Source: Nanobdellota archaeon | GTDB lineage: Archaea > Nanobdellota > Nanobdellia > Pacearchaeales > GW2011-AR1 | Reading direction: 5' to 3' | DNA: 64,000 nt | Assembly (NCBI GenBank): GCA_030647125.1 | Contig: JAUSKC010000013.1 | Location: 2,249 to 66,248 of the forward strand | Shown here: positions 1-64,000 of the stretch, piece by piece | Layout of the letters: each line of letters opens with the position of its first letter | Position numbering within the stretch: position 1 is the stretch's first letter | Made by a program: the position numbers and the translations under genes | Notes under the pieces: model-generated | Told to the model about the DNA's origin: nothing | Database searches by the model: none | The model's input: the letters and a program-made list of their open reading frames with translations, nothing else

Positions 1-723
1 AAATTCGGCCGGTTCGATCCATACCAGCCAATTGCGCAGCAAATCGATCTTCCTCCAACTTTAATAAATCGTTTCGATATAATTTTTACTCTGCGTGACA
101 TTCCAGACGCATCAAAAGATGAAAGAATTGCTATGCATGTTTTGCGCGAGCACAAGTCCGATACAAAAACAACAGTTATTCCAGTGGAATTATTCAGAAA
201 ATACGTCGCGTATGCCAAGCAAAGAATAAAACCCGAACTTTCTGAAGAAGCAATTTTAGAATTAAAAAAATTTTATGTTGATTTAAGAAACGCGCCTGTT
301 TCATCAGAATCAGGAATGCGTCCAATTCCAATTTCAGCCCGTCAATTAAACGCTTTGATAAGAATGTCAGAAGCAATGGCAAAAATAAAGTTAAATAAAA
401 ACGTGTCGAAAGAAGACGCCAAAGTTTCTATAGAAATTATGAAATATTATCTTATGCAAGTTGGATACGATTACGAATCTAAGACATTCGACATAGACAG
501 ATTTACAACCTCGATGGCATCCTCTCAAAGGTCAAAGGTCTTTTTAGTGCGAGACATAATAACTTCATTGGAAGAAAAATTAGGAAAATTAATTCCGGTT
601 GAAGAAGTCGAAAATGCGCTTGATGGAAAAATGACAAAAGCCGAAATTGAAGAGGCATTAACAAAATTAAAATCATCTGGGGATGTCTTCAATCCGCGTA
701 GGGGCTACGTGCAGAAAACTTAA
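1..723 (+). CDS. mcm: MCM replicative helicase, C-terminal part (5' end lies outside window)
   Basis: Frame 1 is open from nt 1 (KFGRFDPYQPIAQQIDLPPTLINRFDIIFTLRD...), continuous with the listed ORF 133..723; ...RQLNALIRMSEAMAKIKL matches the MCM AAA+ lid/C-terminal winged-helix region. Confidence 0.85.
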   Translation, partial: KFGRFDPYQPIAQQIDLPPTLINRFDIIFTLRDIPDASKDERIAMHVLREHKSDTKTTVIPVELFRKYVAYAKQRIKPELSEEAILELKKFYVDLRNAPVSSESGMRPIPISARQLNALIRMSEAMAKIKLNKNVSKEDAKVSIEIMKYYLMQVGYDYESKTFDIDRFTTSMASSQRSKVFLVRDIITSLEEKLGKLIPVEEVENALDGKMTKAEIEEALTKLKSSGDVFNPRRGYVQKT

Positions 724-803
724 CCTCATAAAAACTTATAAATAAACTAAGTTTTTCCAAATTACAAAGGAAGTTGAATGTCAAGAAACCTTAGTGTCTT
801 ACA

Positions 804-1436
804 ATGGCAATAGAAACACAGCAATTCAAAAGAAACGTTGCATATAAATTCCGAATCGGAGATTTGCTAATTGGAAAACCTGTATTAGATGGAGAAAAAT
901 TCACCTTCTTGGAATTGGGAAACAAACAAATTGTAAGAGTAAATATCATTGGAAACATAGTAGACCGTTATGATTCTCAAGGCGAAAAGAAATACACTTT
1001 CTTAACTTTGGATGACGGTTCAGGACAAATTTCATTAAAAACATTTGGAGATGACATAGAAAAATTCAAAAACTTCACACAAGGCCTAACTGTTGCAATC
1101 ATTGGCGTCTTAAGATACTTCAACAATCAACTCTATATCTCTCCAGAAATAATAAAAGAACAAGACCCAAAATATTTACTCGTGAGAAAACTTGAACTAG
1201 AAAAAGAACGCTCTTCAAATTTCACACCTATGCAAAGAGAGCAAATAACCGCTGTAAGAGATAACATCTTGGATAAAATAAGAGATGCAGAAAACGCCGG
1301 AGGAATTGACAAAGAGGACTTGATAATGCAGCTCCGCAATTTCTCACCAGACATAATAAATCAAGAGATAAAAAAACTTCTTGAAGACGGAATTATATTC
1401 GAACCGCGCCCAGGTAAAGTTAGATGGTTGGGATAA
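804..1436 (+). CDS. RPA32-like ssDNA-binding protein (OB fold + C-terminal winged helix)
   Basis: N-terminal OB-fold-like pattern (FRIGDLLIGKPVLDGEKFTFLELGN...LTLDDGSGQISLKTFGDD) and C-terminal wH-like segment; lies directly downstream of MCM. Confidence 0.5.
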   Translation: MAIETQQFKRNVAYKFRIGDLLIGKPVLDGEKFTFLELGNKQIVRVNIIGNIVDRYDSQGEKKYTFLTLDDGSGQISLKTFGDDIEKFKNFTQGLTVAIIGVLRYFNNQLYISPEIIKEQDPKYLLVRKLELEKERSSNFTPMQREQITAVRDNILDKIRDAENAGGIDKEDLIMQLRNFSPDIINQEIKKLLEDGIIFEPRPGKVRWLG

Positions 1437-1437
1437 C

Positions 1438-1953
1438 TTAATTTCTTATATCAAAATCTTGATAATCTATTTTAACCGGCTTGCCATTTTGAAGGAGTTG
1501 AACAAGTTCCGCTCTTCCCGAATTTGTAACATCAACTTCAACAGTAATATTTTGTGTTGGAATCTCAGCGTTCCTCTCAAAGAAATATTGTTCAATCCCA
1601 TATTCAACATTAGCTCTGTTACCATAAATATATGTGACCTTGCCCTTGATAAAATCCCCTTGCGAGGGTCTGCTTTTTGAACTATCAACAAGTCTCCAAA
1701 TCCCCTCGGCATCTTCTTTTAATTTAACATAAACAGTATCCCCTGATTCAAGATTAGTTGAATTTAATATAGATATCTCATAATTTATCTGCATATATTG
1801 CCCCCTTAATGGATCAAAAGGATCAACAGGCCTCGTATCAAGAACAATCTTCTTTCCAGTAAGGTGCGGCCATTCATTGTATAATAAAAAAGAAACAACT
1901 ACTAAAAGAACGACAAGCGACACAATAATTACAGATATTAATTGTTTTTTCAT
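1438..1953 (-). CDS. GDYXXLXY-domain protein, N-terminal membrane anchor
   Basis: N-terminal TM helix; motif GQYMQINY (GDYXXLXY-like); 4-nt overlap with upstream membrane protein gene (operon). Confidence 0.55.
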   Translation of the reverse strand: MKKQLISVIIVSLVVLLVVVSFLLYNEWPHLTGKKIVLDTRPVDPFDPLRGQYMQINYEISILNSTNLESGDTVYVKLKEDAEGIWRLVDSSKSRPSQGDFIKGKVTYIYGNRANVEYGIEQYFFERNAEIPTQNITVEVDVTNSGRAELVQLLQNGKPVKIDYQDFDIRN

Positions 1954-3569
1954 ATTTCTTGTTGAGCCTCAATTATAAGATTTTTTCTCCATTTTGGAAT
2001 TAACCATGCTCCTAAAATTAATATCATTCCACCCAATATTGCCAGTATACTAAAAGCAAGATAACCTGAAAAATTCATCCAAAATCCAATATATCTAGAA
2101 ATAATTTCTAATATAAATGCTATTAATCCAAGATTAATTATCTTAGTTGAACCTACAAATTGGCCATACCATAAAATTAAGATAATAAATCCTATAAAAA
2201 ATACATTTATAATTAACCATAAAACCCAAACTCCAAAAGGCATTAAATTATCTTCTCCAATAATACTTCCTATATAACCTCCTGCACCCCAGCTACAACC
2301 AGTTTCACTTAAACAACTATCTTTTTGATTATTATGAGTTCTACAAGTATTGTATAAAGAGTCAGATGCAAGTTCTTTATATTCCCTTTCACATCTTCCT
2401 CCAATCAAAATACATTTCGCCCCAGAAGGAGCAGAATTACAAGAGGATTCATTTAAGTTATAACAATCAAATTCCTGACAATAGCCTGCATTAGGAACAT
2501 TTGCATTATTTTGAGATTGCCATTTACAGCCCAATGTTGAAAGAGCTGCATTACACAGAGATTCCGTATCATAATTATAACAATTTTGAATCTCACAATA
2601 ACCTACTCCATTATCTCGCACAATCCACCCACAATTAAGATCAGCAGGTGCGCTATTGCATTCAGCCAATTTTTCAAAATTGTAACACTGTGTAGGAGAA
2701 CATGCACCAATCGCGCCTGCTGCAGATTTAGTGAACAATGCAAGAATAAAAAGAAGTATAAACACTCCAATAAATATCAATATTTCCTTAACATTCAATT
2801 CTCTTTTGCTTGCAGCAAATAAAATGGAAAGAATAAAAATAGCATAAGAAATCACTATAAATAAAATTAAGAATAAAGAAAACGCGCTTGCATCAAATTC
2901 ATAAGCTCCTAAAAGAGGTTGTATGCTCTGAAAACTAAGAATATAAAAGATAACAAGGAAATAAAACACTGTCCAAAATCTATACAAATTTGCAAAAGGA
3001 TGTTTTATTGCTTTATGAAAGATATTCAACCCATATAATAAAAGCCCCATGGTTAAAAATATAAAAACAAAAATTATAACCATCGCACTACCATCACGAA
3101 TTGCGTCTTCAACAGTAACCATATACTGCATAATCAACCACGGAAAAAAAAGAACAATTCCACCAAGTAAATTTTCTGGGGAATTTAACACATAAGCAAT
3201 AAAAATTAAAAAAAACCAACAAAAAAGAAAAAGCCAGGTCACCCCTTGAAGAGTAACATTAGTTGAATAAATTTGAGCAATTAGAAAAACACTTAAAACA
3301 TACAGGCCGCCCCCAAGTAAAATTAAAGCTCTTGCAATATATTCATGCTCTTGTGTTCTGATTAAAACTCCAACAATAAAAGCAAGTAAAGTAGAAAAAA
3401 CTAAAATAGACACTTTAAGAAAATCTGGAATATCATGCCAATTGTAAGCAATAATCCACGCAACCCCAACGAGAACCAAAATAGCCCCAATAATCGAAAC
3501 TATATTCAAGAAGAAAGACCCTTTCTTATCATTCTTTATCCATGTCATAATAAAAATAAGTTTCTGCAC
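1950..3569 (-). CDS. polytopic membrane protein (DUF2157-like) with ~150-aa Cys-rich extracytoplasmic insert
   Basis: Multiple hydrophobic helices at both ends; central segment CSPTQCYNFEKLAECNSAPADLNCGW...CEREYKELASDSLYNTC with ~25 Cys; paired with a GDYXXLXY gene as typical for DUF2157. Confidence 0.5.
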   Translation of the reverse strand: MQKLIFIMTWIKNDKKGSFFLNIVSIIGAILVLVGVAWIIAYNWHDIPDFLKVSILVFSTLLAFIVGVLIRTQEHEYIARALILLGGGLYVLSVFLIAQIYSTNVTLQGVTWLFLFCWFFLIFIAYVLNSPENLLGGIVLFFPWLIMQYMVTVEDAIRDGSAMVIIFVFIFLTMGLLLYGLNIFHKAIKHPFANLYRFWTVFYFLVIFYILSFQSIQPLLGAYEFDASAFSLFLILFIVISYAIFILSILFAASKRELNVKEILIFIGVFILLFILALFTKSAAGAIGACSPTQCYNFEKLAECNSAPADLNCGWIVRDNGVGYCEIQNCYNYDTESLCNAALSTLGCKWQSQNNANVPNAGYCQEFDCYNLNESSCNSAPSGAKCILIGGRCEREYKELASDSLYNTCRTHNNQKDSCLSETGCSWGAGGYIGSIIGEDNLMPFGVWVLWLIINVFFIGFIILILWYGQFVGSTKIINLGLIAFILEIISRYIGFWMNFSGYLAFSILAILGGMILILGAWLIPKWRKNLIIEAQQEI

Positions 3570-4095
3570 TTTTTAAATTTGTTGAAAAATCAAAACTATT
3601 CAAGATTGTGCCTTCTTTCGGCCTCTGCAATAATATCAATAAAAAGAGAAGAGAATAAACCAAATGCGCTGGCAAACAGACCAAAAACATCCAAAAAATC
3701 TACTTGTATTAATTGTAATGTAAGATAAATAAAAATAAAGAACTCAATAATCTTAGAAAATATCTTTAATCTGTCAATAGAAATCATTTTATAAAAGACT
3801 TCTAATTATTGCAAAGACCAGCAAAGCAAGAGCCAGAAACCCAATAATCCAAGCAACCCATTGCAAAACAGAAATCTTCTCTTTCTTTGGCATAAACAAT
3901 AAAAGAGTTTGTTCTTTTTAAATTTGTCCTCTCTTACGCATTTTATCAAAATTCAATCTATAATAATTAGAAAAAATCAAAGCCGCAATTCCTGCATGAA
4001 TAAACTTTCATAGGAAAATCTAATCTCCCATTTTTAAAAGAATCAATAATTTTATTCATAAAAATTCAAAGAGAAATTAATATTTAATTTTATTG

Positions 4096-4395
4096 TTATT
4101 CTTGATATCTCTTCTTAACAGTTACTTCTTCTTTAAGAACACCTTCATAAGCCTTAGCCAATTGAACCGCCATGTCAAAATAAACAGGACTATAAACGCT
4201 TACTCTTGGATGAATTAAATTGCCAAAATGAATAATTGGAGATCTTTCCTGTCCTCTATACACTCCTATATAATCACTGGAATCTTGAGTTGTTAAAAAC
4301 CCATTACCCACAAGTTCCTTAGTAAGTTCAACTAAACGACTATAATTATCCCTTTCTTGAATATCTTCTTTTGTTAAACCTTCTATTTTAACCAT
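4096..4395 (-). CDS. hypothetical protein
   Basis: 99-aa ORF in otherwise non-coding space, good RBS-like context; no recognisable motif. Confidence 0.3.
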   Translation of the reverse strand: MVKIEGLTKEDIQERDNYSRLVELTKELVGNGFLTTQDSSDYIGVYRGQERSPIIHFGNLIHPRVSVYSPVYFDMAVQLAKAYEGVLKEEVTVKKRYQE

Positions 4396-4455
4396 CTATT
4401 TTTAATAAAATACTTATTTATAAAAATTTATATACTATCTCAAAAACAGATTATC

Positions 4456-4866
4456 ATGGAAAGCTACGAACAAATGCTCAATGACGCGTTCTCAAAAATA
4501 AAGCAGCCGCAAGGAACTGGCGAACGTTTTGAAATCCCTACAGCCGAAGGCCGATTTGAAGGGAAAAAAACAATCATAACAAATTTCGCGCAGTTAGTTG
4601 ATATTTTAAGAAGGCCAAAAGAACACTTTGCAAAATTTCTTTCAAAAGAAACAGCAACTCAAACGCAAATAGACGGAGACCGTCTAATATTAAACAACAA
4701 AGTCCCTTCTTCAAAGATAAATCAAAAAATTGAACAATACACAAAAGAGTTCGTTCTTTGCAATGAATGTGGAAAACCCGACACTGAATTAACAAAAGAA
4801 GACAGAATAACAATAAAACACTGTCTTGCATGCGGCGCAAAGCACCCCGTAAGATCAAAAATTTAA
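4456..4866 (+). CDS. eif2b: translation initiation factor aIF-2 beta subunit
   Basis: C-terminal zinc ribbon CNECGKPDTEL...HCLACGA and conserved aIF2-beta core (ILRRPKEHFAKFLSKE). Confidence 0.85.
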   Translation: MESYEQMLNDAFSKIKQPQGTGERFEIPTAEGRFEGKKTIITNFAQLVDILRRPKEHFAKFLSKETATQTQIDGDRLILNNKVPSSKINQKIEQYTKEFVLCNECGKPDTELTKEDRITIKHCLACGAKHPVRSKI

Positions 4867-4969
4867 TTGCACAAACTAGTTTTCTCGCACAATAACCTTT
4901 AAATAAACACCTTTTCTACTAAAATTAGATTCATTGAATCCTAAGCAATAAAATAAAGAAGGAGGAAAA

Positions 4970-5110
4970 ATGGAAGCATACTGTGTTAAGTGTAAAGCAA
5001 AAAGAGAGATGAAAGACGGAAAAGAGTCAAAAACCGTTAAAGGCGTACGCATGATGAAAGGCAAGTGCCCTAAATGTGATACAACAATGTGCCGAATTCT
5101 CGGCAAGTAA
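4970..5110 (+). CDS. small zinc-ribbon protein (46 aa)
   Basis: ATG preceded by AAGGAGG; MEAYCVKCKAKREMKDGKESKTVKGVRMMKGKCPKCDTTMCRILGK with two CxxC pairs; below the 60-aa ORF cutoff, so absent from the track. Confidence 0.5.
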   Translation: MEAYCVKCKAKREMKDGKESKTVKGVRMMKGKCPKCDTTMCRILGK

Positions 5111-5181
5111 ACAATTTATTTTTATTTTTTACTATCTTTTTTAATCACAAAACTTAAAACCCCCAATCTTTTTCTCCAATT

Positions 5182-5481
5182 ATGATTTCAGTAAAAATTC
5201 ATAGATCTTACAGAGAGGTTGTTGCAATTGCCGATTCTGACTTAATTGGAAAAATCTTTGAAGAGGGAAACTTGCAGCTCAACGTCAAAGAAAATTTCTA
5301 CAAAGACAAAGAGCTTAATTTTGAAGAGGCAGTTGAGTTAATGATAGACCAAAAAAAAGAAGACGCAACTTTCAATATTATTGGGAAAAACGCAGTCAGC
5401 GCCGCGCTTGAAGCAGGAATCATATCTGAAGAAGGAATAAACGAAGTTCAGGACATTCCGTTCGCACTTGTACTTCTTTAA
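5182..5481 (+). CDS. DUF424-like small protein
   Basis: MISVKIHRSYREVVAIADSDLIGK... pattern resembles archaeal DUF424 family. Confidence 0.4.
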   Translation: MISVKIHRSYREVVAIADSDLIGKIFEEGNLQLNVKENFYKDKELNFEEAVELMIDQKKEDATFNIIGKNAVSAALEAGIISEEGINEVQDIPFALVLL

Positions 5482-5520
5482 TCTAAAAAAACTTATAAAC
5501 CATATTTAAATCCATTTATT

Positions 5521-5874
5521 ATGCCTGAAGAATTTAATGACGAAGAATCAGAAGAAAATTTAGAAAATAGTTCTGAAAACGGAGAAATAAAAATCCGAGT
5601 AAAGCTTCCAAGAGGGGAAGAAGTAATTGGAATTATAGAACAGCGTCTTGGAGGAAATAAAATGCTTGTTAATTGTCTTGATGGAAAAACTAGAAATTGT
5701 AGAGTTCCAGGCAGATTGAAAAGGCAATTGTGGTTAAGGCCTGGAGACGTCGTCATAATAGAACCTTGGGAACTAGACAAAGAAAAAGGCGATGTAATCT
5801 TCAAATACCGCCCCGGACAAGTCGACTGGCTCAGAAGAAAAGGATATTTGGAAGCAAAATCAAATGAATTTTGA
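5521..5874 (+). CDS. eif1a: translation initiation factor aIF-1A
   Basis: S1-like OB fold VKLPRGEEVIGIIEQRLGGNKMLVNCLDGKTRNCRVPGRLKRQLWLRPGDVVII is canonical eIF-1A. Confidence 0.9.
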   Translation: MPEEFNDEESEENLENSSENGEIKIRVKLPRGEEVIGIIEQRLGGNKMLVNCLDGKTRNCRVPGRLKRQLWLRPGDVVIIEPWELDKEKGDVIFKYRPGQVDWLRRKGYLEAKSNEF

Positions 5875-5908
5875 TAAAACTTATAACCTTTAATTTATTC
5901 TAAATAAC

Positions 5909-6436
5909 ATGATAAAAATTATTGCAGAAAAACCAAAAAGAATTTTGCTCTTGGAAAAACAGCTTGAAAGCGAACTCAAAGTCAAGATTTCAAACAAAGG
6001 AAGAGAATTCTCATTAGACGGAACTCCTGAAAGAGAATATTTTGCAGAAAAAATTATTTTAGCAATTGACTTTGGTTTTGAACATTCAGACGCAATGCTT
6101 CTCAACGACGAAGATTTCCTTTTTGAAGTTTTAAACATAAAGGAATACACAAAAAAAGATAATTTGGAAAGAATAAGAGGAAGAATAATAGGAACAGAAA
6201 GAAAAACTCTTGATACTTTGGAACAACTTACAGATTGTTTTTTCCAATTAAGAAATAATCAAGTTGCAATTATAGGCCCATCAGAAAGAATAAAATACGC
6301 GGAAGAAGCAATAATAAATTTAGTCAAAGGAACAAAACAGGCAAATGTGTATGCCCGTTTGGAAAAACACAGGCCAGAGCCAATTCTTGACCTTGGCTTA
6401 AAAGAAAAATTCAAAAAAGCAAATAAAAACTTTTAA
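5909..6436 (+). CDS. KH-domain RNA-binding protein (Dim2/Pno1-like)
   Basis: Two KH-like segments with GxxG-type loops (IIGTERKTLDTLEQ, IIGPSERIKYAEE); the eIF2beta/aIF1A/Dim2 neighbourhood is typical in archaea. Confidence 0.6.
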   Translation: MIKIIAEKPKRILLLEKQLESELKVKISNKGREFSLDGTPEREYFAEKIILAIDFGFEHSDAMLLNDEDFLFEVLNIKEYTKKDNLERIRGRIIGTERKTLDTLEQLTDCFFQLRNNQVAIIGPSERIKYAEEAIINLVKGTKQANVYARLEKHRPEPILDLGLKEKFKKANKNF

Positions 6437-6462
6437 ATATCAATTCTCCGCAGATTATTTAT

Positions 6463-6535
6463 GTCCCGGTAGCTCAGTCGGTAGAGCACATGACTGTTAA
6501 TCATGGGGTCGTAGGTTCGAGTCCTGCTCGGGACG
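6463..6535 (+). tRNA. tRNA-Asn(GTT)
   Basis: 73-nt cloverleaf: acceptor GTCCCGG/TCGGGAC, anticodon stem CATGA/TCATG, loop CTGTTAA, T-loop TTCGAGT; TATA-like TTTTAAATAT centred ~28 nt upstream. Confidence 0.85.
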
Positions 6536-6572
6536 TTTTATAATTATAGAGGATAATTCTAAAGTTGAGAAA

Positions 6573-7472
6573 TCAATTTAACATTTTGTTATATGCTTGA
6601 GCTGCTTCTGCTTGATCTTTTGGCGTTGAACCAGCCCCATTTGGAAACATCAAAGCCCTGCCAACATTAACAATTAACCGTTCTCTACTGAATTGTTTTT
6701 TCAAAAGATCAACTTCACCGCCCTGAGCTCCAACACCTGGAACAAGAATTAATCCATTGTAAATTCCAGAAACATTTTGTATTTCATAACCTTTAATATG
6801 ATTTTTATCACTTGGAGCGCCAATAACTAATCCATCAACTCCAGCAGCTTCTGATCTTTTAGCTATATCAACATATTTTCTTACGCAAAGTTTATCATCT
6901 ATAAGTTTTAAATCAACACCAGCTGGAATAGGATAACTAGCTTCAATCCAAGAATTTTTTTCCTTTTCAAACTCAGGATTACTCATAATGCACATACTAA
7001 TTAATCCCAAATCGCGTTTATGTGCTTGTAAAGCTGCTTCTTCTAAATTTCCAGCAAATGGAGAAAAAGTCACAGCATCATAAGCTTTATCTTGTGTAAA
7101 ACAAAAACCACTATCATTAGTTGAACCAATATCTCTTCTCTTAGAATCTTCAATAACAACTAATCCTTTCGAATGAGCTAAATAAACAATTTCACCCAAA
7201 GATTCAACATCATCTATTCCTTCCCAATAATTTGTATTTGGCTTCAAAGCCACACAAAAAGGAGCAACAGCTTCGATATACTTTAAAGCCCAATCTCTTT
7301 TATTCACTCCTTTAGGCAATACGTCCTTTCCTTCTCTCGACCCATATTCAGCAGGATCTAACCCCGCACATAAAATGCTTCCTCCTTCCTGAACTCTTTC
7401 GATATATTTTTGTTGAAAATTGTTTTCCATTTTAATTAAGTCCCAATCTCCTTTTAACTTCATTTGAACCAT
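6573..7472 (-). CDS. pyrF: orotidine 5'-phosphate decarboxylase
   Basis: GLDP..., KPNTNYWEG, DxKRRDIGST motifs of OMP decarboxylase. Confidence 0.8.
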   Translation of the reverse strand: MVQMKLKGDWDLIKMENNFQQKYIERVQEGGSILCAGLDPAEYGSREGKDVLPKGVNKRDWALKYIEAVAPFCVALKPNTNYWEGIDDVESLGEIVYLAHSKGLVVIEDSKRRDIGSTNDSGFCFTQDKAYDAVTFSPFAGNLEEAALQAHKRDLGLISMCIMSNPEFEKEKNSWIEASYPIPAGVDLKLIDDKLCVRKYVDIAKRSEAAGVDGLVIGAPSDKNHIKGYEIQNVSGIYNGLILVPGVGAQGGEVDLLKKQFSRERLIVNVGRALMFPNGAGSTPKDQAEAAQAYNKMLN

Positions 7473-8127
7473 ACCTACTTAAATAATCTTTAACTGAACC
7501 CAAATATTCTGATTTAGTTTCTTCTAAATATTCTAAAATATCAAAAATAGAGATATAAGAAAGAACAGGAACTCCTGTGCTTTTAGTGAACAATTCCGTC
7601 GCGCTCACCCCATCATTTACAGATTCGCATCTGTCTAATAAAATATAACACCCATCAATAGAAACATTATTCGCTGCCGCTTTAATTAATTCAACTGCCT
7701 CTTGTTTTGTTTCACCTGTAGTAAGAACATCTTCAGTAATTATCACATGGTCATTATCTTTAATACTTCCAACAACTTTTGCCGACAAGCCACCTTTTGT
7801 TCCTTCACCATGATCTTTCACTTCTTTTCTGTCATAAGCATATCTAACATTTCTCCCGTAACTCCACAAGGAAGAAGCTGCCGCGCTGGACAAAGTTATT
7901 CCTTTGTATGCCGGACCAAATATCAAGCTGAGTTCTCTAGGAGAATCGTGTCTCTGAATCATAGAAGCAAAAACATTTCCAATATAAGAAATGCTTTCTC
8001 CGTCATCATAATTTCCTGCATTAAAAAACATTGGGGATATCCGCCCGCTTTTCAAACGAAACTCACCAAATCTTAAAACATCTTTTCGAATAGAAAACTC
8101 AATAAACTCTTTTTTATAATCATCCAT
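7432..8127 (-). CDS. pyrE: orotate phosphoribosyltransferase
   Basis: PRPP-binding motif VIITEDVLTTGET; overlaps pyrF start (operon). Confidence 0.75.
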   Translation of the reverse strand: MDDYKKEFIEFSIRKDVLRFGEFRLKSGRISPMFFNAGNYDDGESISYIGNVFASMIQRHDSPRELSLIFGPAYKGITLSSAAASSLWSYGRNVRYAYDRKEVKDHGEGTKGGLSAKVVGSIKDNDHVIITEDVLTTGETKQEAVELIKAAANNVSIDGCYILLDRCESVNDGVSATELFTKSTGVPVLSYISIFDILEYLEETKSEYLGSVKDYLSRYGSNEVKRRLGLN

Positions 8128-8484
8128 TATTCACAAAAAGAAAGTAATCGTTTATAAAAATTCTCGTTCTTAAAAACAAACATTTTTTAACCACTTTTAT
8201 CCAATAAATTTTATGAAAAAACAATTTTTCACACTATCAAAATGGGTAATAGTTTCAACAGTGATTTTATTCATTTTAAATGTAATTCTCATACTTCAAC
8301 TTATTCCTGTTCTTGAGTCTCAAACATTAAATGCTAAAATAGTAAATGCAATAGTTTCACCACCAAATTTTATAATAGAAGATCTTTTAGGAATTAACAG
8401 CATTAAATTTTTTGATATTTTAACTTGGATACTTCAATTTATTTACGATTACATTCTAATCCTTATCATAAGATATATAATAAA

Positions 8485-9594
8485 ATGAAAACCAAAATAT
8501 TGCTGGCAATGTCCGGAGGTGTCGATTCCAGTGTTGCTGCACTTTTATTAAAAAAGCAGGGCTATGAGATAATAGGAGCGTTCATGAAAAATTGGTCTGA
8601 CACAAAAGATCCTTTGACCGGAGAATGTAACTGGAGAAGCGAGCGCACCCAAGCAATAAAAATTGCTTCAATTCTTAACATCCCACTAATAACTTTGGAC
8701 TTTGAAAAGCAATACAAGTCCCAAGTTGTAGATGAAATGTTCAAAAAATATAAATTAGGAATAACTCCAAATCCCGACGTGGACTGCAATAACAAAGTAA
8801 AGTTCCCTTTATTATGGAAAGCTGCAAAAAAATTAAATTGTGATTTAATCGCAACAGGCCATTATGCTTGTATAAAAGAAATAAAAAACAAAATAGAACT
8901 GCACAGAGCAAAAGATGAATCAAAAGACCAATCATATTTTATTTACCGGTTAAAGGAGTTCGATCTTTCACACACTTTATTCCCTATAGGTAACTATACA
9001 AAAAAGCAAATTCGTGAAATAGCAGAAAAAAACAAATTTCCTAATTACAATAAAAAATCAACCGTAGGAATTTGCTTCATTGGAAAAGTAAATCTTAAGA
9101 ACTTTTTGAAAAATAAAATTAAGCCAAAAAAAGGCAACATATTAAATCCTGAAGGAAGAATAATAGGAACTCACGACGGAATTTATTATTATACAATAGG
9201 GCAAAGAATCGGCCCGAGATTCGGAATTAATATCAACAAAGGAATTTACGACTCAAACCCGTCCCAAATGAGTCGTTGGTATGTCGCAAAAAAAGATGTA
9301 AAAACAAACACACTAACAGCCGCTCCGGAAGGGCATAAAATATTATTAAGAAGAAATATAATAATAAAAGATGCACACTGGATTAACAATGAATTATCAA
9401 AAACAAAATCTCATAAGGTCTTTTCAAGAATACGCCAAGTTGGAGAATTAATTCCTTCAATTTTGAAATACAATTCAAAATCTAAAAAATGGAATGTAAC
9501 TCTAAACAAAGCAATAACCGGAATCAGCGAAGGCCAGGCAGTAGTTCTTTACCAAAAAACAAAATGCATTGGCGGCGGAGTGATATCTTTTTGA
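8485..9594 (+). CDS. mnmA: tRNA-specific 2-thiouridylase MnmA (bacterial-type)
   Basis: PP-loop SGGVDSSVAA, DPLTGECNWRSE, CNNKVKFPLL, ATGHYA; start moved to internal MKTKIL (nt 8485) because the upstream 20 codons overlap a hydrophobic ORF. Confidence 0.8.
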   Translation: MKTKILLAMSGGVDSSVAALLLKKQGYEIIGAFMKNWSDTKDPLTGECNWRSERTQAIKIASILNIPLITLDFEKQYKSQVVDEMFKKYKLGITPNPDVDCNNKVKFPLLWKAAKKLNCDLIATGHYACIKEIKNKIELHRAKDESKDQSYFIYRLKEFDLSHTLFPIGNYTKKQIREIAEKNKFPNYNKKSTVGICFIGKVNLKNFLKNKIKPKKGNILNPEGRIIGTHDGIYYYTIGQRIGPRFGININKGIYDSNPSQMSRWYVAKKDVKTNTLTAAPEGHKILLRRNIIIKDAHWINNELSKTKSHKVFSRIRQVGELIPSILKYNSKSKKWNVTLNKAITGISEGQAVVLYQKTKCIGGGVISF

Positions 9595-9632
9595 ATATAA
9601 AAAGTTAAATAATAAAGTTTTATACCAAATTA

Positions 9633-10235
9633 ATGAAAAATAAATTGGAAAGGTTTTGGCACTATTGGACTGACAAAATACATCTTTCGGATCACAAAGA
9701 AACACGATCATATCCCACATCTGGAGATGGTCACAGCTTCAGAGATAGTTATGAAACAGAAGAAATTATTACCCCTATTTACGGAACAAGATTAGGAACA
9801 CTAGTAACAGGGGTCATTACAACTGCCCTTTTTGCAGGATTAGGACTTCTCATTTATACTGGAATAAAAGATAAAAGATTACAAGAAAGATCATATGAAG
9901 AAAACAAATCACTCACAACAAAAGTATATTCAAAAGCTTGGGGGGATGATTACATCTTAAATGAAGAAGAAACGCGACAATTAATTAGGGACTTAAAAAT
10001 ACCTTATCCAGAAGAAAAACCGCTTAGCTATGCTAAAAAAAGTAAATGGAAACATTATTTTCCAAATGGAAGTTACCGTGAATTTGACCATATCACTACT
10101 CATACTCTTGAACTAGAACTTCACCCAACAACAAAAGGAGCTAACTGGGAAATCTCAAACATATTCCTTAAAGAAAATGAAAGAGGAGAAATAACTCATG
10201 AAGCACTTAAAAACTATATAAATAAAAATCAATAA
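9633..10235 (+). CDS. hypothetical membrane protein
   Basis: 200-aa ORF with one central TM helix (LGTLVTGVITTALFAGLGLLIYTGI). Confidence 0.3.
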   Translation: MKNKLERFWHYWTDKIHLSDHKETRSYPTSGDGHSFRDSYETEEIITPIYGTRLGTLVTGVITTALFAGLGLLIYTGIKDKRLQERSYEENKSLTTKVYSKAWGDDYILNEEETRQLIRDLKIPYPEEKPLSYAKKSKWKHYFPNGSYREFDHITTHTLELELHPTTKGANWEISNIFLKENERGEITHEALKNYINKNQ

Positions 10236-10274
10236 ACTCAAAACATTTTTAATCTGATGTTTCTTATATAAATC

Positions 10275-10838
10275 ATGGAATTAAAAACAGCAATTCAAAA
10301 ACGGCACAGCACCCACAAATTCTCATCAAAAAAACCTGACTGGAGAGATATTATTGAATCACTTGACTATTCGCGTTTCGCACCGATGGCCGGAGACATT
10401 TATAATTTAAAATGGATATTAATAGAAGACAAAGAAAAAATCCAAAAGATTGCGAAAGCTGCGCAGCAAAATTTCATTGCAACCGCGCACTACCTTGTCG
10501 TCGCTTGTTCAGAACCAAAACTAACAGTTAATGCTTACGGTGAGAGAGGAGAAAAATACACTCGCCAGCAAGCCGGAGCGGCAATTCAAAATTTCCTTCT
10601 TGCGTTAGAAGAAAGAGGCCTGGCAACTTGTTGGATAGGACATTTCGTTGATAATCAAATTCAAAATATCCTTCACATTCCAGGAGACATAGAAATAGAA
10701 GCAGTCTTCCCTATCGGATACGAATATCCTGGCATTCACAGAAGAAAAAGAAAAATCGAACTTGACAGAATAACTTATTATCATAAGTGGAAAGAAGAAA
10801 AAATGAGGCGCCCTCCAGAGCCAAGAAGAAACGCGTAA
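10275..10838 (+). CDS. nitroreductase-family protein
   Basis: Nitroreductase fold signatures (AIQKRHSTHKF, LATCWIGHF). Confidence 0.7.
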   Translation: MELKTAIQKRHSTHKFSSKKPDWRDIIESLDYSRFAPMAGDIYNLKWILIEDKEKIQKIAKAAQQNFIATAHYLVVACSEPKLTVNAYGERGEKYTRQQAGAAIQNFLLALEERGLATCWIGHFVDNQIQNILHIPGDIEIEAVFPIGYEYPGIHRRKRKIELDRITYYHKWKEEKMRRPPEPRRNA

Positions 10839-10875
10839 TTCTAAAAATAACAATCTTCCAATATAAAATTCTAAA

Positions 10876-11172
10876 TTAATAATCAACTATTTCCGGGAAA
10901 AAATAAGCCAGTATAAAGAAAAACAAAATAAAAGAAACAATTGAAATAATAATTTTAAAAGTAAGCCCCATTTTTTTATTAACGTTATTCAGAATAAAAA
11001 AAACAACTATACTTAACATAAAAGAAATAAGAAGATGCGGCATCAAAAATCTTAATTCACTATCAAACACAGTTACATATCTACCTATAGGCCCCCAGCA
11101 ACCTGTGACTGCCTTCCCGCCCAGCGGGCATCCTTCATGAAGTTCAATGAAACTCATACAAAACCTAGGCAA
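10876..11172 (-). CDS. hypothetical small membrane protein with N-terminal Cys motif
   Basis: CMSFIELHEGCPLGGKAVTGCWGPIG followed by two TM helices. Confidence 0.3.
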   Translation of the reverse strand: MPRFCMSFIELHEGCPLGGKAVTGCWGPIGRYVTVFDSELRFLMPHLLISFMLSIVVFFILNNVNKKMGLTFKIIISIVSFILFFFILAYFFPEIVDY

Positions 11173-11249
11173 CTATAAATTATAAACATTACTAATAAAT
11201 TAAAAAAATAAAAAGCCGAGGAAAAACCTCGGCATTAAAATAACTATAA

Positions 11250-12344
11250 TTATCTCCAAACCTCTATTCCAAGGTCTGAAATTTCTTTCGCAGGTGCTTT
11301 ATGACCACCGCGCATGAAGTCATCTCTATCTCTACCTAAGACATAAGGTGACTTAACACCAGTCATAATAGTTATTACTCGAACTTTACCAGCAAACTCT
11401 TTACTGATTCTTGCTCCAATAATAACGTTAGCATCAGAGCTCAAACTTTCCGAAACAGTTCTACCAATAATGTCAAACTCTTCCAATTTCAAATCAGGTC
11501 CGCAAGTTATATGAATCAATGCTCCAGTCGCACCCTTATAATCCACGTCAAGTAGAGGATGTGTAAGTGCCTGTTTTACTGCTTCATCAACTTTATTAGA
11601 ACTTGAATCACTTTCACCAATGCCAATAACTGCAACTCCACCGTCTTTCATGATTGCAGAAACATCTGCGTAATCAAGATTAATCAACGAAGGCAATGTA
11701 ATCGTCTCAACAATACCTTTAATCATCGTCGAAACCAACTCGTTAGCAACAGCAAAAGCTTGTTCAATTGGCAATTGTCCAGCAATATCAACTAATCTAT
11801 TATTATCCAAAACAATACATGTGTCTGTAACTTCCCTTAATTCTTGAAGACCAAATTCAGCTTTGTCTATTCTAGCTTTTTCAGCTTCGAAAGGCATAGT
11901 CACAACACCAATAACAACAGCTCCTGTTTCTTTTGCAATTTGAGCTACAACCGGTGCACTTCCTGTACCAGTTCCGCCACCCATTCCTGCAAGAACGAAA
12001 ACCATATCAGCGCCGCCAACAGCTTTTTTTATTTCAACCAATGCTTCTTTAGCTGCTTCTCTTCCTTTTTGAGGAACACCACCAGCTCCTAAACCTCTTG
12101 TGAGTTCTTTACCGATAAGAATTTTATCGTCGGCTTTTGAAACACTCAAGTGCAAAGCATCAGTATTAGCTGCGTAAACAGTAGCTCCTTGAACTCCTTT
12201 ATTAAAAAGCCAAGTAGTCATGTTACATCCGCAACCACCGCAACCAACAACTTTAATGTTAGCTTTACCAGCTCTTAACTCGTCAAAGTTAATGCTGTGC
12301 GTAGCGCTATTTTGAACCGCTTCTTTTGCAAAATCTAATACCAT
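11250..12344 (-). CDS. ftsZ: cell division GTPase FtsZ
   Basis: Tubulin signature GGGTGTGSAPVVA, GCGGCG N-terminal loop, full-length 364 aa; AGGAGG RBS upstream. Confidence 0.95.
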   Translation of the reverse strand: MVLDFAKEAVQNSATHSINFDELRAGKANIKVVGCGGCGCNMTTWLFNKGVQGATVYAANTDALHLSVSKADDKILIGKELTRGLGAGGVPQKGREAAKEALVEIKKAVGGADMVFVLAGMGGGTGTGSAPVVAQIAKETGAVVIGVVTMPFEAEKARIDKAEFGLQELREVTDTCIVLDNNRLVDIAGQLPIEQAFAVANELVSTMIKGIVETITLPSLINLDYADVSAIMKDGGVAVIGIGESDSSSNKVDEAVKQALTHPLLDVDYKGATGALIHITCGPDLKLEEFDIIGRTVSESLSSDANVIIGARISKEFAGKVRVITIMTGVKSPYVLGRDRDDFMRGGHKAPAKEISDLGIEVWR

Positions 12345-12621
12345 TCTTTTTTGTTTTACCTCCTTTCATCCATTTTGTTTATATAACTTCTACAAAGTTA
12401 TTTATTTTCATAGTCTAAAGTTTTTAAGCCTATTCGTGCTCGAAGATATAGTTTTTTCTCTCTATATCCAAAAGTTTAAATAGCTGACAAACTTCCAACT
12501 ATTAAGAAAAATACATAATCTCGATAGTTCATCTTTCCCCCGAATGATGAATTATCTTTTAAATTATAAGTTTTAACAAGTTGTTCTTTATATAGTTTAT
12601 GTTTAGAAAAAAAATTCTTAT

Positions 12622-13023
12622 TCAAACCTTAACCCTTTTTATTTCCTTAACCTTATCAAAATCAGAATCATCAGATATCATTGAATCACATCCATTTAAT
12701 ATTGCTGTAGCAGCATGAATAGCATCGCGCGGTTTTAATCCATATTTCTTAACTAATTCCTGCGCATAGCTAATAGTTTTTTTATTAACATCCAAAAAAA
12801 CCAAATTAGGAATAGATAAAAATTTCCTCCCTTCATCTATTGAATGCTCTTGCCCATAAAATTTTCTAATAACATGCACGATCTCATCCCAAGTCAAAAG
12901 GGAAGTGACTGCAGAAATTTTTTTATTAATAATCATTTTAATAAACCCTCGCGATTTGACAGAACGCGCATCTTTTTGGATAAGGGCGTGAACAAAGATA
13001 TTGCTATCAATATACTCGTTCAT
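12622..13023 (-). CDS. vapC: PIN-domain toxin (VapC-like)
   Basis: MNEYIDSNIFVHALI...; conserved acidic PIN residues; 17-nt overlap with upstream AbrB-type gene. Confidence 0.7.
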   Translation of the reverse strand: MNEYIDSNIFVHALIQKDARSVKSRGFIKMIINKKISAVTSLLTWDEIVHVIRKFYGQEHSIDEGRKFLSIPNLVFLDVNKKTISYAQELVKKYGLKPRDAIHAATAILNGCDSMISDDSDFDKVKEIKRVKV

Positions 13024-13255
13024 ATTCTTCGTCTAAGATTTTCTTTAATTCTTTGGTCGTAAGTCTCTTCTTCAATTTAGGCAGGCTAAAAAGATCTTCG
13101 AGGAATTTCTCAGTATCTTCTTCCTTTTTTAAAAGAACTTCATTATCTCTAACTTCAAAAACTACCTTTTTCCCATTATTTATACCAAGCATATCCCTAA
13201 TATCTTTAGGAATAACAACCTGTCCTTTCTCTCCAACATCTCTTACAATTCTCAT
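13007..13255 (-). CDS. vapB: AbrB/MazE/SpoVT-type antitoxin (VapB-like)
   Basis: Swapped-hairpin motif GEKGQVVIPKDIRDMLGINNGKKVVFEV. Confidence 0.6.
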   Translation of the reverse strand: MRIVRDVGEKGQVVIPKDIRDMLGINNGKKVVFEVRDNEVLLKKEEDTEKFLEDLFSLPKLKKRLTTKELKKILDEEYERVY

Positions 13256-13311
13256 AAGGTATTTAGTAGGAATTACTATTTAAACTTTTTCCTACCATTA
13301 ATTCCTACTTT

Positions 13312-13986
13312 CTAAATCTTCTTCAAAATTTTAACCTCAATTCCATTTTCTTCACAAATTTCTTTGAACTCTTCTGCATCAGATTCGGATCCAACAACAC
13401 TTCCATAATGCATTGGAATTGCTAAATTTGGTTTTATTATCGACGCTGCTTCCGCGGCCTCTTCAGCGCTCATAGTAAATCTCCCCCCAATAGGAAGCAA
13501 AGCAATAAATGTCTTGTCCGGCTGTTTATGCCCAGTAAGTTTCTGCATTTCCGGTATAACATCTGTATCACCGGCATGATAAATCACAACTCCATTTACT
13601 TTAACTAAATAACCCACCCAACCTTCTTCCTTAGGATGAAAACTTTTATCAACATTGTAAGCCGGAACTGTATAAATCCTAGTATCTCCAACTTCATATT
13701 CCTGCCCCGGCTCTACAATTTCAATTTTTATAGGAACATCAAAACGCATAATCTTGCTCTGGGCGTCAGCCGTACAAAAAACTCGCGTTCCTTCCTTAAC
13801 AATTTTATTTAAATCAACAATTGAACAATGATCTTGATGGCCGTGTGTAATCAAAATTATGTCTGCTTTTTCCATATCATCTTTTATATTAAAAGGATCT
13901 ATGTAAATTACTCTGGAATTTTTTATCAAAAACCCTGACTGCCCAAGCCACTCCAATTTTACCTCTCCAATTTCCATGTCCTCCAA
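13312..13986 (-). CDS. metallo-beta-lactamase-fold hydrolase
   Basis: ILITHGHQDHCS (HxHxDH) motif and downstream His/Asp ligands. Confidence 0.7.
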   Translation of the reverse strand: MEDMEIGEVKLEWLGQSGFLIKNSRVIYIDPFNIKDDMEKADIILITHGHQDHCSIVDLNKIVKEGTRVFCTADAQSKIMRFDVPIKIEIVEPGQEYEVGDTRIYTVPAYNVDKSFHPKEEGWVGYLVKVNGVVIYHAGDTDVIPEMQKLTGHKQPDKTFIALLPIGGRFTMSAEEAAEAASIIKPNLAIPMHYGSVVGSESDAEEFKEICEENGIEVKILKKI

Positions 13987-14162
13987 AAACCTCGAGTCCT
14001 TAAAAGGTTTATGAATAACAAGGGTTAGGATGGATTATTTCTATTAAAAATATTATAACGATTCCAAAAAGAGGTGATAATTATCGTTGAGGTGAGTGGA
14101 TAGGAGAATTAATAAAAAGTTAAAAGGAATAACCTTAAAAAAGAAAATTTACTAAAACAAAA

Positions 14163-14528
14163 ATGGGAAAAGAAAAGTTCTGGGGGAAAACGGCATCTAT
14201 TGATCTTCATGGCTGCAATGATTTAATTAAAAATCCAGAAAAGATAAAGGAATTTGTAATTAAATTATGTAAAGAAATAGATATGGAACGTCACGGTGAC
14301 GTAATAATTGACAGATTTGGTGACGGTAAATTAGAAGGATGGTCGTGTTTGCAGTTTATAGAGACATCTTCAATAACTTGTCATTTTGACGAGCAAATGG
14401 GAGAAACAAACCGCGCTTTCATTGATATTTTTTCATGCAAGGACTTTGATGAAAACAAAGCAGTTCAATTCAGCAAGAGGTTCTTCGACGCAAAGAATTT
14501 CAAAATAAGATGTTTTATCAGGGATTAA
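14163..14528 (+). CDS. speH: S-adenosylmethionine decarboxylase proenzyme (class 1, SpeH-like)
   Basis: LHGCNDLI and processing-site-like IETSSITCHFDEQ segment. Confidence 0.5.
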   Translation: MGKEKFWGKTASIDLHGCNDLIKNPEKIKEFVIKLCKEIDMERHGDVIIDRFGDGKLEGWSCLQFIETSSITCHFDEQMGETNRAFIDIFSCKDFDENKAVQFSKRFFDAKNFKIRCFIRD

Positions 14529-15844
14529 ATCTTTTCAAACATCTCTGCAATCTTCAGCATCTTTTCATCTTCAAACTTATTGCACATAATTTGCATACCT
14601 ACAGGAATTCCTTTAATTTTCCCAGAAGGAATAGAAACAGCGCAACATCCTGCAAGATTAGCCGGAATAGTTAAAGCATCATAACTATACATTTCTTCAA
14701 CTGATATTCTTTCCCCAATTTTGTGAGGAAGTCGCGGCACCGTCGGCAAGATAATGCAATCAACACTTTCAAACGCTTTAGAAAATTCATCTCCAATAAT
14801 TTTCTTTACTTTTAATGCTGTATTATAATATCTTCCTTTATATTCCGCTTTGCTAATTTCCGAACCTCCAAGAACACGGCGCAAAACTTCAGGTCCAGCA
14901 GCTTCTTCAATCTTTTTTCCATAACGTCTTCCATCAAACTTACGTGTCCCTGAAAAAAATTCAACATAAACCAAAGGATAATACGTCTCAACAGCTAATT
15001 CAATATTTTTAATCTTAACTTTTTTAATTTCAAATCCATACTTTTTCCTTGCATCTTCAACTTTCTCATCAAATAATTTTCTTATCTCTGGTTCAACATT
15101 CAACCCGCTAATATCAAGAACCCCTACTTTAATTTTCTTGTTGGGGTGGGTGGTCGGGGAGTGGACGGAGGGATTGTTATCCATTATAGAATCCTTTTCA
15201 TCTTTTCCTTTAATTACTGAAAGCATTAAACCAGCGTCGGAAACGTCCGATGCCAAAGGCCCAATTTGATCCAAAGACATTGATAAATCAATTAACCCAT
15301 AACGTGAAACACTTCCATAAGAAGGCTTAAGTCCGACGACGCCGCAATGAGATGCAGGATTTCTAATTGAGCCGCCAGTATCACTTCCCAAAGATATATC
15401 AACAAATCCAGCAGCAACGGCAGCAGCGCTTCCCGAAGATGAACCCCCAGGAATTTTTCCGATAGCAGACGGATTTTGCACCGGTCCAAAAGCGGACGTC
15501 TCTCCAGAACCTCCGCTTGCAAACTCATCCATATTCAGCATTCCAATAATAAGCCCATCTTCTTTTTTTATTTTAGAAACAACAAAAGCGTCATACGGAG
15601 CAACATAATCCTCAAGAACTTTTGATGCGCATGAAATCTTCATCCCATGAACATTTATATTTGCCTTTATTCCAATAATTTTTCCTGCAAGTTTTCCGCC
15701 AACACCTTTTTTTATTCTTTCATCAATTCGCTTCGCTTCTTCAATTAATTCCTTTTCAGAACGCAACTCTAAAAATATATTTAACTTTTTATTTTCTTTT
15801 TTAATGAGTTCAAGTTTTTGCTGTAAGTTTTGTAACGTGCTCAT
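14525..15844 (-). CDS. gatA: Glu/Asp-tRNA amidotransferase subunit A (amidase)
   Basis: Amidase signature GGSSSGSAAAVAAGFVDISLGSDTGGSIRNPAS. Confidence 0.9.
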   Translation of the reverse strand: MSTLQNLQQKLELIKKENKKLNIFLELRSEKELIEEAKRIDERIKKGVGGKLAGKIIGIKANINVHGMKISCASKVLEDYVAPYDAFVVSKIKKEDGLIIGMLNMDEFASGGSGETSAFGPVQNPSAIGKIPGGSSSGSAAAVAAGFVDISLGSDTGGSIRNPASHCGVVGLKPSYGSVSRYGLIDLSMSLDQIGPLASDVSDAGLMLSVIKGKDEKDSIMDNNPSVHSPTTHPNKKIKVGVLDISGLNVEPEIRKLFDEKVEDARKKYGFEIKKVKIKNIELAVETYYPLVYVEFFSGTRKFDGRRYGKKIEEAAGPEVLRRVLGGSEISKAEYKGRYYNTALKVKKIIGDEFSKAFESVDCIILPTVPRLPHKIGERISVEEMYSYDALTIPANLAGCCAVSIPSGKIKGIPVGMQIMCNKFEDEKMLKIAEMFEKI

Positions 15845-16245
15845 TTAATATCCCCCTTTTCTATTAAAAATTTTATATTGGGTGCAACTTTATATTTTCC
15901 TTTTTTAATTTCTCTTATATCAAGCCACTTAACTTCTTGCGTCGGAGGAATTGGTCTAACATCTTTTTTATTTAACAATTTAGCAAGATAATGTATAAGC
16001 AAGATAACCATCTTCTCTCCTGTTTGAGGATTTTTCCAAATAATCATTGGATTCAAAGGTCTAATTATTTCTATTTCAGCATTATTCTCTTCTTTAGTTT
16101 CTCTATGGCATGCCTCTTCTAAACTTTCAACCCCCTCTTCAACTGTTCCGCCAGGCAATTTATAAAAATCATCTTTATTATCTTTATTTACAAGTAACTT
16201 TCCCTCTTCTATTATCACAGGACCCGAAGCAATTATATATTTCAT
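15841..16245 (-). CDS. Nudix hydrolase
   Basis: Nudix box GGTVEEGVESLEEACHRETKEE. Confidence 0.75.
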   Translation of the reverse strand: MKYIIASGPVIIEEGKLLVNKDNKDDFYKLPGGTVEEGVESLEEACHRETKEENNAEIEIIRPLNPMIIWKNPQTGEKMVILLIHYLAKLLNKKDVRPIPPTQEVKWLDIREIKKGKYKVAPNIKFLIEKGDIK

Positions 16246-16475
16246 CTTACTCTTTTCTCAACCCCGTACAATCTTGTTAAATATTCTAATCCTATTTTAT
16301 ATTCTTCTGAACCAGAATCAAATCTTTTTTCTAATCTGGTTTTATGGTGTTTAAATCTAGCAACACGATCAGAACTTTCCCTCAAAAAATCCATTGAGGG
16401 GAAGAGTCTACTATCACAGAAATGATCTCTCAATCCTTCAGACATTCCCCTATAAAGCTCTTCTAATTCTACCAT
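16242..16475 (-). CDS. hypothetical protein
   Basis: 77-aa ORF translationally coupled between gatC-like and Nudix genes. Confidence 0.25.
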   Translation of the reverse strand: MVELEELYRGMSEGLRDHFCDSRLFPSMDFLRESSDRVARFKHHKTRLEKRFDSGSEEYKIGLEYLTRLYGVEKRVR

Positions 16476-16732
16476 CCTTTCTTCTCCGCAATTATAAAGT
16501 CCTTATTTTTATTAGGCGCATTTGAAAACATAATTTCTCTGTCAATAGGAACTTTTTCAGCCGAACCTTCTTTTCTCTCGCCGTTTCCTCGTTCAATCAT
16601 AGGTTCTTCTACTCTATCAAGGCCTAATTTCTCCAATTTTGAAGAAAAAGAATCCATAATCTTCTTTGATTCTTTTTTTATCTGTTCTTTTTCAGGTTCA
16701 GAAACCTTCTTCCATAAAAACCCTTCAGTCAT
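16469..16732 (-). CDS. gatC: probable Glu/Asp-tRNA amidotransferase subunit C
   Basis: C-terminal ...ERKEGSAEKVPIDREIMFSNAPNKNKDFIIAEK resembles the GatC R.D...REE.L.NAP...F.VP tail; same operon direction as gatA. Confidence 0.5.
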   Translation of the reverse strand: MTEGFLWKKVSEPEKEQIKKESKKIMDSFSSKLEKLGLDRVEEPMIERGNGERKEGSAEKVPIDREIMFSNAPNKNKDFIIAEKKGW

Positions 16733-16734
16733 AA

Positions 16735-17628
16735 TTAACCAATAAACCTCATACTTTTAATTTTTCCTATTCTATCATCAACTTCAACAATCGCCGCCTT
16801 TCCTTTTTCTCCATCTCCTGGATTGATAATAGGAACTCCATATAATTTTTTCATCCCTCTGTATTCATGCATATGTCCGCAAAAAACAGAAACAGGTTTA
16901 TATTTCTTAATCGCTTCTGAATAAAATCTGACACCAGCACTCTCTCTATCCATTGGATTATTTTTATCTTTAATTATATCAAAAATTCCTTTCGGTGGAT
17001 AATGAAAAACAAAAATCTTAGGCAGTTTTTTATCTGTCTTCTTTAGCAAACTAAAAAACTTTGTCCTCATTTTAAGATGTCTTTTATACCTTTTCATAAT
17101 ATCTTCACGTTCACTTTTAAATGTCTTTTTCTTAAAAAACGCATCAATATCCATATACCCGCCAAACCCAATAATATCAAAACCACCAAATTCTTTTTTA
17201 CCATAATTAATTATATTAACATTTTTCAATTTCTTCAGAAACAAGGCGTTCTTTTCTTTTCTTTTCTCTTTAAAATAAGGGGTGCTGTACCAATCATCAT
17301 CTGTATTGCCAAACACAATATAAGTTGGCTTATTTAACGAATCCAAAGTTTTCAAAACTTTCTTTGTCATTTCAAAATCTTTTTTTAATAAATATTTTAA
17401 CTTCTTCTTTCCAAAGAACTCTTCTGGAGAAATTCTTTCATCCCCTCGCTTTAATCGCCTGAACAAATCTAGGATATACGGCCGCCATTCGTTAATTCCC
17501 CCATAATCTCCAACACCAACAATTAAATCAAAATCTTCTTTTTCCAACTTACTTTTCAGCTTCGAAGGAAAAACTCCTTGAAAATCTCCACAAACCAAAA
17601 TCCTAACCATAAATAAAAAAGTTATCAC
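16735..17628 (-). CDS. calcineurin-like metallophosphoesterase
   Basis: ILVCGDFQG, GDYGG, GNTDD, HMHEY motifs. Confidence 0.65.
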   Translation of the reverse strand: MITFLFMVRILVCGDFQGVFPSKLKSKLEKEDFDLIVGVGDYGGINEWRPYILDLFRRLKRGDERISPEEFFGKKKLKYLLKKDFEMTKKVLKTLDSLNKPTYIVFGNTDDDWYSTPYFKEKRKEKNALFLKKLKNVNIINYGKKEFGGFDIIGFGGYMDIDAFFKKKTFKSEREDIMKRYKRHLKMRTKFFSLLKKTDKKLPKIFVFHYPPKGIFDIIKDKNNPMDRESAGVRFYSEAIKKYKPVSVFCGHMHEYRGMKKLYGVPIINPGDGEKGKAAIVEVDDRIGKIKSMRFIG

Positions 17629-17700
17629 AAACTTAAAAACCTAACTACTATCTAAAAACATTAAAAATTATTTAAAAAATAAAAATAAAAATAAATTTAT

Positions 17701-17802
17701 TTACCAATCTGCTTCGTCATCGCTTGAGTCATCTTCATCATCGTCATCTTCATCTTCATCTTCTGACTCATCAATCTTTTTGTCTTCTTCACTCTTAGGC
17801 AT
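17701..17802 (-). CDS. small highly acidic peptide (33 aa)
   Basis: ATG after TAGGAG; MPKSEEDKKIDESEDEDEDDDDEDDSSDDEADW; below ORF-track cutoff. Confidence 0.3.
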   Translation of the reverse strand: MPKSEEDKKIDESEDEDEDDDDEDDSSDDEADW

Positions 17803-17891
17803 TTTACAACTCCTATTTTAATTAAAACCTACTAATCCAAATTGTTTTTAAACGTTTCTATAATCTTTTCAATAACAAAAACATTTAAGAA

Positions 17892-19280
17892 CTATTTCTT
17901 CGAACTCTTGGGCTTTGAATTCTTTTTCACAATCTCTATATGCGTTTCTTTCAGTTGAATCGGCTCAACTTCCGAAGGTGAACCGTCCATTGGATTTTGC
18001 GCGGCCTTATTTTTTGGAAATGCAATTACTTCTCTTATATCATTAAATCCTAACATCAATGCAACCAATCTGTCAAAACCTAAACCCATTCCGCCGTGAA
18101 CAGGCCCACCATATTCGTAAGCGTCAAGCAAAAAACCAAATTTCTTTCGTGCGGACTCTTTGCTCATCCCTATAATTTTCATAACTTTCTCTTGTAATTC
18201 AGGATTGTTAATTCGAATGCTTCCCGAACCAAGTTCAGTTCCATTAAGTACAAGGTCAAACAAATCCCCCAAAACTTTCCCTGGTTCTTTTTCTAAATAT
18301 TTTATATGTTCTTTTTTAGGCGAAGTGAAAATGTGATGTTCCGGCTCCCATTTTTTTTCATCTTTATTATAAGAAAACAATGGAAAATCAACAACCCAGC
18401 AAAATGCAAATTCTTTTGGATTGCTTTTGTCTTTTCTCAAGTCTGGCTTATCCGTTCCGTATTTTTTCTTTGCTTCTTCATGAGTTAGAATTTTAAAATC
18501 ACTAAGTTGAATTCCTAAAATCTTTTTAAAAATATGTTTATACAATCCCTCAACAAATCCTAAAATATCTTTCTGTTCAACAAAACTCATTTCCAAATCC
18601 ATTTGCGTATGTTCTGGCTGTCTGTCTGCCCTCAAATCTTCATCTCGCAAACAGCGCGCGAACTGATAATATTTGTCAAACCCCGCAATCATTAAAATTT
18701 GTTTATACAACTGCGGCGATTGAGGCAATGCATAAAACTTTCCTTCATTAACACGAGAAGGAACAATATAATCACGTGCGCCTTCCGGCGTCGGCTTAAC
18801 AAGCAAAGGCGTTTCAATTTCCAAGAAATCGTTCTCAATAAAATACTCTCTCGCTGCTTGAGCGACTTTAGCTCTGAATGCCAAATTTCTTTGCATCTCC
18901 GGCCTTCTTAAATCCAAGAAACGATATTTCATTCTTATATCATCCCCTGCAACTTCATTCTCATTAATTTTTATAGGTGGAACTTTCGCCTCGTTGATAA
19001 TCTCAATTTTCTCGGCAAAAACTTCAATTTCTCCCGTATGCAATTCCTTATTTTCAGTCCCTGGCTTTCTATTCTTAACTTCCCCAGAAACAGAAACAAC
19101 AAATTCATTCCTTAATCCGTGCTCACCCTTGAAAACAATCTGCATTTTCCCATACCTGTCACGCAAATCAATAAAACTAATTTTTCCATGCTCGCGAATA
19201 GTATCAACCCATCCACAAAGTTTAACTTTCTTCCCAACATCTTTTCGTGTCAGTTCTCCACAAGTATGCGTCCTTAACAT
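17892..19280 (-). CDS. aspS: aspartyl-tRNA synthetase (archaeal type)
   Basis: N-terminal OB anticodon-binding domain, class II motifs (FRDE..., GGMGLGFDRLVALM); ends with a genuine TAG stop. Confidence 0.9.
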   Translation of the reverse strand: MLRTHTCGELTRKDVGKKVKLCGWVDTIREHGKISFIDLRDRYGKMQIVFKGEHGLRNEFVVSVSGEVKNRKPGTENKELHTGEIEVFAEKIEIINEAKVPPIKINENEVAGDDIRMKYRFLDLRRPEMQRNLAFRAKVAQAAREYFIENDFLEIETPLLVKPTPEGARDYIVPSRVNEGKFYALPQSPQLYKQILMIAGFDKYYQFARCLRDEDLRADRQPEHTQMDLEMSFVEQKDILGFVEGLYKHIFKKILGIQLSDFKILTHEEAKKKYGTDKPDLRKDKSNPKEFAFCWVVDFPLFSYNKDEKKWEPEHHIFTSPKKEHIKYLEKEPGKVLGDLFDLVLNGTELGSGSIRINNPELQEKVMKIIGMSKESARKKFGFLLDAYEYGGPVHGGMGLGFDRLVALMLGFNDIREVIAFPKNKAAQNPMDGSPSEVEPIQLKETHIEIVKKNSKPKSSKK

Positions 19281-19613
19281 AATAAATCAATAAACAAGTA
19301 ATTTATAAATTTAATTAGAATCTAAAGAAGAATCAAGCCCTTTCTGTTTCATCCTTTGTTCCCTCATTAACTTTCGCCCGGCCTCAATATATCCCCTTGG
19401 AGTATAAAAAATAATTGTCTCAGTTTCCTGCCGTGGCAAACTTTCTCTTTCACCCTGTTTAACATTACTATAATCCTTTCTAAAAAGCCGCACAAATCTA
19501 CTTAAATAATCCATAAAAACAATAATCATTTATTATTCTTAAAGATTTATATTTATTTTAAAATAGATAATAAAAAACATAAAAAGATTTAAACATAAAA
19601 GTTCTACAAAGTT

Positions 19614-20006
19614 ATGGTATATAGTTTGGAACTTCTTTCTACAGCAGTAAATGAAGGTTATATGCCAGATATAGAGGGGTTAGCTAAAAAAATTGATGAA
19701 CCAAAATTATCTATAGTGGGTTTAGATGAAGTATTAAAATTCATAGCAAATTATGAACCAATGTGGCATGAGGTGGGCAATCAAGATCTTGAAAGACAAT
19801 TAGAAACATTCAAAGGAAAACAACCATTATATTTAGATAGTGAACATACTCAAAGAAATCCTAATTTAAATCATTCGGATTATTTGTTTGTGTTTAAAGA
19901 GTTCATGAAAACATGGGCAGCACGTAAAAACAAAGGATCTCCAGAAGAGAATTGGTATCAAATGCAGGAAGAATTGGCAGATCTAATTTTTGAGAGTTAT
20001 AGATAA
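19614..20006 (+). CDS. hypothetical protein
   Basis: 130-aa ORF in its own intergenic slot. Confidence 0.3.
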   Translation: MVYSLELLSTAVNEGYMPDIEGLAKKIDEPKLSIVGLDEVLKFIANYEPMWHEVGNQDLERQLETFKGKQPLYLDSEHTQRNPNLNHSDYLFVFKEFMKTWAARKNKGSPEENWYQMQEELADLIFESYR

Positions 20007-20010
20007 ATAA

Positions 20011-21519
20011 TTATTTCAATAACTTTTCAATAATCTGCATCGCATCTTTCCCAGAAATCTTGCCTTTAAACTCTTTCATCACCAAACCCATATAAGCATT
20101 AGCATTCAATCCTGGCTTGCTCTTTATTATCTTATGAATTTTCTCTTCAACATATTCAGTATTAATCTTCTAAATTTTTAATGCATCCTCCAAACTTTCA
20201 CCAGAAACAATTTTCTCAAAAACATTCCGAACATCGCTTTCCTCAAGTTTCCCTTCTCTAACTTTCTCCAAGACATCAGAAATAACTTCTTTACCAAATT
20301 TCTTTTCAACATCGAACTCGTTTAAATTTTCCCTCACAGCAATTTCCGTCGGAAGAACAAGCAAAACCTTGGCAACAAAATTTGCATTAGGATAAATCTT
20401 CATCAACTCTCCAAACTCTTTAACTTGATTTCTCTTGAAAAGCAATTTAATCATTTCCTCATTAAGTCCTTCCCGTCTTAAGTCCTCTTCAATTTCCACT
20501 TTTAATTTAGGCAACGTCTTCTTTGCTTCATTAATCAAATCCCTATGTATCTTTAACAAAGGTAAATCCGTTTCAGGATACATACGAGCAGCCCCGGGCA
20601 TTGGCCTTAAAAATTCACTCGTTCCGTCTGGCAAAGCGCGTCGCACTTCAGAAACAACTTTCATTTTTCCAAGAATTAATCTTTCTTGTCTTTCAATTTC
20701 TTTGTTAACAGTAGTAATCATCATTGAAGGATCTTGAAAACCTTTTATTTCAATTCGTGCGCCTTTTGAAATAGAAACATTAACATCTTGTCTTATAGTT
20801 CCAATTCCTCTTTTAACTTTACACGAACGTAAAATCTCTCCAATTTTTAGCGCAGCTTCACGAACTTGCGCAGCACTTTTCAAATCCGGCGCGGTAGCAA
20901 TTTCAACTAAAGGAATTCCCAATCTATCTAACCTATAACGCACTTCTTTCTCATTTTCAAAGATCTTTCGCGCAGAGTCCTCTTCCAAACAAATTGTGTC
21001 AATTCTAACTTTTCCTTCAGACGTTTCAATATAACCATCACGAGCAATTAAAACCGTCCTTTGAAATCCGGAAGTGTTAGAACCATCAACAACTGTCTTT
21101 CTCATAATTTGTGTCAATGTCTGTATCTCACAATTCAAAAGCAAAGCAATTTGCAACGCAATTTTGAGCGCCTCTTCATTAATTTGATACGGCGGCTCTT
21201 CATCTAATTCAACCAGCGACGTCGTTCCAGAATGAACTTCATAAACAAACTCTTTATCTAAAGAAACTTGATAGAGTGCAGCTTCATCAACTTCACCAGA
21301 TTCTCCAGCAACGGCATGAAGTTTTCTCCTTACAAGATAATTCGGCTCATCACTTCTCAAAATGGAAGGCGCACGAGAAAATAATTTATGAGTGTCAAGT
21401 TGCTGATGAATTTCTAGCCCTGCTTTAAAACCGAGATTTTTATAATCGAGGTTTTTTGCTGAAAAATCTTTTGATTTTTCTTGCTTAAAACCTAATTTAG
21501 TATAATCTTCTTTATCCAT
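20011..21519 (-). CDS. gatE: Glu-tRNA(Gln) amidotransferase subunit E with in-frame TAG at 20170..20172 (C-terminal tail continues to 20011)
   Basis: N-terminal LGFKAGLEIHQQLDTHKLF matches GatE; after ...EDALKI-TAG the same frame continues KINTEYVEEKIHKIIKSKPGLNANAYMGLVMKEFKGKISGKDAMQIIEKLLK, i.e. the conserved GatB/YqeY-type tail. Confidence 0.8.
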
Positions 21520-21550
21520 AATAAAAAGAAAATAAAAGAATTAATAAAAG

Positions 21551-22129
21551 TTACTTATGAGCATCTAACCCTAAATAAGTAACCAATCCGCCATTCTCTC
21601 CTCTAAAAAACTGTACATCATCAAAAAGTAAATGCATAGTAGATAATCCTAATCCTTGATTTTCAGGATAAGGTCGGGATTTATCAGAAAATTTATAAAA
21701 ACTTGTAATTAAAGGATAAGTCGATTGTCTAAACCTTAATATATACGGAACAAAGTCCTGATTAATTACTCCTCCTTCATCTCCAATAAGAAATAATGCA
21801 GAATCTTCAGAAATTTTGGAAGCAAGGAGAATTTTCTTAGTTTTATCTTTGTGATTTCCATGTTGGTATGCATTCCTTACAGCTTCATGAACTCCTGCAA
21901 GAATCTTTCGTGGAAATCTCTGATCTCTAAGCCCATCTCCAAATTGATAACTATGTGAATATAATCCTTTTTCAGAAGAGGGATAAAAAGATTTATCCTC
22001 AAAATCAGGTGAGATAACTATAGGTGGAATTTTAAGTTGTGATAAAATAACATCTTTAGTAAACATTTCTCTAACTAAAGAATTCCTAAAATCTAAATTC
22101 AAAAGTTCATTATCATGAATATGTCTCAT
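21551..22129 (-). CDS. stand-alone GHKL/HATPase_c-like ATP-binding protein
   Basis: N-box HEAVRNAYQHGN, G1 IGDEGGV, G2 NQGLGLSTM in order. Confidence 0.5.
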   Translation of the reverse strand: MRHIHDNELLNLDFRNSLVREMFTKDVILSQLKIPPIVISPDFEDKSFYPSSEKGLYSHSYQFGDGLRDQRFPRKILAGVHEAVRNAYQHGNHKDKTKKILLASKISEDSALFLIGDEGGVINQDFVPYILRFRQSTYPLITSFYKFSDKSRPYPENQGLGLSTMHLLFDDVQFFRGENGGLVTYLGLDAHK

Positions 22130-22218
22130 AATAAAATAACTATTTCACATCTTAAAAACCTTTCTAAAGTAACCCCTTATAAGTTACAACCAAACACGAA
22201 GAATCAAAGAATCAAAAA

Positions 22219-23502
22219 TCACCCTTCAAGCATTTTATTAAACTCATGAGCAAAGTTATGAAGCATTTTCTCTTTTACAACTTCTTTGCTTTTTGCCCAC
22301 TCACTATGCCCTAAAATCCATCCTAATTTTACCAAGGCCGCTTCACTCAACATGTCTTCAAGGTAAATTATTCCTGTCTCCAAAAGTTCTCTTCCATTAC
22401 TATATACTAAAGGATCAACTCGGCCGTTAATGCACTGTGATGTCGCACAAACCACAATTTTTTTCTGAACTTCTTTTAACTTTTTAGTCCATCCATGTCT
22501 TGCTCTTGATGTAGGCGCGTGACCAAGACCAGACATTTCAAGAACTAAGCCTTTGTAACCATTTTTAACATAATAATCTAGGACGTTGGCCTCTTGTCCA
22601 GGATAAATTTTCAAAAGCCCAACTTTCTCTTCAAATTTATTATCAACCTTAACTTTGCTATTATTTCTCCTATTAAAATTACTCATAATTTCAATTCCAT
22701 CTTGAGTAACTTTAGCAAATGGTTTCCCGTTAACAACTTTAAAGGCGTCCCTTCTTGAAGTATGCAACTTTCTTACTTTAGTTCCAGGCATAGCATAACA
22801 AAATTCATCACTTTCATTTGCATGTCCAACAAGCATAACTTCAGCAATCTCAGAAGTTGCAGCAACCGCAGCGCATACTAAATTTAAATTAGCGTCGCTG
22901 CTAGCACGATCAATTGACCTTTGTGAATAAGTTAATACAACTGGCTTGTTTAACTTCCCTAAGAAAAAACTCAAGGCCGCGGAAGTATAATGCAAAAAGT
23001 CAGTCCCGTGAGTAATAATAACTCCTTGAATATTTGTATCATTTAATAATTCAGAAACAACTTTAGCAATTTTTTGCCAGTCCTTGTAATCCATGTCTTC
23101 TGAGGCCTTCATAAACGGTCGCTCCAAACGAAGAACGTTCACTTTATCAAAGATTCCTGGATAATATTTAAATAAACTTTCAGGTGTGTCAAGCCAATCA
23201 ACTCCTCCTTTCTTCGGATTTAAGCGAGCTGCAATTGTTCCTCCAGTAATTACCATAGCAATATTTGGCTTTCCACTTGACTTTTTCAATTCAACTTTTT
23301 CTTCAGCATCGCGCGCTTTTTCAACAAGTTTAATCTCCAAAATTTCTTTTCTCGGAAAGCCAATATTATACCCATTTCCAAGCTTAAGCAAAACAATATT
23401 CTTGTCAGACTCGGGCGATTCAATCAAAGTCCCTTCATAAATTTCTTTAACGAAGTGAATTTCAACTTCGTCCCCTGCCTTAATTCCAGAATCAATTTTC
23501 AT
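22219..23502 (-). CDS. gatD: Glu-tRNA(Gln) amidotransferase subunit D (asparaginase-like)
   Basis: Asparaginase-type motifs VITGGTIA, VIITHGTD; start moved to internal MKIDSGIKAGDEV (cat at 23500..23502) since the upstream 12 codons are hydrophobic junk. Confidence 0.85.
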   Translation of the reverse strand: MKIDSGIKAGDEVEIHFVKEIYEGTLIESPESDKNIVLLKLGNGYNIGFPRKEILEIKLVEKARDAEEKVELKKSSGKPNIAMVITGGTIAARLNPKKGGVDWLDTPESLFKYYPGIFDKVNVLRLERPFMKASEDMDYKDWQKIAKVVSELLNDTNIQGVIITHGTDFLHYTSAALSFFLGKLNKPVVLTYSQRSIDRASSDANLNLVCAAVAATSEIAEVMLVGHANESDEFCYAMPGTKVRKLHTSRRDAFKVVNGKPFAKVTQDGIEIMSNFNRRNNSKVKVDNKFEEKVGLLKIYPGQEANVLDYYVKNGYKGLVLEMSGLGHAPTSRARHGWTKKLKEVQKKIVVCATSQCINGRVDPLVYSNGRELLETGIIYLEDMLSEAALVKLGWILGHSEWAKSKEVVKEKMLHNFAHEFNKMLEG

Positions 23503-23642
23503 ATCCAAAACAAAAATTCCAACTATAAAAAGTTTCATCTTTAATGTTTCTTCAATATTTCTTCAATGCCAAATCAGAATAGTTACTCCGTGTAAGTAAC
23601 TACAATAGAAACATTTATAAATGCCTAAAACGGGAAATAAAC

Positions 23643-23987
23643 ATGACAAACATAGGAAAAGGAATCACAGGTGGATTAGTATTAGCTTTGCTATCAGTTG
23701 GAACATTCTCTTTAGTAAAAGGAACTGAAATGGCTTCAGAAAGACAAGCAAGATCAGAATTAAGAGAAGTAATTGACACTCCAGAGGAAAGGGTAAGATT
23801 AGCAACAATGTTGGAAAATCAACCAGAAACATGGTATGTCTTAAACAAATTAAAAAAACAATATCCTTCTCTAAAAAATTCTGACCAGAATAGAATAGTT
23901 TACGAATTGGACCAATTAAGAAATTATGATTTAGGAAAAATGAATCAAGATGACTACAATGTTCATGTAGCTGCAAGAGATTTTTAA
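23643..23987 (+). CDS. hypothetical protein with N-terminal signal/anchor
   Basis: 114-aa ORF, N-terminal hydrophobic segment. Confidence 0.3.
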   Translation: MTNIGKGITGGLVLALLSVGTFSLVKGTEMASERQARSELREVIDTPEERVRLATMLENQPETWYVLNKLKKQYPSLKNSDQNRIVYELDQLRNYDLGKMNQDDYNVHVAARDF

Positions 23988-24028
23988 TCCCTAAAAACCT
24001 TAATAAATCCTTTTTATCTTTCTAATTA

Positions 24029-25384
24029 ATGGTTAAGATTGGTTTGGAAATTCACGGTTATCTTGAAACAAAAGAAAAATTATTCTGTTCGTGTGTTGCC
24101 GAGCACGGAGCAAAATTCTCAAAACCAAATACAAACATATGTCCAATATGTACCGGACAACCCGGAAGCAAACCAATGTTACCAAACGCGGCAGCAATAG
24201 ACAAAGCAATTCAAATTGCATTAATTTTAAACTGCAAAATAAATGAAAAATTAATCTGGCAAAGAAAACATTACTCTTGGCCTGATCTGCCAAAAGGTTA
24301 TCAAAATACTTTATCCGGTCCTCATGCATTCCCTATAGGTATTAACGGAAAATTTGAAGGAATAAAAATTACTGAAGTTCATCTTGAAGAAGACCCTGCT
24401 GCTTGGAATCCAAAAACTGGAGAAATCGATTACAATCGTTCCGGCTCTCCATTAATAGAAATTGTTACAGAACCTGACTTCACATCCTCATCACAAGTTG
24501 TTGAATGGTTGATAACTCTAAAATCAACTTTGTCTTACATAAAAGCTTTGGACCGTTCTTCCGGACTAAAAGCAGATGTAAACGTTTCCATAAGCGGCGG
24601 AGCAAGAGTTGAAATAAAGAATGTAAATTCTATTTCAAACATAAAAACCGCTATAGAGCATGAACTCGCGCGTCAAGAACGTTCTCTTCCAAAAAAACAA
24701 GAAACACGCGCATTTAATGAGTTAGACAACACTACGACCCACATGCGTTTTAAAGAAGAAGCAGAGGATTATCGTTTCATTTCAGATCCCGACTTGCCTA
24801 TAATAAAAATAGATTCTAAAACAATAAAAAGAATAAAAGAAAATCTTCCAGAGACACCAAAAGAAAAATTAAACAAATTAATAAAAAAATACAAGATACC
24901 AAAGGACTCAACAGAGGTTTTGACAAAGAATTTGGACATGGTTGAATTATTTGAAATCGTCTCCTCCCGTATTTCACCACAACTGGCCTTAAATTGGATA
25001 ACCATAGAACTTCAAAGGGTTTTAAATTACAATAAGAAACTTTTGGATGAAGTTGAAATTATCCCCGAACATATTATAGAACTTTTAGAGTTAGTTCAAA
25101 CTAAGAAAATAACTGAATTAAAAGCAAAAGAAATCTTGAATAAGTTCGTCCCAAAATCCTTTTCACCACTTTCAGAAGCAACAAAAAACGCTACAATTTC
25201 AGATGAGAAAGAAATAGAAAAGATTGCATTAAAAGTAATTTCCGAAAACAAAAAAGCTGTTAATGATTACAAAGCAGGCGAAGAAAAAGCAATTAATTTC
25301 TTAATAGGCCAAGTCATGCGCATCTCAAACAAGCGCGCGGACTTTGCAACAGCAAAAAGAATTCTAGAAAAGAACTTAAAATAA
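24029..25384 (+). CDS. gatB: Asp/Glu-tRNA amidotransferase subunit B
   Basis: IGLEIHGYLETKEKLFCSC start; complete C-terminal helical tail ...INFLIGQVMRISNKRADFATAKRILEKNLK. Confidence 0.85.
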   Translation: MVKIGLEIHGYLETKEKLFCSCVAEHGAKFSKPNTNICPICTGQPGSKPMLPNAAAIDKAIQIALILNCKINEKLIWQRKHYSWPDLPKGYQNTLSGPHAFPIGINGKFEGIKITEVHLEEDPAAWNPKTGEIDYNRSGSPLIEIVTEPDFTSSSQVVEWLITLKSTLSYIKALDRSSGLKADVNVSISGGARVEIKNVNSISNIKTAIEHELARQERSLPKKQETRAFNELDNTTTHMRFKEEAEDYRFISDPDLPIIKIDSKTIKRIKENLPETPKEKLNKLIKKYKIPKDSTEVLTKNLDMVELFEIVSSRISPQLALNWITIELQRVLNYNKKLLDEVEIIPEHIIELLELVQTKKITELKAKEILNKFVPKSFSPLSEATKNATISDEKEIEKIALKVISENKKAVNDYKAGEEKAINFLIGQVMRISNKRADFATAKRILEKNLK

Positions 25385-26533
25385 TTAAACCAACTTTAAA
25401 ATATTCAATAATTCATAAACAACCCCCGAAACAAAAATCAATCCTATAATCCATAAAATTATAGAAGGAATTTTAAGTTCATACTCTGGTTTTCTATTCC
25501 CTTTTTTGCGCGCACGCGCAAACATTAGCAAAATCAAAATCCCAATAGAACCCCCGGAAATTACTCCTCCAATAGATAAAATCTTAATAAAAGAATCAAA
25601 TCCTATAAAATTCAAAAAGATAAAAAGAACCAAAGGCAAAAGTGTAACATAAAGCCACGACTTTTTCCAACTCTCTCCGTAATCCAATCCAAACATATCT
25701 TTCAAGGCCACAGACAAAGCAACATATGAAGTCCCCATAGTTACAATTCCAAGAAGAACAACAAACTTCCCTAATGAAAAAGTGGATATTTCACTTACAT
25801 CATTTCCATAAACTCCGACGATAACAAAAGAAAAGACTGTATAAACAATCATTGCAATAACCAAACCTAATATTAAAGATCTCTTTACTAATCTTTCACT
25901 GCCTTTCAAATGCCTTTCAACTTCAGGCATGGCAGTAAAACCAAGATAAGAAAAAAGAACAACCCCAAAAGGAACAAAAAAATTGTTAAAATAAATTGGC
26001 TTAAAATTATCAAAATCAACTCTCGGAAGATTAATCAAAGAAACTATCACAATCAATCCTAAAAATACTATTGAGCCATAATCCAAGAATTTTTTCATTT
26101 CCCTGACTCCATGAGAAATTATAAAAAACATAAAAACCCAAAGTCCTATTCCGAAAAACAAAACATACTTTACTTCCCCAAAGAAAAGAAAGCTTAATGA
26201 TTCGCTGACTCCAAAAAGATAAGCCAAAACCGCGGAATAAACTTCAAAAAGCAAAGCATAAAACATAAAGATTTTCCCTTTGCTTCCCAAATAAATGCTT
26301 GCATAGCCAGTAAGCTGATGCTCTCCTTTTGTTCTCAAAGAAACTTCACCAAGCATTAAAAACAAAAACAAAACCATTAAACCAACAAAAAGAATATAAA
26401 ACATTCCTATAGCAAAGCCAGATTTAACAATTACTGAAGGAATTCCAAGGAAACCTGCACCAATCACAGTTCCAATCATAATTGCTACCGCTGTAAATGT
26501 CTTTTTGAAATCACTCTTTTGTTCCATCTTCAT
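25385..26533 (-). CDS. polytopic transporter (amino-acid/polyamine permease-like)
   Basis: ~11 hydrophobic helices, AIMIGTVIGAGFLGIP motif; start trimmed to MKMEQ (cat at 26531..26533) because the annotated N-terminus overlaps a tRNA gene. Confidence 0.5.
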   Translation of the reverse strand: MKMEQKSDFKKTFTAVAIMIGTVIGAGFLGIPSVIVKSGFAIGMFYILFVGLMVLFLFLMLGEVSLRTKGEHQLTGYASIYLGSKGKIFMFYALLFEVYSAVLAYLFGVSESLSFLFFGEVKYVLFFGIGLWVFMFFIISHGVREMKKFLDYGSIVFLGLIVIVSLINLPRVDFDNFKPIYFNNFFVPFGVVLFSYLGFTAMPEVERHLKGSERLVKRSLILGLVIAMIVYTVFSFVIVGVYGNDVSEISTFSLGKFVVLLGIVTMGTSYVALSVALKDMFGLDYGESWKKSWLYVTLLPLVLFIFLNFIGFDSFIKILSIGGVISGGSIGILILLMFARARKKGNRKPEYELKIPSIILWIIGLIFVSGVVYELLNILKLV

Positions 26534-26535
26534 AA

Positions 26536-26607
26536 CGAGCCCGGGAGGAATCGAACCCCCATCATCAGGGCCGAAACCTGACATTCTATCCGTTAAACTA
26601 CGGGCCC
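26536..26607 (-). tRNA. tRNA-Arg(TCG)
   Basis: 72-nt cloverleaf on minus strand: acceptor GGGCCCG/CGGGCTC, anticodon stem TCAGG/CCTGA, loop TTTCGGC, T-loop TTCGATT. Confidence 0.8.
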
Positions 26608-26807
26608 TTGCAAAAACCAAAAATCTAAACTTTTTAATGTTTGAGGTTTAAGATATTAATAAAATAAACTTGGTCTTTGTAAATATTATCTTTAATAAAA
26701 AAAGAGGTGATAATTATCATTGGGATGAATAATTGGGGAGTGGAAGGGGGGATAAGTAAAACAAAATTATTCACATAATTTTTATACCCATATTTCTTCA
26801 TTAATAA

Positions 26808-27665
26808 ATGGCCTTGAAAAAACATCACAAAATTCTTATTGGAAGTTTCACAACAATTGTAATTATCTTTATGATCGCTTCCGGAATTTTAATTTACATG
26901 CTTTACTCTGACTTAAACATTAAATATAATGAAATAAATCAGAATATTGAATCTTACCAATTATTAACAACATCCCAAATAAATGAGCTTACAAAAAATA
27001 TTCAGCAAACCCAGTTATCTGTCTCATCTATAAATCAAACTTTTAACAATCAAATTGATTTGTTAAGGGCCTCTACAAGTTCCGACTTTTCAAAAATAAT
27101 TGGAGAGGCAGTTAAATCAGTTGTAACAGTAAGAACAGACGTCGCTCAAGCGACAGGATTTATAATTGATGAAAGTGGCTATGTAGTTACAAATGCGCAC
27201 GTTCTCTCGGGAGGCCATCAACTAATGACTATTGACTACAATCAGCAAGAAAGAACCACAAGATTAATTGGTTACGATAAAGATTTGGACATTGCTTTGC
27301 TTAAACTTCCAAAAGGAGATTATGATTACTTAACTCTCGCCGATTCTGATCAAGTGGAAGTTGGACAAAAAGTTATTGCAATAGGAAATCCTTTGGGCTT
27401 GCAATTCTCTGTTTCAGAAGGAATTGTCTCAGCAGTAAATAGACAAGGTAGCAATGCCTTAGATGCATACATACAAACCGATGCCGCATTAAATCCTGGA
27501 AATTCAGGCGGTCCGCTAATTGACTCAAACGGTGAAGTCATAGGAATCAACAATTTTAAAATATCATCAGGAGAATCATTAGGTTTTTCATTAGAATCAA
27601 ACTACATAAAAGAAGCAGTAAATCGAATAGCGCAGCAACAATTAAATCAAACTTTAATTAACTAA
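26808..27665 (+). CDS. membrane-anchored trypsin-like (S1C/HtrA-type) serine protease
   Basis: N-terminal TM; catalytic triad contexts TNAHVL, DIALLKL, GNSGGPL. Confidence 0.8.
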   Translation: MALKKHHKILIGSFTTIVIIFMIASGILIYMLYSDLNIKYNEINQNIESYQLLTTSQINELTKNIQQTQLSVSSINQTFNNQIDLLRASTSSDFSKIIGEAVKSVVTVRTDVAQATGFIIDESGYVVTNAHVLSGGHQLMTIDYNQQERTTRLIGYDKDLDIALLKLPKGDYDYLTLADSDQVEVGQKVIAIGNPLGLQFSVSEGIVSAVNRQGSNALDAYIQTDAALNPGNSGGPLIDSNGEVIGINNFKISSGESLGFSLESNYIKEAVNRIAQQQLNQTLIN

Positions 27666-27710
27666 AAATTTAAAAACCACATAATTCTAAAAACCAAATG
27701 GAGAGCAAAA

Positions 27711-28022
27711 TTGCTGGTCAAACAAGGCCTGATTATATTCCTTGTCGAATACGCGCGTTTATCTAGTTCTAGCTCAATAAAAGAAGCGATAGAATCAATA
27801 TTTTCAATTGCAGTGTATGATTATTTAGGAAGTCACGCCAACGAACTTGATGGAGAAAAATCGCGACTTGAAGCAATTGCACAAGAATTCTTAAAACTTG
27901 AAGAAAGAACAGAAACTAGGAAATTAATACTTGAAATAACTAAAGGAAAACATAAGAAATTATACCAAAAACTCAAACCCTTTTTACTTCCTTTGATATA
28001 CGAAGACAGAAATAAAGATTAA
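27711..28022 (+). CDS. hypothetical protein
   Basis: 103-aa ORF preceding proS. Confidence 0.25.
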   Translation: MLVKQGLIIFLVEYARLSSSSSIKEAIESIFSIAVYDYLGSHANELDGEKSRLEAIAQEFLKLEERTETRKLILEITKGKHKKLYQKLKPFLLPLIYEDRNKD

Positions 28023-28052
28023 TTTTAAATAAGAACAAAACATAGCAAGACA

Positions 28053-29474
28053 ATGAAAAAAGAAACACAAGGAATAACTGTAAAAAAAGAAAACCTTGTT
28101 GATTGGTATTCTGAAGTTGTTCAAAAAGCTGAGCTCGCTGATTACGCACCAATAAAGGGCTTCATGATTATAAGGCCAAATGCATATTCAATATGGCAAA
28201 ACATTCAAGATTATTTTAATAAAGTCTTAGAAAAAAAAGGAGTAAGAAATGCTTACTTTCCTCTTTTAATCCCAGAATCATTTTTTAAAAAAGAAGCAAA
28301 ACATGCAGAGGGTTTTAATCCAGAACTAGCTTACATTAAAAATACCGACGAAGGGGAGAAACTTGCCTTGCGCCCAACTTCTGAAACTATCATGTATGAT
28401 TCATATTCAAAATGGATTCGTTCCTGGAGAGACCTACCATTAAAAATTAATCAATGGTGTAACGTCATTCGCTGGGAAGTTAAACAAACAAAACCTTTCT
28501 TAAGAACTCGTGAATTCTTATGGCAGGAAGGACATTGTGTTTTTTCAACCGAAAACGAAGCGGAAGAAAATATGAATGAAATGGCTGAAGAATATAAAAA
28601 AATGGTAGAAGAAATTTTAGCAATTCCTGTTTTAATTGGTAAGAAATCTGAAGGAGAAAAATTTGCAGGGGCGCAAACAACAATGACAATAGAATCCTTA
28701 ATGCCCGACGGAAAGGCCTTGCAAATGGGCACCTCTCATAATTTAGGACAAAACTTTGCAAAGGCCTTCAATGTAAAATTCAAAGACCAAAATGAAAAAG
28801 AACAATACGGATGGCAAACATCATGGGGATTTTCAACCAGACTTATTGGCGCATTAACAATGGTGCATGGCGACGATAAAGGCCTTGTCCTGCCTCCAAA
28901 GATTGCACATAATAAATTAGTAATAATTCCAATACTATTCGACAAAACATCTGAAAAGGTCTTGAAGAAATCAAAAGAAATAGAAAAGAAACTAGCAAAA
29001 TTCAATCCAATAGCTGATTACAGAACTGATTACTCTCCTGGTTGGAAATATCATGAATGGGAAATGAAAGGAATTCCATTAAGAATAGAAATAGGCCCTA
29101 ATGACTTAGCAAAAAAACAAGTTGTTATAGTAAGACGCGATACAAATGAAAAGATCTCAGTTCCAGAAAAGAATATAGAAAAAGAAGTTCCAAAACTTCT
29201 TGATGAAATTCAGAAAAACTTATTTAACAAAGCAAAGAAATTCCTTGACTCAAGAATTGACAAGGCAGAAACATTAAAAGAGCTAAAAGAAAAAATTAAA
29301 TTAGGAAAAATAGTAAAGGCATATTTCATAGACGATGGCAAAACCGAAGATTACATAAAAGAAGCAACAGAAGGATCTACATCCCGTCTTATTGAATTTT
29401 CAAAAACAGCAGGAATATGCATTCACACCGGCCAAAAAACAAACACTATAGGTTATTTCTCAAAATCATATTAG
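28053..29474 (+). CDS. proS: prolyl-tRNA synthetase (archaeal/eukaryotic type)
   Basis: Class II motifs, WQEGHCVF, C-terminal zinc-binding-domain-like tail. Confidence 0.9.
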   Translation: MKKETQGITVKKENLVDWYSEVVQKAELADYAPIKGFMIIRPNAYSIWQNIQDYFNKVLEKKGVRNAYFPLLIPESFFKKEAKHAEGFNPELAYIKNTDEGEKLALRPTSETIMYDSYSKWIRSWRDLPLKINQWCNVIRWEVKQTKPFLRTREFLWQEGHCVFSTENEAEENMNEMAEEYKKMVEEILAIPVLIGKKSEGEKFAGAQTTMTIESLMPDGKALQMGTSHNLGQNFAKAFNVKFKDQNEKEQYGWQTSWGFSTRLIGALTMVHGDDKGLVLPPKIAHNKLVIIPILFDKTSEKVLKKSKEIEKKLAKFNPIADYRTDYSPGWKYHEWEMKGIPLRIEIGPNDLAKKQVVIVRRDTNEKISVPEKNIEKEVPKLLDEIQKNLFNKAKKFLDSRIDKAETLKELKEKIKLGKIVKAYFIDDGKTEDYIKEATEGSTSRLIEFSKTAGICIHTGQKTNTIGYFSKSY

Positions 29475-29919
29475 CACACAAAACCCTTTAACATAACACT
29501 CGTTATTGAAATAACGAGGACGTTCCTCATTCAGCTAATCTTTACCGTGACCGTTCAAAGTCAAAACCAAGTCGTGCTCCATTCTAAGAGTCACTTCCAA
29601 AAGCCGGTTCAATTCTCTTTCAACAGCTGTTCTTTCTTGTGTTTCCATTTCTTCTTTTTCCATTTTCAGGTTTTTCCATATCCCTTGATGGAATAAAATT
29701 TCTCTGAATTAAGCTAGAATCTTTCCTCAACTTAATCCAGAATTTTATATCCGAACTAAATCAAGGTTGTTTTAATTTTAGGACAGACCAAGCTAAAGCC
29801 GACATACATATTCCATCTATGCGCCTTAAACTTAGCTTCCATAACAAGGATAAAACATTTCACTTTTTATACTTTTCCATAATTGATTAATTAGTATAGA
29901 GTAGTAAAAGAAATTTTCA

Positions 29920-30363
29920 CTAATTCAAACATTTAGGAAGTTTAACTTTATTTCTTTTCCTTCTTGTGATAAAACTATAAATTAAATCTGTAAAACATTC
30001 AACTTCTCCATCTTCCAAACTAACTCTTTTGAACCTTTTATTTGATTCTTCAACAGATTTTACTCTTTGTGAAAATCCTTTACTCAAATCTTTACCTGAA
30101 AAATAAGGTTTTTTATCTTTTTCAAAAGGAATAATCATCACTCTTCCTTCTAATGTTTCAATAACATCTCCCCTACCTAAACGAATTCCGTTATCATTAC
30201 TTATTATTACTGCAGCAAGATCGTAAATATTATACATAGAAAAAATTGTACCGTCCTCGCATTCAAAATAATAAGAATAAGGATGCCCATCTTCTTCATC
30301 GACAGGAAGTTTCTTATACAGAACGTAAGTGTCTCGTCTCACAAATGCCCAACAAAAAAACAC
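29920..30363 (-). CDS. hypothetical protein
   Basis: 147-aa ORF upstream of the DHH gene on the same strand. Confidence 0.3.
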   Translation of the reverse strand: MFFCWAFVRRDTYVLYKKLPVDEEDGHPYSYYFECEDGTIFSMYNIYDLAAVIISNDNGIRLGRGDVIETLEGRVMIIPFEKDKKPYFSGKDLSKGFSQRVKSVEESNKRFKRVSLEDGEVECFTDLIYSFITRRKRNKVKLPKCLN

Positions 30364-30393
30364 TATATATAGATTATTATAAAAAAGTAGATA

Positions 30394-31437
30394 TCAAATC
30401 CCTTTTTCAATTCTCTCTCTAAATAATTCTAAATCCTCCAAGCGCACTTTCGCCCCGACGGCATCTTCATGCCCTCCCCCAGTTGCGCCTTCTAATCCAT
30501 CAATCGCTTTAAGAATAACCTTCTTAACGTTTTTCCCTCGAACAGAAATATTTGCTTTAATTCCTGTAACATAAACAACAATAACTATTTTTTCTGGAAA
30601 CAAGTACATTAATTCATTTGACAAATCAGAACTTATGCTCAAATCCCCTCCATACTGGAAAAACAAAATCTTATTTTCTTTATTGTAAACCTCTTTTGCT
30701 TTTTCAATTAATTTTCTATAACGCACCTCAATTTGGTCGAACTTGCTATGCATAGAATAATTTTTATTATTTGATTCTAGAACATCTCCCGGACTTCGCG
30801 CTTTCATAAGATATTTTATCATTGAAACAACATTTGTCGTGCTGTCTTTCAAGCCAAAATTAAAAATTCGCGCAACTCTTCCAATTTCAGTGGTGTAAAA
30901 AACTTCAAAAGCATTTTTTGTCTTAACTCCCAATTCAGGGAAGTTCTTTAAAAAATCCTTGTAAAAGGAAGGCATATAACTGTCAGAAATGCACCCTACA
31001 ACCGCAATCCACAAGTCCTCTTTTCTTGTTTTTTTAACAACTTGCCAGCACAAAGCCGTCGTCGGTTCAGAACTCTTTTTCTTGTTCAAAACTGGATTAT
31101 AATAATGCACAAATTCAGGAACAACAGAATCAACATCATGATGATCAATCCACACAACAGGGATATTAACTTTTTCAACTTCATCAAAAAATTCCTTTGA
31201 CACAAGCGGCTTATCAAGAATAAAAATATAATCAGCTTTTAATTCCACAACTCTCCTAAAATAATCCTTAGACATTTCCGGGAACGAACGAACTGGAACT
31301 CCCTTGCCTCTTCCTAAAAACCTTTGCAGCAGCAAAAAAGCGCTTAGTCCATCCGCATCATTGTCAAAAAAGAAAACTGGATTTTGCGCTTTGGCCAAAT
31401 GCCCGTTAATTTCATCAACTTGTTTTTTCGTTAACAT
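30394..31437 (-). CDS. stand-alone DHH-DHHA1 phosphoesterase (NrnA/Pde2-like)
   Basis: DHH motifs FFFDNDADGLSA and WIDHHDV; DHHA1 GGGH motif ATGGGHEDAVGAKV. Confidence 0.75.
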   Translation of the reverse strand: MLTKKQVDEINGHLAKAQNPVFFFDNDADGLSAFLLLQRFLGRGKGVPVRSFPEMSKDYFRRVVELKADYIFILDKPLVSKEFFDEVEKVNIPVVWIDHHDVDSVVPEFVHYYNPVLNKKKSSEPTTALCWQVVKKTRKEDLWIAVVGCISDSYMPSFYKDFLKNFPELGVKTKNAFEVFYTTEIGRVARIFNFGLKDSTTNVVSMIKYLMKARSPGDVLESNNKNYSMHSKFDQIEVRYRKLIEKAKEVYNKENKILFFQYGGDLSISSDLSNELMYLFPEKIVIVVYVTGIKANISVRGKNVKKVILKAIDGLEGATGGGHEDAVGAKVRLEDLELFRERIEKGI

Positions 31438-32540
31438 TATATCTTCTTACCAACCATAATCTTTTCTTTCAAGCTGTTAATCTCTTTATTGAAAAATTCA
31501 ACCATCTCTTCGCTTCCAAAGATTTCCAAAAGCTCGTCGTTATCAGCTGCTAGAGTTCTGTCAAGCGTTTTGAACTTTGAAATTAAAGCGGTTGTATATC
31601 GCTCAAGCAAATTTGTTCTCCCCAAGATTCTCAAGCCCGAAGGACTGACTGATTCGTCATGCAGCTCTTCAAAAAGCATTCGTGAAATATTATTACTCTC
31701 GAGCAGAAAATCAAAATTAAATTTATCTAAAGTATTCGCCTTATTATTCCATTCATTTCCAAAATAATCTTTTAAAAGAATTTCCTCCTCTTTTCCTAAA
31801 TTTCCTGTCAATTCTTTAAGTCGCATACTTACAATCATCCCTTCCTTTCCAAGTTCAATCAAATATCTTTTTACAATTTCAGAAATTCTTTTTATAATTT
31901 CAAGTCGCTGCAAAACATTCGAAACATCTTCTATAGTTACCAACCCATTAATTTCAAGAATGTTAAAATTAGACATTAAATCATTAAAAGTCTCCCTTTG
32001 TTTTTCCAGAATTTGCAACGTCTCAGCCGCTCTTCTTAAAATTTCAGAGCTGTGATCAAGTTCATATTTCATATCACTATAATACAAAGAAATTTTATTT
32101 TTTCTTTCAGAGACAGCAATTACAATTGTTTTTGCTTTCTTCGCGGTCCTTTCAGCCGCCTTATGCCGCGTTCCCGTCTCTCTCGTCGGAATGTCAACTC
32201 CAGGGAAAAGCAAGGTATTTCCAAATAAAATTCTTTTTCCGTCATTGCTTAAAATTATTGCCCCATCCATCTTGCACAATTCAACCAACTTTTGCGCGCT
32301 GAATTTTGAATTTATTTTAAAACCCCCATCTGCAAGATCAAGAACATTTCCATTGTCAAAGACAATCAGCGCACCCATTCTTGCTCTTAACAAATCATCC
32401 AACCCCGTCCTTAATGAAGTTCCTGGCGCGAACATCTTAAGCACGTCGACAAAGTCCTTTTCTTTTTCAAAATTCTTAAGAGGATTCTCTGTAACAACAA
32501 TCTCCTGCACCTCTTTAATATCAGAATTATTTTCTTCCAT
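31437..32540 (-). CDS. disA: DisA-like diadenylate cyclase (DAC domain + C-terminal helical region)
   Basis: DAC motifs DGAIILSNDG and GTRHKAAERTA with TIVIAVSE; 1-nt overlap with the DHH gene. Confidence 0.7.
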   Translation of the reverse strand: MEENNSDIKEVQEIVVTENPLKNFEKEKDFVDVLKMFAPGTSLRTGLDDLLRARMGALIVFDNGNVLDLADGGFKINSKFSAQKLVELCKMDGAIILSNDGKRILFGNTLLFPGVDIPTRETGTRHKAAERTAKKAKTIVIAVSERKNKISLYYSDMKYELDHSSEILRRAAETLQILEKQRETFNDLMSNFNILEINGLVTIEDVSNVLQRLEIIKRISEIVKRYLIELGKEGMIVSMRLKELTGNLGKEEEILLKDYFGNEWNNKANTLDKFNFDFLLESNNISRMLFEELHDESVSPSGLRILGRTNLLERYTTALISKFKTLDRTLAADNDELLEIFGSEEMVEFFNKEINSLKEKIMVGKKI

Positions 32541-32615
32541 AATAAATTCAATAGTCCCTTATATTTAAATTTTATTAAACTTAAACCTTAAAAACGCATT
32601 CTAACTAAAAAAATC

Positions 32616-33617
32616 ATGGATTTGAAGAAAAAAATTGAAAATGCAAGAAAAGCCGTCTTCAAAAAAGCTGAGCAAGTACAAGGAGTCAAGATTCAAGGCC
32701 CGGATTTTAACAAAGAACTTTCAACAGAAGAAATTCTCAACTCTTACGAAGGAATAGGTTTCCAGGCATCAAATTTGGCGAAAGCAATAAAACTAGTTAA
32801 AAAAATGCGCGAAGAAAAAGCGACAATCTTTCTTGCGTACACTTCAGGGATGATAAGTTCAGGAATTAGGGATGTAATCCGTTACCTCGTGCAAAACAAG
32901 TTTGTCGACGTTCTTATAACAACCACTGGCGGTCTGGAAGAGGACTTGATAAAATGCTTAAAGCCGTTTGTCCTAGGAAAATTCGACGAGCCAGGAAAGA
33001 ATTTAAGAGAAAAAGGAGTTAACAGAATTGGAAATATCTTCGTGCCAAACGATCGTTATGTAATGTACGAGGATTGGATAAACCCCCAACTAAAAGAAAT
33101 TCTAAAAATGCAGAAATCAGGCGAAAACATAACTCCTTCAAAAATTGTCTCGTTTTTGGGAGAAAAGATAAACAATCCCGAATCGGTCTATTACTGGGCT
33201 GCAAAAAATAAAATTCCTGTCTTCATGCCTGCTCCTTTAGATGGTTCAACTGGAGACATGGTTTATTTCTTTAAGCAGTCAAATCCTGAATTCAAAATTG
33301 ACGTAACGGATGATTTAAAACAATTAATTGATATTGCAATAAACGCTGACAAAACAGGAATGATAATTTTAGGTGCAGGAGTAATAAAACACGCTGTCTG
33401 CAATGCAAACCTTTTCCGTGATGGAGCGGACTACGCTGTTTACATAAACGCCGCGCAAGAATTTGACGGCTCCGACTCGGGAGCAACTCCTGAAGAAGCG
33501 ATCTCATGGGGTAAAATCAAAGGCAACAAAGATAATTACGTAAAGATCTATTCAGATGCAACTCTTGTTTTTCCTTTAATTGTCGCATCAGCATTCAATA
33601 AGAGTAGTAAAAAATAA
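32616..33617 (+). CDS. dys: deoxyhypusine synthase
   Basis: GGLEEDLIKC, ILGAGVIKH and C-terminal ISWGKIK catalytic-lysine region. Confidence 0.8.
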   Translation: MDLKKKIENARKAVFKKAEQVQGVKIQGPDFNKELSTEEILNSYEGIGFQASNLAKAIKLVKKMREEKATIFLAYTSGMISSGIRDVIRYLVQNKFVDVLITTTGGLEEDLIKCLKPFVLGKFDEPGKNLREKGVNRIGNIFVPNDRYVMYEDWINPQLKEILKMQKSGENITPSKIVSFLGEKINNPESVYYWAAKNKIPVFMPAPLDGSTGDMVYFFKQSNPEFKIDVTDDLKQLIDIAINADKTGMIILGAGVIKHAVCNANLFRDGADYAVYINAAQEFDGSDSGATPEEAISWGKIKGNKDNYVKIYSDATLVFPLIVASAFNKSSKK

Positions 33618-33671
33618 CCCATATTAAAGCAACAAAATCTTTTTAAACACAAATCAATCACTAGTTTTACA

Positions 33672-33872
33672 ATGAACAAATGGGCTGAAATACTAGTCGG
33701 ATTAATTCTGATTGCAGCAGCAATTCTCGTATGGGGATTCTCACCTCAATGGGGAAGCTTCTGGAATTTTGGAAACGCAGCATGGGAATTTTTCAAAGGA
33801 GGATTAATTTGGTTTGTAATCCTCATTGGACTTTTATTCCTTATGCTCGGAATTTCTGATTTAAAAGAATAA
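33672..33872 (+). CDS. small two-helix membrane protein
   Basis: 66-aa ORF, two hydrophobic helices. Confidence 0.25.
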   Translation: MNKWAEILVGLILIAAAILVWGFSPQWGSFWNFGNAAWEFFKGGLIWFVILIGLLFLMLGISDLKE

Positions 33873-33907
33873 TTCTAAAAATCTAAAAAATAAAATAGAT
33901 AATCTTC

Positions 33908-34120
33908 TTACTGAAAAGTTCTTATCAAAACCCAAACTCCGCCAATTGCAATCAATAAATAAATTATTGCAGCAACCCAAGGCAATCCACTAAGAAACAA
34001 ACTTACCAAATCCCAACTATAATCAATTGCGCCAAAACTTTTCAAACCAACTAAACCCCAGTTTAAAGCGCCGACCGCGGCAAGAATCATTAAAGTTTTA
34101 TCTAACCAACCCATCTTCAC
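33908..34120 (-). CDS. DUF378-family small membrane protein
   Basis: LDKTLMILAAVGALNWGLVGL motif typical of DUF378. Confidence 0.5.
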   Translation of the reverse strand: MKMGWLDKTLMILAAVGALNWGLVGLKSFGAIDYSWDLVSLFLSGLPWVAAIIYLLIAIGGVWVLIRTFQ

Positions 34121-34168
34121 ACTCCTAAATTAACTATAAATTAACAAAAATAAAAAAACCAAATTTGT

Positions 34169-34315
34169 TTACTCTGAACCAAATCCGCCAATTACCGCTA
34201 AAACACCACCAACCAAAGGTAGCCAGTAATGGTTATTAGCATCAGTTGCGACAAATTGACCAACAACAGCAACAATACCACCAACAACAGCAGTCCATTT
34301 TCCCCACGCAGCCAT
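34169..34315 (-). CDS. small glycine-zipper membrane peptide (48 aa)
   Basis: MAAWGKWTAVVGGIVAVVGQFVATDANNHYWLPLVGGVLAVIGGFGSE; below ORF-track cutoff. Confidence 0.3.
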   Translation of the reverse strand: MAAWGKWTAVVGGIVAVVGQFVATDANNHYWLPLVGGVLAVIGGFGSE

Positions 34316-34377
34316 CTTATTTAACCTCCATTTTAATTTTATTAAAAATAATAAGAAAAACCCATATATAAATATAA

Positions 34378-34986
34378 CTAATTTCCAGCAATACTAATTA
34401 AAATTCCTTCAATTATCGCAGCGACAATCAAAAGAGGAATCACAATTAAAATAAAAACCCTTAATGAATTAACAAAATAATATTTCCAATCTTTGTCGTT
34501 TCTTTCGATAAAGAACAATCCAAGCCGCAAGCCAAGCCCAAATGAAATGAAAACTGCAGGCAATTCAAAAATTCCATGAGGAAAAAGCCGCCACAAACTA
34601 AAAATGCTTTCTTTTCCTATTACAATCTTCGACACAAATCCCAATAAATAACCATTAAACACCGTCGCTAAAAACGGAAACAATCCTAAAAGTGCCCCAA
34701 AAACAATTCCAAAGAAACTCGCCTGCAAATTATTCCAAAAGATAAATCCAATCAAATCAAGCCCTTTCAACCCTTCTGTTTTCGCAACAAGCTCTTTCAA
34801 AACATCCATAAGTTTCCCTTCAAGTCCAAAAGGCACCGGGAAGAACAATCCAATTAAAGAAAAAAGAAAAAACAGGATTACAATACTCCAAATATATTTT
34901 TGTGATTCTTTAATATAATTCCAAGAAAGTTTATATTGGCCTAATAAAGAAGTTTTTTTCTTTTTTAAGATTCTTTTATTTGCCAT
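34378..34986 (-). CDS. SpoIIM-like/DUF95 membrane protein
   Basis: Several TM helices with conserved ELPAVFISFGLGLRLG-type segment. Confidence 0.4.
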   Translation of the reverse strand: MANKRILKKKKTSLLGQYKLSWNYIKESQKYIWSIVILFFLFSLIGLFFPVPFGLEGKLMDVLKELVAKTEGLKGLDLIGFIFWNNLQASFFGIVFGALLGLFPFLATVFNGYLLGFVSKIVIGKESIFSLWRLFPHGIFELPAVFISFGLGLRLGLFFIERNDKDWKYYFVNSLRVFILIVIPLLIVAAIIEGILISIAGN

Positions 34987-35070
34987 AAATTAATTTAGTA
35001 AAAATCATTTATTAATGTTGTTAATTAATATTATCAAATTCTAAAAAAGAGGGGATGATATATAAATTAT

Positions 35071-35757
35071 TTAACTAAACATTTTTGAAATATTCTTAAC
35101 TTTATTTGGATATTTGTTTCTTAAATAAATTCCGTAAATCAAACCAACAATTAAACCGCCGAAATGTGCTGTGTTTCCAATTGGAATTTGCTGTCCTCCG
35201 AAAGCAATCGGAGTAACTGAAATTAACCAAAGCAAAACCAAAAGCCCGGGCGCAGCATATTTCATTTTGACAGGAATCGGAATGAACATTACATAAACTG
35301 GAAGATCTGGAGTAATAAGAACTAACATCCCCACCAAAGCAAAAATTGCCCCTGACGCACCCACCGCATAAGCAGACATATCTGAAGTGAAAAACATTGA
35401 AGATAAAACAAAAAATAATCCAGCCAAAATTCCTGAAATCATATAAAACCAAAAGTATCTCTTTCTTCCTATAATTCTTTCAACTAAGCCGCCTATAAAA
35501 AATAACGAGATCATATTTGCAAACAAATGAAAAAAACCCCCGTGCATAAACATACTAGTCAAGAATGTCCAAAGATATTTTCCTTGCAGAATATTAGACG
35601 GACGAAGAGCAATGTAATCAATTGGAATCTTCCCTGTAAGAACTAAAACACTGAACAAACCAAAACAAAGAACGGTTACTAAAATTAAAATAGCGTTAAC
35701 ACTCAAAATAGAAAAAATATTTCTCTTTCGTTGTGGATAAATTTGATAAATAGCCAT
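35071..35757 (-). CDS. rhomboid-family intramembrane serine protease
   Basis: MFMHGGFFHLFANM (HxxxN), GASGAIFALVG (GxSG), downstream His in the last TM. Confidence 0.8.
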   Translation of the reverse strand: MAIYQIYPQRKRNIFSILSVNAILILVTVLCFGLFSVLVLTGKIPIDYIALRPSNILQGKYLWTFLTSMFMHGGFFHLFANMISLFFIGGLVERIIGRKRYFWFYMISGILAGLFFVLSSMFFTSDMSAYAVGASGAIFALVGMLVLITPDLPVYVMFIPIPVKMKYAAPGLLVLLWLISVTPIAFGGQQIPIGNTAHFGGLIVGLIYGIYLRNKYPNKVKNISKMFS

Positions 35758-35789
35758 ATTAATTATTACAAAAGAATAATTTTAAACCT

Positions 35790-36542
35790 TCACTTTTTTT
35801 TCTTTTTAATTTTACTAGTTTTCTTTGCCGATTTCTTTGAATTTTTCTTACTATTTTTCACTTGTTTTTTAGGAACTTTCTTTTCAATTTTCTTAGCTTT
35901 TTCCCGAATAGCATCTCTTTCAGCTTTCTTCTCCGCTTTTTTTACAGCCTTTTGTTTTTCTTCTTTTTTTACTTCTTTGTCCCTTTCCTTTCCCTTTTTT
36001 CCTTTTTCAATTTCAATTTCAACATCAATTCCTTTAAGTTCTTCCTTCAATTTTTCTTTTTTCCTTTCAAGATCTTTCAAAACTTTTGTATTGTCATGAA
36101 TAACAAGCAGCTTCCCACTTTCAGGACAGATAAAATTATAAGACAATGCTACTTCTTCAGTATATTCAACGCCGGTAATTTCAGAATAATAATACGTTTT
36201 GTTTTCCCTACTTTCAATTTGTCTGTCAATATTCTCTATTTTTCTTTGCATCATTCCTTTCAAAAATTCTAATGCTTTCAGAACTTCAATTCTCCAAAAG
36301 TAAGTATACCATCCTTTTTTCTTGTCCTTTTTTCTCATAGACGAAACAAGGCCATGTTCCGAAAGTTTATACAAAAGATTTCGCGTCTGATTTATTGTGA
36401 TATCAAGTTTTTTAGCAATTATAAATTCATTAACATGTTTCTTGCTGTCTAATAAATCTGCTATGGTCTCATACTGTTTTCCTATAACTGTCGCAACAAC
36501 TTCCTGGAGAATAATTTTTAACATTGTATTTTCAAAATTCAT
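35790..36542 (-). CDS. tfe: transcription factor E alpha (TFE/TFIIE-alpha-like) with Lys-rich C-terminal tail
   Basis: Winged helix with hallmark GWYTYFW; degenerate Zn-ribbon region (only one Cys, FICPESG); tail KKIEKKVPKKQVKNSKKNSKK... Confidence 0.7.
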   Translation of the reverse strand: MNFENTMLKIILQEVVATVIGKQYETIADLLDSKKHVNEFIIAKKLDITINQTRNLLYKLSEHGLVSSMRKKDKKKGWYTYFWRIEVLKALEFLKGMMQRKIENIDRQIESRENKTYYYSEITGVEYTEEVALSYNFICPESGKLLVIHDNTKVLKDLERKKEKLKEELKGIDVEIEIEKGKKGKERDKEVKKEEKQKAVKKAEKKAERDAIREKAKKIEKKVPKKQVKNSKKNSKKSAKKTSKIKKKKK

Positions 36543-36633
36543 TAATATAAAAACTTTACTTTATACACTAAAAAAATAAAAGTTTAAAAACATATGTTCT
36601 GTATCATACATATTAAAAAGAGAGTTTTAAAAA

Positions 36634-37236
36634 ATGGGGTTATTCGGGAAAAAAGAATCTGAAAGGAACATAAACGAGGAGGACCAAGCTCCTTCCTTGC
36701 CACGCCTGCCAGAGCTGCCGTCACTACCCGATTTTCCAGACGACAATTACAATAAAGAACCGCTGCAGCAACTTCCTTCTTATCCTTCAAACGCAACCGC
36801 TGATGCTTTCTCTCAAAACGCGATCAAAGACGCCATTGAAGGGGAAGAAGAGGAATGGAATGCTTCAGGTAATTCTACCGAGTATAGTCACGAAGAAATG
36901 CCTGAAGCTTCAAAAAAAATGAAAACAAAGGAAATACCAATGGTAAAAGGATTTAGCAAAAAATCAACTTACCAAATACCAAAAGGATTCAGCGAGGCAG
37001 CAAGAAAAGTAAAGGAAATAGAACCAATATTTATTCGCTTGGATAAATTTGAGGACTCACTAAAAGTTTTTCATGATACTCATGAAAAAATAAATGAAAT
37101 AGAAAAAATGCTCCATGAAATAAAGGCCTTAAAAGAGGAAGAAGAAAAAGAAATTGAATATTGGGAACAGGAATTAATAAACACAAAATCCCAAATAGAA
37201 AAAATCAACGACGATTTGTTTTCTAAGGTCGAATAA
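36634..37236 (+). CDS. hypothetical acidic coiled-coil protein
   Basis: 200-aa ORF, Pro-rich N-terminus, charged helical C-terminus. Confidence 0.3.
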   Translation: MGLFGKKESERNINEEDQAPSLPRLPELPSLPDFPDDNYNKEPLQQLPSYPSNATADAFSQNAIKDAIEGEEEEWNASGNSTEYSHEEMPEASKKMKTKEIPMVKGFSKKSTYQIPKGFSEAARKVKEIEPIFIRLDKFEDSLKVFHDTHEKINEIEKMLHEIKALKEEEEKEIEYWEQELINTKSQIEKINDDLFSKVE

Positions 37237-37237
37237 A

Positions 37238-37630
37238 ATGTCAGAGCAAAATCCAATTTATGTAATGTTTGAATACGAAGAAGCACTAAATAAAAAAAAG
37301 AATTTTCTCTTAATCGAGCAAAATCTTCTAAAAATTGCATTAACAATAAAAAACTACAAACTCTTACGTCTAGAGGAATTAAAAACAAAAGCAAAAATGC
37401 AGAAAACTTTGAGAGAAGTTCTAACCAATCTAACAAAACTCACTAATGACTTGCCTAAGATAAAAACTCCAAATGTTCTAAAGCATCATTTTGAACAATA
37501 TGAATCTGTTGAAGAGCAAAAGATCTCACCAAGAGAAAAGATAAAGACATCAAAAGAAATTAATGAAGACGAAGATATTGAATCCCAGATTCGTGAAATT
37601 CAAAACAAGCTAAAGCAGTTGAGGATTTAG
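37238..37630 (+). CDS. hypothetical coiled-coil protein
   Basis: Starts 2 nt after previous stop (coupled). Confidence 0.3.
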   Translation: MSEQNPIYVMFEYEEALNKKKNFLLIEQNLLKIALTIKNYKLLRLEELKTKAKMQKTLREVLTNLTKLTNDLPKIKTPNVLKHHFEQYESVEEQKISPREKIKTSKEINEDEDIESQIREIQNKLKQLRI

Positions 37631-37760
37631 ATAATTCTTTTGAAAGTTGACAATTAATAAACATCAGCAATCAAACGAAAAAGAGGTGATAAAATACATT
37701 AGGAGGACTAAATTACAACCAAGACATTATTTTTATAAACTAAATACTCATTTCTAAATT

Positions 37761-39548
37761 ATGATAACTCGTCAAGAATTAATAAAGAAATATATTGAAT
37801 TTTTTAAGCATAAAGGGCATAAGCACATCCCTTCTGCATCGCTTATTCCTGAAAATGACCCTACAGTTTTATTCACAACAGCAGGAATGCACCCTTTAGT
37901 TCCTTTTCTTTTAGGACAATCACATCCTTTGGGAAAACGCCTTGTATCAGTTCAAAAATGTATCAGAACAGGCGACATTGAAGAAGTAGGGGACAAAGTT
38001 CATCACACTTTTTTTGAAATGTTGGGCAACTGGTCTTTAGGGGATTATTTTAAAGAAGACGCAATAAAATTCTCTTTCGAGTTCCTGACAAAAGAACTAA
38101 AAATTCCTTTAGAAAAATTAGCAGTAACTTGCTTTGTTGGAGATAAAAACGCAGGAAAAGATATTGAGTCCTCAAAAATCTGGAAATCTCTAGGAATCAA
38201 AGATGAAAGAATTGCTTTCTTGCCTAAAGAAAAAAATTGGTGGGGTCCCGCTGGCTTAACAGGCCCGTGTGGTCCTGATACAGAAATGTTTTATTGGAAG
38301 TCCAAAACAAAAAAAGTTCCAAAGGTCTTCAATCCTGAAGATGAAAATTGGGTTGAAATTTGGAATGATGTTTTTATGCAATACAACAAAAACAAATCCG
38401 GAAAGTACGAGCCATTAAAACAAAAAAATGTTGATACTGGAATGGGAGTTGAAAGAACTTTAACAATCTTAAATGAATTGGAAGACAATTATCAAAGTTC
38501 AATCTTCAAACCAATAATTTCTGAAATTGAAAAGATATCAAAAAAGAAATACAAATCATCAGATTCTGACGACGATAAGTCAATGAGAATTGTAGCAGAC
38601 CATATTAGAACAGCAACATTTATACTTGGAGAAGAAAAACACCTAACGCCTTCTAACACCGACCAAGGTTACGTTTTAAGAAGATTAATCCGAAGAGCAA
38701 TCCGTTTTGGAAGACAACTTGGCATAAAAGAAAATTTCACTTCACAAATTTCAAAAATAATAGTTCATGAATATACAGACTATCCAGAATTAGCAAGAAA
38801 TCACAAGTCAATAACTTCCGCACTTGATGAAGAAGAATTGCGTTTCCTTGAAACGCTTGAAAAAGGCCTAAAAAAGTTTAACCAATTTGTAGAGGAATTC
38901 AAAAAAATAATTCCCGGAAAAGAAGCTTTCTTATTATTTCAGTCATACGGATTTCCAATTGAAATGACTCAAGAACTAGCCGATGAAAAAGGAATTGAAG
39001 TCGACTTGGAAGAATATAATGAAGAATTCAAGAAACATCAAGATCTATCACGAACAATGTCCGCCGGCCGTTTCAAATCCGGACTTGCTGACGATTCAGA
39101 GGCAACTAAAAAACTTCACACTGCAACACACTTGCTAAATGAAGCGCTAAGACAAGTTCTAAAAGATAACAACATAAAACAGCGCGGTTCTAACATAACT
39201 CCAGAACGTTTGCGTTTTGACTTTAACTTTTCAAGAAAATTAACAGATGACGAACTAAAAAAAGTTGAGCAATGGGTAAATGACAAAATAAAAAAATCTC
39301 TTCCAGTAACAAGAGAAGAAATTCCTTTGACACAAGCAATGGCATCAGGAGCACAATCAGAATTCGGCTCAAAATATCCTGAACTAGTGTCTGTTTACAC
39401 AATAGGAAATCCAAAATCATTTATTTCAAAAGAAATCTGCACAGGCCCCCACGTTTCAAACACTTCAGAAATTGGGAATTTCAGAATAATAAAAGAAGAA
39501 TCCAGCGCAGCTGGAATCCGTCGTATCAAAGCAGTTATAAGTAATTAA
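37761..39548 (+). CDS. alaS: alanyl-tRNA synthetase, bacterial-type catalytic + editing domains, lacking C-Ala domain
   Basis: FTTAGMHPLVP (bacterial FTNAGM-type), WGPAG, editing HTATHLLNEALRQVL; ends right after the editing domain (...AGIRRIKAVISN). Confidence 0.85.
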   Translation: MITRQELIKKYIEFFKHKGHKHIPSASLIPENDPTVLFTTAGMHPLVPFLLGQSHPLGKRLVSVQKCIRTGDIEEVGDKVHHTFFEMLGNWSLGDYFKEDAIKFSFEFLTKELKIPLEKLAVTCFVGDKNAGKDIESSKIWKSLGIKDERIAFLPKEKNWWGPAGLTGPCGPDTEMFYWKSKTKKVPKVFNPEDENWVEIWNDVFMQYNKNKSGKYEPLKQKNVDTGMGVERTLTILNELEDNYQSSIFKPIISEIEKISKKKYKSSDSDDDKSMRIVADHIRTATFILGEEKHLTPSNTDQGYVLRRLIRRAIRFGRQLGIKENFTSQISKIIVHEYTDYPELARNHKSITSALDEEELRFLETLEKGLKKFNQFVEEFKKIIPGKEAFLLFQSYGFPIEMTQELADEKGIEVDLEEYNEEFKKHQDLSRTMSAGRFKSGLADDSEATKKLHTATHLLNEALRQVLKDNNIKQRGSNITPERLRFDFNFSRKLTDDELKKVEQWVNDKIKKSLPVTREEIPLTQAMASGAQSEFGSKYPELVSVYTIGNPKSFISKEICTGPHVSNTSEIGNFRIIKEESSAAGIRRIKAVISN

Positions 39549-39553
39549 AATCT

Positions 39554-39997
39554 CTAAAGAGCAACTACAACTTCATTAAGATGATGACTATAATACTTTT
39601 GAGCTTCTTCTTCAGCTTGATCTAAAATAGCTCTAATCCATCCATTACTCTCTTCTTTATGTAGTTCTGCATAATTTCTAGCATACCATATATCAAACCG
39701 AGTTATTTGACCAGAATCATTATAACCTTCTTCAGCACTATCCAAATCAGAATAATTATTATAAATCATAAAACCACTAAGCCATATAGCTTGGTGCAAC
39801 ATTCTATGATGTAAACCAAGAGGAATAGCGGAATCAATTCTTCCAATTAAATTAGAATGATAAAATTCAACTTCATTTTTAGAAGCCCTAGGAGTATCCC
39901 TAATCTCTCCCATTATTTTCATAAATTCTCTTGTAATTTCAGAATTAACATTCATATTATAAAAAATCAAAGTTAAGAACTTAATAAATATTTGCAA
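39554..39997 (-). CDS. hypothetical protein (possible HEPN-like Rx4-6H motif)
   Basis: 147 aa; RNYAELH segment fits Rx4-6H but no further support. Confidence 0.25.
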   Translation of the reverse strand: MQIFIKFLTLIFYNMNVNSEITREFMKIMGEIRDTPRASKNEVEFYHSNLIGRIDSAIPLGLHHRMLHQAIWLSGFMIYNNYSDLDSAEEGYNDSGQITRFDIWYARNYAELHKEESNGWIRAILDQAEEEAQKYYSHHLNEVVVAL

Positions 39998-40009
39998 TAT
40001 TCCTAAAAA

Positions 40010-43000
40010 TCATTCCAAATAAATCCCCGGCTTGCCCGGCTTAACTTTTTTGCTTTTTCCGTCCGGATCATATTTATCTTTATCATTAACAGCATAAACT
40101 TTTATATCAAGACCTGTTCGTTTTTTCAACTCATCAACGCTATCAACAAAATTCTTCTTTTCGTTAGGCAAAACATAAACCCAACATTTTGAAACTTCTT
40201 TTCCTTCCCGTTCTTTTATAATTTTAACAACGTGATTTATATCTTCAACAAGCTTTGCAACATCTTGCTCTTGCTTTTCCAAACTCTCATTAATCTTCGC
40301 TTCTTCAACTTTAGGCCATTCAGATGAAGAAATCAGACCAACACCTCCTATTTTCTCCCACATTTCTTCAGCTATGTGCGGGCAAAAAAGAGACAAAAGT
40401 TTCAAACCCTTTTCCAAAACTAATCTATCAGTTTCCAGAGGCAAAGAATTAAACAATTCCCTGACTTTTATAATTGCTAAGTTATATTTGAAATTTTCAA
40501 TCTGGTTCGTCATTTCTTTAATAATCTTATTCAATTTGCTTTCAATTTTAGCGTCTGATTTCTTAACAATCTTAACATTTTGAAAATAATCATAAACTTT
40601 ATTCAAGAATTTGAAGCTTCCAACAAGAACATTCTCATCCCAAAGAGTATCATTTTCAGGAGAAGCCAAACTCATTAAAGCCAAACGCAAAGAGTCCGCG
40701 CCATACTTCTTAATAATATCCAAAGGATTAATCACATTACCTAACGACTTTGACATCTTCTGCCCATCAGCGCCATGCAAAAGCCCTTGATTAAACAATT
40801 TAATAAACGGCTCATCAATTTCAGGAATCAAATCTAAATCCCTCAAGGCCTTTGTAAAAAAACGCGCGTAAATCAAATGCATCGTCGCATGTTCCGCGCC
40901 TCCAATATATTGATCAACAGGCATCCAGTATTTTACTTTATCAATTTCAAAAGGTTTTTTTGAATTTTCCGAGTCCAGATATCTCAAATAATACCAACTC
41001 GAATCAAAGAAAGTATCCATCGTGTCCGTCTCTCGTTTGGCTTTTCCATTACATGAAGGACATTTTACATTAATCCATTTTTCATTTGTTTTCAAAGGAT
41101 TTCCTTTTCCAAATTTAACTTTTTCAGGAAGAACAATAGGCAAGTCACTTTCTTTAATAGGAATAATTCCACACTTATCACAATAAACAACTGGAATAGG
41201 AGTTCCCCAATAACGCTGACGTGAAACCAACCAATCTCTTAATTTAAAATTAACAACCTTGCGTCCTAATTTTTTCTTTATTAAAAATTTAGTAATTTCT
41301 TCTTTAGCTTTTTCACTTTCCACTTCATCAAATTCATCCGAATTAATTAACCATCCTTCTCCAGTATAAGCTTTCGACTCTTTTGTAAAATCAATTTCTC
41401 CTTCCCTTGGCTGAATCACTGCCTTAATTTCAATATTGTATTTTCTTGCAAACAAATAATCCCTTTGGTCGTGAGCAGGCACAGCCATAACCATTCCACT
41501 CCCATAATCAGCGACGACAAAATTGCCGGCATAAACCGGAACTTTTTTATTATTTACAGGGTTTACAGCATAACTTCCTGTAAAGACACCTTCTTTGTCA
41601 AGTTCTTCAAGTTGTTTTTCAGAAACGCCTTTTAATTTTTTCAAGAATTTTTCTACTTCTTTCTTTTGTTTGTTAGAAACTAATTCCATAAGTCGCGGAT
41701 GCTGCGCTGAAACAACCATAAAAGTCACTCCGTAAATAGTATCTGGCCTTGTCGTAAATATAGACCACTTTTCATTTCCAATAATTTCATTTAAAAGTTC
41801 AGGAAATTCTCCTGTTCCCATATCATATATAGTATAATGCCCATGATTTTTTAATTCAATAATTTCGCCGCCCAAAGAATCATGAAAGATCTTAACGCTT
41901 TTCTTACCATCGGCTTCCTCATTATTTGCAGTAAAAATAATTACTTCACCAACTCTATCTTTAATTCCCAAGTCAATATTATAATCATAAAAATCTTTTG
42001 GAGCATTACCAGATTTAGCAATTTTCCAAGGTGCGACTAAAATTAGTTTTTTAATTTTCTTTTTAGTATCACCAAGCCATCTTACTAAAAATGCACAGCC
42101 GCAACTATGTCCAATTAAAACAGAATTCTCATCTATTTTATTTTTTTCGAATTCTTTCTTCCAATTATAATAATCAGCTTTCCAGGCCTCGGGCATTAAA
42201 GGAGAAAAAACCTTAATCTTTCTTTCCTCAAGTTTCTTTTTAATCCAAGGAATCCAATGTTTATCATAAGTTCTTTTTTCTTGAGAATACTCCGCTTTTT
42301 CAGCAGACGGACAACCATGAACAATCACAACATTAGAAAGTTTATTTGAATTTTCAATCTCAAACAAAATCTCCGTCCCTTCCGAACGTCCAATCCAATT
42401 CTTCTGCATCAACTTAATTCTTTCAGGCCAATATAACTTGTCAACCTTATCCAAAAGCTCGTCAGCATAATTTGTCGTTTTGATAAACCATTGTTCAAGT
42501 TGCTTGATTTCAACAGGTGTTTCAGGATGTCTCCAGCAACAACCACCATGAACTTGCTCATTCGCTAAAACCGTCTCACATTTACCACACCAATTAACCG
42601 GCGACTTTTTTCTATAAATTAAACCTTTTTCATAAAGTTTAAGAAAAAAATATTGATTCCATTTATAATATTCCGGCTTTGACGTCACAATCATTTTACT
42701 CCAATCGTAACTCAATCCTAACTTATGCTGTTGATTTACAAAATTTTTTATAGAATTTTCAGTGTACTTTCTAGGATGTTCCCCTGCTTTTATCGCCGCA
42801 TTTTCAGCAGGCAATCCAAAAGCATCGTAACCCATTGGATAAAGAACATTCATCCCTTGCATTCTCTTGAAGCGCGCATAAATATCCCCTATAGTATAAT
42901 TCAAAGCATGGCCCATATGCAGTCCAGCTGCCGATGGATACGGAAACATTTCAAGAACATAAAACTTCTTTTTCTTTTTCGTGCCTGCGGCGTCCGGGGA

Positions 43001-43072
43001 TACTTCAAAGACCTTCTTTTTTTCCCACTTACTCTGCCATTTTGTTTCTATCTTTTTAAAATCATAAACCAT
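40010..43072 (-). CDS. leuS: leucyl-tRNA synthetase (archaeal type) with inserted RBBP9/YdeN-like serine-hydrolase domain
   Basis: HMGH, KMSKS-type (KMSKSLGN), CP1 editing FTTRPDTIYGVTFMV; a ~180-aa alpha/beta-hydrolase module (VVIVHGCPSA...HWIPWIKKKLEE...IGHSCGCAF...LVAPW...HGHY) sits between GRSEGTEI and FTTRPDT. Confidence 0.9.
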   Translation of the reverse strand: MVYDFKKIETKWQSKWEKKKVFEVSPDAAGTKKKKKFYVLEMFPYPSAAGLHMGHALNYTIGDIYARFKRMQGMNVLYPMGYDAFGLPAENAAIKAGEHPRKYTENSIKNFVNQQHKLGLSYDWSKMIVTSKPEYYKWNQYFFLKLYEKGLIYRKKSPVNWCGKCETVLANEQVHGGCCWRHPETPVEIKQLEQWFIKTTNYADELLDKVDKLYWPERIKLMQKNWIGRSEGTEILFEIENSNKLSNVVIVHGCPSAEKAEYSQEKRTYDKHWIPWIKKKLEERKIKVFSPLMPEAWKADYYNWKKEFEKNKIDENSVLIGHSCGCAFLVRWLGDTKKKIKKLILVAPWKIAKSGNAPKDFYDYNIDLGIKDRVGEVIIFTANNEEADGKKSVKIFHDSLGGEIIELKNHGHYTIYDMGTGEFPELLNEIIGNEKWSIFTTRPDTIYGVTFMVVSAQHPRLMELVSNKQKKEVEKFLKKLKGVSEKQLEELDKEGVFTGSYAVNPVNNKKVPVYAGNFVVADYGSGMVMAVPAHDQRDYLFARKYNIEIKAVIQPREGEIDFTKESKAYTGEGWLINSDEFDEVESEKAKEEITKFLIKKKLGRKVVNFKLRDWLVSRQRYWGTPIPVVYCDKCGIIPIKESDLPIVLPEKVKFGKGNPLKTNEKWINVKCPSCNGKAKRETDTMDTFFDSSWYYLRYLDSENSKKPFEIDKVKYWMPVDQYIGGAEHATMHLIYARFFTKALRDLDLIPEIDEPFIKLFNQGLLHGADGQKMSKSLGNVINPLDIIKKYGADSLRLALMSLASPENDTLWDENVLVGSFKFLNKVYDYFQNVKIVKKSDAKIESKLNKIIKEMTNQIENFKYNLAIIKVRELFNSLPLETDRLVLEKGLKLLSLFCPHIAEEMWEKIGGVGLISSSEWPKVEEAKINESLEKQEQDVAKLVEDINHVVKIIKEREGKEVSKCWVYVLPNEKKNFVDSVDELKKRTGLDIKVYAVNDKDKYDPDGKSKKVKPGKPGIYLE

Positions 43073-43146
43073 ATCAAAGCAAGAAAATCTTAATTTAAAT
43101 TACTTTCCAAAAGAACATTTAAATAACAAAATATACTATTACAACT

Positions 43147-43668
43147 ATGAACAAAATACACGCGCACCTTTCAGGAAACTCTGTGACTTCAAATTCATCA
43201 GACGCTTACACTTTGCAGCAAAAAAGTTCGTTTGGCGAGCGAGTTGAAAATAAAGTGCAATACTCCGCAGTCGAGGCCTTATATTTAGCAGAAAGAAATA
43301 AACTTGAAATATTCGACTCAAAAAATAAAAGTTTATCCATAGATCATTTGCAAAAAAGATTCCAGCAAATTGACAAGAAATTCAAATTAAAATATATTGT
43401 CTTCAAGGACTTACGAAATAAAGGTTACATTGTAAAAACTGCATTAAAATTTGGGGCGGAATTCCGTGTCTATCCAAAAGGAAGTTCTCCAGGCAAAACC
43501 CACTCAAAATGGATTGTTTTCACAGACCACGAATCAAAGAGCTTTAACTGGCATGAATTTTCTTCAAAAAATAGGGTTGCACACTCCACAAAAAAGAATC
43601 TCTTGCTTGCAATTGTTGATGAAGAATCAGATGTCACATATTATGAGATTAAATGGATTAAACCATAA
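43147..43668 (+). CDS. endA: tRNA-splicing endonuclease subunit
   Basis: Catalytic C-terminal domain KYIVFKDLRNKGYIVKTALKFGAEFRVYPKG...HSKWIV. Confidence 0.8.
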   Translation: MNKIHAHLSGNSVTSNSSDAYTLQQKSSFGERVENKVQYSAVEALYLAERNKLEIFDSKNKSLSIDHLQKRFQQIDKKFKLKYIVFKDLRNKGYIVKTALKFGAEFRVYPKGSSPGKTHSKWIVFTDHESKSFNWHEFSSKNRVAHSTKKNLLLAIVDEESDVTYYEIKWIKP

Positions 43669-43769
43669 ACAACATTGAAAATGTTTTTGTCATCATAACA
43701 AGCTTTAAAACATCAAAGATGTTTTCGTCATCAGGAAAGCTTTATAATTATTCTATATCTTCCTAATTT

Positions 43770-44675
43770 ATGGGACGCGATGCAACACTGATAAAAGATA
43801 AAATAATGAGCACGCTAAAATACAGAGGTCCGTCTCTGCCCGTGCATATTGCAAACGCAACCGGCCAAAGCATGCTCTTCTCAGGAGCATTTCTTTCAGA
43901 ACTTCTCGCGGAAAAAAAGATAAAAATCTCAGACATGAAAGTAGGTTCATCGCCAATTTACTTTCTTGAAGGACAAGAGCCGCAGCTTGAAAATTTTACA
44001 AAATACTTGAAGGGCAAGGAAAGGGAGGCTTTTGAAATATTAAAAGAAAAAAAATTCCTTAGGGATAAAAATCTGTCACCAGTAATTCGTATAGCTCTCC
44101 GCTCAATAAAGGACTTTGCAGTCCCTCTAAAATACAATGAAGAAATTTATTGGAAATATTATACAATTCCAACTTCAACTTTCAGTCCTGATATTTTTGC
44201 GCCAGAAAGAATTCATATAAAACAACCTGAGGAAAAAATAGTAAAACAAGAAACTGAAGAAAAAGAGGTGATAACATCGTCAGAGGAGGAAAAAGAGGTA
44301 ATAATATTACCAGAAGAAAAACCTAAAATTCACAAAACAAAAAAGCAAGCAAAGAAAAAGAAAACAGCAAAACAAGATGACAAATTTTTTAACAAAGTGA
44401 AAGACTATTTATCAAGCAAATCAATTGAAATCATCGGAATGGAGGGAATGACAAAAAATGATTTGACTTTAAAAGTCAAGGCAAAAAATAAAGAGAAGTT
44501 ATTAATTGCTTATAACAAGAAAAAAATTAGTGAGACAGAAATAATTAGAGCTCATAAAAAAGCTGAAGAAGCCAGATTGCCTTATATTATCTTAACAATG
44601 GGAGAAACACCTAAGAAAACAATAAGTTTAATGGACGCTCTAAAAACATTGGAAACAATAGAAAAAATTGAATAA
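43770..44675 (+). CDS. hypothetical protein, N-terminal winged-helix-like, Lys-rich linker
   Basis: 301 aa; leaderless-type TATA (CTTTATAAT) ~26 nt upstream of the ATG; preceded by the inverted-repeat element family. Confidence 0.35.
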   Translation: MGRDATLIKDKIMSTLKYRGPSLPVHIANATGQSMLFSGAFLSELLAEKKIKISDMKVGSSPIYFLEGQEPQLENFTKYLKGKEREAFEILKEKKFLRDKNLSPVIRIALRSIKDFAVPLKYNEEIYWKYYTIPTSTFSPDIFAPERIHIKQPEEKIVKQETEEKEVITSSEEEKEVIILPEEKPKIHKTKKQAKKKKTAKQDDKFFNKVKDYLSSKSIEIIGMEGMTKNDLTLKVKAKNKEKLLIAYNKKKISETEIIRAHKKAEEARLPYIILTMGETPKKTISLMDALKTLETIEKIE

Positions 44676-44711
44676 CCAAAGGTTTTTAAGGGAAAGTCAC
44701 AATTCAAAAAT

Positions 44712-44921
44712 ATGGGAAAGATTAAAGGAAAAATGGTAAAAAGAGCCTCAGAACAATTTATAAAATTAGGCGTGCCTTTTACATATGAATTTGAATTCAA
44801 TAAAAAAGTTCTTGGAAATGAAATGCCATCAAAAAAAATTCGTAATCAAACTGCTGGCTATCTTGCACGATTAAAAAAGATGGAATCAAAAAAGAAGGTA
44901 AAAATAGAAAAAATATTGTAA
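44712..44921 (+). CDS. rps17e: ribosomal protein S17e
   Basis: MGKIKGKMVKRASEQFI...SKKIRNQTAGYLARLKK matches the S17e N-terminal consensus. Confidence 0.8.
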   Translation: MGKIKGKMVKRASEQFIKLGVPFTYEFEFNKKVLGNEMPSKKIRNQTAGYLARLKKMESKKKVKIEKIL

Positions 44922-45118
44922 AATAATTCTATCATAAACTATTTAAACTTCAACTGCATAAGAAACTTATGAAAAGCTTTGATAAATCTGTTTTAGGCAT
45001 GATTTTATCTGAGCTAGTGGTCTCGTACTAATTGTGCGGGGCTATAAATTCTAAAATTTTATGGATTTTCAGCCCTTTTGCTTAAGACGTGACCGCCGCA
45101 AACTATAAGGAGGAAAAA

Positions 45119-45331
45119 ATGAAAGAATACAACCTAGAAACGTACAAAACTTTTTACGTCCCATCAAAAGATGGAAATGGAAGAACACAACCCTATTCCG
45201 AAGCTGAAAATGATTGGAAAGTAATGATGGACAAACAGGAAGAAGCATTAAGAAGTTTTAACATAATAGAAGCTAGAATGCCAGAAAAACCGAGACCGGC
45301 ACTAGAAAGAACAATAACGGAAAGAGAATAA
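45119..45331 (+). CDS. hypothetical protein
   Basis: Start set at MKEYNLE directly after AAGGAGGAAAAA RBS. Confidence 0.3.
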   Translation: MKEYNLETYKTFYVPSKDGNGRTQPYSEAENDWKVMMDKQEEALRSFNIIEARMPEKPRPALERTITERE

Positions 45332-45556
45332 TTATTTTTTATTTAATTTATCTATTTTCTTTTCTATTCTTTTTATATCATTGCTCATTTCTTCTAAAAG
45401 TTTTCTTCTTTTTCTATTGAAATATAAAGTAGCTATTTCTGCAATTATAAAAAATAGAATAACAACACCTACTGCTTGCAGAAACAAAACCACATTTCCC
45501 AAACTGATAATTAAATCAGGCAAATCTGCAGGTACGTTACTAATTTCAACAACCAT
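45332..45556 (-). CDS. hypothetical single-pass membrane protein
   Basis: TM helix plus charged coiled-coil tail. Confidence 0.3.
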   Translation of the reverse strand: MVVEISNVPADLPDLIISLGNVVLFLQAVGVVILFFIIAEIATLYFNRKRRKLLEEMSNDIKRIEKKIDKLNKK

Positions 45557-45597
45557 ATATAAAAATAGGGTGGATATTATTTAAACCTAACCACTAA

Positions 45598-45750
45598 CCT
45601 CAAACCTTTAAAACAACTTGTTTGTTTTCGTCTTCCTTATTTCCTTAAAACAATTTATTGTTTTCGTCAGTCAGGAAACCTTTAAAACAACTTGTTTGTT
45701 TTCGTCATCCAGAAAACCTTTTAAATATTGTTTCTCGTTTCATTTGTTAT
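45598..45750. repeat. four tandem ~37-nt units (two exact 31-nt copies) each with an AT-rich 7-bp inverted repeat, upstream of tRNA(CAT)
   Basis: AAACCTTTAAAACAACTTGTTTGTTTTCGTC at 45602..45632 and 45676..45706, degenerate copies between and after; hairpin AAAACAA-cttgt-TTGTTTT. Confidence 0.7.
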
Positions 45751-45799
45751 GGCTCTGTAGCTCAGAGGAAAACCCTCGTTCGCTACATCGCTAAACAAT

Positions 45800-45871
45800 G
45801 GCTCTGTAGCTCAGCGGTAGAGCGCGGCTCTCATAAGGCCGAGGCCGGGAGGTCAGCACTCCTCAGAGCCA
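45800..45871 (+). tRNA. tRNA(CAT) (Met or Ile2) with non-canonical T-loop
   Basis: Acceptor GGCTCTG/CAGAGCC, D-arm GCTCAGCGGTAGAGC, anticodon stem CGGCT/GGCCG with loop CTCATAA; T-loop reads GTCAGCA rather than TTCRANT. Confidence 0.6.
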
Positions 45872-46273
45872 TTATTTATTAACAAAAATCCTAAACCCAT
45901 CATCTTCCTTCCTCGGCAAGATATGAAAATGCACATGATTAACTTCTTGTCCACCTGCCTTAAAATTATTAGAAACAACATTAAAACCTTCACATTTCAA
46001 TTCCTTACCAAGTTTAGCGTAAGTATTCTTAACACAATCAATTAATTCTGTTCCTAACGACGACGGCATATCAAGAACATTTTTAAAATGCTTTTTTGAA
46101 ATAACTAAAGAATGGCCCTCCACCTTTGGATGAGCATCTTTTATCGAAAAGAAATTTTCATTTTCATAAATTCGTGGAACACGAACTTCACCAAAAGCAA
46201 TCTTACAAAATATACAATCATCCATAAAAAACAAAGAAACTAGAAATATAAAAACCTTATCATAAAAAACCAC
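45872..46273 (-). CDS. HIT-family hydrolase
   Basis: Histidine triad NHVHFHILPR. Confidence 0.8.
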   Translation of the reverse strand: MVFYDKVFIFLVSLFFMDDCIFCKIAFGEVRVPRIYENENFFSIKDAHPKVEGHSLVISKKHFKNVLDMPSSLGTELIDCVKNTYAKLGKELKCEGFNVVSNNFKAGGQEVNHVHFHILPRKEDDGFRIFVNK

Positions 46274-46483
46274 AAAACAATAAAAAAAATAAAAAACAAT
46301 TTAAAGAGTTTATCTCTTTTTCTTTTTAGCTGCCTTTTTCTTTGCCATATTTTAAATCACCTCTTTTTTTACTAATAAAATTAATGATTGTTCATTTATA
46401 AAATTTATCTTTTACAAAAATTTCACAAGATTATAAAAAAGATTAGAAATAAAATCACCGTCGGTAAAATAAAACAACACAAT

Positions 46484-48370
46484 TTAAACCAATTTCCCAG
46501 AATCTTCAAACTCCTTTTCTCCATCAATTAACTGTCTTAACACATTTTTCAAATCTTTTATCTTTACTCTTATTTGTTTTGTAGTATCACGCTCGCGAAT
46601 AGTAACATCTTGTTGTTTTGTTGAATCCTCGTCGATAGTTATGCAATATGGAGTCCCAGCCTCATCATTTCGAGCGTATCTCCTTCCAATGCTACCACTT
46701 TTATCATAAATAACATTCCACTCTTTTCTCAAATCTTCCAAGATTTCGCGGCAAATATCTTCATATTCATCTTTTTTTATTATAGGAAATATTGCGGCCT
46801 TAACTGGTGCCAACCTTGGATTTAATTTTAAAATAACATTCTGCCTTTTCTCGTCGGGAGAATAAGCGCTAAACATAAAAACCAAAAACGCCCTTTCAAA
46901 TCCCAATGATGGTTCACATACTACTTGAGGCAAAATCTTCTTACCGGTTTTCTCGTCCAGAATGTGTAAATCCTTTCCAGAGAATTTTTCATGTTGAGAC
47001 AAATCAAAATTCCCCCTATCTGCAAAGCCTAAAAGTTCTTTCCACCCGAAAGGAAATTCATATTCTAAATCCCATGTGTCTTGAGAATAATGCGCTTTCT
47101 CTTCCGAAACATGCTGCCTTATTCTGAATTTATCTTTATTTGCGCCAAGAGAAATAAACCACAAATATTCATTTGCTATCCAATAAGCATGCCATTTGTT
47201 TTTTATAACATGTGATTCAAGCGCCTCTTTTAATTTCATTTTCCTCGCGTCCTCATTCCCCTTTTGCATCTCCGAAGAATAAATCATAATTTCCACATCA
47301 GGAATTTTATAAGGGCATTCATCTTCAGGATTTACAAAATACTCAATTTCCATTTGTTCAAATTCCCTACATCTAAATAAAAAATCTCTCGGGGCAATTT
47401 CATTTCTAAAAGCCTTTCCTTGCTGCGCAATTCCACACGGAAGTTTCAATCGTGCATTGTCAAAAACAAGTTTGAAATCAGCAAATATCAACTGCGCAGT
47501 TTCCGGCCTCAAATATGCCTTTACAGAATCTTCAACAACAGGGCCAACTTGCGTCGTGAACATCGGATTAAATTCTCCTTTAATTTCATAATTAGAATTA
47601 TTTTCATATTTCTTCACTTCGTATTTATCAACTTTAAACTTCTCCTTTGTTTTTTTATTTACAACTGCGACATCAACAAAACTTGCAACATGCCCACTCG
47701 CTTCCCAAACTTTCGGGTTCGTCACAATCGCTCCGTCAATTCCCACAATATCATCCCGTTGATAAACATGATATTTCCACCATTCATTTTTCAAGTTCTT
47801 TTTCATTTCAGCCCCAAGAACTCCAAAATCCCAAAATCCAGACAGACCCCCATAAATCTCCCCAGAAGGATAAACAAATCCTTTTCTTTTACAAAATGCA
47901 GCCATTTCATCAACTGATATTTCAGAACTATTTTTTACCTTGTTATTTCCTATAAGATTATTTCTTGGTTTATAATTTATAAGAAATTCCTTACCTAAAT
48001 CTGTAAGAAAGTAACCACCATCTCTATTATCTTTTTTAATATAATTTTTATCAGCCAACTTATTTAATATTAAACTAACTTCAGATTTATCGAGAGATAA
48101 TTCTTTACCAATAAATTCTGGATAACCTATATGATCATCACACATATAAACTATCTTATATGCAATTTCCTCATCGATTATAATATCTTTATCTTCTATT
48201 TTTGTTTTCTTGTTAACCATATTTTCAAATTTCCGTTTGGCTTCTTCCTTGTTTTTGCCCAGGTACGCGACGTTTTTAGATTTAACTTTTTCCCCTTCTC
48301 TTACTGACTCGCGCATATAATAATATTCCCCGCCGTTGATTTTCTTCCGGACTATGTAAGCCATAAACAA
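46484..48370 (-). CDS. glyS: glycyl-tRNA synthetase (archaeal/eukaryotic class II) with ~140-aa N-terminal extension
   Basis: RKGFVYPSGEIYGGLSGFWDFGVLGAEMKKN core; N-terminal MFMAYIVRKKINGGEYYYMRES...wHTH-like segment precedes it in frame. Confidence 0.9.
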   Translation of the reverse strand: MFMAYIVRKKINGGEYYYMRESVREGEKVKSKNVAYLGKNKEEAKRKFENMVNKKTKIEDKDIIIDEEIAYKIVYMCDDHIGYPEFIGKELSLDKSEVSLILNKLADKNYIKKDNRDGGYFLTDLGKEFLINYKPRNNLIGNNKVKNSSEISVDEMAAFCKRKGFVYPSGEIYGGLSGFWDFGVLGAEMKKNLKNEWWKYHVYQRDDIVGIDGAIVTNPKVWEASGHVASFVDVAVVNKKTKEKFKVDKYEVKKYENNSNYEIKGEFNPMFTTQVGPVVEDSVKAYLRPETAQLIFADFKLVFDNARLKLPCGIAQQGKAFRNEIAPRDFLFRCREFEQMEIEYFVNPEDECPYKIPDVEIMIYSSEMQKGNEDARKMKLKEALESHVIKNKWHAYWIANEYLWFISLGANKDKFRIRQHVSEEKAHYSQDTWDLEYEFPFGWKELLGFADRGNFDLSQHEKFSGKDLHILDEKTGKKILPQVVCEPSLGFERAFLVFMFSAYSPDEKRQNVILKLNPRLAPVKAAIFPIIKKDEYEDICREILEDLRKEWNVIYDKSGSIGRRYARNDEAGTPYCITIDEDSTKQQDVTIRERDTTKQIRVKIKDLKNVLRQLIDGEKEFEDSGKLV

Positions 48371-48435
48371 AACACGAAAAACTATTTTAAAGATTTATGC
48401 AAATATTTAAAACCGCAAAAAGATAATAACTAAAC

Positions 48436-48657
48436 ATGGGATTCCTTGATTCAATAGAAAAAACAGTCAACACAGTAACAAGAACTACAAATGTTGTAGA
48501 TAGAGGAACCGCGCAAGCAAAAAAGGTCAAAGGTATGGCCTCAAGTGCAGCAAAGGCTTTAGCCAAAAAATGCAAAATTTGTAAAGCTGAACTAAAATCA
48601 GATTTGGAAAAGCAAAAAGGTATTTGTTCTAACTGCGCATTAAAGAATATGAAATGA
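48436..48657 (+). CDS. small zinc-ribbon protein
   Basis: C-terminal CKICKAEL...CSNC; preferred over the overlapping antisense ORF 48387..48683. Confidence 0.35.
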   Translation: MGFLDSIEKTVNTVTRTTNVVDRGTAQAKKVKGMASSAAKALAKKCKICKAELKSDLEKQKGICSNCALKNMK

Positions 48658-48664
48658 TTATTAA

Positions 48665-48982
48665 TTACTCTTTCTTTTCCCAACGATTATCATCACGGCC
48701 GTAACATTTATCCATCTTCCTTTTCCAGAACTCATCTAAATTAATTTTATGATAATTAGCCATACAAATCATCGCAAAGATAACATCACAAATTTCCTCT
48801 CCTACATCTGCAGTATCTTTATCTGACTTTTTGATTCTCGGGCCATACCTATTATTTATCTCTCTTGAAAGCTCACCCAGTTCTTCAGCTGCTTGCGCAA
48901 TAATTGCTAAAGGAGGATAATACCCAATCTTATACTGACTGACCCATTTATCAACATCTTTTTGAATATCTTCTAGCGACAT
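48665..48982 (-). CDS. MazG-like nucleotide pyrophosphohydrolase
   Basis: EELGELSREI...EEICDVIFAMICMAN all-alpha NTP-PPase motifs. Confidence 0.7.
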   Translation of the reverse strand: MSLEDIQKDVDKWVSQYKIGYYPPLAIIAQAAEELGELSREINNRYGPRIKKSDKDTADVGEEICDVIFAMICMANYHKINLDEFWKRKMDKCYGRDDNRWEKKE

Positions 48983-49035
48983 AAAAACAAAAAGCAGAAA
49001 TGGTTTTTATTAATTGTTATTATCAATTATATTAA

Positions 49036-49449
49036 TTATTCTCCAATAATCTTAATCAAAACTCTTTTTTTCCTTTGCCCGTCAAACTCCCCATAGAAAA
49101 TCTGTTCCCACGGCCCGAAATCCAATTTTCCTTTTGTAATCGCGCACGTAACTTCCCTTCCCATAACCGTTCTCCATAAATGCGAATAAGCATTATTTTC
49201 TCCAGTTAAATTATGATTATACTTTCCGTCGACAGGCGCAAGCTTTTCAAGCCATTCTATAAAATCTTTTTTTAATCCTTTTTCTTCATCGTTTATAAAA
49301 ACCGACGACGTTATATGCATTGTATTAACAAGAACAATTCCTTCGCTTATTCCTGAGCTCCAAATCGCTTCCTGAACTTCCGCAGTTATATTGACAAACT
49401 CGTGCTTCTTCTTAGTTTCTAAAGTAAGGTAGCGAGTGTATGATCTCAT
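49036..49449 (-). CDS. YjbQ/UPF0047-family protein
   Basis: Conserved [16 protein letters not shown] and downstream His-containing segment. Confidence 0.75.
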
Positions 49450-49450
49450 A

Positions 49451-49523
49451 AGCGTAGACCCGGAATTGAACCGGGGGATATTCGGGCTGCAACCGAACGC
49501 GTTAACCTCTTCGCCATCTACGC
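49451..49523 (-). tRNA. tRNA-Cys(GCA)
   Basis: Minus-strand cloverleaf: acceptor GCGTAGA/TCTACGC, anticodon stem TTCGG/CCGAA, loop TTGCAGC, T-arm CCCGG-TTCAATT-CCGGG. Confidence 0.8.
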
Positions 49524-49668
49524 ATTTATGATTTTCCTAAATCCAACTCTTATTTAAAGATATTGATGAACTTAATAGAAACATTTTAAATAGATATTTT
49601 TAATTGATATTCTATGCCCTGATTCGGCCAAGCATGGACGAAGCAGGGTGAACGAATGAAATTCGTAA

Positions 49669-49743
<75 letters not shown>

Positions 49744-49751
49744 TACTTAAA

Positions 49752-50651
49752 TCAAACCTTAACTTCCATTAAATCTCGCGCAAGCTCAGAATTTTTAAAT
49801 TTCTTTCGCGCTTCTTCCAGAATAATTTTTGGGTTATTATAACGAGGACTCAAGTGAGTCAAATAAACTTTCCCGACTTGCGCCTTCTTGGCAATTTCTG
49901 CAACTTGCGAAGCAGTCATATGCTTTTTTTCTTCAGCATGATCTTTCAATTCATCAGAAAAACTCGTTTCAATAATTAGGACGTCCGCCTCTTTAACAAA
50001 TGGAACAATTTTTGCATTTATCTTTGTATCCATAACTATAGAAACTTTCTTTCCTTTTTCCAAGTAGGTTAGCTCCTTGAATTTTAACTTCTTCCCGTCA
50101 ACGAGAGCATCTTTTCCTTCTTTTAATTTTTGCAAATGCGGCCCGGCCATAATTTTTAATTTTCCTAATTTATTCTTATCAATCCTTCTTTGCCCTTTCA
50201 AAACAAAATTGTATGCATTGCAAGGCGGCCCGTGCTCCATCCTTCTTGACTCTATGAAAAATTCTTTTTCATCAAGTGCAACACCATCTTTAACTTCATG
50301 AATTTCAAGGTCTATATTCTCAGCAAAAACAAAAACCTCAAACATTTTTTTAATAAAATTCTTAGTTCCTTCCGGTCCGTAAATTTCTAATTTTTTATTA
50401 TACCCAGACGAAGCCAATGTTTGTATCAAACCAGGCAAACCGAGAACATGATCTCCATGCCAATGACTTATGAAAATTTTATCAACCTTCCCTGGATTCA
50501 AATTAGCATATCTAAATTGTCTTTGTGTTCCCTCGCCGCAATCAAATAAAAACCCGTTTCCATCATACTCCAAAAACGTCGCAGGGGTATTTCTTGCTTT
50601 CGATGGAATAGAACTTCCCGTACCCAAGAATATTAATTTAATTTCTTTCAT
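49752..50651 (-). CDS. rnz: ribonuclease Z (tRNA 3' endonuclease)
   Basis: MBL motif ISHWHGDHVLGLPG and RNase Z N-terminal FLGTGSSIPS. Confidence 0.85.
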   Translation of the reverse strand: MKEIKLIFLGTGSSIPSKARNTPATFLEYDGNGFLFDCGEGTQRQFRYANLNPGKVDKIFISHWHGDHVLGLPGLIQTLASSGYNKKLEIYGPEGTKNFIKKMFEVFVFAENIDLEIHEVKDGVALDEKEFFIESRRMEHGPPCNAYNFVLKGQRRIDKNKLGKLKIMAGPHLQKLKEGKDALVDGKKLKFKELTYLEKGKKVSIVMDTKINAKIVPFVKEADVLIIETSFSDELKDHAEEKKHMTASQVAEIAKKAQVGKVYLTHLSPRYNNPKIILEEARKKFKNSELARDLMEVKV

Positions 50652-50750
50652 AATTTATAGAAAGAAAATCTATTTTTATAACTTCCCAAAGTTCCGACTA
50701 TCATCAACACGCTAAGAAACATACCCTAGCGAAATAAATGGGAAAAAAGC

Positions 50751-51002
50751 TTACTCTTTCTTTAAAGAAGTTGAAGCGGGGGAAATAAAAATTATCGTGT
50801 CTCCTCTCAAAAAAGTCAGACCGACGCTTCTTTTTATTTCATTGTTTTGCATTTCTTTCGTATTATCCAACACCAAGTTGATGTGGATATCAAAAGCCAA
50901 CAAAGTTCCAACGAACTGCTTGTCGCCTTTCAAATGCACTAAAACTTCTTTACCTTTAGAGTTGTTAAGCAAATCCAAAGGTCTTTCGATTCCGTTAACC
51001 AT
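50751..51002 (-). CDS. Sm-like archaeal protein (LSm)
   Basis: Sm1/Sm2 pattern (VLVHLKGDKQFVGTLLAFDIHINLVLD...RGDTIIFISP). Confidence 0.8.
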   Translation of the reverse strand: MVNGIERPLDLLNNSKGKEVLVHLKGDKQFVGTLLAFDIHINLVLDNTKEMQNNEIKRSVGLTFLRGDTIIFISPASTSLKKE

Positions 51003-51135
51003 AAAGTTGAATTATTTATTTTGTTTTTAAACATTTTGGTCCAAAATAAACCAAAACTTATTTAAACCAACCCTAGCATAAAATCTTACACGAAGTGGGT
51101 TGCAGGATTCATAAAAACCCGTTGGTGATTTTTAC

Positions 51136-51504
51136 ATGACAACACGAAAAGGAAGAAAAATCTCTGGAGGAAAGTACATCCAAAACAGAAAGAAGAAGAA
51201 ATACGAGCTAAAAGGTCAAAAGATAAATGTTAAACTTGGCGACGATAAAAGGAAAAATTATAGAACAATGGGTGGAAATCAAAAAACAAAATTGCTGAGA
51301 GCAAAAACAATTAACGTAAAGGTCTCTGAAAAGCAAATTAAGAAAGCTGAGATTCAGAATGTTCTTGAAACACCTTCAAACAGATTCCTTGCCCGTCAAA
51401 ATATTCTTACAAAAGGTACCATAGTTCTGACAAACCTTGGAAAGGTAAGAATAACAAACCGCCCGACGCAAGACGGTGTTCTTAATGGAACAATAATTTC
51501 ATAA
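51136..51504 (+). CDS. rps8e: ribosomal protein S8e
   Basis: MTTRKGRKISGGKYIQNRKKKKYELKGQ N-terminus typical of S8e. Confidence 0.85.
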   Translation: MTTRKGRKISGGKYIQNRKKKKYELKGQKINVKLGDDKRKNYRTMGGNQKTKLLRAKTINVKVSEKQIKKAEIQNVLETPSNRFLARQNILTKGTIVLTNLGKVRITNRPTQDGVLNGTIIS

Positions 51505-51546
51505 GTAATTCTAAAGGTTTATAAACACGTATATACATATGTATAT

Positions 51547-51789
51547 ATGAGAAAAACAAATAATACTAAAAAGGCAAATAAAAGAATTGAAATAACTAAA
51601 AAAGAAATAAAGATAAATCTGGAAAAATTGCATAAAGATGTTGAAAAAGCATACGATACAATGAGAAAAATTCTTCCTGAAGCAATACTAAAAAACCAGG
51701 AAGTTAGGCCTTTTGGAAACGCAGCGCATATAATTCTGCCGAAAGAATATATAAACAAAAAAGTAACAGTTATAGTTAAGAAGGACTAA
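51547..51789 (+). CDS. AbrB/MazE/SpoVT-like DNA-binding protein
   Basis: C-terminal VRPFGNAAHIILPKEYINKKVTVIV swapped-hairpin pattern; start codon embedded in an 18-nt perfect palindrome. Confidence 0.45.
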   Translation: MRKTNNTKKANKRIEITKKEIKINLEKLHKDVEKAYDTMRKILPEAILKNQEVRPFGNAAHIILPKEYINKKVTVIVKKD

Positions 51790-51851
51790 AATTTCTATAG
51801 AAACCTTTTTAAACCCAACTCCTTTATAAATTTTACGGAAATATATCTAAA

Positions 51852-52784
51852 ATGGCCTTCGTCAAAAAATGTCCTGAATGTGGAAGCATAAATTTAACAC
51901 ACGATTCTCATTTGGGAGAAATTGTCTGTAACGATTGTGGTTTTGTCGTCGAAGATCAAATGGTTGACACAGGTATTGACTTATCTGGAAAATTTGATAA
52001 ATCCGAGAAAAAAGGCCGTTCAGGAGCCCCAATTTCTATGCAAAAATTTGACAAGGGACTGACAACCAATGTCGGAGAAATTTCAGACATTTATCGTTTG
52101 GAACCAGGCCAAACAAGAAAATTCTTGCGTCTTAAGAAATGGCAAGAACGTGTCTCAACTTCTATTGAAAGAAATCTTCGTCTTGCAATGGCTGAATTAA
52201 GAGTCATCGCTTCTTATCTAAACTTACCTAATGTTGTGCGAGACGAAGCAGCAAGAATTTATAATTATGTTCTTCAAAGAGGGCTTGTCCGAGGACGTTC
52301 TATGGAATCAGTAATTGCAGCTTGCTTGTACGCTGCCTGCCGTTCTTATAACATCCCAAGAACTTTGGATGAAATGGCAACTGCATCCGACGTCGAAAGA
52401 AAAGAAATAGGCCGAACTTACAGATTTATAATAAGAAAATTAGGGATAACTGTAAAACAATCCTCTCCAAAGGACTACATCTCACGTTTTTCATCTGTCC
52501 TTAAACTTTCTCCAAAAACACAAAACGATGCATTAAAGGTCTTGAGGGACGCTGAAGAAGTTGAACTTACTTCAGGACGTGGCCCTGCAGGAATAGCAGC
52601 TGCAGCTTTATACGTTGCTGCATTAATGAACGATGAAAAGAAAACACAAAGAGAAGTTGCCGACATTGCAGGAATAACTGAAGTTACAATTCGTAACAGA
52701 TACAAAGAATTAATTGAGCGCTTAAAACTTGAAGATAAAATAAAGCAAAAAGAACGCGAGTTAGAAACAAAGAAAAAGAAATAA
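51852..52784 (+). CDS. tfb: transcription initiation factor TFB (TFIIB)
   Basis: N-terminal Zn ribbon CPECGS...CNDCG, two cyclin-fold repeats. Confidence 0.9.
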   Translation: MAFVKKCPECGSINLTHDSHLGEIVCNDCGFVVEDQMVDTGIDLSGKFDKSEKKGRSGAPISMQKFDKGLTTNVGEISDIYRLEPGQTRKFLRLKKWQERVSTSIERNLRLAMAELRVIASYLNLPNVVRDEAARIYNYVLQRGLVRGRSMESVIAACLYAACRSYNIPRTLDEMATASDVERKEIGRTYRFIIRKLGITVKQSSPKDYISRFSSVLKLSPKTQNDALKVLRDAEEVELTSGRGPAGIAAAALYVAALMNDEKKTQREVADIAGITEVTIRNRYKELIERLKLEDKIKQKERELETKKKK

Positions 52785-52827
52785 CACTAAGTTTTTATAC
52801 TTCTTAAAAGAATTAAATTTAATCTTT

Positions 52828-52907
52828 GCGGCATTCAACGGAGGCAATTAAAAAATGCCGCTGAACAGTGCTTTGAGGAAGTTCGAAAGAAACCAGTGGG
52901 TGTCTTT
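52828..52907 (+). repeat. conserved hairpin-containing element, copy A
   Basis: Hairpin GCGGCATT-(caacggaggcaattaaaa)-AATGCCGC, then ...CAGTGCTTTGAGGAAGTTCGAAAGAAACCAGTGGGTGTCTTT; 42/44-nt identical to copy B. Confidence 0.6.
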
Positions 52908-52910
52908 CAT

Positions 52911-52994
52911 GCGGGTGTGCCGGAGCGGTCAAACGGGCTGGATTTAGGCTCCAGTAGCTTAGTGCTTGCGCAGGTTCGATTCCTGTCATCCGCA
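52911..52994 (+). tRNA. tRNA-Leu(TAG)
   Basis: 84 nt with long variable arm; acceptor GCGGGTG/CATCCGC, anticodon stem CTGGA/TCCAG, loop TTTAGGC, T-loop TTCGATT. Confidence 0.8.
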
Positions 52995-53059
52995 CTTGTT
53001 TTAACTAATTAATGACTACAGTAATAAACTTTATAAATAAAGAATGAGATAGAAAACAA

Positions 53060-54382
53060 ATGATATTCAAAAGAAAAACCAAAACAAGAAATTATTTTTT
53101 CCCAAAAAAAATGAGTGGCATAAAAAAAGCAGCTATAGGGGCATTGGCTCTTGGAGCAACAGGATTAGGATTATGGATTTATAGTATAAATTCAGATTTC
53201 GAAAAACATTTCGGAAACCATCAAAGCATACAAAGAATAGATTACTCTTCACAAATTCCCTCTTCTCTTAAAGGATTAAATTTTCCTCAAAAATACGACG
53301 CATTAACTTCACACTCACAAGAAAAAACAACATCACACTCTCTTGAACAAAAAGTTGCACTAGCAAAACCAACTCCAACTTATACTCCAATACCAGAGCC
53401 AACAACAACGCCTAAGACAGAACCAACTCTTAAATATATTATATTAAAAACAGCAAATAAAAGCCTTACATCACCTTCAATACCTCCAGTAGTTTTACCG
53501 ACGCCAAAACCGACAGTAACTCCTACTCCAACACCAATGGCAACTCCTATTCCAACTTATACTCCCACTCCTAGAGCTACACCAACGCCAAGTCTTACAC
53601 CAATTCCAACACCAACGCCAACACCTATTCCTTCAAAAGAAAAAACAAATGGGCCTTCAATTTACACAGTTGCCCTAGCAAATATTGCAGCGGTAAAGGA
53701 ATTAGCACAAAGAGGAAATGAAAGAGTAAAAGAAACATTCTCTTATCTAGGAAAAAAACTAAAAGAAACAGAAGATAACAGGTATAACATAAACAGAAAA
53801 GACATAAGATTATCTACTGAAACAACAAATAGTGTTATTGTAGGAGAACCTAACAGAGTAATGGGAACTCCTTATTTCTATCAATCTATAGGAGAAAATG
53901 GAGTTTCAGTCAATGGAAAGAAAGTTGAAAAAGGATTAGAATTTTTAGCAAGAGAATATGATGAAAATCTTGAAATAATTAGAAATGGGAAAGATATTGA
54001 CTTTGATAGTCCAAGGAAACTTGTTTACGTTCCAATATCAAAAGATGAAAAGGGAATTTGGCATGTCGATTATGACTCTCAATTAGAAGAACATGATATT
54101 TATACTGCAAGACCAATAACTGATAAAGATGTAAAAGATTTTATAGTAATTCCAAAACACGAAAATGATTTGTTAACAGATAAAGATGCAAAGCCAAAAG
54201 AAAAATCATTTTATCTATTTGCAAACGGAACAAGAATTAGCATTCCTGAAATAAAAAGCCCGTCGGGAAATGATTACATCCCACAACATATCTTAATTCC
54301 TAAACCTGCAAAAGAGGTCTATCAGCCAGCAACAGGAAAAATAGGAAAAAGAGGAAATGTCTACATTCCTGTATTACAATAA
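53060..54382 (+). CDS. membrane-anchored secreted protein with Pro/Thr-rich linker
   Basis: N-terminal TM (AAIGALALGATGLGLWIY), ~90-aa PT linker (PTPTYTPIPEPTTTPKTEPT...), ~250-aa C-terminal globular region. Confidence 0.5.
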   Translation: MIFKRKTKTRNYFFPKKMSGIKKAAIGALALGATGLGLWIYSINSDFEKHFGNHQSIQRIDYSSQIPSSLKGLNFPQKYDALTSHSQEKTTSHSLEQKVALAKPTPTYTPIPEPTTTPKTEPTLKYIILKTANKSLTSPSIPPVVLPTPKPTVTPTPTPMATPIPTYTPTPRATPTPSLTPIPTPTPTPIPSKEKTNGPSIYTVALANIAAVKELAQRGNERVKETFSYLGKKLKETEDNRYNINRKDIRLSTETTNSVIVGEPNRVMGTPYFYQSIGENGVSVNGKKVEKGLEFLAREYDENLEIIRNGKDIDFDSPRKLVYVPISKDEKGIWHVDYDSQLEEHDIYTARPITDKDVKDFIVIPKHENDLLTDKDAKPKEKSFYLFANGTRISIPEIKSPSGNDYIPQHILIPKPAKEVYQPATGKIGKRGNVYIPVLQ

Positions 54383-54390
54383 CTAAGCCA

Positions 54391-57300
54391 CTAAACTATT
54401 TGGGTAACCGAATTCGTTGCACTAGAACTATACTCATTATAATACTTAATAACATTAGGGACATGAGTACTTTTTGCACGGATTAACTTTTCTTCCTTAA
54501 CCTTCCCATTTAAATTTTGTACACATTGATCATAATTAATAAAAGTTCCACCAACTTTACAATTACTAACAACAACAGAAGGACCGACATTGTAAGCTAA
54601 AGCCAAAATTCTTGGATTAGTTATTTGATAATTACTCCTTAAACAAGAAACATAACAAGTTCCAACTAAAATATTTCTCCTGTTAGCAATTCCATTAATA
54701 TCAGTCGTACTAGCAAATTGTGAAAGCAATTGCGCTCTGCTCGTAGACAAAGTAGAATAACCTATATTACTCAAATCAGCCGAACATGAAGGAACACAAA
54801 TCCCATCGATAGAATGAGTATTAAGATTAACAAAATCACTTAACATGCCATCTTCTTTTGCAGGAGTCAACTGCATTAAACCGATATCAGGAGTGCTTGC
54901 TGGATTCCAATCACTCTCTTGTGTTATTAAGGCCCTCACAAAATTTGCATTAACATTATATTTACCAGTTACTTCAATAACATAACTTGTCAAAGCGCTT
55001 TCAACATCACTATTGCTCGTAGAAATACGAACATTCTGACTATCAGAACTTAAAACATCATAATTTAAATTAATGCTATCAAAACTTGAAGTAGTTGCAG
55101 TTACTCCTCCACTAGTTCCTGTTTCAGTCGTCGTTCCGCTCGTCTGCGAATTAACAATCATATCAACAACTCCAAGCAAATCAGAATTTGTAACACTTGA
55201 ACTAAAAGTATTAGAAGTAACAGGAATATCTTTCAAATTCTCCCCATCATCAACTTTCCAGACCCCATCATAATAAAAATGATAACTTGTTGAACCGGAA
55301 GTCGCGCTAAAATAAAAGTCCCCTATGCCCAAACTTTGCGAACTTACAATTATATTTGCAATAGATTGTTTATTTTCATTAGTTAAACCAACAAAAGGAT
55401 CAGAAAATGTTCCACTTCCCGTAGTCGACACACCGCCGCCAACTTGATTTGTACTTAGTATGGTCTGTTGTGAAATAGCTTTATTATTTTCATCCTCAAA
55501 ATCCTGCGTCGCCAAAATTCCATAAGCTACTGCTCTCAAGAACAATATCTGTACCTTATTTGTATCCAACAACGATTGAGAAATTAAATTCTCAGTAATG
55601 TAACTTATTTTTTCAGCCGGACTCATTGCATTAATTTTATTCAATTCCATGTTTATATCAAATGAACTCGTCTGACCCAAAGCATTTATAACACTCGAAG
55701 ATAAACCTTGCAATGTATCGTTCTCAATTCCTATTCCTTTAATTGCTTGCTTAACGCTTTGCGTATCAATATAACAATTTAATCCTGCCGTCCCGCAACT
55801 TCCAACTTGAACCCAACGAGCATTTGCCCCTCCATCCAAAGGATCAGTTCCTTTTCCTGGGCTTGAAGTAGAACACACACGAACAATTCCTTGATTGTAC
55901 AATTGCGGATTCAAAACTTGATTCGCGCCTTCTTGAACATTTGGCTGAACTAAACTATAAACACTCGGCGTTCCTGAAACACACTCTTGTTCAGTTTTTA
56001 CTGTCTGCGTCGCTTGCTCTTTCAAATACTGATCATTCAAATAATTCAAAGCAAATGAAGTTGTAACTTTTTGGAAGCCGCAATCATCTTTTCCGTTGAC
56101 AGAAATACACATCTGTTGATATCCTGTCGGAGCAAGAATATCTTTTGTTTCTGATGCCGAGCCGCCACGTTTAATATAACCAGAATCAACAACTAAAAGT
56201 TGATTTGTCTGGTAATAAGAGCTTCCAACTGGCGCCTTCAAGTAAACTTGGAAATAAGCACCTTGATCATTTCCAGAATAAATATGATAAAAGACCTTAT
56301 ACTGCGAAGTTGAAGGCACTGTAGCCGTTGTGTAAGGAATTTCGCTGAACCATCCTTGATATTGATTTGGTGAATCAGGAGCAAGCAAGTTATCTAAGAA
56401 TTTTCCACTATTAGGGTAATTTGCCGACGCGAACGCCTTACAAACTGTGCTTCCAACTTCATTTGTCGACCTAGCTTGGAACGCCTTATACGATTGAGCT
56501 CCATAATAATTAACCATATAATCAATTGAATTCTGCGCATTTGTCCAAGCACTTTGAATTCCTAAATATTCTCCACCGCCATGCGACGTCTTTCCTGAAA
56601 CAACTTCCAAAAGTTTCGGAACTAAAAGATTTGCAACTGGAATTGATTGTCTCCACAAAAATTCACACATATAAATACTATTAATCTCGTCACAAATTCC
56701 AACAGTTCTCCCAGTATCTAAATTATCTTGCAAACACATTTGATAATCTTTCATTACAGAAATTAAATCATCAACTCCTGCTTTAACTCCAGTTAAACAA
56801 ATAGGAACTTTAACTTCCGGGAAATTAGGCAAGCAAAGAGCGACACTTCCTATAATTCCGGATTGAATAACATTATCAACATGGTACGAACCACCTAAAT
56901 CACATCTTGAAGATGGACAAATTACCGGGTCGCAAACATTAAATAATAAATTACAATTTGCAGGACTCATGAAATCAGTGCATTCAATATCCGGAACATT
57001 TGTAGCTGGATTTCCAACTTTAATTGTCTGTCCGTTAATAACAACTTGAGTTACTCCTGCCTTGTATTGTCTGCTAGCTTGAGTAATTGCATTTATCGCT
57101 TGCCTTACTAAACTTTGAGTTTGCCCTTCAGTAAGCCCTGGGAAAGATCCGTAAATCGCTCCAGTTCCAGGATTAAATTCTGTGCAAGTGTCATCGCCAA
57201 ATCCTGAATCAGCTTGTGCTCTCCCATTAGCACCAACATTACAAAGCAAGAAACTTGCAGGAGCTCCTGATTGATCATACGTCGCTGTAGCTCCTCCAAC

Positions 57301-60300
57301 ACCAGCAATGTTAGCCAAAGCGCCAGGCAAAGTCTGTTTAGTATAAGTATACCACCCATTGCTCAAATCAAATGGAACTTGTGCAGGCATTCCTTTGTAA
57401 GGTGCTGTTTCAAAATACTTTACTTGTGCATCAATAAATTTATTATTATAACTTGAACTATCATACTTTACAAAAACAGGATATCTTGATTTCACAAGCT
57501 TAGTATTTTCATCGCTTGCAGCTCCGCCAGCTAAATCATAAACATTATCTGGAACATAATTTCCATTCCCAGCATCCTTCAAACTGACAATATATTCTCC
57601 ACTACTTACAATGGCTCCTGCAACAGGCGTTCCAGAAATTATTCCATAACTATTCGCTCCTGCAACTGCTCCATTATAAACTCCTGGCTTCAAATCTTTA
57701 TCCACAAAAACATTAAAGTTAAGTCCGTTTATTCCTTTGCCCGCAGCTTCACTTACACTATTTGTTATCTTTGTATATGTCTCGCTTCGTGTCTGAATTG
57801 TTTTTAACGTCGAATACAAATTCGCTTTGGCAATTTGTTCTAATTCAGGACTAGGATTGTTTGCCAAAACCGCATTCCACGTCGATATATCTCGAGCTTC
57901 GCTTAACTGAACTTGCCCATCACTATACCCTTTTTGTGTAAAAACACTTTTTACTTCGGCAACATCAATATTATTATTTTGATTATTAGGATCTGTAATA
58001 ACTGCAGGCAAACCACTTGCAATTTGTTGTAATTGTGTTCCTGCATTGCTGTCAGTTACAGGATTTTTACTATACTCTGTAATAATTTGGCTTAATTTAT
58101 CAACATCAGTATTTATCTCGTCATTATTTTCAAGCAGACACGTGCTTACACTAGAATATTTTTTCTGGCTGAATAATTGTTGACATTTAGAATTCCATCC
58201 TCCAGGCCCAGTCATCACGTTTTGTCTAGCAATTGCTTTTCCTCCAGTATTGCTTATGAAATTTGAAACTGTCAAGAAAGCCCCCGTCGTCAAACACGCT
58301 GCCTTAAACCCTGTAACAACTGTTCCAAGATTCTTAGAAATTCCTTCCCATTTGGCAATGCTTTGATTCAAATTATTAATTTTAGATTGAATCTGATCCG
58401 GCGCAAGTTGAATTGCCCGCTTTTCAATTCCAAGTTTAAAACTAAAATTCGCTTGTGAATTAACATTATTTATTTCAGGAATTAAAGATACCTTTGCAAC
58501 TTTATGCAGATTAATTCCTGTTAAAATAATTGTTTTATCCCCAACAGCAACGGCTTTGTTCTTTTGAAGAATAAGATTCTGATTAGACGCAAATCCTGCT
58601 TTATCATCTTTTATAGTTGAAACAGCCTTAACACTTACAGTCGCCGTATTATCATCTAAATTAACTAACTGAATAAATTCGCCGCTGGAAGAATCTTCAT
58701 GCTTTTGTTCCTTTCCAAGTTGCACACTTTCACTCCCAAACAATATATTCGCGCTGTAATCATTCGGCGACGGCTCAACAACATCATTTAATCCAATTGT
58801 CGTAGCAACTCCATTAATCAATAATGTTTTTGAACTTGCTGCCCCATTTGACAAAGCTAAAGTGTCTCCGCACTGATTTTGAACTTGAACTAATAAAGGC
58901 GATGTTGAATAAAGTTGCACGAAACGTCCGCAAAGTTCAGTTGCTTTAGAATATTCATGAACTCCAAATGCAAGTTTTATTGCAGCAAACAAAGAACTCT
59001 CTCCATAAGTTACTCCTCCATTATTTACACTTCCATAAGAACTGACTATTCTATTATAATCACTCAATGCCTTAAAAAAATTGCTTCCTTGCTTATTGCT
59101 GAAATCAAATTTATTAACTCCAGTAGAATATCCCACAACTTTTAAATCACTTCCAAAAACACTCGTCGATAATTTAATCTTTGGATCAACTGTCTGCGCC
59201 GCTCCAAAAGGAACAACTTCTCCTCCCAATATACTAAAAGAAGAAATATCTCCTGCTCTAAATTTAGAATTAATTGTATTTGTAATTGTGCTTAAAGTTG
59301 AGGCCTCTAAATTTGAATTTGTTGTCTCATAAAGATAAACATACAAATCACCTGTGTTCATAGAATCAAGATTTGGTTTTCCACTAGCATCCTTTGAATA
59401 AGAACCAGTATAAACTAAATATGCATTCTGGCCATTTATAGAATGAACTAACTCGCCAACATTCTTCACAATAGGATTGCCCCCTACATCAAGTTTCACC
59501 GACGGACTTGTTATCAAATCAAAACTCTGACTTCCACTATCAGTTGTACATCTTACACTTACTCTCTTATTCAACCCTTGTTTTAGGACATTATAGGCCT
59601 GGCATCTATTTTCTGCAAAACTTTGTCCTTCTGACAAATCAAATACATTTCCATTGATTTCTACTTTTGCAATTGTGCCCGGATTTTGTATATCATCTAA
59701 ATGAACTCTCATATAAGCATTACAATAAAATCCTGGAATTGCAATCTGGCCAGAACTTGCTCCCTTTTGCAAAGTCACACTATAAGTTCTTTGTGTCTTA
59801 TCAGCATAAACAGAAATTGTCGCGTCGTTATTTGTAACATCATTCACTCTCAAATATCCTCTCCCATTCCAAAATCCATACCCAACAAAATTATTATTCC
59901 AATCACTTTCACTTAAAACCGGAAGAACGTATTGTGATTGACCTATGCCAAACGCTTTTTGAATATCATAACGAATCGTCGCTGTCAAGTTTCCTTCGAC
60001 AAAATCTGGCATTGCAGATTCATTTTGTTGTTGTTTCAAAACAATAACTGCATAACCAACATTGCTCAAAACAGGAGAATTTAATAAAGTCCCGCTTGAA
60101 TACGACAAAGCAGCCCTTGCAGGATAAAATCCTATTCCTGAAATAGCAGCCGGCCTTTGTGTTCCTGAAGAAAAACCAATATCCATATGCTCAATTGCCT
60201 TAACGTCAATTAATGGATTTATTTTAGTTGCAACTATCGGACAAAAAACAGGAACATTTTCTTCTTCTAGCAAATCGCTTCTTACCACCATTGGTGTACA

Positions 60301-64000: not shown

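Follow-up and report, generated by a model that had tools for sequence, protein, structure and literature searches.

The gene for the E subunit of the Glu-tRNA(Gln) amidotransferase, gatE, is interrupted at codon 450 by a single in-frame TAG in the stretch of DNA analysed here (64,000 nucleotides; hereafter the window), and we think it very probable that this TAG is an unselected and very recent one-base change without a role in translation. An artefact of consensus, sequencing or assembly has, in our view, an even chance of being the source of this change, and a real young nonsense allele is a serious possibility at rather less than even chances; how the total divides between these two is something that we infer. 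The sequence-only reading of the window had left three explanations side by side, an error, a recent nonsense mutation and programmed readthrough. The first two both stand, and the third is disfavoured because the stop is not conserved, is accompanied by no RNA structure, lies in an ordinary context, and has for company in the window neither a suppressor tRNA nor another split gene.

The gatE reading frame and its tail

The gene opens with an ATG at 21519 on the minus strand and runs for 449 codons (20173..21519) covering the cradle (catalytic) and helical domains, ending in ...GESLEDALKI just before the TAG (20172..20170). After the TAG the same frame stays open for 52 codons (20014..20169, minus strand), KINTEYVEEKIHKIIKSKPGLNANAYMGLVMKEFKGKISGKDAMQIIEKLLK, with one peptide inside the tail reading IIKSKPGLNANAYMGLVMK, up to a TAA at 20013..20011, the ancestral gatE stop, whose position is the same in orthologs. 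In all this, coordinates and sequence alike, the gene is as it had first been described. An open continuation of this length is somewhat unlikely by chance (P ~0.02 from the base composition, which is 34% G+C; among all stop-to-stop segments of the window, 4.4% reach this length), but it is homology, not the openness of the frame, that we take as decisive in assigning the tail to the C-terminus of GatE.

The sequence-only reading had recognised in the piece beyond the TAG the conserved GatB/YqeY-type tail, and profile searches bear this out. Taken alone, the 52 residues match Pfam GatB_Yqey (E 3.5e-4, profile positions 108-148 of 148) and YqeY (E 2.9e-3, profile positions 91-140 of 143), and with the C-terminal end of P0001, the closest ortholog, they align without gaps, 45 of 52 residues being identical (87%, E 9e-29). 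The GatB of the window (24029..25384), to whose tail this piece had been likened, does carry a complete GatB_Yqey tail according to Pfam.

The profile matches identify the gene as a member of the GatE family, in the short form typical of its lineage. The cradle is found by PF02934 (GatB_N; E 1.1e-55, residues 32-329), and when the two pieces are joined into a protein of 502 aa the score is 497.7 bits against the NCBIfam model NF003107, above its equivalog cut-off of 456, and 443 bits against TIGR00134, above its cut-off of 319.6. The protein is 92% identical to P0001, and its partner gatD (22219..23538, minus strand; Pfam GatD_N, Asparaginase and Asparaginase_C) is encoded close by, which makes this a GatDE locus; one family trait that fails here is the uninterrupted reading frame. 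The NCBIfam GatE match falls in two stretches. Canonical GatE has an AspRS-like insertion domain (about residues 261-386 of 2d6f_C), whereas no such domain was found in the window GatE, whose match to 2d6f_C skips just these residues. A short GatE of about 475-500 aa, without the ~125-aa AspRS-like insertion domain, is common to the best 120 homologs (P0001 to P0120), which come from Woesearchaeota, Pacearchaeota and Nanoarchaeota; a literature search on the short GatE of Woesearchaeota returned nothing useful.

Where the stop falls in the protein can be judged from an AlphaFold model of P0001, computed with a 50-sequence alignment (mean pLDDT 86, pTM 0.77). In this model residue 449, which aligns to the TAG, sits in a loop (447-452) after the last helix of the helical domain (442-446), and the tail forms a bundle of three helices (453-466, 472-483 and 489-500). 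The pLDDT falls to about 72 around the loop, and the linker with the TAG is flexible and poorly conserved; loop and tail match the flexible inter-domain loop and the YqeY-C-like tail known from GatB. In the crystal structure of GatDE with tRNA(Gln) (2D6F) the tail, a binding module for the tRNA D-loop, is found at that loop, and the GatB tail is needed for tRNA binding (PMC2811023). Since the stop is placed in the loop before the three-helix tail, termination there would remove exactly and only the tRNA-contacting tail, and since this tail matters for tRNA binding, a long-standing truncation would be selected against.

Ancestral codon and age of the stop

As read from the alignments of its relatives, the ancestral codon at the TAG site is GAG (Glu). 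In a DNA alignment the sister species, represented by four assemblies, has TTT GAG AAG opposite the ATT TAG AAG of the window; these assemblies, L001 and L016 (two replicates from well H51), L002 (GCA_964367155) and L005 (H32-bin101_1), are Hainich groundwater Nanoarchaeota from the aquifer wells H51 and H32. At the protein level, of the 22 homologs that are closest, 19 have Glu in the column of the TAG and the other three have Asp or Lys. As Glu is the family consensus and GAG the codon of the sister species, one G>T transversion at 20172 accounts for the TAG; indeed, the differing base is a T at 20172 (minus strand) where the sister species has a G. The single AAG/GAG-to-TAG change proposed from the sequence can thus be narrowed to GAG to TAG.

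A stop at codon 450 occurs in none of the 22 aligned homologs and in none of the four sister assemblies. It had been asked whether orthologs might naturally end at this position, and they do not: the best 120 database homologs continue through the site, every one of them as an uninterrupted protein (474-549 aa). The sister locus has the same gene order, with 88% nucleotide identity and 92% identity of the GatE protein, and no closer relative came to light, a protein-guided scan of GTDB genomes having returned only the sister species at 93% identity and then relatives at 64% or less. An exact 44-mer across the TAG, with N at the variable base, is absent from the genome and metagenome contig collections, and the only match of a degenerate 30-mer was a further replicate of the sister species from Hainich. 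Neither the exact 449-aa GatE product nor the partial products guessed by k-mer overlap logic (residues 235-449 and 362-449) are on record. A protein search with residues 368-502 gave no near-identical fragment, a weak result since the search also missed P0001 itself.

The tail is under purifying selection. Compared with L001, it shows 17 synonymous and 10 non-synonymous differences over its 52 codons, that is, a dN/dS of 0.067 against 0.108 in the 448 upstream codons, and the same comparison reveals no indel and no second stop. The seven amino-acid differences in the tail all fall in variable columns, and all the residues invariant in the family are kept (E458, K468, P469, G470, L471, A475, Y476, M477, G478, M481, G486, G490 and I497). 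Neutrality of the tail over the whole of the window branch would predict about 29 non-synonymous differences in place of the 10 seen (P = 3e-5); for neutrality over half of that branch the expectation is about 19 (P = 0.02). With the constraint on the tail intact, either the stop arose long after the sister species had split off, or translation of the tail continues. A decayed pseudogene, which was also considered, is contradicted by the same dN/dS, the lack of indels and further stops, and the rejection of neutrality over the whole branch.

TAG usage, assembly and genomic setting

TAG is used normally as a terminator in the window. The 60 long ORFs end in TAA (39), TGA (12) or TAG (9), and for seven of the eight ORFs other than gatE that end in TAG the next stop comes within 0-19 codons, the eighth having an extension of 73 codons unlike protein sequence. 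In ProRS the TAG comes exactly where the ProRS-C_1 profile ends. AspRS (19280..17892), on which the sequence-only reading had based its view that TAG is a real stop elsewhere, justifies that view, with a TAG followed by a nonsense extension of 19 codons and a length of 462 aa equal to that of its ortholog.

That reading had also proposed looking for a pyrrolysine or suppressor tRNA and for other in-frame TAGs genome-wide, and within the 64-kb window both searches came back empty. Of the eight tRNAs that the window encodes (two for Arg and one each for Asn, Met, Cys, Leu, Val and Thr) none has a CUA anticodon, and no Pyl gene (pylS or pylBCD) is present among the 26 window proteins scanned against Pfam. 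When all six frames were scanned for pairs of long segments that share a frame and are parted by a single stop, gatE proved to be the only same-frame split gene in 64 kb, which makes the stop an isolated event rather than part of a genome-wide pattern; nor does the 64-kb window hold other broken genes that would point to an error-prone assembly. As for signals near the stop, the 141 nt around and after it have a minimum free energy of -13 kcal/mol against a mean of -17.9 for shuffled sequences (z = +1.7), so that the region folds less well than shuffled sequence, and its TAG-A context is common to three genuine TAG terminators.

The assembly around the base itself can be compared with an independent assembly, the Logan contigs of run SRR13727527, two of which are 100% identical to the window: L003 corresponds to 16469..20153 and L004 to 20789..24415. 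The 635 nt between them (20154..20788), which hold the TAG, are not covered, and the literature yielded nothing useful on this run. L003 begins at the first base of a 37-nt stretch that is common with the sister species (20153..20117), and the base just before its start, 20154, differs between the window and the sister species, as would be expected at a branch of a de Bruijn graph if the sample also contained a related strain. More generally, the breaks at the L003 start and the L004 end lie at the edge of or inside stretches of at least 31 nt that the window and the sister species have in common. The SRR13727527 sample, to judge from this, also contains a related strain or species that makes the assembly graph branch inside gatE, and the gatE region may have been assembled from a mixed population. 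Such signs make a mis-threaded or minor allele more probable a priori without in themselves indicating which base is correct.

With genes for TFIIB, deoxyhypusine synthase and FtsZ the window is archaeal, the public genomes nearest to it are MAGs from groundwater that bear the labels Nanoarchaeota, Woesearchaeota or Pacearchaeota, and the neighbourhood of gatE is rich in translation genes (gatD, gatB, gatA, AspRS, ProRS, AlaRS, LeuRS and GlyRS). Three of the synthetases deserve a comment of their own. LeuRS (40013..43072, minus strand) is of bacterial type, with 1020 aa and 905 bits against TIGR00396, and has a Ser_hydrolase/alpha-beta-hydrolase domain (PF06821, residues 270-426, E 1.2e-12) inserted between the first part of its catalytic core (11-227) and its editing domain (433-597), which is unusual for an aminoacyl-tRNA synthetase. 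AspRS (minus strand) is likewise of bacterial type, and as its profile match falls in two stretches the bacterial insertion domain is missing; in GlyRS (46484..48370, minus strand, 628 aa) about 150 aa at the N-terminus form an extension without profile match.

Several loci differ from their syntenic counterparts in L001. About 450 nt that abut the gatE stop (19559..20009) are missing from the sister locus; they contain, on the strand opposite to gatE, an ORF of 130 aa (19614..20006, plus strand) that is also present in L003 and has no match in Pfam, NCBIfam or PHROG. The spacer between gatD and gatE encodes a 192-aa HATPase_c_2 protein resembling anti-sigma-factor kinases (21551..22129, minus strand), and that of the sister (L001 3909..5962) a 257-aa Fic-domain protein and a 351-aa ORF of unknown function. 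Near gatA, 15841..16475 (minus strand) holds an ORF of 134 aa, with what looks by eye like a Nudix-box motif, and another of 77 aa; the counterpart in L001 (10561..11514) is a 317-aa homolog of UMPH-1 (pyrimidine 5'-nucleotidase). The gap at 15841..16735 was considered as a frameshift and rejected, the gene content being different in the sister species.

Further away, 54391..60510 (minus strand) encodes a protein of 2039 aa whose sole Pfam match is a lytic transglycosylase SLT domain (residues 1843-1885, E 2.5e-6) and which may be a giant protein of the surface, or one attacking cell walls, as in episymbiotic archaea; a 626-aa ORF without match comes after it. At 30394..32540 (minus strand) a DisA-like diadenylate cyclase (DAC and DisA-linker, 367 aa) adjoins a DHH/DHHA1 phosphoesterase (347 aa), possibly a pair for the synthesis and degradation of cyclic-di-AMP in a reduced archaeon.

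Competing explanations and known systems

The scenario that we prefer supposes that the functional gatE product of this lineage is a protein of about 502 aa, made of cradle, helical domain and YqeY-type tail, and that a G to T change at 20172 (minus strand) turned a GAG (Glu) of the linker into TAG in an otherwise intact and selectively maintained gene. If the change is an artefact, the T would be present in the consensus only, either through a sequencing or assembly error or through a mis-threaded path in a mixed-strain assembly graph. G>T belongs to the class of artefacts caused by oxidative damage, and it is this error class, together with the essential and single-copy nature of gatE and the signs of a mixed-strain graph, that leads us to favour an artefact. 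If the change is instead a young nonsense allele of the assembled population, ribosomes would stop at the TAG and produce a GatE of 449 aa without the tail that contacts the tRNA D-loop, and such a protein would probably be crippled in tRNA binding.

Leaky or programmed readthrough, in which the TAG would be real and fixed and a near-cognate tRNA would give some full-length GatE beside the tail-less form, seems to us improbable. The tail is indeed conserved and in frame, with a low dN/dS, and true readthrough would leave the same signature of selection; moreover the linker that holds the stop is flexible and would accept almost any residue, and Belinky et al. (PMC7918605) argue that in-frame stops accompanied by a low dN/dS are no rarity and that readthrough may occur at them. 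However, the low dN/dS, over a nucleotide divergence of about 12%, is equally expected from a very young stop, the stop is missing in the sister species (in all four assemblies) and in the best 120 homologs, no stimulatory RNA structure accompanies it, and its context is that of genuine TAG terminators. Readthrough could serve to lower or tune GatDE activity and, if true, it would be a natural case of a DPANN archaeon making or tuning an essential tRNA-amidotransferase subunit in this way. Some archaea decode TAG as pyrrolysine, and a reassigned or dual-coded TAG, read as pyrrolysine or another amino acid by a dedicated tRNA(CUA), can be envisaged here too; we find this hardly credible. All that speaks for it is that this in-frame TAG sits in a conserved essential gene, and against it the residue aligned in homologs is Glu, not Lys, eight other ORFs of the window use TAG to end where their C-terminus is expected, the eight tRNAs and 26 proteins of the window include no tRNA(CUA) and no Pyl gene, and 64 kb hold no second in-frame TAG. 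Within the window, the TAG of gatE behaves on every point that can be tested as neither programmed readthrough nor codon reassignment would require.

A fixed and tolerated truncation, or a split gene, appears very improbable as well, a little less so than reassignment. A tail-less GatE would then suffice, or the tail would be made separately, or GatCAB would take over, and it may be said in favour of such a scenario that the stop is exactly at a domain boundary, so that judging from the model the 449-aa product would fold, that GatA and GatB are co-encoded, and that GatE has already lost its AspRS-like insertion domain in this lineage. But a tail that is dispensable or untranslated would not show a dN/dS of 0.07, no tail-less homolog exists among the best 120 matches, and in GatB the binding of tRNA depends on the tail (PMC2811023). 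The idea that the tail is expressed separately was rejected for want of a usable start before its first helix: there is no ATG or GTG between the TAG and that helix, and the frame offers its first TTG at tail codon 21 and its first ATG at tail codon 27, both past the conserved KPGL motif. A GGAGG just upstream was considered as a start signal for the tail and rejected too, as it is part of the conserved LEDA codons and the adjacent ATG is out of frame.

For annotation, the two pieces should be joined, or the gene flagged for its internal stop or for a possible sequencing error, and it should not be recorded as a GatE of 449 aa. The case is a clean example of how a young one-base lesion can be told from recoding, by three signs: an ortholog codon one step away from the stop, an intact dN/dS downstream, and neighbours that stop at TAG. 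Only if the TAG were fixed would the case be of modest interest, as a candidate example of natural readthrough or of GatDE without its tail in a reduced archaeon.

Compared with the archaeal GatE of known structure (2D6F, 1ZQ1), the window gene has the same GatB_N cradle, helical domain and YqeY-like tail, and differs by one TAG in the linker ahead of the tail. With programmed UAG decoding, as in methanogen pyrrolysine proteins or viral readthrough signals, it shares an in-frame UAG followed by conserved coding sequence; here, however, the UAG is not conserved, neighbouring genes terminate with UAG, the aligned residue is Glu, the window contains no tRNA(CUA) or Pyl gene, and no structure lies downstream. 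The interruption belongs to a well-known class, that of isolated nonsense substitutions or assembly errors. In-frame stops of prokaryotic genomes are common, mostly short-lived and SNP-like (Belinky et al. 2021, PMC7918605), and the gatE case resembles them in that a conserved gene carries one nonsense substitution, the dN/dS is far under 1 before and after it, and close relatives lack the stop. It differs in coming from an assembly of an uncultured organism, which makes an error of the consensus no less likely than a real allele.

Follow-up and report, generated by a model that had tools for sequence, protein, structure and literature searches.

A predicted DisA-type diadenylate cyclase and a RecJ-like DHH/DHHA1 phosphoesterase encoded as a conserved, possibly coupled gene pair in DPANN archaea

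Does a diadenylate cyclase gene that overlaps a DHH/DHHA1 phosphoesterase gene in a DPANN archaeon mark a self-contained c-di-AMP signalling module, or a partnership of another kind? To our knowledge, experimental knowledge of archaeal c-di-AMP signalling comes from cyclases of the DacZ/CdaZ type only. The sequence-only reading of this locus had placed all such characterisation in the haloarchaea, which is too narrow, as work cited in PMC6741144 reports DAC activity outside haloarchaea, for the DacY/CdaZ class. A 2023 review (PMC10249747) mentions neither DPANN nor archaeal DisA. Literature searches for DisA or diadenylate cyclase together with DPANN, Woesearchaeota or Pacearchaeota, and for RecJ together with Woesearchaeota, returned nothing relevant; an earlier mention in the Galperin 2023 DAC survey is possible.

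The two genes were located within a window of 64 kb, the whole stretch of DNA analysed, and the features of the operon given below all lie on its minus strand. The upstream gene, disA (31437..32540), is an open reading frame of 367 aa for a DisA-family diadenylate cyclase. It is followed by the DHH/DHHA1 phosphoesterase gene (30394..31437), an open reading frame of 347 aa whose product is here called mini-RecJ. Both reading frames and all of the motifs first noticed in them (MDGAIIL, GTRHKAA, TIVIAVSE, FFFDNDADG, IDHHDV and GGGH) were recovered, as was the tight stop/start coupling of the two genes through a TAATG overlap. The disA stop codon TAA (31439..31437) and the ATG of the DHH gene (31437..31435) share one base, the final A, giving ATATAATGTTA (31435..31439). 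The intergenic region between disA and a divergent deoxyhypusine synthase gene (32541..32615) contains a TATA-like box, TTTAAATATA (32560..32569), placed some 25 nt ahead of the ATG of DisA, and a T6 tract (30381..30386) lies 8 nt past the DHH stop codon. Oligo-T terminators are in use among archaea, and an archaeal TATA consensus is established. Predicted from these signals, the box is likely an archaeal promoter for a bicistronic mRNA with a short leader or none, and the T6 tract is likely the transcription termination signal of the operon. No bacterial-type hairpin terminator was found in a sigma-70/terminator scan, which is uninformative here because the host is an archaeon. A scan of the window for c-di-AMP riboswitches and other RNA elements gave tRNAs only, and no second DHH/RecJ paralogue or second DAC is encoded within the 64 kb. 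Downstream, disA borders on the DHH gene, and upstream on the divergent deoxyhypusine synthase gene, with no radA/sms gene, and relatives are alike in this. As a candidate third member of the operon, orf147 (29920..30363) was rejected, because it matches nothing in Pfam, NCBIfam or PADLOC and 58 related loci contain no homologue of it. A defence-system reading was likewise set aside, PADLOC giving no matches for DisA, the DHH protein or orf147.

The assignment of the upstream gene to the DisA type, made from its DAC motifs, is backed by profile searches, whose scores for both proteins are well above chance level. Its DAC catalytic domain (residues 45-156; 32073..32408) matches Pfam PF02457 with 85.6 bits (E 2.5e-24). 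The whole protein matches the NCBIfam DisA equivalog NF010009 with 333.4 bits against a cut-off of 201, covering profile positions 4-354 of 357, whereas the DacZ model NF041371 gives 22.6 bits against a cut-off of 430. By these scores the gene encodes a full-length cyclase of DisA type and not of DacZ type. T. maritima DisA (3c1y) matches residues 28-360 at E 8e-58, and the best Foldseek matches of the AF2 model (pLDDT 81.5) are the M. tuberculosis and T. maritima DisA structures, at 1e-27 with 34-36% identity over 340-350 aligned columns. The N-terminal extension of about 28 residues is variable and disordered. Behind the DAC domain lies the DisA-linker helical domain (residues 161-289; 31674..32060; PF10635, 104 bits, E 7.8e-30, cut-off 25), with long helices at 166-197, 203-245 and 248-273 in the model. 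The C-terminal helical domain (residues 290-367; 31440..31673) occupies the position of the HhH DNA-binding domain of DisA and aligns to DisA domain 3. Its HHH_2 score is only 14.4 bits (E 0.044) against a cut-off of 27, while T. maritima DisA as a control scored 32.4 (HHH), 30.4 (HHH_2) and 27.4 bits (HHH_5). The bacterial 'GIG' falls on non-conserved residues of the archaeal profile, and there is no conserved GhG hairpin; as judged from the sequences, the HhH signature of archaeal DisA is degenerate.

The active site of archaeal DisA is well kept. It comprises the DGA motif (D92-G93-A94; 32259..32267), the triplet RHK (R125-H126-K127; 32160..32168) in place of the ATP-binding motif RHR, and the catalytic S144 in TIVIAVSE, all within the DAC domain. 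Across 87 archaeal DisA sequences D92, A94, T122, G123, R125, H126 and S144 are conserved in all and G93 in 99%. Position 127 is K in 75 of the 87 (86%), R in 7 and another, non-basic residue in 5 (6%; RHM/I/T), while the four bacterial DisA sequences of the PDB all have RHR. The invariance or near-invariance of the eight conserved residues points to selection for catalysis, and archaeal DisA most likely still makes c-di-AMP from two ATP.

The second protein carries both domains of its proposed class. The DHHA1 domain (residues 262-345; 30403..30654) matches PF02272 with 31.4 bits against a cut-off of 25.9, and the DHH catalytic domain (residues 25-135; 31033..31365) matches PF01368 with 27.6 bits, just below the cut-off of 28.1. 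Motif I, DNDADG (31348..31365), and motif III, DHH (31138..31146), lie in the DHH domain; motif II corresponds to D75, and motif IV to D152, just outside the DHH domain range. GGGH (30469..30480) lies in the DHHA1 domain together with S298-x-R300. Among 105 diverse members of the mini-RecJ family D27, D29, G30, D75, D98, H99, H100, G321, G322 and H323 are invariant, and S298 and R300 are conserved in at least 90%. With its catalytic motifs intact, the phosphoesterase is predicted to be active. The AF2 model (pLDDT 94.8) places a 23-residue helix, H227-249, between the two domains. Homologues of both proteins of the pair number in the thousands, and the mini-RecJ family is uniform in length at about 345 aa.

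The two-domain architecture with GGGH, from which the sequence-only reading had typed the protein as NrnA/Pde2, is common to the whole DHHA1 superfamily and does not discriminate for the NrnA type. Profiles, a scan of family members and Foldseek all group the protein with RecJ/GAN, the very outcome that the sequence-only reading had named as its refutation, and the NrnA/Pde2 typing is not supported. Its only NCBIfam matches are the recJ and RecJ_archaeal models, while the NrnA model NF053633 gives no match at E<=0.1. Both matches are far under the equivalog cut-offs (RecJ_archaeal 33.7 bits against 360; recJ, TIGR00644, 49.6 against 396.9); the archaeal RecJ/GAN models tested were NF053576 and NF053575. 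In the PDB the sequence matches 7bhi, 5x4h and 8y30. A diverse family profile matches RecJ-Cdc45 at 4.6e-19, MjaRecJ2 at 4.4e-18, PfuRecJ at 1e-16 and GAN at 1.8e-15, compared with 2e-6 for NrnA, 2e-4 for TM1595 and 0.09 for Rv2837c. RecJ_archaeal is matched, below threshold, by all 105 family members, and NrnA weakly by 6. In Foldseek the RecJ types score 1e-17 to 1e-15, against about 1e-10 with TM 0.4-0.5 for NrnA/Pde2/TM1595. RecJ-Cdc45 7bjq reaches 1e-17 (TMq 0.72), 8y30 1.2e-16 (TMq 0.70) and 1ir6 5.8e-15 (TMt 0.62), with MjaRecJ2, S. aureus RecJ and GAN as further best matches. The model contains the RecJ-type catalytic core fold (DHH, long helix, DHHA1), and the alignments leave about 100 target residues unmatched. 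The accessory domains, namely the CID/GINS-binding insertion of GAN and the OB fold of bacterial RecJ, are absent from mini-RecJ. Sequence and model thus set mini-RecJ apart as its own family, lying towards RecJ/GAN within the superfamily and not with NrnA/Pde2/TM1595, and its family membership does not indicate hydrolysis of pApA or c-di-AMP.

In Pacearchaeota and Woesearchaeota the pair is the rule. The DHH gene lies directly downstream of disA in 64 of 80 DisA-centred loci and within 2.5 kb in 3 more; it is missing in 6, and 7 are too short for judgement, so that about 90% of the loci carry the pair, often overlapping. Overlaps of 1, 4 or 7 nt are found in 46 of 89 DisA-DHH pairs and gaps of 0-15 nt in 13. 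Pairwise identities of DisA and of the DHH protein are correlated (r = 0.87, Mantel p = 0.001), and the linkage holds down to about 41% DisA identity, with rearrangement on both flanks; loci L041, L045 and L053 are examples of intact pairs in rearranged contexts. In about half of the related genomes DisA is absent from the locus, and the DHH gene still occupies its syntenic position there, with all catalytic residues intact. This marks the DHH gene as a core gene and not a dedicated c-di-AMP degrader, and weakens the idea of a self-contained c-di-AMP module. The housekeeping block TFE-rhomboid-SpoIIM-DHS-[DisA]-DHH-ProRS-HtrA is likewise kept with or without DisA (L052 against L053; L043 against L045), and DisA presence switches at least 12 times along the DHH tree. 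A single possible remnant of DisA, a weak 39-aa match (L015, E 6e-4), was found upstream of the DHH gene in 28 DisA-less loci. No sharp discriminating position separates the DHH proteins of genomes with and without DisA, and clade sampling confounds such differences as there are. About 10 of 58 loci, and also L139/L140, have an archaeal Nre DNA-repair gene in divergent orientation upstream of DHH or of DisA-DHH. TATA-like elements are found upstream of DisA in 55 of 82 loci; upstream of DHH they occur in 15 of 83 loci with DisA against 18 of 32 without, and purine tracts resembling SD sequences precede DHH mainly where DisA is present, both comparisons being confounded by coding versus intergenic position in an AT-rich genome.

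Taken together, a tentative preference, held at a little short of an even chance, is given to a physically or functionally coupled pair of DisA and mini-RecJ in an operon of Pacearchaeota/Woesearchaeota-type DPANN archaea, by analogy with radA-disA. In bacteria disA classically shares an operon with radA, and RadA binds and regulates DisA. In the archaeal operon, the first cistron would supply a bacterial-type DisA with probable cyclase activity, and the second, translationally coupled, would supply mini-RecJ, the product of a lineage core gene that has its own function, presumably on short oligonucleotides or on single-stranded ends that carry a 5'-phosphate. DisA, its own HhH signature decayed, would couple the activity of mini-RecJ to c-di-AMP output, and this nucleic-acid-processing partner would supply or receive a signal of DNA or RNA status, as in radA-disA; clearance of linear 5'-pApA may be a side activity of mini-RecJ. 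The tight and conserved coupling, which is typical of interacting partners, supports this partnership, and the degenerate HhH signature and the Nre gene at some loci also speak for it; that the two proteins bind each other, and which way regulation would run, is inferred. Against it, the lack of an OB fold and a CID, used for long ssDNA or GINS, favours small substrates, pApA among them, and the DHH proteins show no residue signature specific to DisA. A more specific version, in which a bacterially acquired DisA was rewired from RadA to an archaeal RecJ-family nuclease as a c-di-AMP checkpoint for DNA integrity or replication stress, is considered unlikely; delegation of DNA/RNA end sensing to mini-RecJ would then explain the decay of HhH in DisA.

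The main rival to the partnership is hydrolysis of pApA or c-di-AMP by the DHH enzyme. Mini-RecJ would in that case be the hydrolase of the c-di-AMP pathway, turning c-di-AMP and/or 5'-pApA into AMP, with a housekeeping role as nanoRNase or pAp-phosphatase besides, which is possible but rather doubtful. Such a dual role is modelled on mycobacterial CnpB/NrnA, and co-transcription would keep an acquired, potentially toxic cyclase together with its degrader. The known bacterial c-di-AMP/pApA hydrolases are stand-alone DHH/DHHA1 enzymes, an architecture that mini-RecJ shares with every catalytic motif intact, and DisA is hardly ever found without the DHH gene directly downstream. Against this, cyclase and PDE genes in bacteria are usually not in one operon, and the profile and fold searches place mini-RecJ with RecJ/GAN over NrnA/Pde2/GdpP, the margin being about 10 orders of magnitude. 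The minimal size, without domains that hold ssDNA, suits small substrates, and a 5'-phosphorylated dinucleotide would be a natural substrate for a 5'-3' exonuclease of RecJ type. The 2023 review gives the enzymes that degrade c-di-AMP in archaea as unknown and names DHH-DHHA1 proteins as candidates (PMC10249747); however, the bona fide RecJ, DrRecJ, is inactive on c-di-AMP, the NrnA-like paralogue being active (PMC11229311), and an archaeal enzyme of DHH/DHHA1 architecture, whose linker helix is long and rigid like helix 227-249 of the model, cuts neither c-di-AMP nor pApA (PMC8268124). The retention of the DHH gene in DisA-less genomes would fit a dual housekeeping role, but its full conservation there argues against a dedicated PDE.

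The same retention, within a conserved housekeeping block, could also mean that a horizontally acquired disA landed behind the promoter of a constitutively expressed core gene, ahead of its coding sequence, and has been inherited along with it since, easily lost and with products that do not interact. The repeated changes of DisA presence on the DHH tree and the want of DisA-specific residues in the DHH proteins agree with such hitch-hiking. It is nonetheless judged quite unlikely, since the linkage persists at low DisA identity despite rearrangements on both sides, the stop/start overlaps are maintained in half of the pairs, and a neutral linkage should be broken in more than the roughly 10% of cases seen. 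Least probable, and in our view highly improbable, is that archaeal DisA is no longer a cyclase and regulates mini-RecJ instead, as a subunit that binds nucleotides or forms a scaffold. The replacement of the third RHR residue, occasionally by a non-basic one, and the degenerate HhH signature lend themselves to this explanation, as does the loss of ATP binding and activity in M. tuberculosis DisA when RHR is changed to AAA (PMC3328451). Only this triple mutant was tested there, however, and R to K is a conservative change; the remaining active-site residues are invariant or nearly so, and the whole protein scores above the DisA equivalog threshold.

Both protein families are known and DisA annotation is already in public databases, NCBI naming the proteins of this archaeal lineage DisA, so the finding is not categorically new, and calling the arrangement unusual, as was done at first, overstated the case. 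What the pair adds is that a large DPANN lineage carries a genuine DisA consistently joined to one DHH/DHHA1 enzyme, whose family of about 345 aa had not been defined before. The pair would either stand beside DisA-RadA as a new DisA-nuclease partnership or contain the first c-di-AMP/pApA hydrolase of archaea, coming from a branch of the superfamily where none was expected. That DisA was lost repeatedly and DHH kept shows how a second-messenger enzyme can be added to and removed from a minimal genome. If the checkpoint version were true and mini-RecJ were the only Cdc45/GAN homologue of the lineage, a second messenger would be tied directly to the archaeal replisome. The DisA-mini-RecJ pair is thus a testable candidate for a c-di-AMP link to nucleic-acid processing or breakdown in DPANN archaea.

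Among known systems, the bacterial DisA proteins of T. maritima (TM0200/3c1y), B. subtilis and M. tuberculosis (Rv3586/9y4s) share with the DisA of the window the order of DAC, linker and C-terminal helical domain, a similar length, the DGA motif and the catalytic Ser, at the 34-36% identity given above. The archaeal protein differs in its host, in RHK, in the lack of an HhH signature, in its N-terminal extension and in having a RecJ-like DHH partner instead of RadA/Sms. DacZ/CdaZ of archaea have the DAC domain and archaeal hosts in common with it and belong to a different family, whose pyruvate-kinase-like N-terminal domain is absent from the DisA of the window.

For mini-RecJ, the best profile and fold matches are the archaeal RecJ proteins, namely RecJ-Cdc45 of M. 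thermautotrophicus (7bhi/7bjq), RecJ2 of M. jannaschii (6tvv/7ykv), RecJ of P. furiosus (5x4h) and GAN of T. kodakarensis (5ght). They share motif I DxDxDG, DHH, GGGH and the long interdomain helix, but at 430-500 aa (430-760 aa with bacterial RecJ) they are longer, mini-RecJ being about 100 residues shorter at 347 aa and without a CID-like insertion. NrnA, Pde2, CnpB (Rv2837c) and TM1595 resemble mini-RecJ in their two-domain DHH and DHHA1 layout, their 310-340 aa and their metal-binding motifs, and a role beside a c-di-AMP synthase is plausible. NrnA has a short linker, whereas the mini-RecJ model has a long rigid helix, as do RecJ and the archaeal pApase (PMC8268124). Like mini-RecJ, the archaeal PAP phosphatases (P. 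yayanosii pApase; M. thermolithotrophicus PAPP, 8a8k) consist of little more than the DHH and DHHA1 domains and a long linker helix. The 8a8k structure is also close to the mini-RecJ model (Foldseek E 1.6e-14, TMt 0.71), and ancestry on the RecJ side leaves the substrate unfixed. The pApase is strictly specific for pAp, carries GGGK and is encoded within sulfate-assimilation clusters (PMC8268124), whereas mini-RecJ has GGGH and no sulfate-assimilation neighbours. The bacterial radA-disA operon offers the closest parallel in arrangement, with disA tightly operonic with a nucleic-acid-processing enzyme and the linkage kept over long evolutionary distances, but RadA is a RecA-like helicase, while the partner in the window is a DHH/DHHA1 phosphoesterase whose interaction with DisA is putative.

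The disA ORF (32540..31437, minus strand; 367 aa) and the DHH ORF (31437..30394, minus strand; 347 aa) are adjacent in the window, and the disA TAA and the DHH ATG have one base in common (AAGATATAATGTTA). These positions had been given exactly by the sequence-only reading, which took the pair for a DisA-like cyclase and an NrnA/Pde2-type phosphodiesterase forming a self-contained c-di-AMP module, and every peptide motif that it quoted was found in the two proteins. The window is AT-rich (GC about 33%) and carries archaeal genes for MCM, TFB, TFE-alpha, tRNA-splicing endonuclease, archaeal-type ProRS, GatD/E and deoxyhypusine synthase (DHS); contigs near-identical or related to it are labelled Pacearchaeota, Woesearchaeota or Nanoarchaeota. 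A TATA-like box, TTTAAATATA, lies about 25 nt 5' of the DisA ATG and is a putative promoter element, and a T6 tract 3' of the DHH stop is a putative termination signal. Beyond this tract, just downstream of the DHH gene, is a 147-aa ORF with a GTG start (29920..30363, minus strand), which has no Pfam, NCBIfam or PADLOC match and no homologue among 58 related loci, and is either a lineage-specific orphan or no gene.

Several other features of the window were noticed. The leucyl-tRNA synthetase (1020 aa; 40010..43072, minus strand) contains a serine hydrolase/alpha-beta hydrolase match (PF06821, E 1.2e-12) at residues 270-426, just before its editing domain (residues 433-597), an unusual insertion for LeuRS. 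An ORF of 2039 aa (54391..60510, minus strand), whose sole Pfam match is a C-terminal SLT lytic transglycosylase domain at residues 1843-1885, is directly preceded on the same strand, with a 4-nt overlap, by a 626-aa ORF without Pfam match (60507..62387, minus strand); the pair may represent a giant protein that an episymbiotic DPANN archaeon uses at its surface or in interaction with its host. Both amidotransferase systems apparently lie close together (14525..25384), with a GatA-like amidase (14525..15844), a GatE-like protein possessing only GatB_N (20170..21519), GatD (22219..23538) and GatB (24029..25384), along with an AspRS/AsnRS-class gene of the non-discriminating type (17892..19280). 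The true start of a 411-aa amino-acid permease ORF (25385..26620) is probably further downstream, because a tRNA gene (26536..26607, minus strand) overlaps its annotated TTG start region.

The upstream protein of the pair is, on profile and model comparisons, a true DisA. It scores 85.6 bits with the Pfam diadenylate cyclase (DAC) model, 104 bits with DisA-linker and 333.4 bits with the NCBIfam DisA equivalog (cut-off 201; profile positions 4-354 of 357), so that the DAC motifs are confirmed by profile and the equivalog threshold is passed, as expected of the DisA-type cyclase first proposed. Other NCBIfam cyclase models give 40 (CdaA), 30 (CdaS), 28 (CdaM) and 22.6 bits (DacZ, cut-off 430). 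Residues 28-360 match Thermotoga maritima DisA (E 8e-58), and a profile of 54 archaeal homologues matches the DisA proteins of T. maritima, M. smegmatis and M. tuberculosis at 1e-68 to 6e-79. The AlphaFold model (pLDDT 81.5) aligns with M. tuberculosis and T. maritima DisA over 340-350 columns (E about 1e-27, 34-36% identity).

Two clade-wide departures from bacterial DisA are found: an altered RHR motif and the loss of the helix-hairpin-helix (HhH) signature. RHR, present in all four bacterial DisA sequences of the PDB, is RHK in the window; the 87 archaeal DisA sequences compared have K (75), R (7) or M, I or T (5) at the third position, with R125 and H126 invariant and DGA, T122, G123 and S144 invariant or nearly so. 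The sole published test of the motif is a triple RHR-to-AAA mutation, which kills M. tuberculosis DisA (PMC3328451). Because the catalytic residues are kept and only this triple mutant has been published as inactivating, the archaeal cyclase is probably active. Residues 290-367, the C-terminal domain, can be aligned with domain 3 of DisA but reach only 14.4 bits with HHH_2 (cut-off 27), while a T. maritima control, taken from the alignment with the window protein, gives 32.4, 30.4 and 27.4 bits across three HHH models. The bacterial 'GIG' falls on unconserved positions of the archaeal profile, and mean column conservation in this domain is moderate (0.53, versus 0.73 for DAC). By these comparisons the HhH signature is gone from the archaeal domain.

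For the DHH protein, here called mini-RecJ, grouping with NrnA/Pde2 or with RecJ/GAN had been set beforehand by the sequence-only reading as the deciding test, and it was run here. Of the Pfam models, DHHA1 passes its threshold with 31.4 bits, and DHH falls slightly short (27.6 against 28.1). In the NCBIfam scan only recJ (1.8e-13) and RecJ_archaeal (1.8e-8) match, both far under their equivalog cut-offs, and the NrnA models do not match the window protein. Searches of the PDB, whether by the protein itself or by a shallow profile, are significant only for archaeal RecJ-Cdc45 (7bhi) and Pyrococcus furiosus RecJ (5x4h). When 1.84 billion cluster representatives were searched exhaustively, only 922 matched at E<=1e-3, and 198 of them at <=1e-30. 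The full-length matches vary little in length (about 340-350 aa) and can be aligned over their whole extent even at 28-30% identity. D27, D29, G30, D75, D98, H99, H100, G321, G322 and H323 are invariant in 105 diverse members, and the active site is therefore intact. Against the PDB, the diverse family profile ranks RecJ-Cdc45 (E 4.6e-19), MjaRecJ2 (4.4e-18), PfuRecJ (1e-16), GAN (1.8e-15) and S. aureus RecJ (3e-9) before M. thermolithotrophicus PAP phosphatase (7e-8), NrnA (2e-6), TM1595 (2e-4) and Rv2837c (0.09). RecJ_archaeal matches 105/105 members, recJ 102/105 and NrnA 6/105.

The AlphaFold model of mini-RecJ is very confident (pLDDT 94.8, pTM 0.91). Foldseek places it with RecJ-Cdc45, MjaRecJ2, S. 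aureus RecJ, GAN, PfuRecJ and the core of T. thermophilus RecJ at 1e-17 to 6e-15 and with the archaeal PAP phosphatase 8a8k at 1.6e-14 (TMt 0.71); NrnA, Pde2 and TM1595 follow at about 1e-10 (TM 0.4-0.5). The modelled interdomain helix of 23 residues (227-249) resembles the linker of RecJ and archaeal pApase, whereas NrnA has a short flexible linker (PMC8268124). NCBIfam, PDB profile, member scan, Foldseek and linker thus all favour RecJ/GAN over an NrnA/Pde2 identity. Since profile, member-scan, length and structure results agree, the protein is placed, by sequence and model, in a compact family of its own, which falls on the RecJ/GAN side of the DHHA1 superfamily; archaeal RecJ/GAN proteins are about 100 residues longer, with an extra domain missing from mini-RecJ. 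Such a position makes c-di-AMP cleavage less likely a priori but does not settle the substrate. In Deinococcus radiodurans, RecJ is inactive on c-di-AMP and an NrnA-like paralogue is active (PMC11229311), and an archaeal pApase of the DHH/DHHA1 type, whose linker helix is long, cuts neither c-di-AMP nor pApA (PMC8268124).

The 58 species-representative genome loci centred on DHH show this gene as part of a conserved block of housekeeping genes (TFE > rhomboid > SpoIIM > DHS > (DisA >) DHH > ProRS < HtrA <). Among those with sufficient upstream sequence, DisA absence being judged at the locus, DisA adjoins DHH in 24 including the window (directly upstream in 23, downstream on the opposite strand in locus L019), and the other 25 have no DisA within 5 kb. 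Flanks that are otherwise identical are found both with and without DisA, for example in L052 versus L053 and L043 versus L045. The DisA-centred set comprises 80 metagenome loci, some near-duplicates, whose DisA is 41-98% identical to that of the window: DHH is directly downstream on the same strand in 64, within 0.4-2.5 kb in 3 and absent in 6, and 7 are too short to judge. A close relative of one exceptional locus again shows the DisA-DHH-ProRS order. DisA is thus almost always joined to the mini-RecJ gene, while the latter is often found without DisA. The two genes of a pair overlap by 1, 4 or 7 nt in 46 of 89 cases and are separated by 0-15 nt in a further 13. Pairwise identities of DisA and DHH are correlated (r = 0.87, Mantel p = 0.001, 71 pairs) and mean divergence is alike (about 50% versus 52% identity), indicating co-inheritance as a unit. 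The neighbour-joining DHH tree requires at least 12 changes of DisA presence, and these, with the co-divergence, are best fitted by repeated DisA loss.

A TATA-like element precedes DisA in 55/82 loci; it precedes DHH in 18/32 loci without DisA versus 15/83 with it, and an SD-like tract precedes DHH in 3/32 versus 27/83. This pattern fits a bicistronic mRNA starting 5' of disA, although the comparison is confounded, as coding is compared with intergenic sequence. The extreme C-terminus of archaeal DisA carries a conserved G-K-x-I (31437..31448, minus strand, in the window, and in relatives), whose codons give a purine-rich GGNAAR tract 8-17 nt 5' of the DHH ATG in many loci with DisA (e.g. GGAAAGGTGAT); this tract may also serve the internal cistron as a Shine-Dalgarno site. 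About 10 of the 58 genome loci (e.g. L022, 3299..4546; L027, 2333..3565) have, divergently 5' of DHH or DisA-DHH, a gene for archaeal Nre, a DNA-repair factor family with Nre_N and Nre_C domains. L139 (4576..5781) and L140 share this arrangement, a possible DNA-repair neighbourhood. DHS is repeatedly flanked by genes for an Orn/Arg-decarboxylase-like protein (cluster c10) and AdoMet decarboxylase (cluster c12), as in L001, L004, L009, L016 and L058, forming a compact polyamine/hypusine cluster unrelated to DisA; some related loci have a second DHS-like gene, roughly 30% identical.

The genes themselves are not new, since the NCBI pipeline already names them 'DNA integrity scanning diadenylate cyclase DisA [Candidatus Pacearchaeota archaeon]' and 'DHH family phosphoesterase'. 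No paper tying DisA or diadenylate cyclases to DPANN archaea was found in the searchable literature, and a 2023 review of archaeal second messengers describes archaeal c-di-AMP degraders as unknown and mentions neither DPANN nor archaeal DisA (PMC10249747). What is new here is a DisA with RHK and an apparently decayed HhH domain, in one predicted operon with a new compact RecJ-side DHH family.

The DHH gene is kept at loci without DisA, and its catalytic and most conserved residues are identical between genomes with and without DisA at the locus. Mini-RecJ belongs to the core genes of the lineage, does a job that is independent of DisA and cannot be a dedicated c-di-AMP phosphodiesterase; a self-contained module is therefore too simple. 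Of the initial proposal the DisA cyclase and the coupled DHH gene stand, the NrnA/Pde2 type is not supported and the closed module is weakened. The near-obligate, often overlapping linkage, which persists over deep divergence, speaks for a real functional tie, probably a physical one. Expression hitch-hiking of disA without such a tie we consider improbable; a catalytically dead DisA, given the retained catalytic residues, is more improbable still. The main rival softens the original idea: mini-RecJ would have a housekeeping role as an oligonucleotidase and would in addition remove pApA or c-di-AMP, as with mycobacterial CnpB. Its small size and an operon logic by which the cyclase is never made without its degrader speak for this, its RecJ affinity and rigid linker against, and we regard it as rather unlikely.

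We tentatively prefer a DisA-nuclease partnership, which is possible by analogy and somewhat better placed than the hydrolase reading. In this model, single-stranded ends with a 5'-P, or short oligonucleotides, would be the substrates of mini-RecJ, and the HhH-degenerate DisA would rely on mini-RecJ for input, or modulate it. Such a partnership would be analogous to bacterial radA-disA, in which the operon partner and regulator of DisA is a nucleic-acid-processing enzyme.

What the first reader, a model, noticed from the sequence alone, without database searches (positions are those of the whole stretch)
41798..42343. Serine-hydrolase (RBBP9/YdeN-type) domain inserted in-frame inside leucyl-tRNA synthetase
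Most archaeal LeuRS have only ~15 residues between GRSEG(A/T)EI and FTTRPDT (start of the CP1 editing domain). Here ~180 residues intervene. The insert aligns end to end with the RBBP9/YdeN serine-hydrolase family: VVIVHG start, HWxxW+KKxLE, nucleophile elbow IGHSCG (GxSxG), LVAPW, and C-terminal HGHY (catalytic His region). LeuRS sequence resumes in frame on both sides, so this is a genuine domain insertion, not an intein (no Cys/Ser+1 or HN splice motifs) and not a frameshift. A hydrolase next to the editing site suggests an extra ester-hydrolysis (proofreading-like or deacylase) activity, or a moonlighting esterase. I know of no precedent for an alpha/beta-hydrolase fused into an aaRS at this position.
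Basis: partly seen in the sequence, partly recalled or inferred. Interest (0 to 1): 0.8.

Follow-up and report, generated by a model that had tools for sequence, protein, structure and literature searches.

The report
Serine hydrolase nested inside leucyl-tRNA synthetase
A complete, apparently active small serine esterase sits in-frame inside the leucyl-tRNA synthetase of a tiny symbiotic archaeon, and comparison with relatives shows that this enzyme has been repeatedly attached to that synthetase (next to it, or inside it at three different places), which points to an undescribed accessory clean-up activity in protein synthesis.

Summary
ORF 40010-43072 (-) is a 1020-aa LeuRS with a complete RBBP9/YdeN-type serine hydrolase (aa 240-434) nested at the tip of the beta-hairpin entering the CP1 editing domain. 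The triad Ser323-Glu385-His412 and the LeuRS catalytic and editing motifs are all intact. It is not an intein, frameshift or assembly chimera.

Two corrections: the LeuRS is bacterial-type, in a DPANN archaeon, and the architecture is common. Of the 120 closest LeuRS clusters, 89 have this site occupied.

New findings:
- A syntenic relative (~90% nucleotide identity) lacks exactly these 570 nt.
- The same hydrolase also occurs at a second site inside CP1, at a third site in a CPR bacterial LeuRS, and as a separate gene abutting LeuRS.
- 16 of 80 genome loci found with the hydrolase alone are physically linked to LeuRS.
- The same sites also carry NUDIX or Ham1 domains.
- Nearly identical LeuRS genes carry very different insert alleles.

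Best reading (unproven): a trans-editing-factor-like alpha-aminoacyl-ester hydrolase coupled to LeuRS, with the substrate unresolved. Main rival: a passenger domain. I found no description in the searched literature.

The parts
40010..43072 (-). Complete LeuRS ORF, 1020 aa, bacterial type, with the nested hydrolase. Identical to NCBI MDO8467678.1, annotated 'class I tRNA ligase family protein [Nanoarchaeota archaeon]'.
42356..43072 (-). LeuRS N-terminal part, aa 1-239: Rossmann-fold first half with the HIGH motif (HMGH aa 52-55, 42908-42919) and the zinc module. It ends with the strand GRSEGTEILFEI, which forms the first arm of the hairpin that carries the insert.
41771..42355 (-). Nested RBBP9/YdeN-type serine hydrolase with its linkers, aa 240-434: N-linker ENSNKLSN, domain VVIVHG...FPELLNEI, C-linker IGNE. 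This is insertion site S1.
41799..42368 (-). The 570-nt in-frame indel relative to the syntenic, ~90% identical locus L001 (LeuRS P0122, 824 aa, no insert), as placed by the DNA aligner. The exact borders are ambiguous by about 10 codons, because EILFEI (LeuRS) resembles ELLNEI (hydrolase C-terminus).
42098..42112 (-). Nucleophile elbow GHSCG, aa 321-325. Ser323 lies at 42104-42106. Ser is conserved in 89/90 embedded and 120/120 free-standing homologues and aligns with RBBP9 Ser75.
41918..41920 (-). Glu385, the catalytic acid. It aligns with RBBP9 Asp138. The position is Glu in 120/120 free forms and Asp or Glu in 87/90 embedded forms. The neighbouring position 384 (Asn here) varies between D and N and is not the catalytic acid.
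41837..41839 (-). His412, the catalytic histidine (in HGHY). It is invariant in all 210 homologues compared and aligns with RBBP9 His165.
42314..42319 (-). His252-Gly253, the HG motif after strand beta1. An oxyanion-hole role is inferred from alpha/beta-hydrolase topology. The motif is nearly invariant in the family.
   Evidence: role inferred
41738..41755 (-). TTRPDT, aa 440-445: the threonine-rich peptide of the CP1 editing pocket, equivalent to T. thermophilus 247-252. It starts 6 residues after the insert and is intact; five of its six residues (T440, T441, R442, D444, T445) are invariant in 115 aligned LeuRS.
41459..41479 (-). PAHDQRD, aa 532-538: the CP1 editing motif with the conserved aspartates, equivalent to T. 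thermophilus D344/D347. Intact.
41351..41425 (-). Second insertion site S2, empty in this protein (aa 550-574, KAVIQPREGEIDFTKESKAYTGEGW; the T. thermophilus 363-376 loop of CP1). In relatives it carries NUDIX, the same hydrolase, or unknown domains.
40745..40759 (-). KMSKS motif, aa 772-776, of the synthetic active site. Intact.
43147..43668 (+). Context: divergently transcribed tRNA-splicing endonuclease (173 aa). This is an archaeal marker, and the same gene flanks LeuRS in L001, L089 and L090.
37761..39548 (+). Context: AlaRS (595 aa), convergent with LeuRS. In the relative L090 a free-standing hydrolase gene lies between LeuRS and AlaRS.

Best explanation
The window encodes a bacterial-type LeuRS of a DPANN (Nanoarchaeota sensu lato) archaeon that retains every catalytic and editing motif I checked. 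A complete, catalytically intact RBBP9/YdeN-family serine hydrolase (Ser323-Glu385-His412) is nested at the tip of the first beta-hairpin of the CP1 editing domain, 6 residues before the threonine-rich editing peptide.

The hydrolase is an autonomous module. Free-standing 187-195-aa orthologues, 60-71% identical, are common in CPR bacteria and DPANN archaea.

I propose that it behaves like a trans-editing factor: an alpha-aminoacyl-ester hydrolase that needs a free alpha-amine, as RBBP9 does. It would remove unwanted aminoacyl esters or thioesters produced by class Ia synthetase chemistry. Candidates are the aminoacyl-ribose ester of wrongly charged tRNA, or diffusible products such as mis-activated aminoacyl-adenylate or homocysteine thiolactone. 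On this view it has been repeatedly tethered to LeuRS so that it acts at the source, adding to CP1 editing rather than replacing it.

Shown: domain identity, fold, intact triad, intact LeuRS motifs, recurrent physical linkage to LeuRS, dispensability, and rapid allele turnover.

Inferred: the substrate class and any benefit of tethering. Whether the substrate is tRNA-bound or a small molecule is unresolved; I put these at roughly equal odds.
For: Identity and integrity:
- Pfam PF06821 E 1e-13.
- Fold match to YdeN/RBBP9, TM 0.76-0.83.
- Profile alignment puts S323 on RBBP9 S75, E385 on D138 and H412 on H165. These residues are conserved in 87-90 of 90 embedded copies and all 120 free copies.
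- HIGH, KMSKS, TTRPDT and PAHDQRD are intact; most residues of these motifs are invariant in the 115 LeuRS aligned.

Coupling to LeuRS:
- 89 of the 120 closest LeuRS clusters have S1 occupied.
- The same hydrolase sits at S2 inside CP1 with S1 empty (P0148, P0157, L025, L037, L048, L084).
- It sits at a third site, in the anticodon-binding domain, of a Peregrinibacteria (CPR) LeuRS (P0292).
- It is a separate gene abutting an insert-free LeuRS, with 1-nt spacing or overlapping codons, in L010, L013, L015 and L090, and 27 nt upstream in L089.
- It lies 16 nt downstream of IleRS in a CPR bacterium.
- In a scan of GTDB species genomes with the hydrolase alone as query, 16 of the best 80 loci are physically linked to LeuRS.
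- Two further close free relatives sit in RtcB-hydrolase-Archease operons, which is also tRNA-centred.

The free/adjacent/nested pattern is the one known for editing modules such as YbaK versus the ProRS INS domain and AlaX versus AlaRS (established knowledge).

Chemistry of the nearest characterised relative:
- RBBP9 hydrolyses aminoacyl compounds only when the alpha-amine is free (PMC8866121).
- RBBP9 activates valacyclovir, a valine ester of a nucleoside analogue (Shenoy 2020, cited in PMC7730578).
- The other valacyclovirase, BPHL, is an efficient homocysteine thiolactonase (PMC4198189).
- LeuRS is a known source of that thiolactone (PMC4458266).

Several basic residues conserved in at least 93% of free forms (R267, K271, R331, K342, K350, K390), some of them in loops that I infer from alpha/beta-hydrolase topology to line the active-site edge, fit an anionic, nucleotide-containing substrate (inference).
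Against: - No biochemical data exist for any member of this CPR/DPANN subfamily.
- CP1 editing residues are intact in all LeuRS with or without the insert, so there is no sign of a gap the hydrolase would have to fill.
- The insert is dispensable: a ~90% identical syntenic relative lacks it, and no hydrolase gene lies within the ~12-kb contigs that carry that relative's LeuRS.
- The same sites carry NUDIX, Ham1 and unknown domains, which have no obvious link to Leu-tRNA proofreading.
- The hydrolase is occasionally nested in UvrB, EngA/Der and a GT2 glycosyltransferase.
- 64 of 80 free-like genome loci show no aaRS link, and their neighbours are highly diverse.
- The residue aligned with RBBP9's alpha-amine anchor Glu108 is Asn356 here (Asp in 75/120 free forms), in a poorly aligned loop.
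- Nesting at three geometrically different sites argues against a fixed channel from the tRNA CCA end to the hydrolase.
- Model coordinates could not be read, so no distance between active sites is available.
Confidence: 0.45

Rival explanations
1. Passenger (guest) domain. The hydrolase is a self-contained house-cleaning enzyme with its own unrelated substrate. It sits in structurally permissive surface loops of an essential, constitutively expressed protein. Fusion is kept for co-expression or genome streamlining in these tiny genomes, and has no mechanistic role in aminoacylation or editing.
For: - The same two sites also host NUDIX, Ham1-like and unknown domains.
- A CPR IleRS hosts a histidine-phosphatase domain.
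- The same hydrolase is nested in UvrB, EngA/Der and GT2 and fused to YdjC.
- Hydrolase-NUDIX fusions and adjacency exist without any aaRS (P0099, P0248, P0250, L004).
- Neighbours of most free-standing genes are unrelated: 94 singleton families.
- A ~90% identical relative lacks the insert.
- Embedded copies evolve much faster than free ones, with mean pairwise identity 44% versus 66%.
Against: - LeuRS is by far the dominant host. It is hit at three different sites, in two domains of life, and is also the gene directly abutting the free-standing form on either side.
- 16 of 80 loci are linked to one gene in a scan not biased towards LeuRS, far above chance.
- The catalytic triad is retained even in the most divergent embedded copies.
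Confidence: 0.25
2. Target-tethered immunity module. The hydrolase, and the NUDIX and Ham1 guests, would detoxify aminoacyl-nucleotide 'Trojan-horse' inhibitors of synthetases (leucyl-adenylate mimics such as the agrocin 84 warhead, or microcin-C-like compounds) directly at the target enzyme. This would be analogous to the serine peptidase MccF, the acetyltransferase MccE and the HIT hydrolase MccH.
For: - Presence/absence polymorphism exists between ~90% identical genomes.
- Cassette-like allele replacement: LeuRS cores 88-95% identical carry inserts only 41-55% identical, with mosaic blocks. There is no correlation between core and insert distances (Spearman -0.07). This pattern is typical of loci under fluctuating selection.
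- Known immunity enzymes against such antibiotics are a serine hydrolase, a GNAT and a nucleotide hydrolase, and LeuRS is a known target (PMC8323819).
- NCBIfam contains a model for an IleRS with a GNAT domain (NF040702, listed).
- These symbionts depend on importing peptides and nucleosides (established knowledge), which is the entry route of such compounds.
Against: - This is purely analogical.
- The hydrolase is not homologous to MccF: Pfam gives no S66 peptidase hit.
- No inhibitor is known in these communities.
- The free-standing form is highly conserved (mean 66% identity across CPR and DPANN), which is unlike a typical arms-race gene.
- The mosaic pattern could partly reflect strain mixing in metagenome assemblies.
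Confidence: 0.1
3. Artefact or dead insert: a chimeric assembly, a pseudogene, or a catalytically inert structural spacer.
For: The window is from a metagenome-assembled genome. The loop at aa 261-270 of the insert is modelled with low confidence (pLDDT 58).
Against: - The ORF is uninterrupted at 1020 aa.
- Insert-bearing LeuRS come from NCBI, JGI, ENA and Logan assemblies, some on contigs of 200-700 kb.
- The triad is intact and conserved.
- Models are confident for the domain and the whole protein.
- GC content of the insert (0.30-0.32) is similar to the rest of the gene.
Confidence: 0.02

Closest known systems
Human RBBP9 (PDB 2QS9, 7OEX, 9FCR) and B. subtilis YdeN (1UXO), Pfam Ser_hydrolase PF06821
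   Same: Same Pfam family, above the curated cutoff. Same lidless ~190-aa alpha/beta fold (TM 0.76-0.83). The nucleophile Ser in GxSxG, the acid and the His sit at aligned positions. RBBP9's known activities, an aminopeptidase that needs a free alpha-amine and a valacyclovir esterase, are the chemistry proposed here.
   Different: Only ~20% sequence identity. The acid is Glu, not Asp. A distinct, very conserved CPR/DPANN subfamily with its own invariant motifs (RTYDKHW, APWK, EExDGKKS). Here it is nested inside another enzyme rather than free. Substrate untested.
Editing and trans-editing modules of aminoacyl-tRNA synthetases (LeuRS CP1; ProRS INS versus free YbaK/ProXp; AlaRS editing domain versus AlaX; DTD)
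   Same: A hydrolytic module associated with a synthetase that occurs free-standing, as a neighbouring gene, or inserted into the synthetase. Here it sits on the editing domain itself.
   Different: Unrelated fold: an alpha/beta serine hydrolase with a covalent-catalysis triad, unlike known editing domains. It comes in addition to an intact CP1. It occurs at several alternative insertion sites, is dispensable among close relatives, and no deacylase activity has been shown.
BPHL (valacyclovirase / homocysteine thiolactonase)
   Same: An alpha/beta serine hydrolase specialised for alpha-amino-acid esters. It shares the valacyclovir substrate with RBBP9 and detoxifies a reactive product of class I synthetase editing (PMC4198189; PMC4458266).
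   Different: A different alpha/beta-hydrolase family with a cap domain. No homology was tested here beyond the shared superfamily. The link is by analogy only.
Immunity enzymes against aminoacyl-nucleotide antibiotics (MccF, MccE/RimL, MccH) and the IleRS with a GNAT domain (NCBIfam NF040702)
   Same: Small hydrolases or transferases that act on aminoacyl-nucleotide compounds. One precedent has such a domain fused to a class Ia synthetase.
   Different: No sequence relationship to MccF (S66 peptidase). No inhibitor or resistance phenotype is known here.
Inteins in essential genes
   Same: An in-frame nested insertion at a conserved site of an essential gene. Presence and absence differ between close relatives, and the insert's history is decoupled from the host gene.
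   Different: No Hint domain, no splice-junction residues and no homing endonuclease. The insert is an enzyme that is predicted to stay in the mature protein.
Bacterial-type LeuRS in archaea (Halobacteria; Fang et al. 2014, cited in PMC9437257)
   Same: An archaeon using a LeuRS of the bacterial type.
   Different: A different archaeal lineage (DPANN). The leucine-specific domain is missing. It carries nested hydrolase modules.

Membership tests
Ser_hydrolase PF06821 (RBBP9/YdeN family) | Profile-HMM score above Pfam's gathering threshold | tested here: met
   48.6 bits in the whole protein and 51.6 bits for the insert alone, against a cutoff of 22. A family profile also hits 1UXO (E 8e-13) and RBBP9 (E 2e-8).
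Ser_hydrolase PF06821 (RBBP9/YdeN family) | Compact lidless alpha/beta-hydrolase fold of about 190 residues | tested here: met
   The AlphaFold model (pLDDT 86.5) finds 1UXO, 7OEX, 2QS9 and 9FCR as best PDB matches: TM 0.76-0.83, rmsd 2.3-3.3 A.
Ser_hydrolase PF06821 (RBBP9/YdeN family) | Catalytic triad Ser (GxSxG) - Asp - His at the canonical positions | tested here: met
   S323 aligns with S75 and H412 with H165. The acid position (RBBP9 D138) is Glu385, a conservative variant that is Glu in 120/120 free-standing subfamily members.
Ser_hydrolase PF06821 (RBBP9/YdeN family) | Serine-dependent hydrolysis of aminoacyl esters or amides | not testable with these tools
   Needs enzyme assays of wild type versus S323A.
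Bacterial-type leucyl-tRNA synthetase (TIGR00396 leuS_bact) | Equivalog HMM score above the curated cutoff | tested here: met
   905 bits against a cutoff of 548.4. The archaeal model leuS_arch gives 229 bits against a cutoff of 648.5. Foldseek best hits are T. thermophilus, N. gonorrhoeae and E. coli LeuRS.
Bacterial-type leucyl-tRNA synthetase (TIGR00396 leuS_bact) | HIGH and KMSKS signature motifs, and CP1 editing residues (T-rich peptide, conserved Asp) | tested here: met
   HMGH aa 52-55, KMSKS aa 772-776, TTRPDT aa 440-445, PAHDQRD aa 532-538. Most residues of these motifs are invariant in the 115 sequences aligned.
Bacterial-type leucyl-tRNA synthetase (TIGR00396 leuS_bact) | Leucine-specific domain before KMSKS (present in T. 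thermophilus and E. coli LeuRS; not universal) | tested here: not met
   The alignment of the insert-free relative P0122 to 1H3N skips T. thermophilus residues 578-625. This is not a defining feature of the family, so membership stands.
Intein | Hint domain; Cys/Ser at the insert's first residue; His-Asn at its end followed by Cys/Ser/Thr | tested here: not met
   No Hint/intein Pfam hit. The insert starts ENSNK and ends IIGNE, followed by KWS.
Known aaRS editing / trans-editing domains (CP1, YbaK/INS, AlaX, DTD) | Homology of the extra module to one of these folds | tested here: not met
   Pfam, NCBIfam and fold searches assign the insert only to alpha/beta hydrolases. Any editing-like role would be by analogy, not by membership.
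MccF-type (S66) immunity peptidases | Homology to Peptidase_S66 / LD-carboxypeptidase | tested here: not met
   No such Pfam hit at E up to 0.1.

The most novel reading that the evidence does not exclude
LeuRS of CPR/DPANN organisms may be a docking platform with defined 'ports': S1 and S2 on the editing domain, and S3 on the anticodon-binding domain. Exchangeable detoxifying modules (serine hydrolase, NUDIX, Ham1-like and unknown domains) would be swapped in and out of these ports by recombination. These modules would protect the synthetase at the target, either against aminoacyl-nucleotide inhibitors or against reactive aminoacyl by-products. That would make this a target-tethered immunity or metabolite-repair system under fluctuating selection, which would be a new principle for synthetase evolution and for antibiotic resistance.
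Probability: 0.12. Interest if true: 0.9.

Novelty: new variant of a known kind. Interest (0 to 1): 0.7.

Why it matters
Synthetases with added hydrolytic modules are how cells keep the genetic code accurate, and every such module known so far belongs to a handful of dedicated editing folds. Here a covalent-catalysis serine hydrolase, whose nearest studied relative cleaves aminoacyl compounds with a free amine, is attached to LeuRS in every way evolution allows. It is found as a neighbouring gene and nested at three sites, in both archaea and bacteria with minimal genomes.

If it acts on aminoacyl-tRNA or on reactive aminoacyl by-products, it would define a new class of translational quality-control or metabolite-repair factor. 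It would also give a first physiological clue for the poorly understood RBBP9/YdeN family.

The natural series of insert-free, adjacent and nested forms, together with a near-isogenic pair with and without the insert, makes the question directly testable. The port-like insertion sites, with their swapped cargo, are also of interest for protein engineering and for understanding how multidomain enzymes arise.

Tried and rejected
- **Intein or frameshift:** rejected. The ORF is continuous, there is no Hint domain, and there are no splice-junction residues.
- **Chimeric assembly:** rejected. The architecture recurs in independent assemblies, some on contigs of up to 700 kb.
- **Target-site duplication or microhomology at the junctions:** the 18-nt similarity (EILFEI versus ELLNEI, 12/18 matches) is reached by 62 of 500 shuffles, so it is not significant.
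- **Asp384 as catalytic acid:** rejected. The position varies between D and N, whereas the next residue (E385) is invariant and aligns with RBBP9 D138.
- **Hydrolase compensating for a degenerate CP1:** rejected, because the editing residues are invariant with or without the insert.
- **Single ancient insertion inherited vertically:** not supported. Core and insert distances are uncorrelated, close core pairs carry divergent mosaic inserts, and all insert-free forms keep a uniform NG-turn hairpin of identical length. My trees were only neighbour-joining without bootstrap, so the number of gains and losses is not resolved.
- **NUDIX subfamily assignment, to guess a shared substrate:** nothing above any NCBIfam cutoff.
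- **Conserved neighbourhood of the free-standing genes:** apart from aaRS, RtcB/Archease and NUDIX, the neighbours are singletons.
- **A second hydrolase copy or second LeuRS in the window:** none.
- **Identity of the LeuRS C-terminal ~100 aa:** no PDB sequence hit.
- **AFDB fold search:** unavailable.
- **Inter-domain geometry:** model coordinates cannot be read, so the distances between Ser323, the CP1 pocket and the synthetic site could not be measured.
- **Literature:** ten full-text searches found no paper describing this architecture.


Full report
**1. The observation**

The minus-strand ORF 40010..43072 encodes a 1020-aa protein. Pfam places three domains along it:
- a class I synthetase core at aa 11-227;
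- Ser_hydrolase PF06821 at aa 270-426 (E 1.2e-12, 48.6 bits, cutoff 22);
- the LeuRS editing domain from aa 433.

NCBIfam identifies the host as bacterial-type LeuRS: TIGR00396 gives 905 bits against a cutoff of 548, while the archaeal model gives only 229 bits.

The genome is nevertheless archaeal:
- The identical protein is deposited as MDO8467678.1 from a Nanoarchaeota MAG.
- The neighbours are a tRNA-splicing endonuclease, ribosomal protein S17e and TFE (for the syntenic locus L001).

The motifs it quoted are those of bacterial-type LeuRS, not 'most archaeal LeuRS'.

**2. Borders of the insert**

Pairwise alignment to insert-free relatives places the insert at aa 240-434, window 41771-42355. 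Insert-free forms read FEI-NG(E/V)K-W. This protein reads FEI-ENSNKLSN-[hydrolase]-IIGNE-KW.

The locus L001 was assembled three times from groundwater samples. It is syntenic and about 90% identical in DNA over 9 kb. The only large difference is one clean 570-nt in-frame gap, placed at 41799-42368. A short similarity between the two junctions is not beyond chance, being reached by 62 of 500 shuffles.

**3. Integrity of both enzymes**

An AlphaFold model of the insert (pLDDT 86.5) finds YdeN (1UXO) and RBBP9 (7OEX, 2QS9, 9FCR) as its best PDB matches, with TM 0.76-0.83.

A profile alignment maps the triad as follows:
- Ser323 on RBBP9 Ser75;
- Glu385 on Asp138;
- His412 on His165.

In 90 embedded and 120 free-standing homologues:
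- the Ser is kept in 89/90 and 120/120;
- the His in 90/90 and 120/120;
- the acid in 87/90 (Asp or Glu) and 120/120 (Glu).

The adjacent position 384 (Asn here) varies and is not the catalytic acid.

The whole-protein model is confident (pLDDT 89.9, pTM 0.78) and superposes on bacterial LeuRS structures. It shows the hydrolase emerging from a two-stranded ribbon formed by strands 229-240 and 434-440.

HIGH, KMSKS, the threonine-rich editing peptide (aa 440-445) and the PAHDQRD motif are all intact, and most of their residues are invariant across 115 aligned LeuRS.

Mapping on T. thermophilus LeuRS puts the insertion at the hairpin tip E237-E240. That is inside the editing domain and just before T247-T252.

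**4. It is not a one-off**

Among the 120 closest LeuRS clusters, all from DPANN archaea where named:
- 89 have this site (S1) occupied;
- 18 have a second site (S2) occupied by 60 aa or more; S2 is a CP1 loop equivalent to T. thermophilus 363-376;
- 16 have both;
- 29 have neither.

Cargo at S1 is the hydrolase, once a Ham1-like domain (P0209), and once two hydrolases in tandem (P0185). Cargo at S2 is NUDIX (at least six), the same hydrolase with S1 empty (P0148, P0157), or unknown 90-130-aa domains.

A search of 1.8 billion representatives added further arrangements:
- tandem NUDIX plus hydrolase at S1;
- the hydrolase at a third site, in the anticodon-binding domain of a Peregrinibacteria (CPR bacterial) LeuRS (P0292);
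- rare other hosts: UvrB, EngA/Der, a GT2 glycosyltransferase and a YdjC fusion.

**5. The free-standing form and its link to LeuRS**

The insert is 60-71% identical to more than 2000 free-standing 187-195-aa proteins of CPR bacteria and DPANN archaea.

A scan of GTDB species genomes with the hydrolase alone found 290 loci. Of the best 80:
- seven are nested at S1;
- four are nested at S2;
- three are separate genes directly after an insert-free LeuRS, with overlapping or 1-nt-spaced codons (L010, L013, L015);
- one lies 16 nt after an IleRS in a CPR bacterium, and that IleRS itself carries a histidine-phosphatase insert.

I looked up six of the seven closest free relatives of this window's insert:
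- four abut LeuRS, including P0003/L090, which has the window's own synteny (endonuclease, LeuRS, hydrolase, AlaRS);
- one of those four, P0002/L089, has the hydrolase just upstream of LeuRS;
- two sit in RtcB-hydrolase-Archease operons.

Elsewhere the neighbours are diverse. A NUDIX gene or domain is a second recurrent partner.

**6. Turnover**

Distances between LeuRS cores and between their inserts are uncorrelated (Spearman -0.07 over 3741 pairs). Pairs of nearly identical LeuRS carry very different inserts:

| Pair | Core identity | Insert identity |
|---|---|---|
| P0179 / P0133 | 95% | 50% |
| P0161 / P0126 | 89% | 55% |
| P0161 / P0152 | 88% | 41% |

The P0179/P0133 alignment is mosaic: a 90% identical block lies between blocks of 25-35% identity.

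Free copies are conserved (mean 66% identity), whereas embedded ones average 44%. Many embedded copies have lost motifs that are invariant in free forms, yet they keep the triad. The window's copy is of the 'free-like' type.

All insert-free LeuRS keep a hairpin of the same length with an NG turn, and the outgroups of the window's LeuRS lack the insert. Together these points favour a recent gain in this lineage, or exchange by recombination, over many independent precise deletions. My neighbour-joining trees have no support values, so this remains inference. Strain mixing in metagenome assemblies could blur which core goes with which allele, but not the existence of the alleles.

**7. Mechanism**

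What is shown:
- an intact serine hydrolase on an apparently intact LeuRS;
- recurrent physical linkage of the two genes;
- dispensability;
- cassette-like variation.

What is inferred is the chemistry:
- RBBP9, the closest characterised relative, cleaves aminoacyl compounds only if the alpha-amine is free (PMC8866121).
- RBBP9 activates valacyclovir, a valine ester of a nucleoside analogue (Shenoy 2020, cited in PMC7730578). That closely resembles the aminoacyl-ribose ester at a tRNA 3' end.
- BPHL, the other valacyclovirase, is a homocysteine thiolactonase (PMC4198189), and LeuRS makes that thiolactone (PMC4458266).
- The free/adjacent/nested distribution mirrors that of known trans-editing factors.

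I therefore favour a trans-editing-factor-like alpha-aminoacyl-ester hydrolase coupled to LeuRS (confidence 0.45). The substrate is open: aminoacyl-tRNA, or diffusible aminoacyl esters or thioesters.

Two points favour a diffusible substrate: nesting at three geometrically different sites, and the intact CP1. The tRNA-centred gene neighbourhoods favour a tRNA substrate.

The main rival is a passenger domain in permissive loops (0.25). It is supported by the other cargos and other hosts, and weakened by the strong, cross-domain preference for LeuRS. A more speculative reading is target-tethered immunity against aminoacyl-nucleotide antibiotics (0.1), by analogy with MccF, MccE and MccH (PMC8323819). 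An artefact is essentially excluded.

**8. Novelty**

The protein is in GenBank, but annotated only as a class I tRNA ligase. Ten full-text searches found no description of a serine hydrolase, NUDIX or Ham1 domain nested in LeuRS. Synthetases with added hydrolytic modules are a known kind. This fold, these insertion sites and this turnover are not, so I rate it a new variant of a known kind, of high interest to the synthetase field.

Noticed in passing
relatives P0127, P0128, P0129, P0138, P0151, P0181, P0185, P0199 (site equivalent to window 41351-41425): A second insertion site inside the CP1 editing domain carries a NUDIX domain in many DPANN LeuRS, usually together with the hydrolase at the first site. 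The NUDIX subfamily could not be assigned.
   Followed up: partly
relative P0209, aa 236-444: One LeuRS carries a Ham1-like (ITPase family) domain at the first site instead of the hydrolase. Its N-terminal linker (ETP...) is of the same type as in hydrolase-bearing forms, which suggests the cargo was swapped within an existing insertion.
   Followed up: partly
relatives P0125, P0142, P0216, P0220; P0166, P0175; P0140; P0147, P0214 (second site): Several unrelated 90-130-aa domains with no significant Pfam match occupy the second site of LeuRS. One type has the motif GGAWYADS...VFPNKHF.
   Followed up: partly
L065:305-3976 (+) and 3992-4564 (+): In a CPR bacterium (Yanofskybacteria MAG), a 1223-aa IleRS carries a histidine-phosphatase (phosphoglycerate-mutase-like) domain at aa 524-693. 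The free-standing hydrolase gene follows 16 nt later.
   Followed up: partly
P0296 (UvrB, hydrolase aa 431-578), P0317 (EngA/Der, aa 164-367), P0245 (GT2 glycosyltransferase, aa 183-373), P0290 (YdjC fusion): The same hydrolase is nested in-frame in other unrelated housekeeping proteins. In the two whose sequences I read (UvrB, EngA/Der) the Ser, acid and His are intact. Each case is represented by only one or two sequences.
   Followed up: partly
P0292 aa 722-876 (Peregrinibacteria LeuRS, MBT4936803.1): There is a third insertion site for the hydrolase. It lies in a loop at the start of the anticodon-binding domain of a CPR bacterial LeuRS, after KMSKS.
   Followed up: partly
L088:2608-4983 and L006:1686-4980: Two of the closest free-standing relatives lie between RtcB (RNA ligase) and Archease with overlapping codons. 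In L006 a nucleotidyltransferase is also present, and in L088 a LAGLIDADG gene lies upstream.
   Followed up: no
window 37761-39548 (+): The AlaRS is only 595 aa: catalytic core plus the tRNA_SAD editing-type domain, by the annotation of the syntenic locus. It is much shorter than typical AlaRS.
   Followed up: no
window 40010-40330 (-), LeuRS aa ~930-1020: The LeuRS C-terminal ~90 residues (ending KPGKPGIYLE, conserved in relatives) are not covered by the bacterial LeuRS model and have no PDB sequence match. The leucine-specific domain of T. thermophilus and E. coli LeuRS is absent.
   Followed up: partly
window 54391-60510 (-): A very long ORF of 2039 aa, followed by a 626-aa ORF on the same strand. 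Neither was examined.
   Followed up: no
L082:3296-6352 (+): A LeuRS with the hydrolase at the first site, on a 200-kb contig, is labelled 'Bacilli bacterium' in its record. The only informative neighbour is a GH31-type glucosidase, so the taxonomy is unverified.
   Followed up: partly
The homologue search with the insert alone returned only short free-standing proteins. It did not return the window's own 1020-aa protein, although that protein is in the database. The tool's candidate step seems to disfavour long proteins, so absence of fused forms in such a list is not evidence of absence.
   Followed up: yes

Follow-up and report, generated by a model that had tools for sequence, protein, structure and literature searches.

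A recently copied 36–38-nt promoter-hairpin cassette, single or stacked upstream of tRNA and protein-gene promoters in one genus of Nanobdellota archaea

The DNA analysed here (64,000 nucleotides, hereafter the window) has a G+C content of 33% and carries genes for EndA, S17e, S8e, S3Ae, aIF1A, aIF2-beta, TFB and TFE-alpha, along with eight tRNA genes without encoded CCA, a gene content that marks it as archaeal. Upstream of one of the tRNA genes, an elongator-type tRNA-Met, positions 45602–45750 consist of three head-to-tail units of 36–38 nt followed by the resident tRNA-Met promoter. A related element lies near 43.7 kb, ahead of a gene for a 301-aa protein. The features of the two loci are as follows.

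43669–43698, plus strand: V0, a decayed unit directly 3' of the EndA stop codon; weak HMM match.
43699–43735, plus strand: unit V1, type C, AAGCTTTAAAAC; unit-HMM 8e-08, PWM 10.1, predicted +1 at 43733.
43736–43769, plus strand: resident promoter of the 301-aa protein gene, AAAGCTTTATAATTATTCTATATCTTCCTAATTT; PWM 9.6.
43770–44675, plus strand: conserved gene for a 301-aa protein, between EndA and S17e.
45577–45594, minus strand: BRE/TATA of a divergent gene for a 74-aa membrane protein (45332–45556, minus strand); PWM 8.1, predicted +1 at 45556, which is the ATG.
45602–45639, plus strand: unit U1, type A; unit-HMM 2e-09, PWM 9.2, predicted +1 near 45635.
45640–45675, plus strand: unit U2, type B; repeat family, unit-HMM 1e-07, hairpin fold.
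45676–45712, plus strand: unit U3, type A; unit-HMM 2e-11, PWM 9.9, predicted +1 at 45709–45710.
45713–45750, plus strand: resident tRNA promoter, AAAACCTTTTAAATATTGTTTCTCGTTTCATTTGTTAT, degenerate and type-B-like; PWM 10.2, predicted +1 at 45747–45749.
45749–45797, plus strand: duplication-derived leader of 49 nt, comprising a 20-nt copy of the tRNA 5' end and a further 29 nt.
45799–45872, plus strand: tRNA-Met (CAT), elongator-type, without encoded CCA.

The array is by far the strongest tandem array of the window (Tandem Repeats Finder: 45602–45725, period 38, 3.3 copies, 73% matches, score 143). The pattern CTTTAAAACA-N7-TGTTTTCGTC has three exact matches in the window, compared to 0.04 expected, and none of 100 shuffles reached three. 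Both results confirm the observation made in the initial annotation: the array is real and non-random. The 31-mer AAACCTTTAAAACAACTTGTTTGTTTTCGTC occurs twice without a mismatch, at 45602–45632 and 45676–45706, exactly as that annotation had claimed. When up to two mismatches are allowed, TGTTTTCGTCATC is found seven times, compared to 2.3 expected, and five of these matches fall within the two loci. Across the window, an HMM of the unit detected, beyond the known units, only a remnant at 43679–43694. Logan contig L001, an independent k-mer assembly from another read set, contains the 43.7-kb element and stops within the first 31-mer, as expected of an assembly graph that breaks at a true repeat. 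Rfam searches of 43600–45900 (gathering thresholds and E ≤ 1) returned nothing except the tRNA.

The claim that the array is not a CRISPR holds. There are no spacers at the 37–38-nt period, since the stretch between the two 31-mers is itself a unit, and the neighbouring genes encode no Cas domains. A replication origin of the ORB type was also rejected, given direct repeats, no Orc1/Cdc6 domain in the scanned window ORFs and no skew shift. It should also be noted that, while four tandem units had been counted, only three are units; the supposed fourth (45713–45750) is the resident tRNA promoter, which is orthologous to the single promoters of a sister-species locus (L084) and a more distant relative (L090) and has CTCGTTT in common with them.

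Each unit has a BRE/TATA core, (A)AAC(C)TTTAAAAC, as its first part. The 3' half of the TATA box also serves as the left arm (AAAACAA or AAAACAT) of an inverted repeat, which continues with a variable loop of 2–5 nt and the invariant block TGTTTTCGTC, made up of the right arm and CGTC. In U1, the BRE/TATA-like sequence is AAACCTTTAAAAC, the arms AAAACAA (45610–45616) and TTGTTTT (45622–45628) enclose the loop CTTGT, and CGTC occupies 45629–45632. U3 is identical to U1 over its first 31 nt, with arms at 45684–45690 and 45696–45702 and CGTCATC at 45703–45709. U2 has a weaker TATA box (CCTTAAAAC), arms AAAACAAT (45647–45654) and ATTGTTTT (45657–45664), a TT loop, and CGTC at 45665–45668. The BRE/TATA of the divergent membrane-protein gene adjoins the array and lies outside it.

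The relationship proposed for the element near 43.7 kb is borne out: 43699–43752 is a third member of the array's repeat family and is 65% identical to the 45.6-kb locus over 54 nt. V1 has arms AAAACATC (43707–43714) and GATGTTTT (43718–43725), the loop AAA, and CGTCATC at 43726–43732. In V0, ATGTTTTTGTCATC (43681–43694) is the only clearly kept part; its distance upstream of its counterpart is 38 nt, and not 41 nt as first described. The TATA box of the gene behind starts at 43741, 29 nt before the ATG. The 301-aa protein is identical to Q7S56_01885, a hypothetical protein from a Nanoarchaeota archaeon in NCBI, which places it in DPANN; its relatives carry the label Pacearchaeota. It has a pair of winged helices at its N-terminus and an alpha/beta domain at its C-terminus, joined by a disordered linker. 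There was no match in Pfam or NCBIfam, a PDB profile search gave E ~0.2, and the AlphaFold model (pLDDT 78.5) retrieved only generic winged-helix matches (E ≥ 1.6e-3).

Upstream of 63 genes, we found 47 matches to a TATA-like hexamer starting 28–29 nt before the ATG. This spacing implies leaderless transcripts, and hence a genome that is almost entirely leaderless. A promoter PWM built from 30 such promoters (consensus CAnAAnnTTTATAAA; training mean 11.3, sd 2.8) scored U1, U3 and V1 at 9.2–10.1 and the two resident promoters at 9.6 and 10.2, all in the top 0.05% of genome positions; U2 scored below 5. As U1, U3 and V1 match the resident promoters in score, each unit amounts to a full BRE/TATA core, with weak TATA boxes in U2 and in W3. 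The +1 of a unit is predicted at CATC/CAG, 6–7 nt before the next BRE, and the unit tail, CAG(G)AAAC(C), serves the following promoter as its BRE. The flank CRGRAAASC, listed in the initial annotation as a conserved part of the element, is therefore the BRE of the next promoter. The genome's real promoters hold little information at −13 to −3 in the PWM. Pairs of strong same-strand promoters exactly 37 nt apart occur in the window only at these two loci, so we rejected promoter stacking as a general habit of the genome.

The last promoter of the array had been taken as placed for the tRNA. Its predicted +1 lies about 2–4 nt before the copy of the tRNA 5' end (45749–45768), which is identical to 45798–45817 at 19 of 20 positions, and the real tRNA begins 49 nt further. 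The promoter is thus placed for the copy and not for the tRNA at 45799–45872. The 49-nt leader is predicted to form a hairpin of its own, and it is missing from both the sister species and the outgroup.

The exact pattern was searched for in a set of prokaryotic genomes, one per species, and in metagenomes. Among the genomes, true relatives were confined to the Nanoarchaeota MAG H32-bin101_1 from Hainich groundwater (three loci/contigs); among the metagenomes, they were seen only on Hainich H51 contigs, which belong to the same organism. This sister species is ~86% identical to the window (84–94% in coding DNA) and has the same gene order. It carries units at four loci.

L027/L055: three units before tRNA-iMet.
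L020/L030: one unit before tRNA-Ser(UGA).
L017/L066: one unit before a DUF424 gene in the aIF2-beta/aIF1A cluster.
L043/L062: one unit before ribosomal protein L35Ae.

The remaining genome and metagenome matches lie in bacterial coding regions and do not belong to the family. Thirteen viral contigs have single matches to TTAAAACA-N5-8-TGTTTTCGTC with no likeness beyond the pattern, and were attributed to chance. L032 and L048 appeared suggestive at first but lack the family context, and the tRNA-iMet context is absent from P0123/L096. Exact-protein look-ups with the HIT gene for further assemblies of the array gave no match. The match in L023 (Methanosarcinales) is a genuine tRNA-Asn promoter, with the tRNA beginning 34 nt after the C of CTTTAAAAC; this is either a coincidence or a hint that the unit originated from a tRNA-type promoter.

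At all six loci of the two species, the units have the same orientation as the resident BRE/TATA and lie 35–40 nt (~37 nt) upstream of it. The distance from the dyad centre to the next TATA is constant at 23.5–26 nt. The TATA box that the initial annotation placed beside the element is therefore present in 6/6 cases, ahead of a leaderless start or a tRNA; what that description missed is that a BRE/TATA-like box stands at the start of every unit. Triple stacks are restricted to tRNA genes (two tRNA-Met genes), while leaderless protein genes have one or two units. By binomial arithmetic, the over-representation of tRNA genes reaches only P ~0.02 (3/6 loci compared to 8/71 window genes). Translation genes as a whole are not significantly enriched against the window genes, as about one third of these are translation-related. 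Other small insertions and duplications accompany the units at the tRNA genes that carry them.

Unit types A and B are present in both species, and unit cores of 23–32 nt, loops included, are identical between them. The 23-nt core of U2 recurs unchanged in L020 and L027, and U3 matches the sister-species unit before the DUF424 gene, which is the best pair, at 41 of 42 nt. These pairs occupy non-orthologous sites. Orthologous sites show the reverse pattern. In the sister species, a single promoter precedes the tRNA-Met gene, and both the units and the 5' copy are absent. The sister counterpart of the 301-aa gene (303 aa, L084) has a nearly identical core promoter without a unit ahead, and a 118-nt, partly G-rich insert takes the place of V0 and V1; the unit HMM detected no unit across the whole 18.7-kb syntenic sister locus. 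Conversely, the window's DUF424 gene is without the unit that the sister species has, and also without a ~600-bp segment with a deaminase gene found at the sister site. In total, none of the three orthologous promoters compared (tRNA-Met, 301-aa, DUF424) has units in both species.

In L090, from a more distant relative (54% protein identity), tRNA-Met and a 306-aa gene each have a single promoter, as does tRNA-iMet in two outgroups. Wherever a filled site has a counterpart in an outgroup, namely at tRNA-Met, the 301-aa gene and tRNA-iMet, that counterpart is therefore empty. With the outgroup empty at three of the four comparable filled sites, the units at these three are lineage-specific gains; the DUF424 site, for which there is no outgroup, could be a gain or a loss. 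Since units are more alike across species than coding DNA, and at non-orthologous sites, they have been copied and did not evolve site by site. Together, the unshared orthologous sites and the 41/42 identity identify a recently copied promoter-hairpin cassette, as opposed to a conserved operator. Within a single genus, copies were recently placed one period upstream of resident promoters and in the same orientation.

These data bear directly on the dimeric-factor operator proposed in the initial annotation. A genus-specific dimeric factor would bind AAAACA-N6/7-TGTTTT(CGTC), centred ~25 nt upstream of the resident TATA (about −54), as an operator or upstream activating site; it would activate or repress a small set of tRNA- and ribosome-related promoters, with stacks allowing cooperative binding. 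The dyad itself is present, and its constant distance to the next TATA, the promoter-proximal position and gene-wise orientation at 6/6 loci, the three to five loci per genome and the identity of the genes behind (tRNAs, L35Ae, an aIF1A-adjacent gene and an S17e-adjacent gene) would suit a small regulon. However, a conserved operator or regulon predicts that orthologous promoters share the unit, and 0/3 do so in the sister species, while 3/3 outgroup sites are empty. The identical cores at non-orthologous sites, loops included, point to copying. Furthermore, the half-sites lie 6 nt apart in some units and 7 nt apart in others, the left one is itself the TATA box of a promoter core of full strength, and only one pair covaries. 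Neither nearby candidate regulator fits well: the AbrB-like protein, encoded 30 kb away, is a MazE-type antitoxin paired with a PIN toxin, and the 301-aa gene with its tandem winged helices carries a unit in one species only. Known archaeal factor sites (Ptr2 upstream activating sites, the TrmBL1 TGM motif, NrpR operators) are dyads at a fixed distance from TATA, sometimes in tandem, which are conserved at orthologous promoters and are not known to be full promoter cores. The cassette differs from them in its lineage-specific occupancy and in the use of the TATA box as left half-site. The data support the operator reading only in part, and we consider an operator unlikely.

The dyad nevertheless calls for an explanation. 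The inverted repeats noted initially are real: they fold as 7–8-bp hairpins, and the dyad is present in 11/11 units of both species, with 94% of cells paired; the hairpins are weak as single-stranded DNA (−4 to −5.5 kcal/mol). The dyad and the adjoining CGTC are the sole invariant blocks among the 11 units, where only TTAAAACA, TGTTTT and the GT of CGTC are invariant columns, and loop and tail vary. The spacing between AAAACA and TGTTTT is 7 nt in types A and C and 6 nt in type B and the L043 unit. A compensatory half-site change had been noted in the initial annotation. One pair has indeed changed, but in two sequences that possibly reflect a single event, and 6/8 pairs never vary; with one informative pair, we dropped covariation as proof of the hairpin. 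Template switching within inverted repeats can also yield compensatory changes without selection (PMC8604942). A pure promoter would not need TGTTTTCGTC, yet this block is invariant, so something else constrains the dyad. The constraint could be a factor, hairpin-dependent copying, or template switching that keeps the arms alike (PMC8604942, PMC5941160). The constancy of the right arm hints at a protein or structure that reads the dyad as well.

V1 provides the clearest view of an insertion. The insert is exactly 37 nt long, with the 8-nt sequence AAGCTTTA at both edges, and the empty site reads ATCATAACAACCTTTA/TAATT. These edges suggest insertion of a single period at the TATA region, either by way of BRE/TATA microhomology or with a target duplication. 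V1 differs from the promoter behind it and is no duplicate of that promoter. This distinguishes it from a product of neutral local slippage, in which the resident tRNA promoter would simply have been duplicated in tandem, without function or dispersal. Some features of the tRNA-Met locus speak for slippage: the identity of U1 and U3 over 31 nt implies a recent duplication of 74 nt (two units), the 49-nt tandem duplication takes in the tRNA 5' end, and the ancestral tRNA-Met promoter (L084, L090) has the AAACAACT and CGTTTTC-like segments of type-A units. However, five further promoters, unlinked to this one and spread over two species, also carry the cassette, and the residents there are unrelated in sequence beyond BRE/TATA. 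Slippage thus accounts for growth of the array but not for the family, which contradicts it as a full explanation and makes it, in our view, very improbable.

A selfish, REP-like miniature element is another possible explanation. An HUH/Y1 transposase or a tyrosine recombinase would cut at the hairpin and CGTC and insert the unit at AT-rich TATA sequences, and the likeness to a promoter would be a by-product of target duplication. Presence and absence between close relatives, near-identical copies, a stem that is conserved while the loops vary, the sharing of sub-families A, B and C by both species, the 8-nt direct repeat around V1 and the accompanying small insertions and duplications are all in keeping with such an element, and a palindrome beside CGTC recalls the CGTC-tagged REPs, which have no known dedicated transposase (PMC3733652). 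On the other hand, there are only three loci in a whole MAG, orientation and ~37-nt phase are strict at 6/6 loci, and the unit ends lack terminal inverted repeats. A scan of the window ORFs of 80 aa or more, other than a 2039-aa ORF, and of the sister-locus gene tables revealed no transposase or integrase domain, and no RAYT/Y1 transposase was seen within the 64-kb window and ~100 kb of the sister-species loci. We regard this reading as slightly less likely than an operator.

The comparison with REPs is informative in both directions. Like REPs, the cassette is an extragenic palindromic repeat of 20–40 nt with a 7–9-bp stem, A/T outer positions and a 4–5-nt loop, and like the CGTC-tagged REPs it has CGTC (or TGTC) beside the stem, occurs in single and clustered units, and falls into sub-families (PMC3733652). 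CGTC-tagged REPs are, however, described from bacterial phyla at tens to hundreds of copies (Di Nocera et al. 2013; PMC3733652), whereas the cassette exists as a handful of copies, head-to-tail, upstream of promoters in an archaeal host; REPs form head-to-head dimers and lie mostly downstream of ORFs. In addition, the tag of the cassette is 3' of the stem and not 5' as in CGTC-REPs (on the opposite strand, GACG-stem), and the other end is CTTT, with no CCA tail. Given the tag side, the far lower copy number and the differing context, we rejected membership of the CGTC-REPs. The cassette also differs from a MITE in that its inverted repeat is internal; AAGCTTTA flanks V1 as a direct repeat, and other sites match it partly.

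Enzymatic movement and promoter function could also be combined. In a mobile cis-regulatory cassette, an enzyme would read the hairpin and CGTC, the unit would insert into and duplicate a strong BRE/TATA, and copies would be kept because stacked promoters raise the expression of tRNA and ribosomal genes in a genome-reduced DPANN archaeon. If true, archaea would have an equivalent of REP or Correia elements, aimed at TATA boxes, but we hold this reading to be no more probable than the operator. The cassette is like Correia/ERIC-type elements (cited in PMC3575422) in that these are small repeats carrying promoter activity to new genes; they are bacterial, 100–150 bp long, and have terminal inverted repeats and target duplications, while the cassette is 37 nt and without terminal inverted repeats.

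The explanation we favour, at slightly better than even confidence and from the DNA sequence, is that the array is a lineage-specific stack of a dispersed 36–38-nt promoter-hairpin cassette whose units act as extra promoters. Each cassette would bind TBP/TFB, with a predicted transcription start ~29 nt past TATA, near CATC/CAG, and a stack would add entry sites that pass RNA polymerase on to the gene behind it. Where that gene encodes a tRNA, RNase P would cut off the additional leader, leaving long stacks free of cost. Stacked promoters are favoured because the units are competent TBP/TFB sites by sequence and triple stacks occur only where leaders are processed. In M. jannaschii, the strongest TBP/TFB binders are tRNA promoters (PMC2602779), and reuse of a promoter before unrelated genes is a described phenomenon (PMC3575422). 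Several points count against stacking. The invariant TGTTTTCGTC is more than a pure promoter needs, and the TATA boxes of U2 and W3 are weak. From known footprint sizes, units 37 nt apart cannot all carry a pre-initiation complex simultaneously, and an upstream start may be useless at protein genes, where it would give otherwise leaderless mRNAs a 37-nt leader with no Shine-Dalgarno.

Several direct promoter repeats before an archaeal stable-RNA gene have a possible precedent. Work of the 1980s by Mankin and by Dennis reportedly described repeated units with tandem promoters ahead of the rRNA operons of halobacteria, all facing the gene; those repeats are said to be longer and confined to the rRNA operon, with leaders removed by processing. 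The 37-nt unit differs in that it also occurs at protein-gene promoters and varies between sister species.

As to how stacked cassettes arose, copying may have proceeded through BRE/TATA microhomology, by template switching or ectopic conversion of exactly one period; alternatively, a protein recognising the hairpin and CGTC may have been involved. The BRE of a unit matches the BRE behind it perfectly at two sites and poorly at others, and the copy mechanism as a whole is a conjecture.

The closest concepts for the cassette are putative mobile promoters (PMC3575422) and REP elements. As with mobile promoters, near-identical promoter DNA stands before unrelated genes, within a genome and across relatives, with no known mobile element attached (PMC3575422). 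The published families, mostly from bacteria, were defined by at least 80% identity over at least 50 nt in the region −150 to −50 (Matus-Garcia, Nijveen & van Passel 2012; PMC3575422). High identity is confined here to the unit of 31–42 nt, below that threshold, although the concept fits. The cassette further differs from mobile promoters in being only 37 nt long, in containing a complete archaeal BRE/TATA core and a conserved hairpin, and in stacking in phase before an existing promoter without replacing it.

The cassette is real, and an unusual feature in genomes as streamlined as these. The genomes of DPANN archaea are very small and densely packed, and to our knowledge little is known about their transcription regulation and repeats. 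The scope of the finding is narrow (one genus and a handful of loci), and it carries a caution for annotation, as dyad repeats adjacent to TATA boxes are not necessarily conserved operators. Within this genus, the cassette is seen in the middle of its spread between the promoters of sister species, with filled and empty sites at hand. It offers a natural experiment on how archaeal promoters duplicate, stack and rewire, and on whether stacked BRE/TATA cores raise tRNA output.

Every tRNA gene preceded by promoter-hairpin units, both in the window and in the sister species (Hainich groundwater Nanoarchaeota), is also accompanied by a partial copy of itself.

Window 45749-45817: 20-nt copy of the tRNA 5' part, 49 nt upstream of the tRNA gene
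L027 5528-5696, minus strand: tRNA-iMet, then an insert and a copy of the tRNA 3' end
L020 2990-3158, minus strand: tRNA-Ser(UGA), then an insert and a copy of the tRNA 3' end

On the 3' side of the sister-species tRNA-iMet and tRNA-Ser(UGA) genes, a 70-75-nt insert is followed in each case by 18-19 nt that repeat the tRNA 3' end. These inserts are similar to one another, and both start with the complement of the T-arm. Partial self-copies were found at none of the 11 other tRNA genes and were also absent from the outgroup orthologues.

A conserved element of ~75 nt, …TTCAACGGAGGCAAT…CAGTGCTTTGAGGAAGTTCAAAAGAAACCAGnGGGTGTCTTTTAA, is shared by the window and the sister-species loci.

Window 52834-52907, 62958-63037 and 63610-63694: copies of the ~75-nt element
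L027 7184-7266 and L043 447-518: sister-species copies

Its 3' end coincides exactly with the start of a tRNA-Leu, S3Ae, tRNA-Thr or L10e-like gene, the tRNA-Thr copy being weak. The first hairpin shows covariation (GCGGCAT/ATGCCGC, GCGAT/ATCGC and GTGGCAT/ATGCCAC), and the element is probably structured. No match to it was found in Rfam.

The decayed unit and unit designated V0/V1 lie before the gene for a 301-aa protein.

Window 43770-44675: gene for the 301-aa protein

This gene sits between EndA and S17e in all four genomes examined. The protein consists of two winged helices, a charged disordered linker and a C-terminal alpha/beta domain. More than 1700 homologues were detected at E<=1e-5, some labelled Nanoarchaeota or Pacearchaeota, while searches for a family or a close structural match returned neither. 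At the syntenic sister-species locus, the V0/V1 position is occupied by a different insert (L084 9841-9980), which holds two AAAATACTTTA boxes at a spacing of 34 nt and a G-rich tract, gggtggaaggttgggggttggtgggtggg. This tract is very unusual for a genome of 33% G+C and looks able to form a G-quadruplex.

Upstream of the sister-species DUF424 gene, a segment of ~600 bp carries one unit together with the gene for a 170-aa deaminase of the cytidine/tRNA type and the promoter of that gene (L066 9717-10229, plus strand of the locus). No such segment separates the zinc-ribbon and DUF424 genes in the window (5110-5182).

The initial annotation had named a nearby AbrB-like protein among its candidate regulators. 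This is probably the MazE/AbrB-type antitoxin of an ordinary toxin-antitoxin pair.

Window 12622-13255, minus strand: PIN toxin and MazE/AbrB-type antitoxin

Observations were also made on two aminoacyl-tRNA synthetases encoded in the window.

Window 40010-43072, minus strand: leucyl-tRNA synthetase, 1020 aa
Window 46484-48370, minus strand: glycyl-tRNA synthetase ORF, 628 aa as listed with a TTG start

The leucyl enzyme carries an inserted serine-hydrolase domain; since in Hainich strains the gene encodes 1022 aa, encodes 824 aa or is split, this insert is variable. The glycyl-tRNA synthetase ORF, as listed, has a winged-helix-like extension at its N-terminus. For the sister-species gene the call is 556 aa, which reflects either a variable extension or a difference in the start call.

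At tRNA-Arg(TCT), the TATA box is placed ~80 nt upstream of the gene (window 49583-49668). The resulting G+C-richer leader of ~55-60 nt (atgccctgattcggccaagcatggacgaagcagggtgaacgaatgaaattcgtaa) may undergo processing or may represent a small RNA. The sister-species tRNA-Arg(TCT) appears to contain an intron. Finally, the exact pattern CTTTAAAACA-N7-TGTTTTCGTC occurs in an unrelated Methanosarcinales MAG (L023 6260-6366), where it is the promoter of tRNA-Asn, with 34 nt from the C of the pattern to the tRNA start. This match may be due to chance, or it may hint that the units originated from a tRNA-type promoter.
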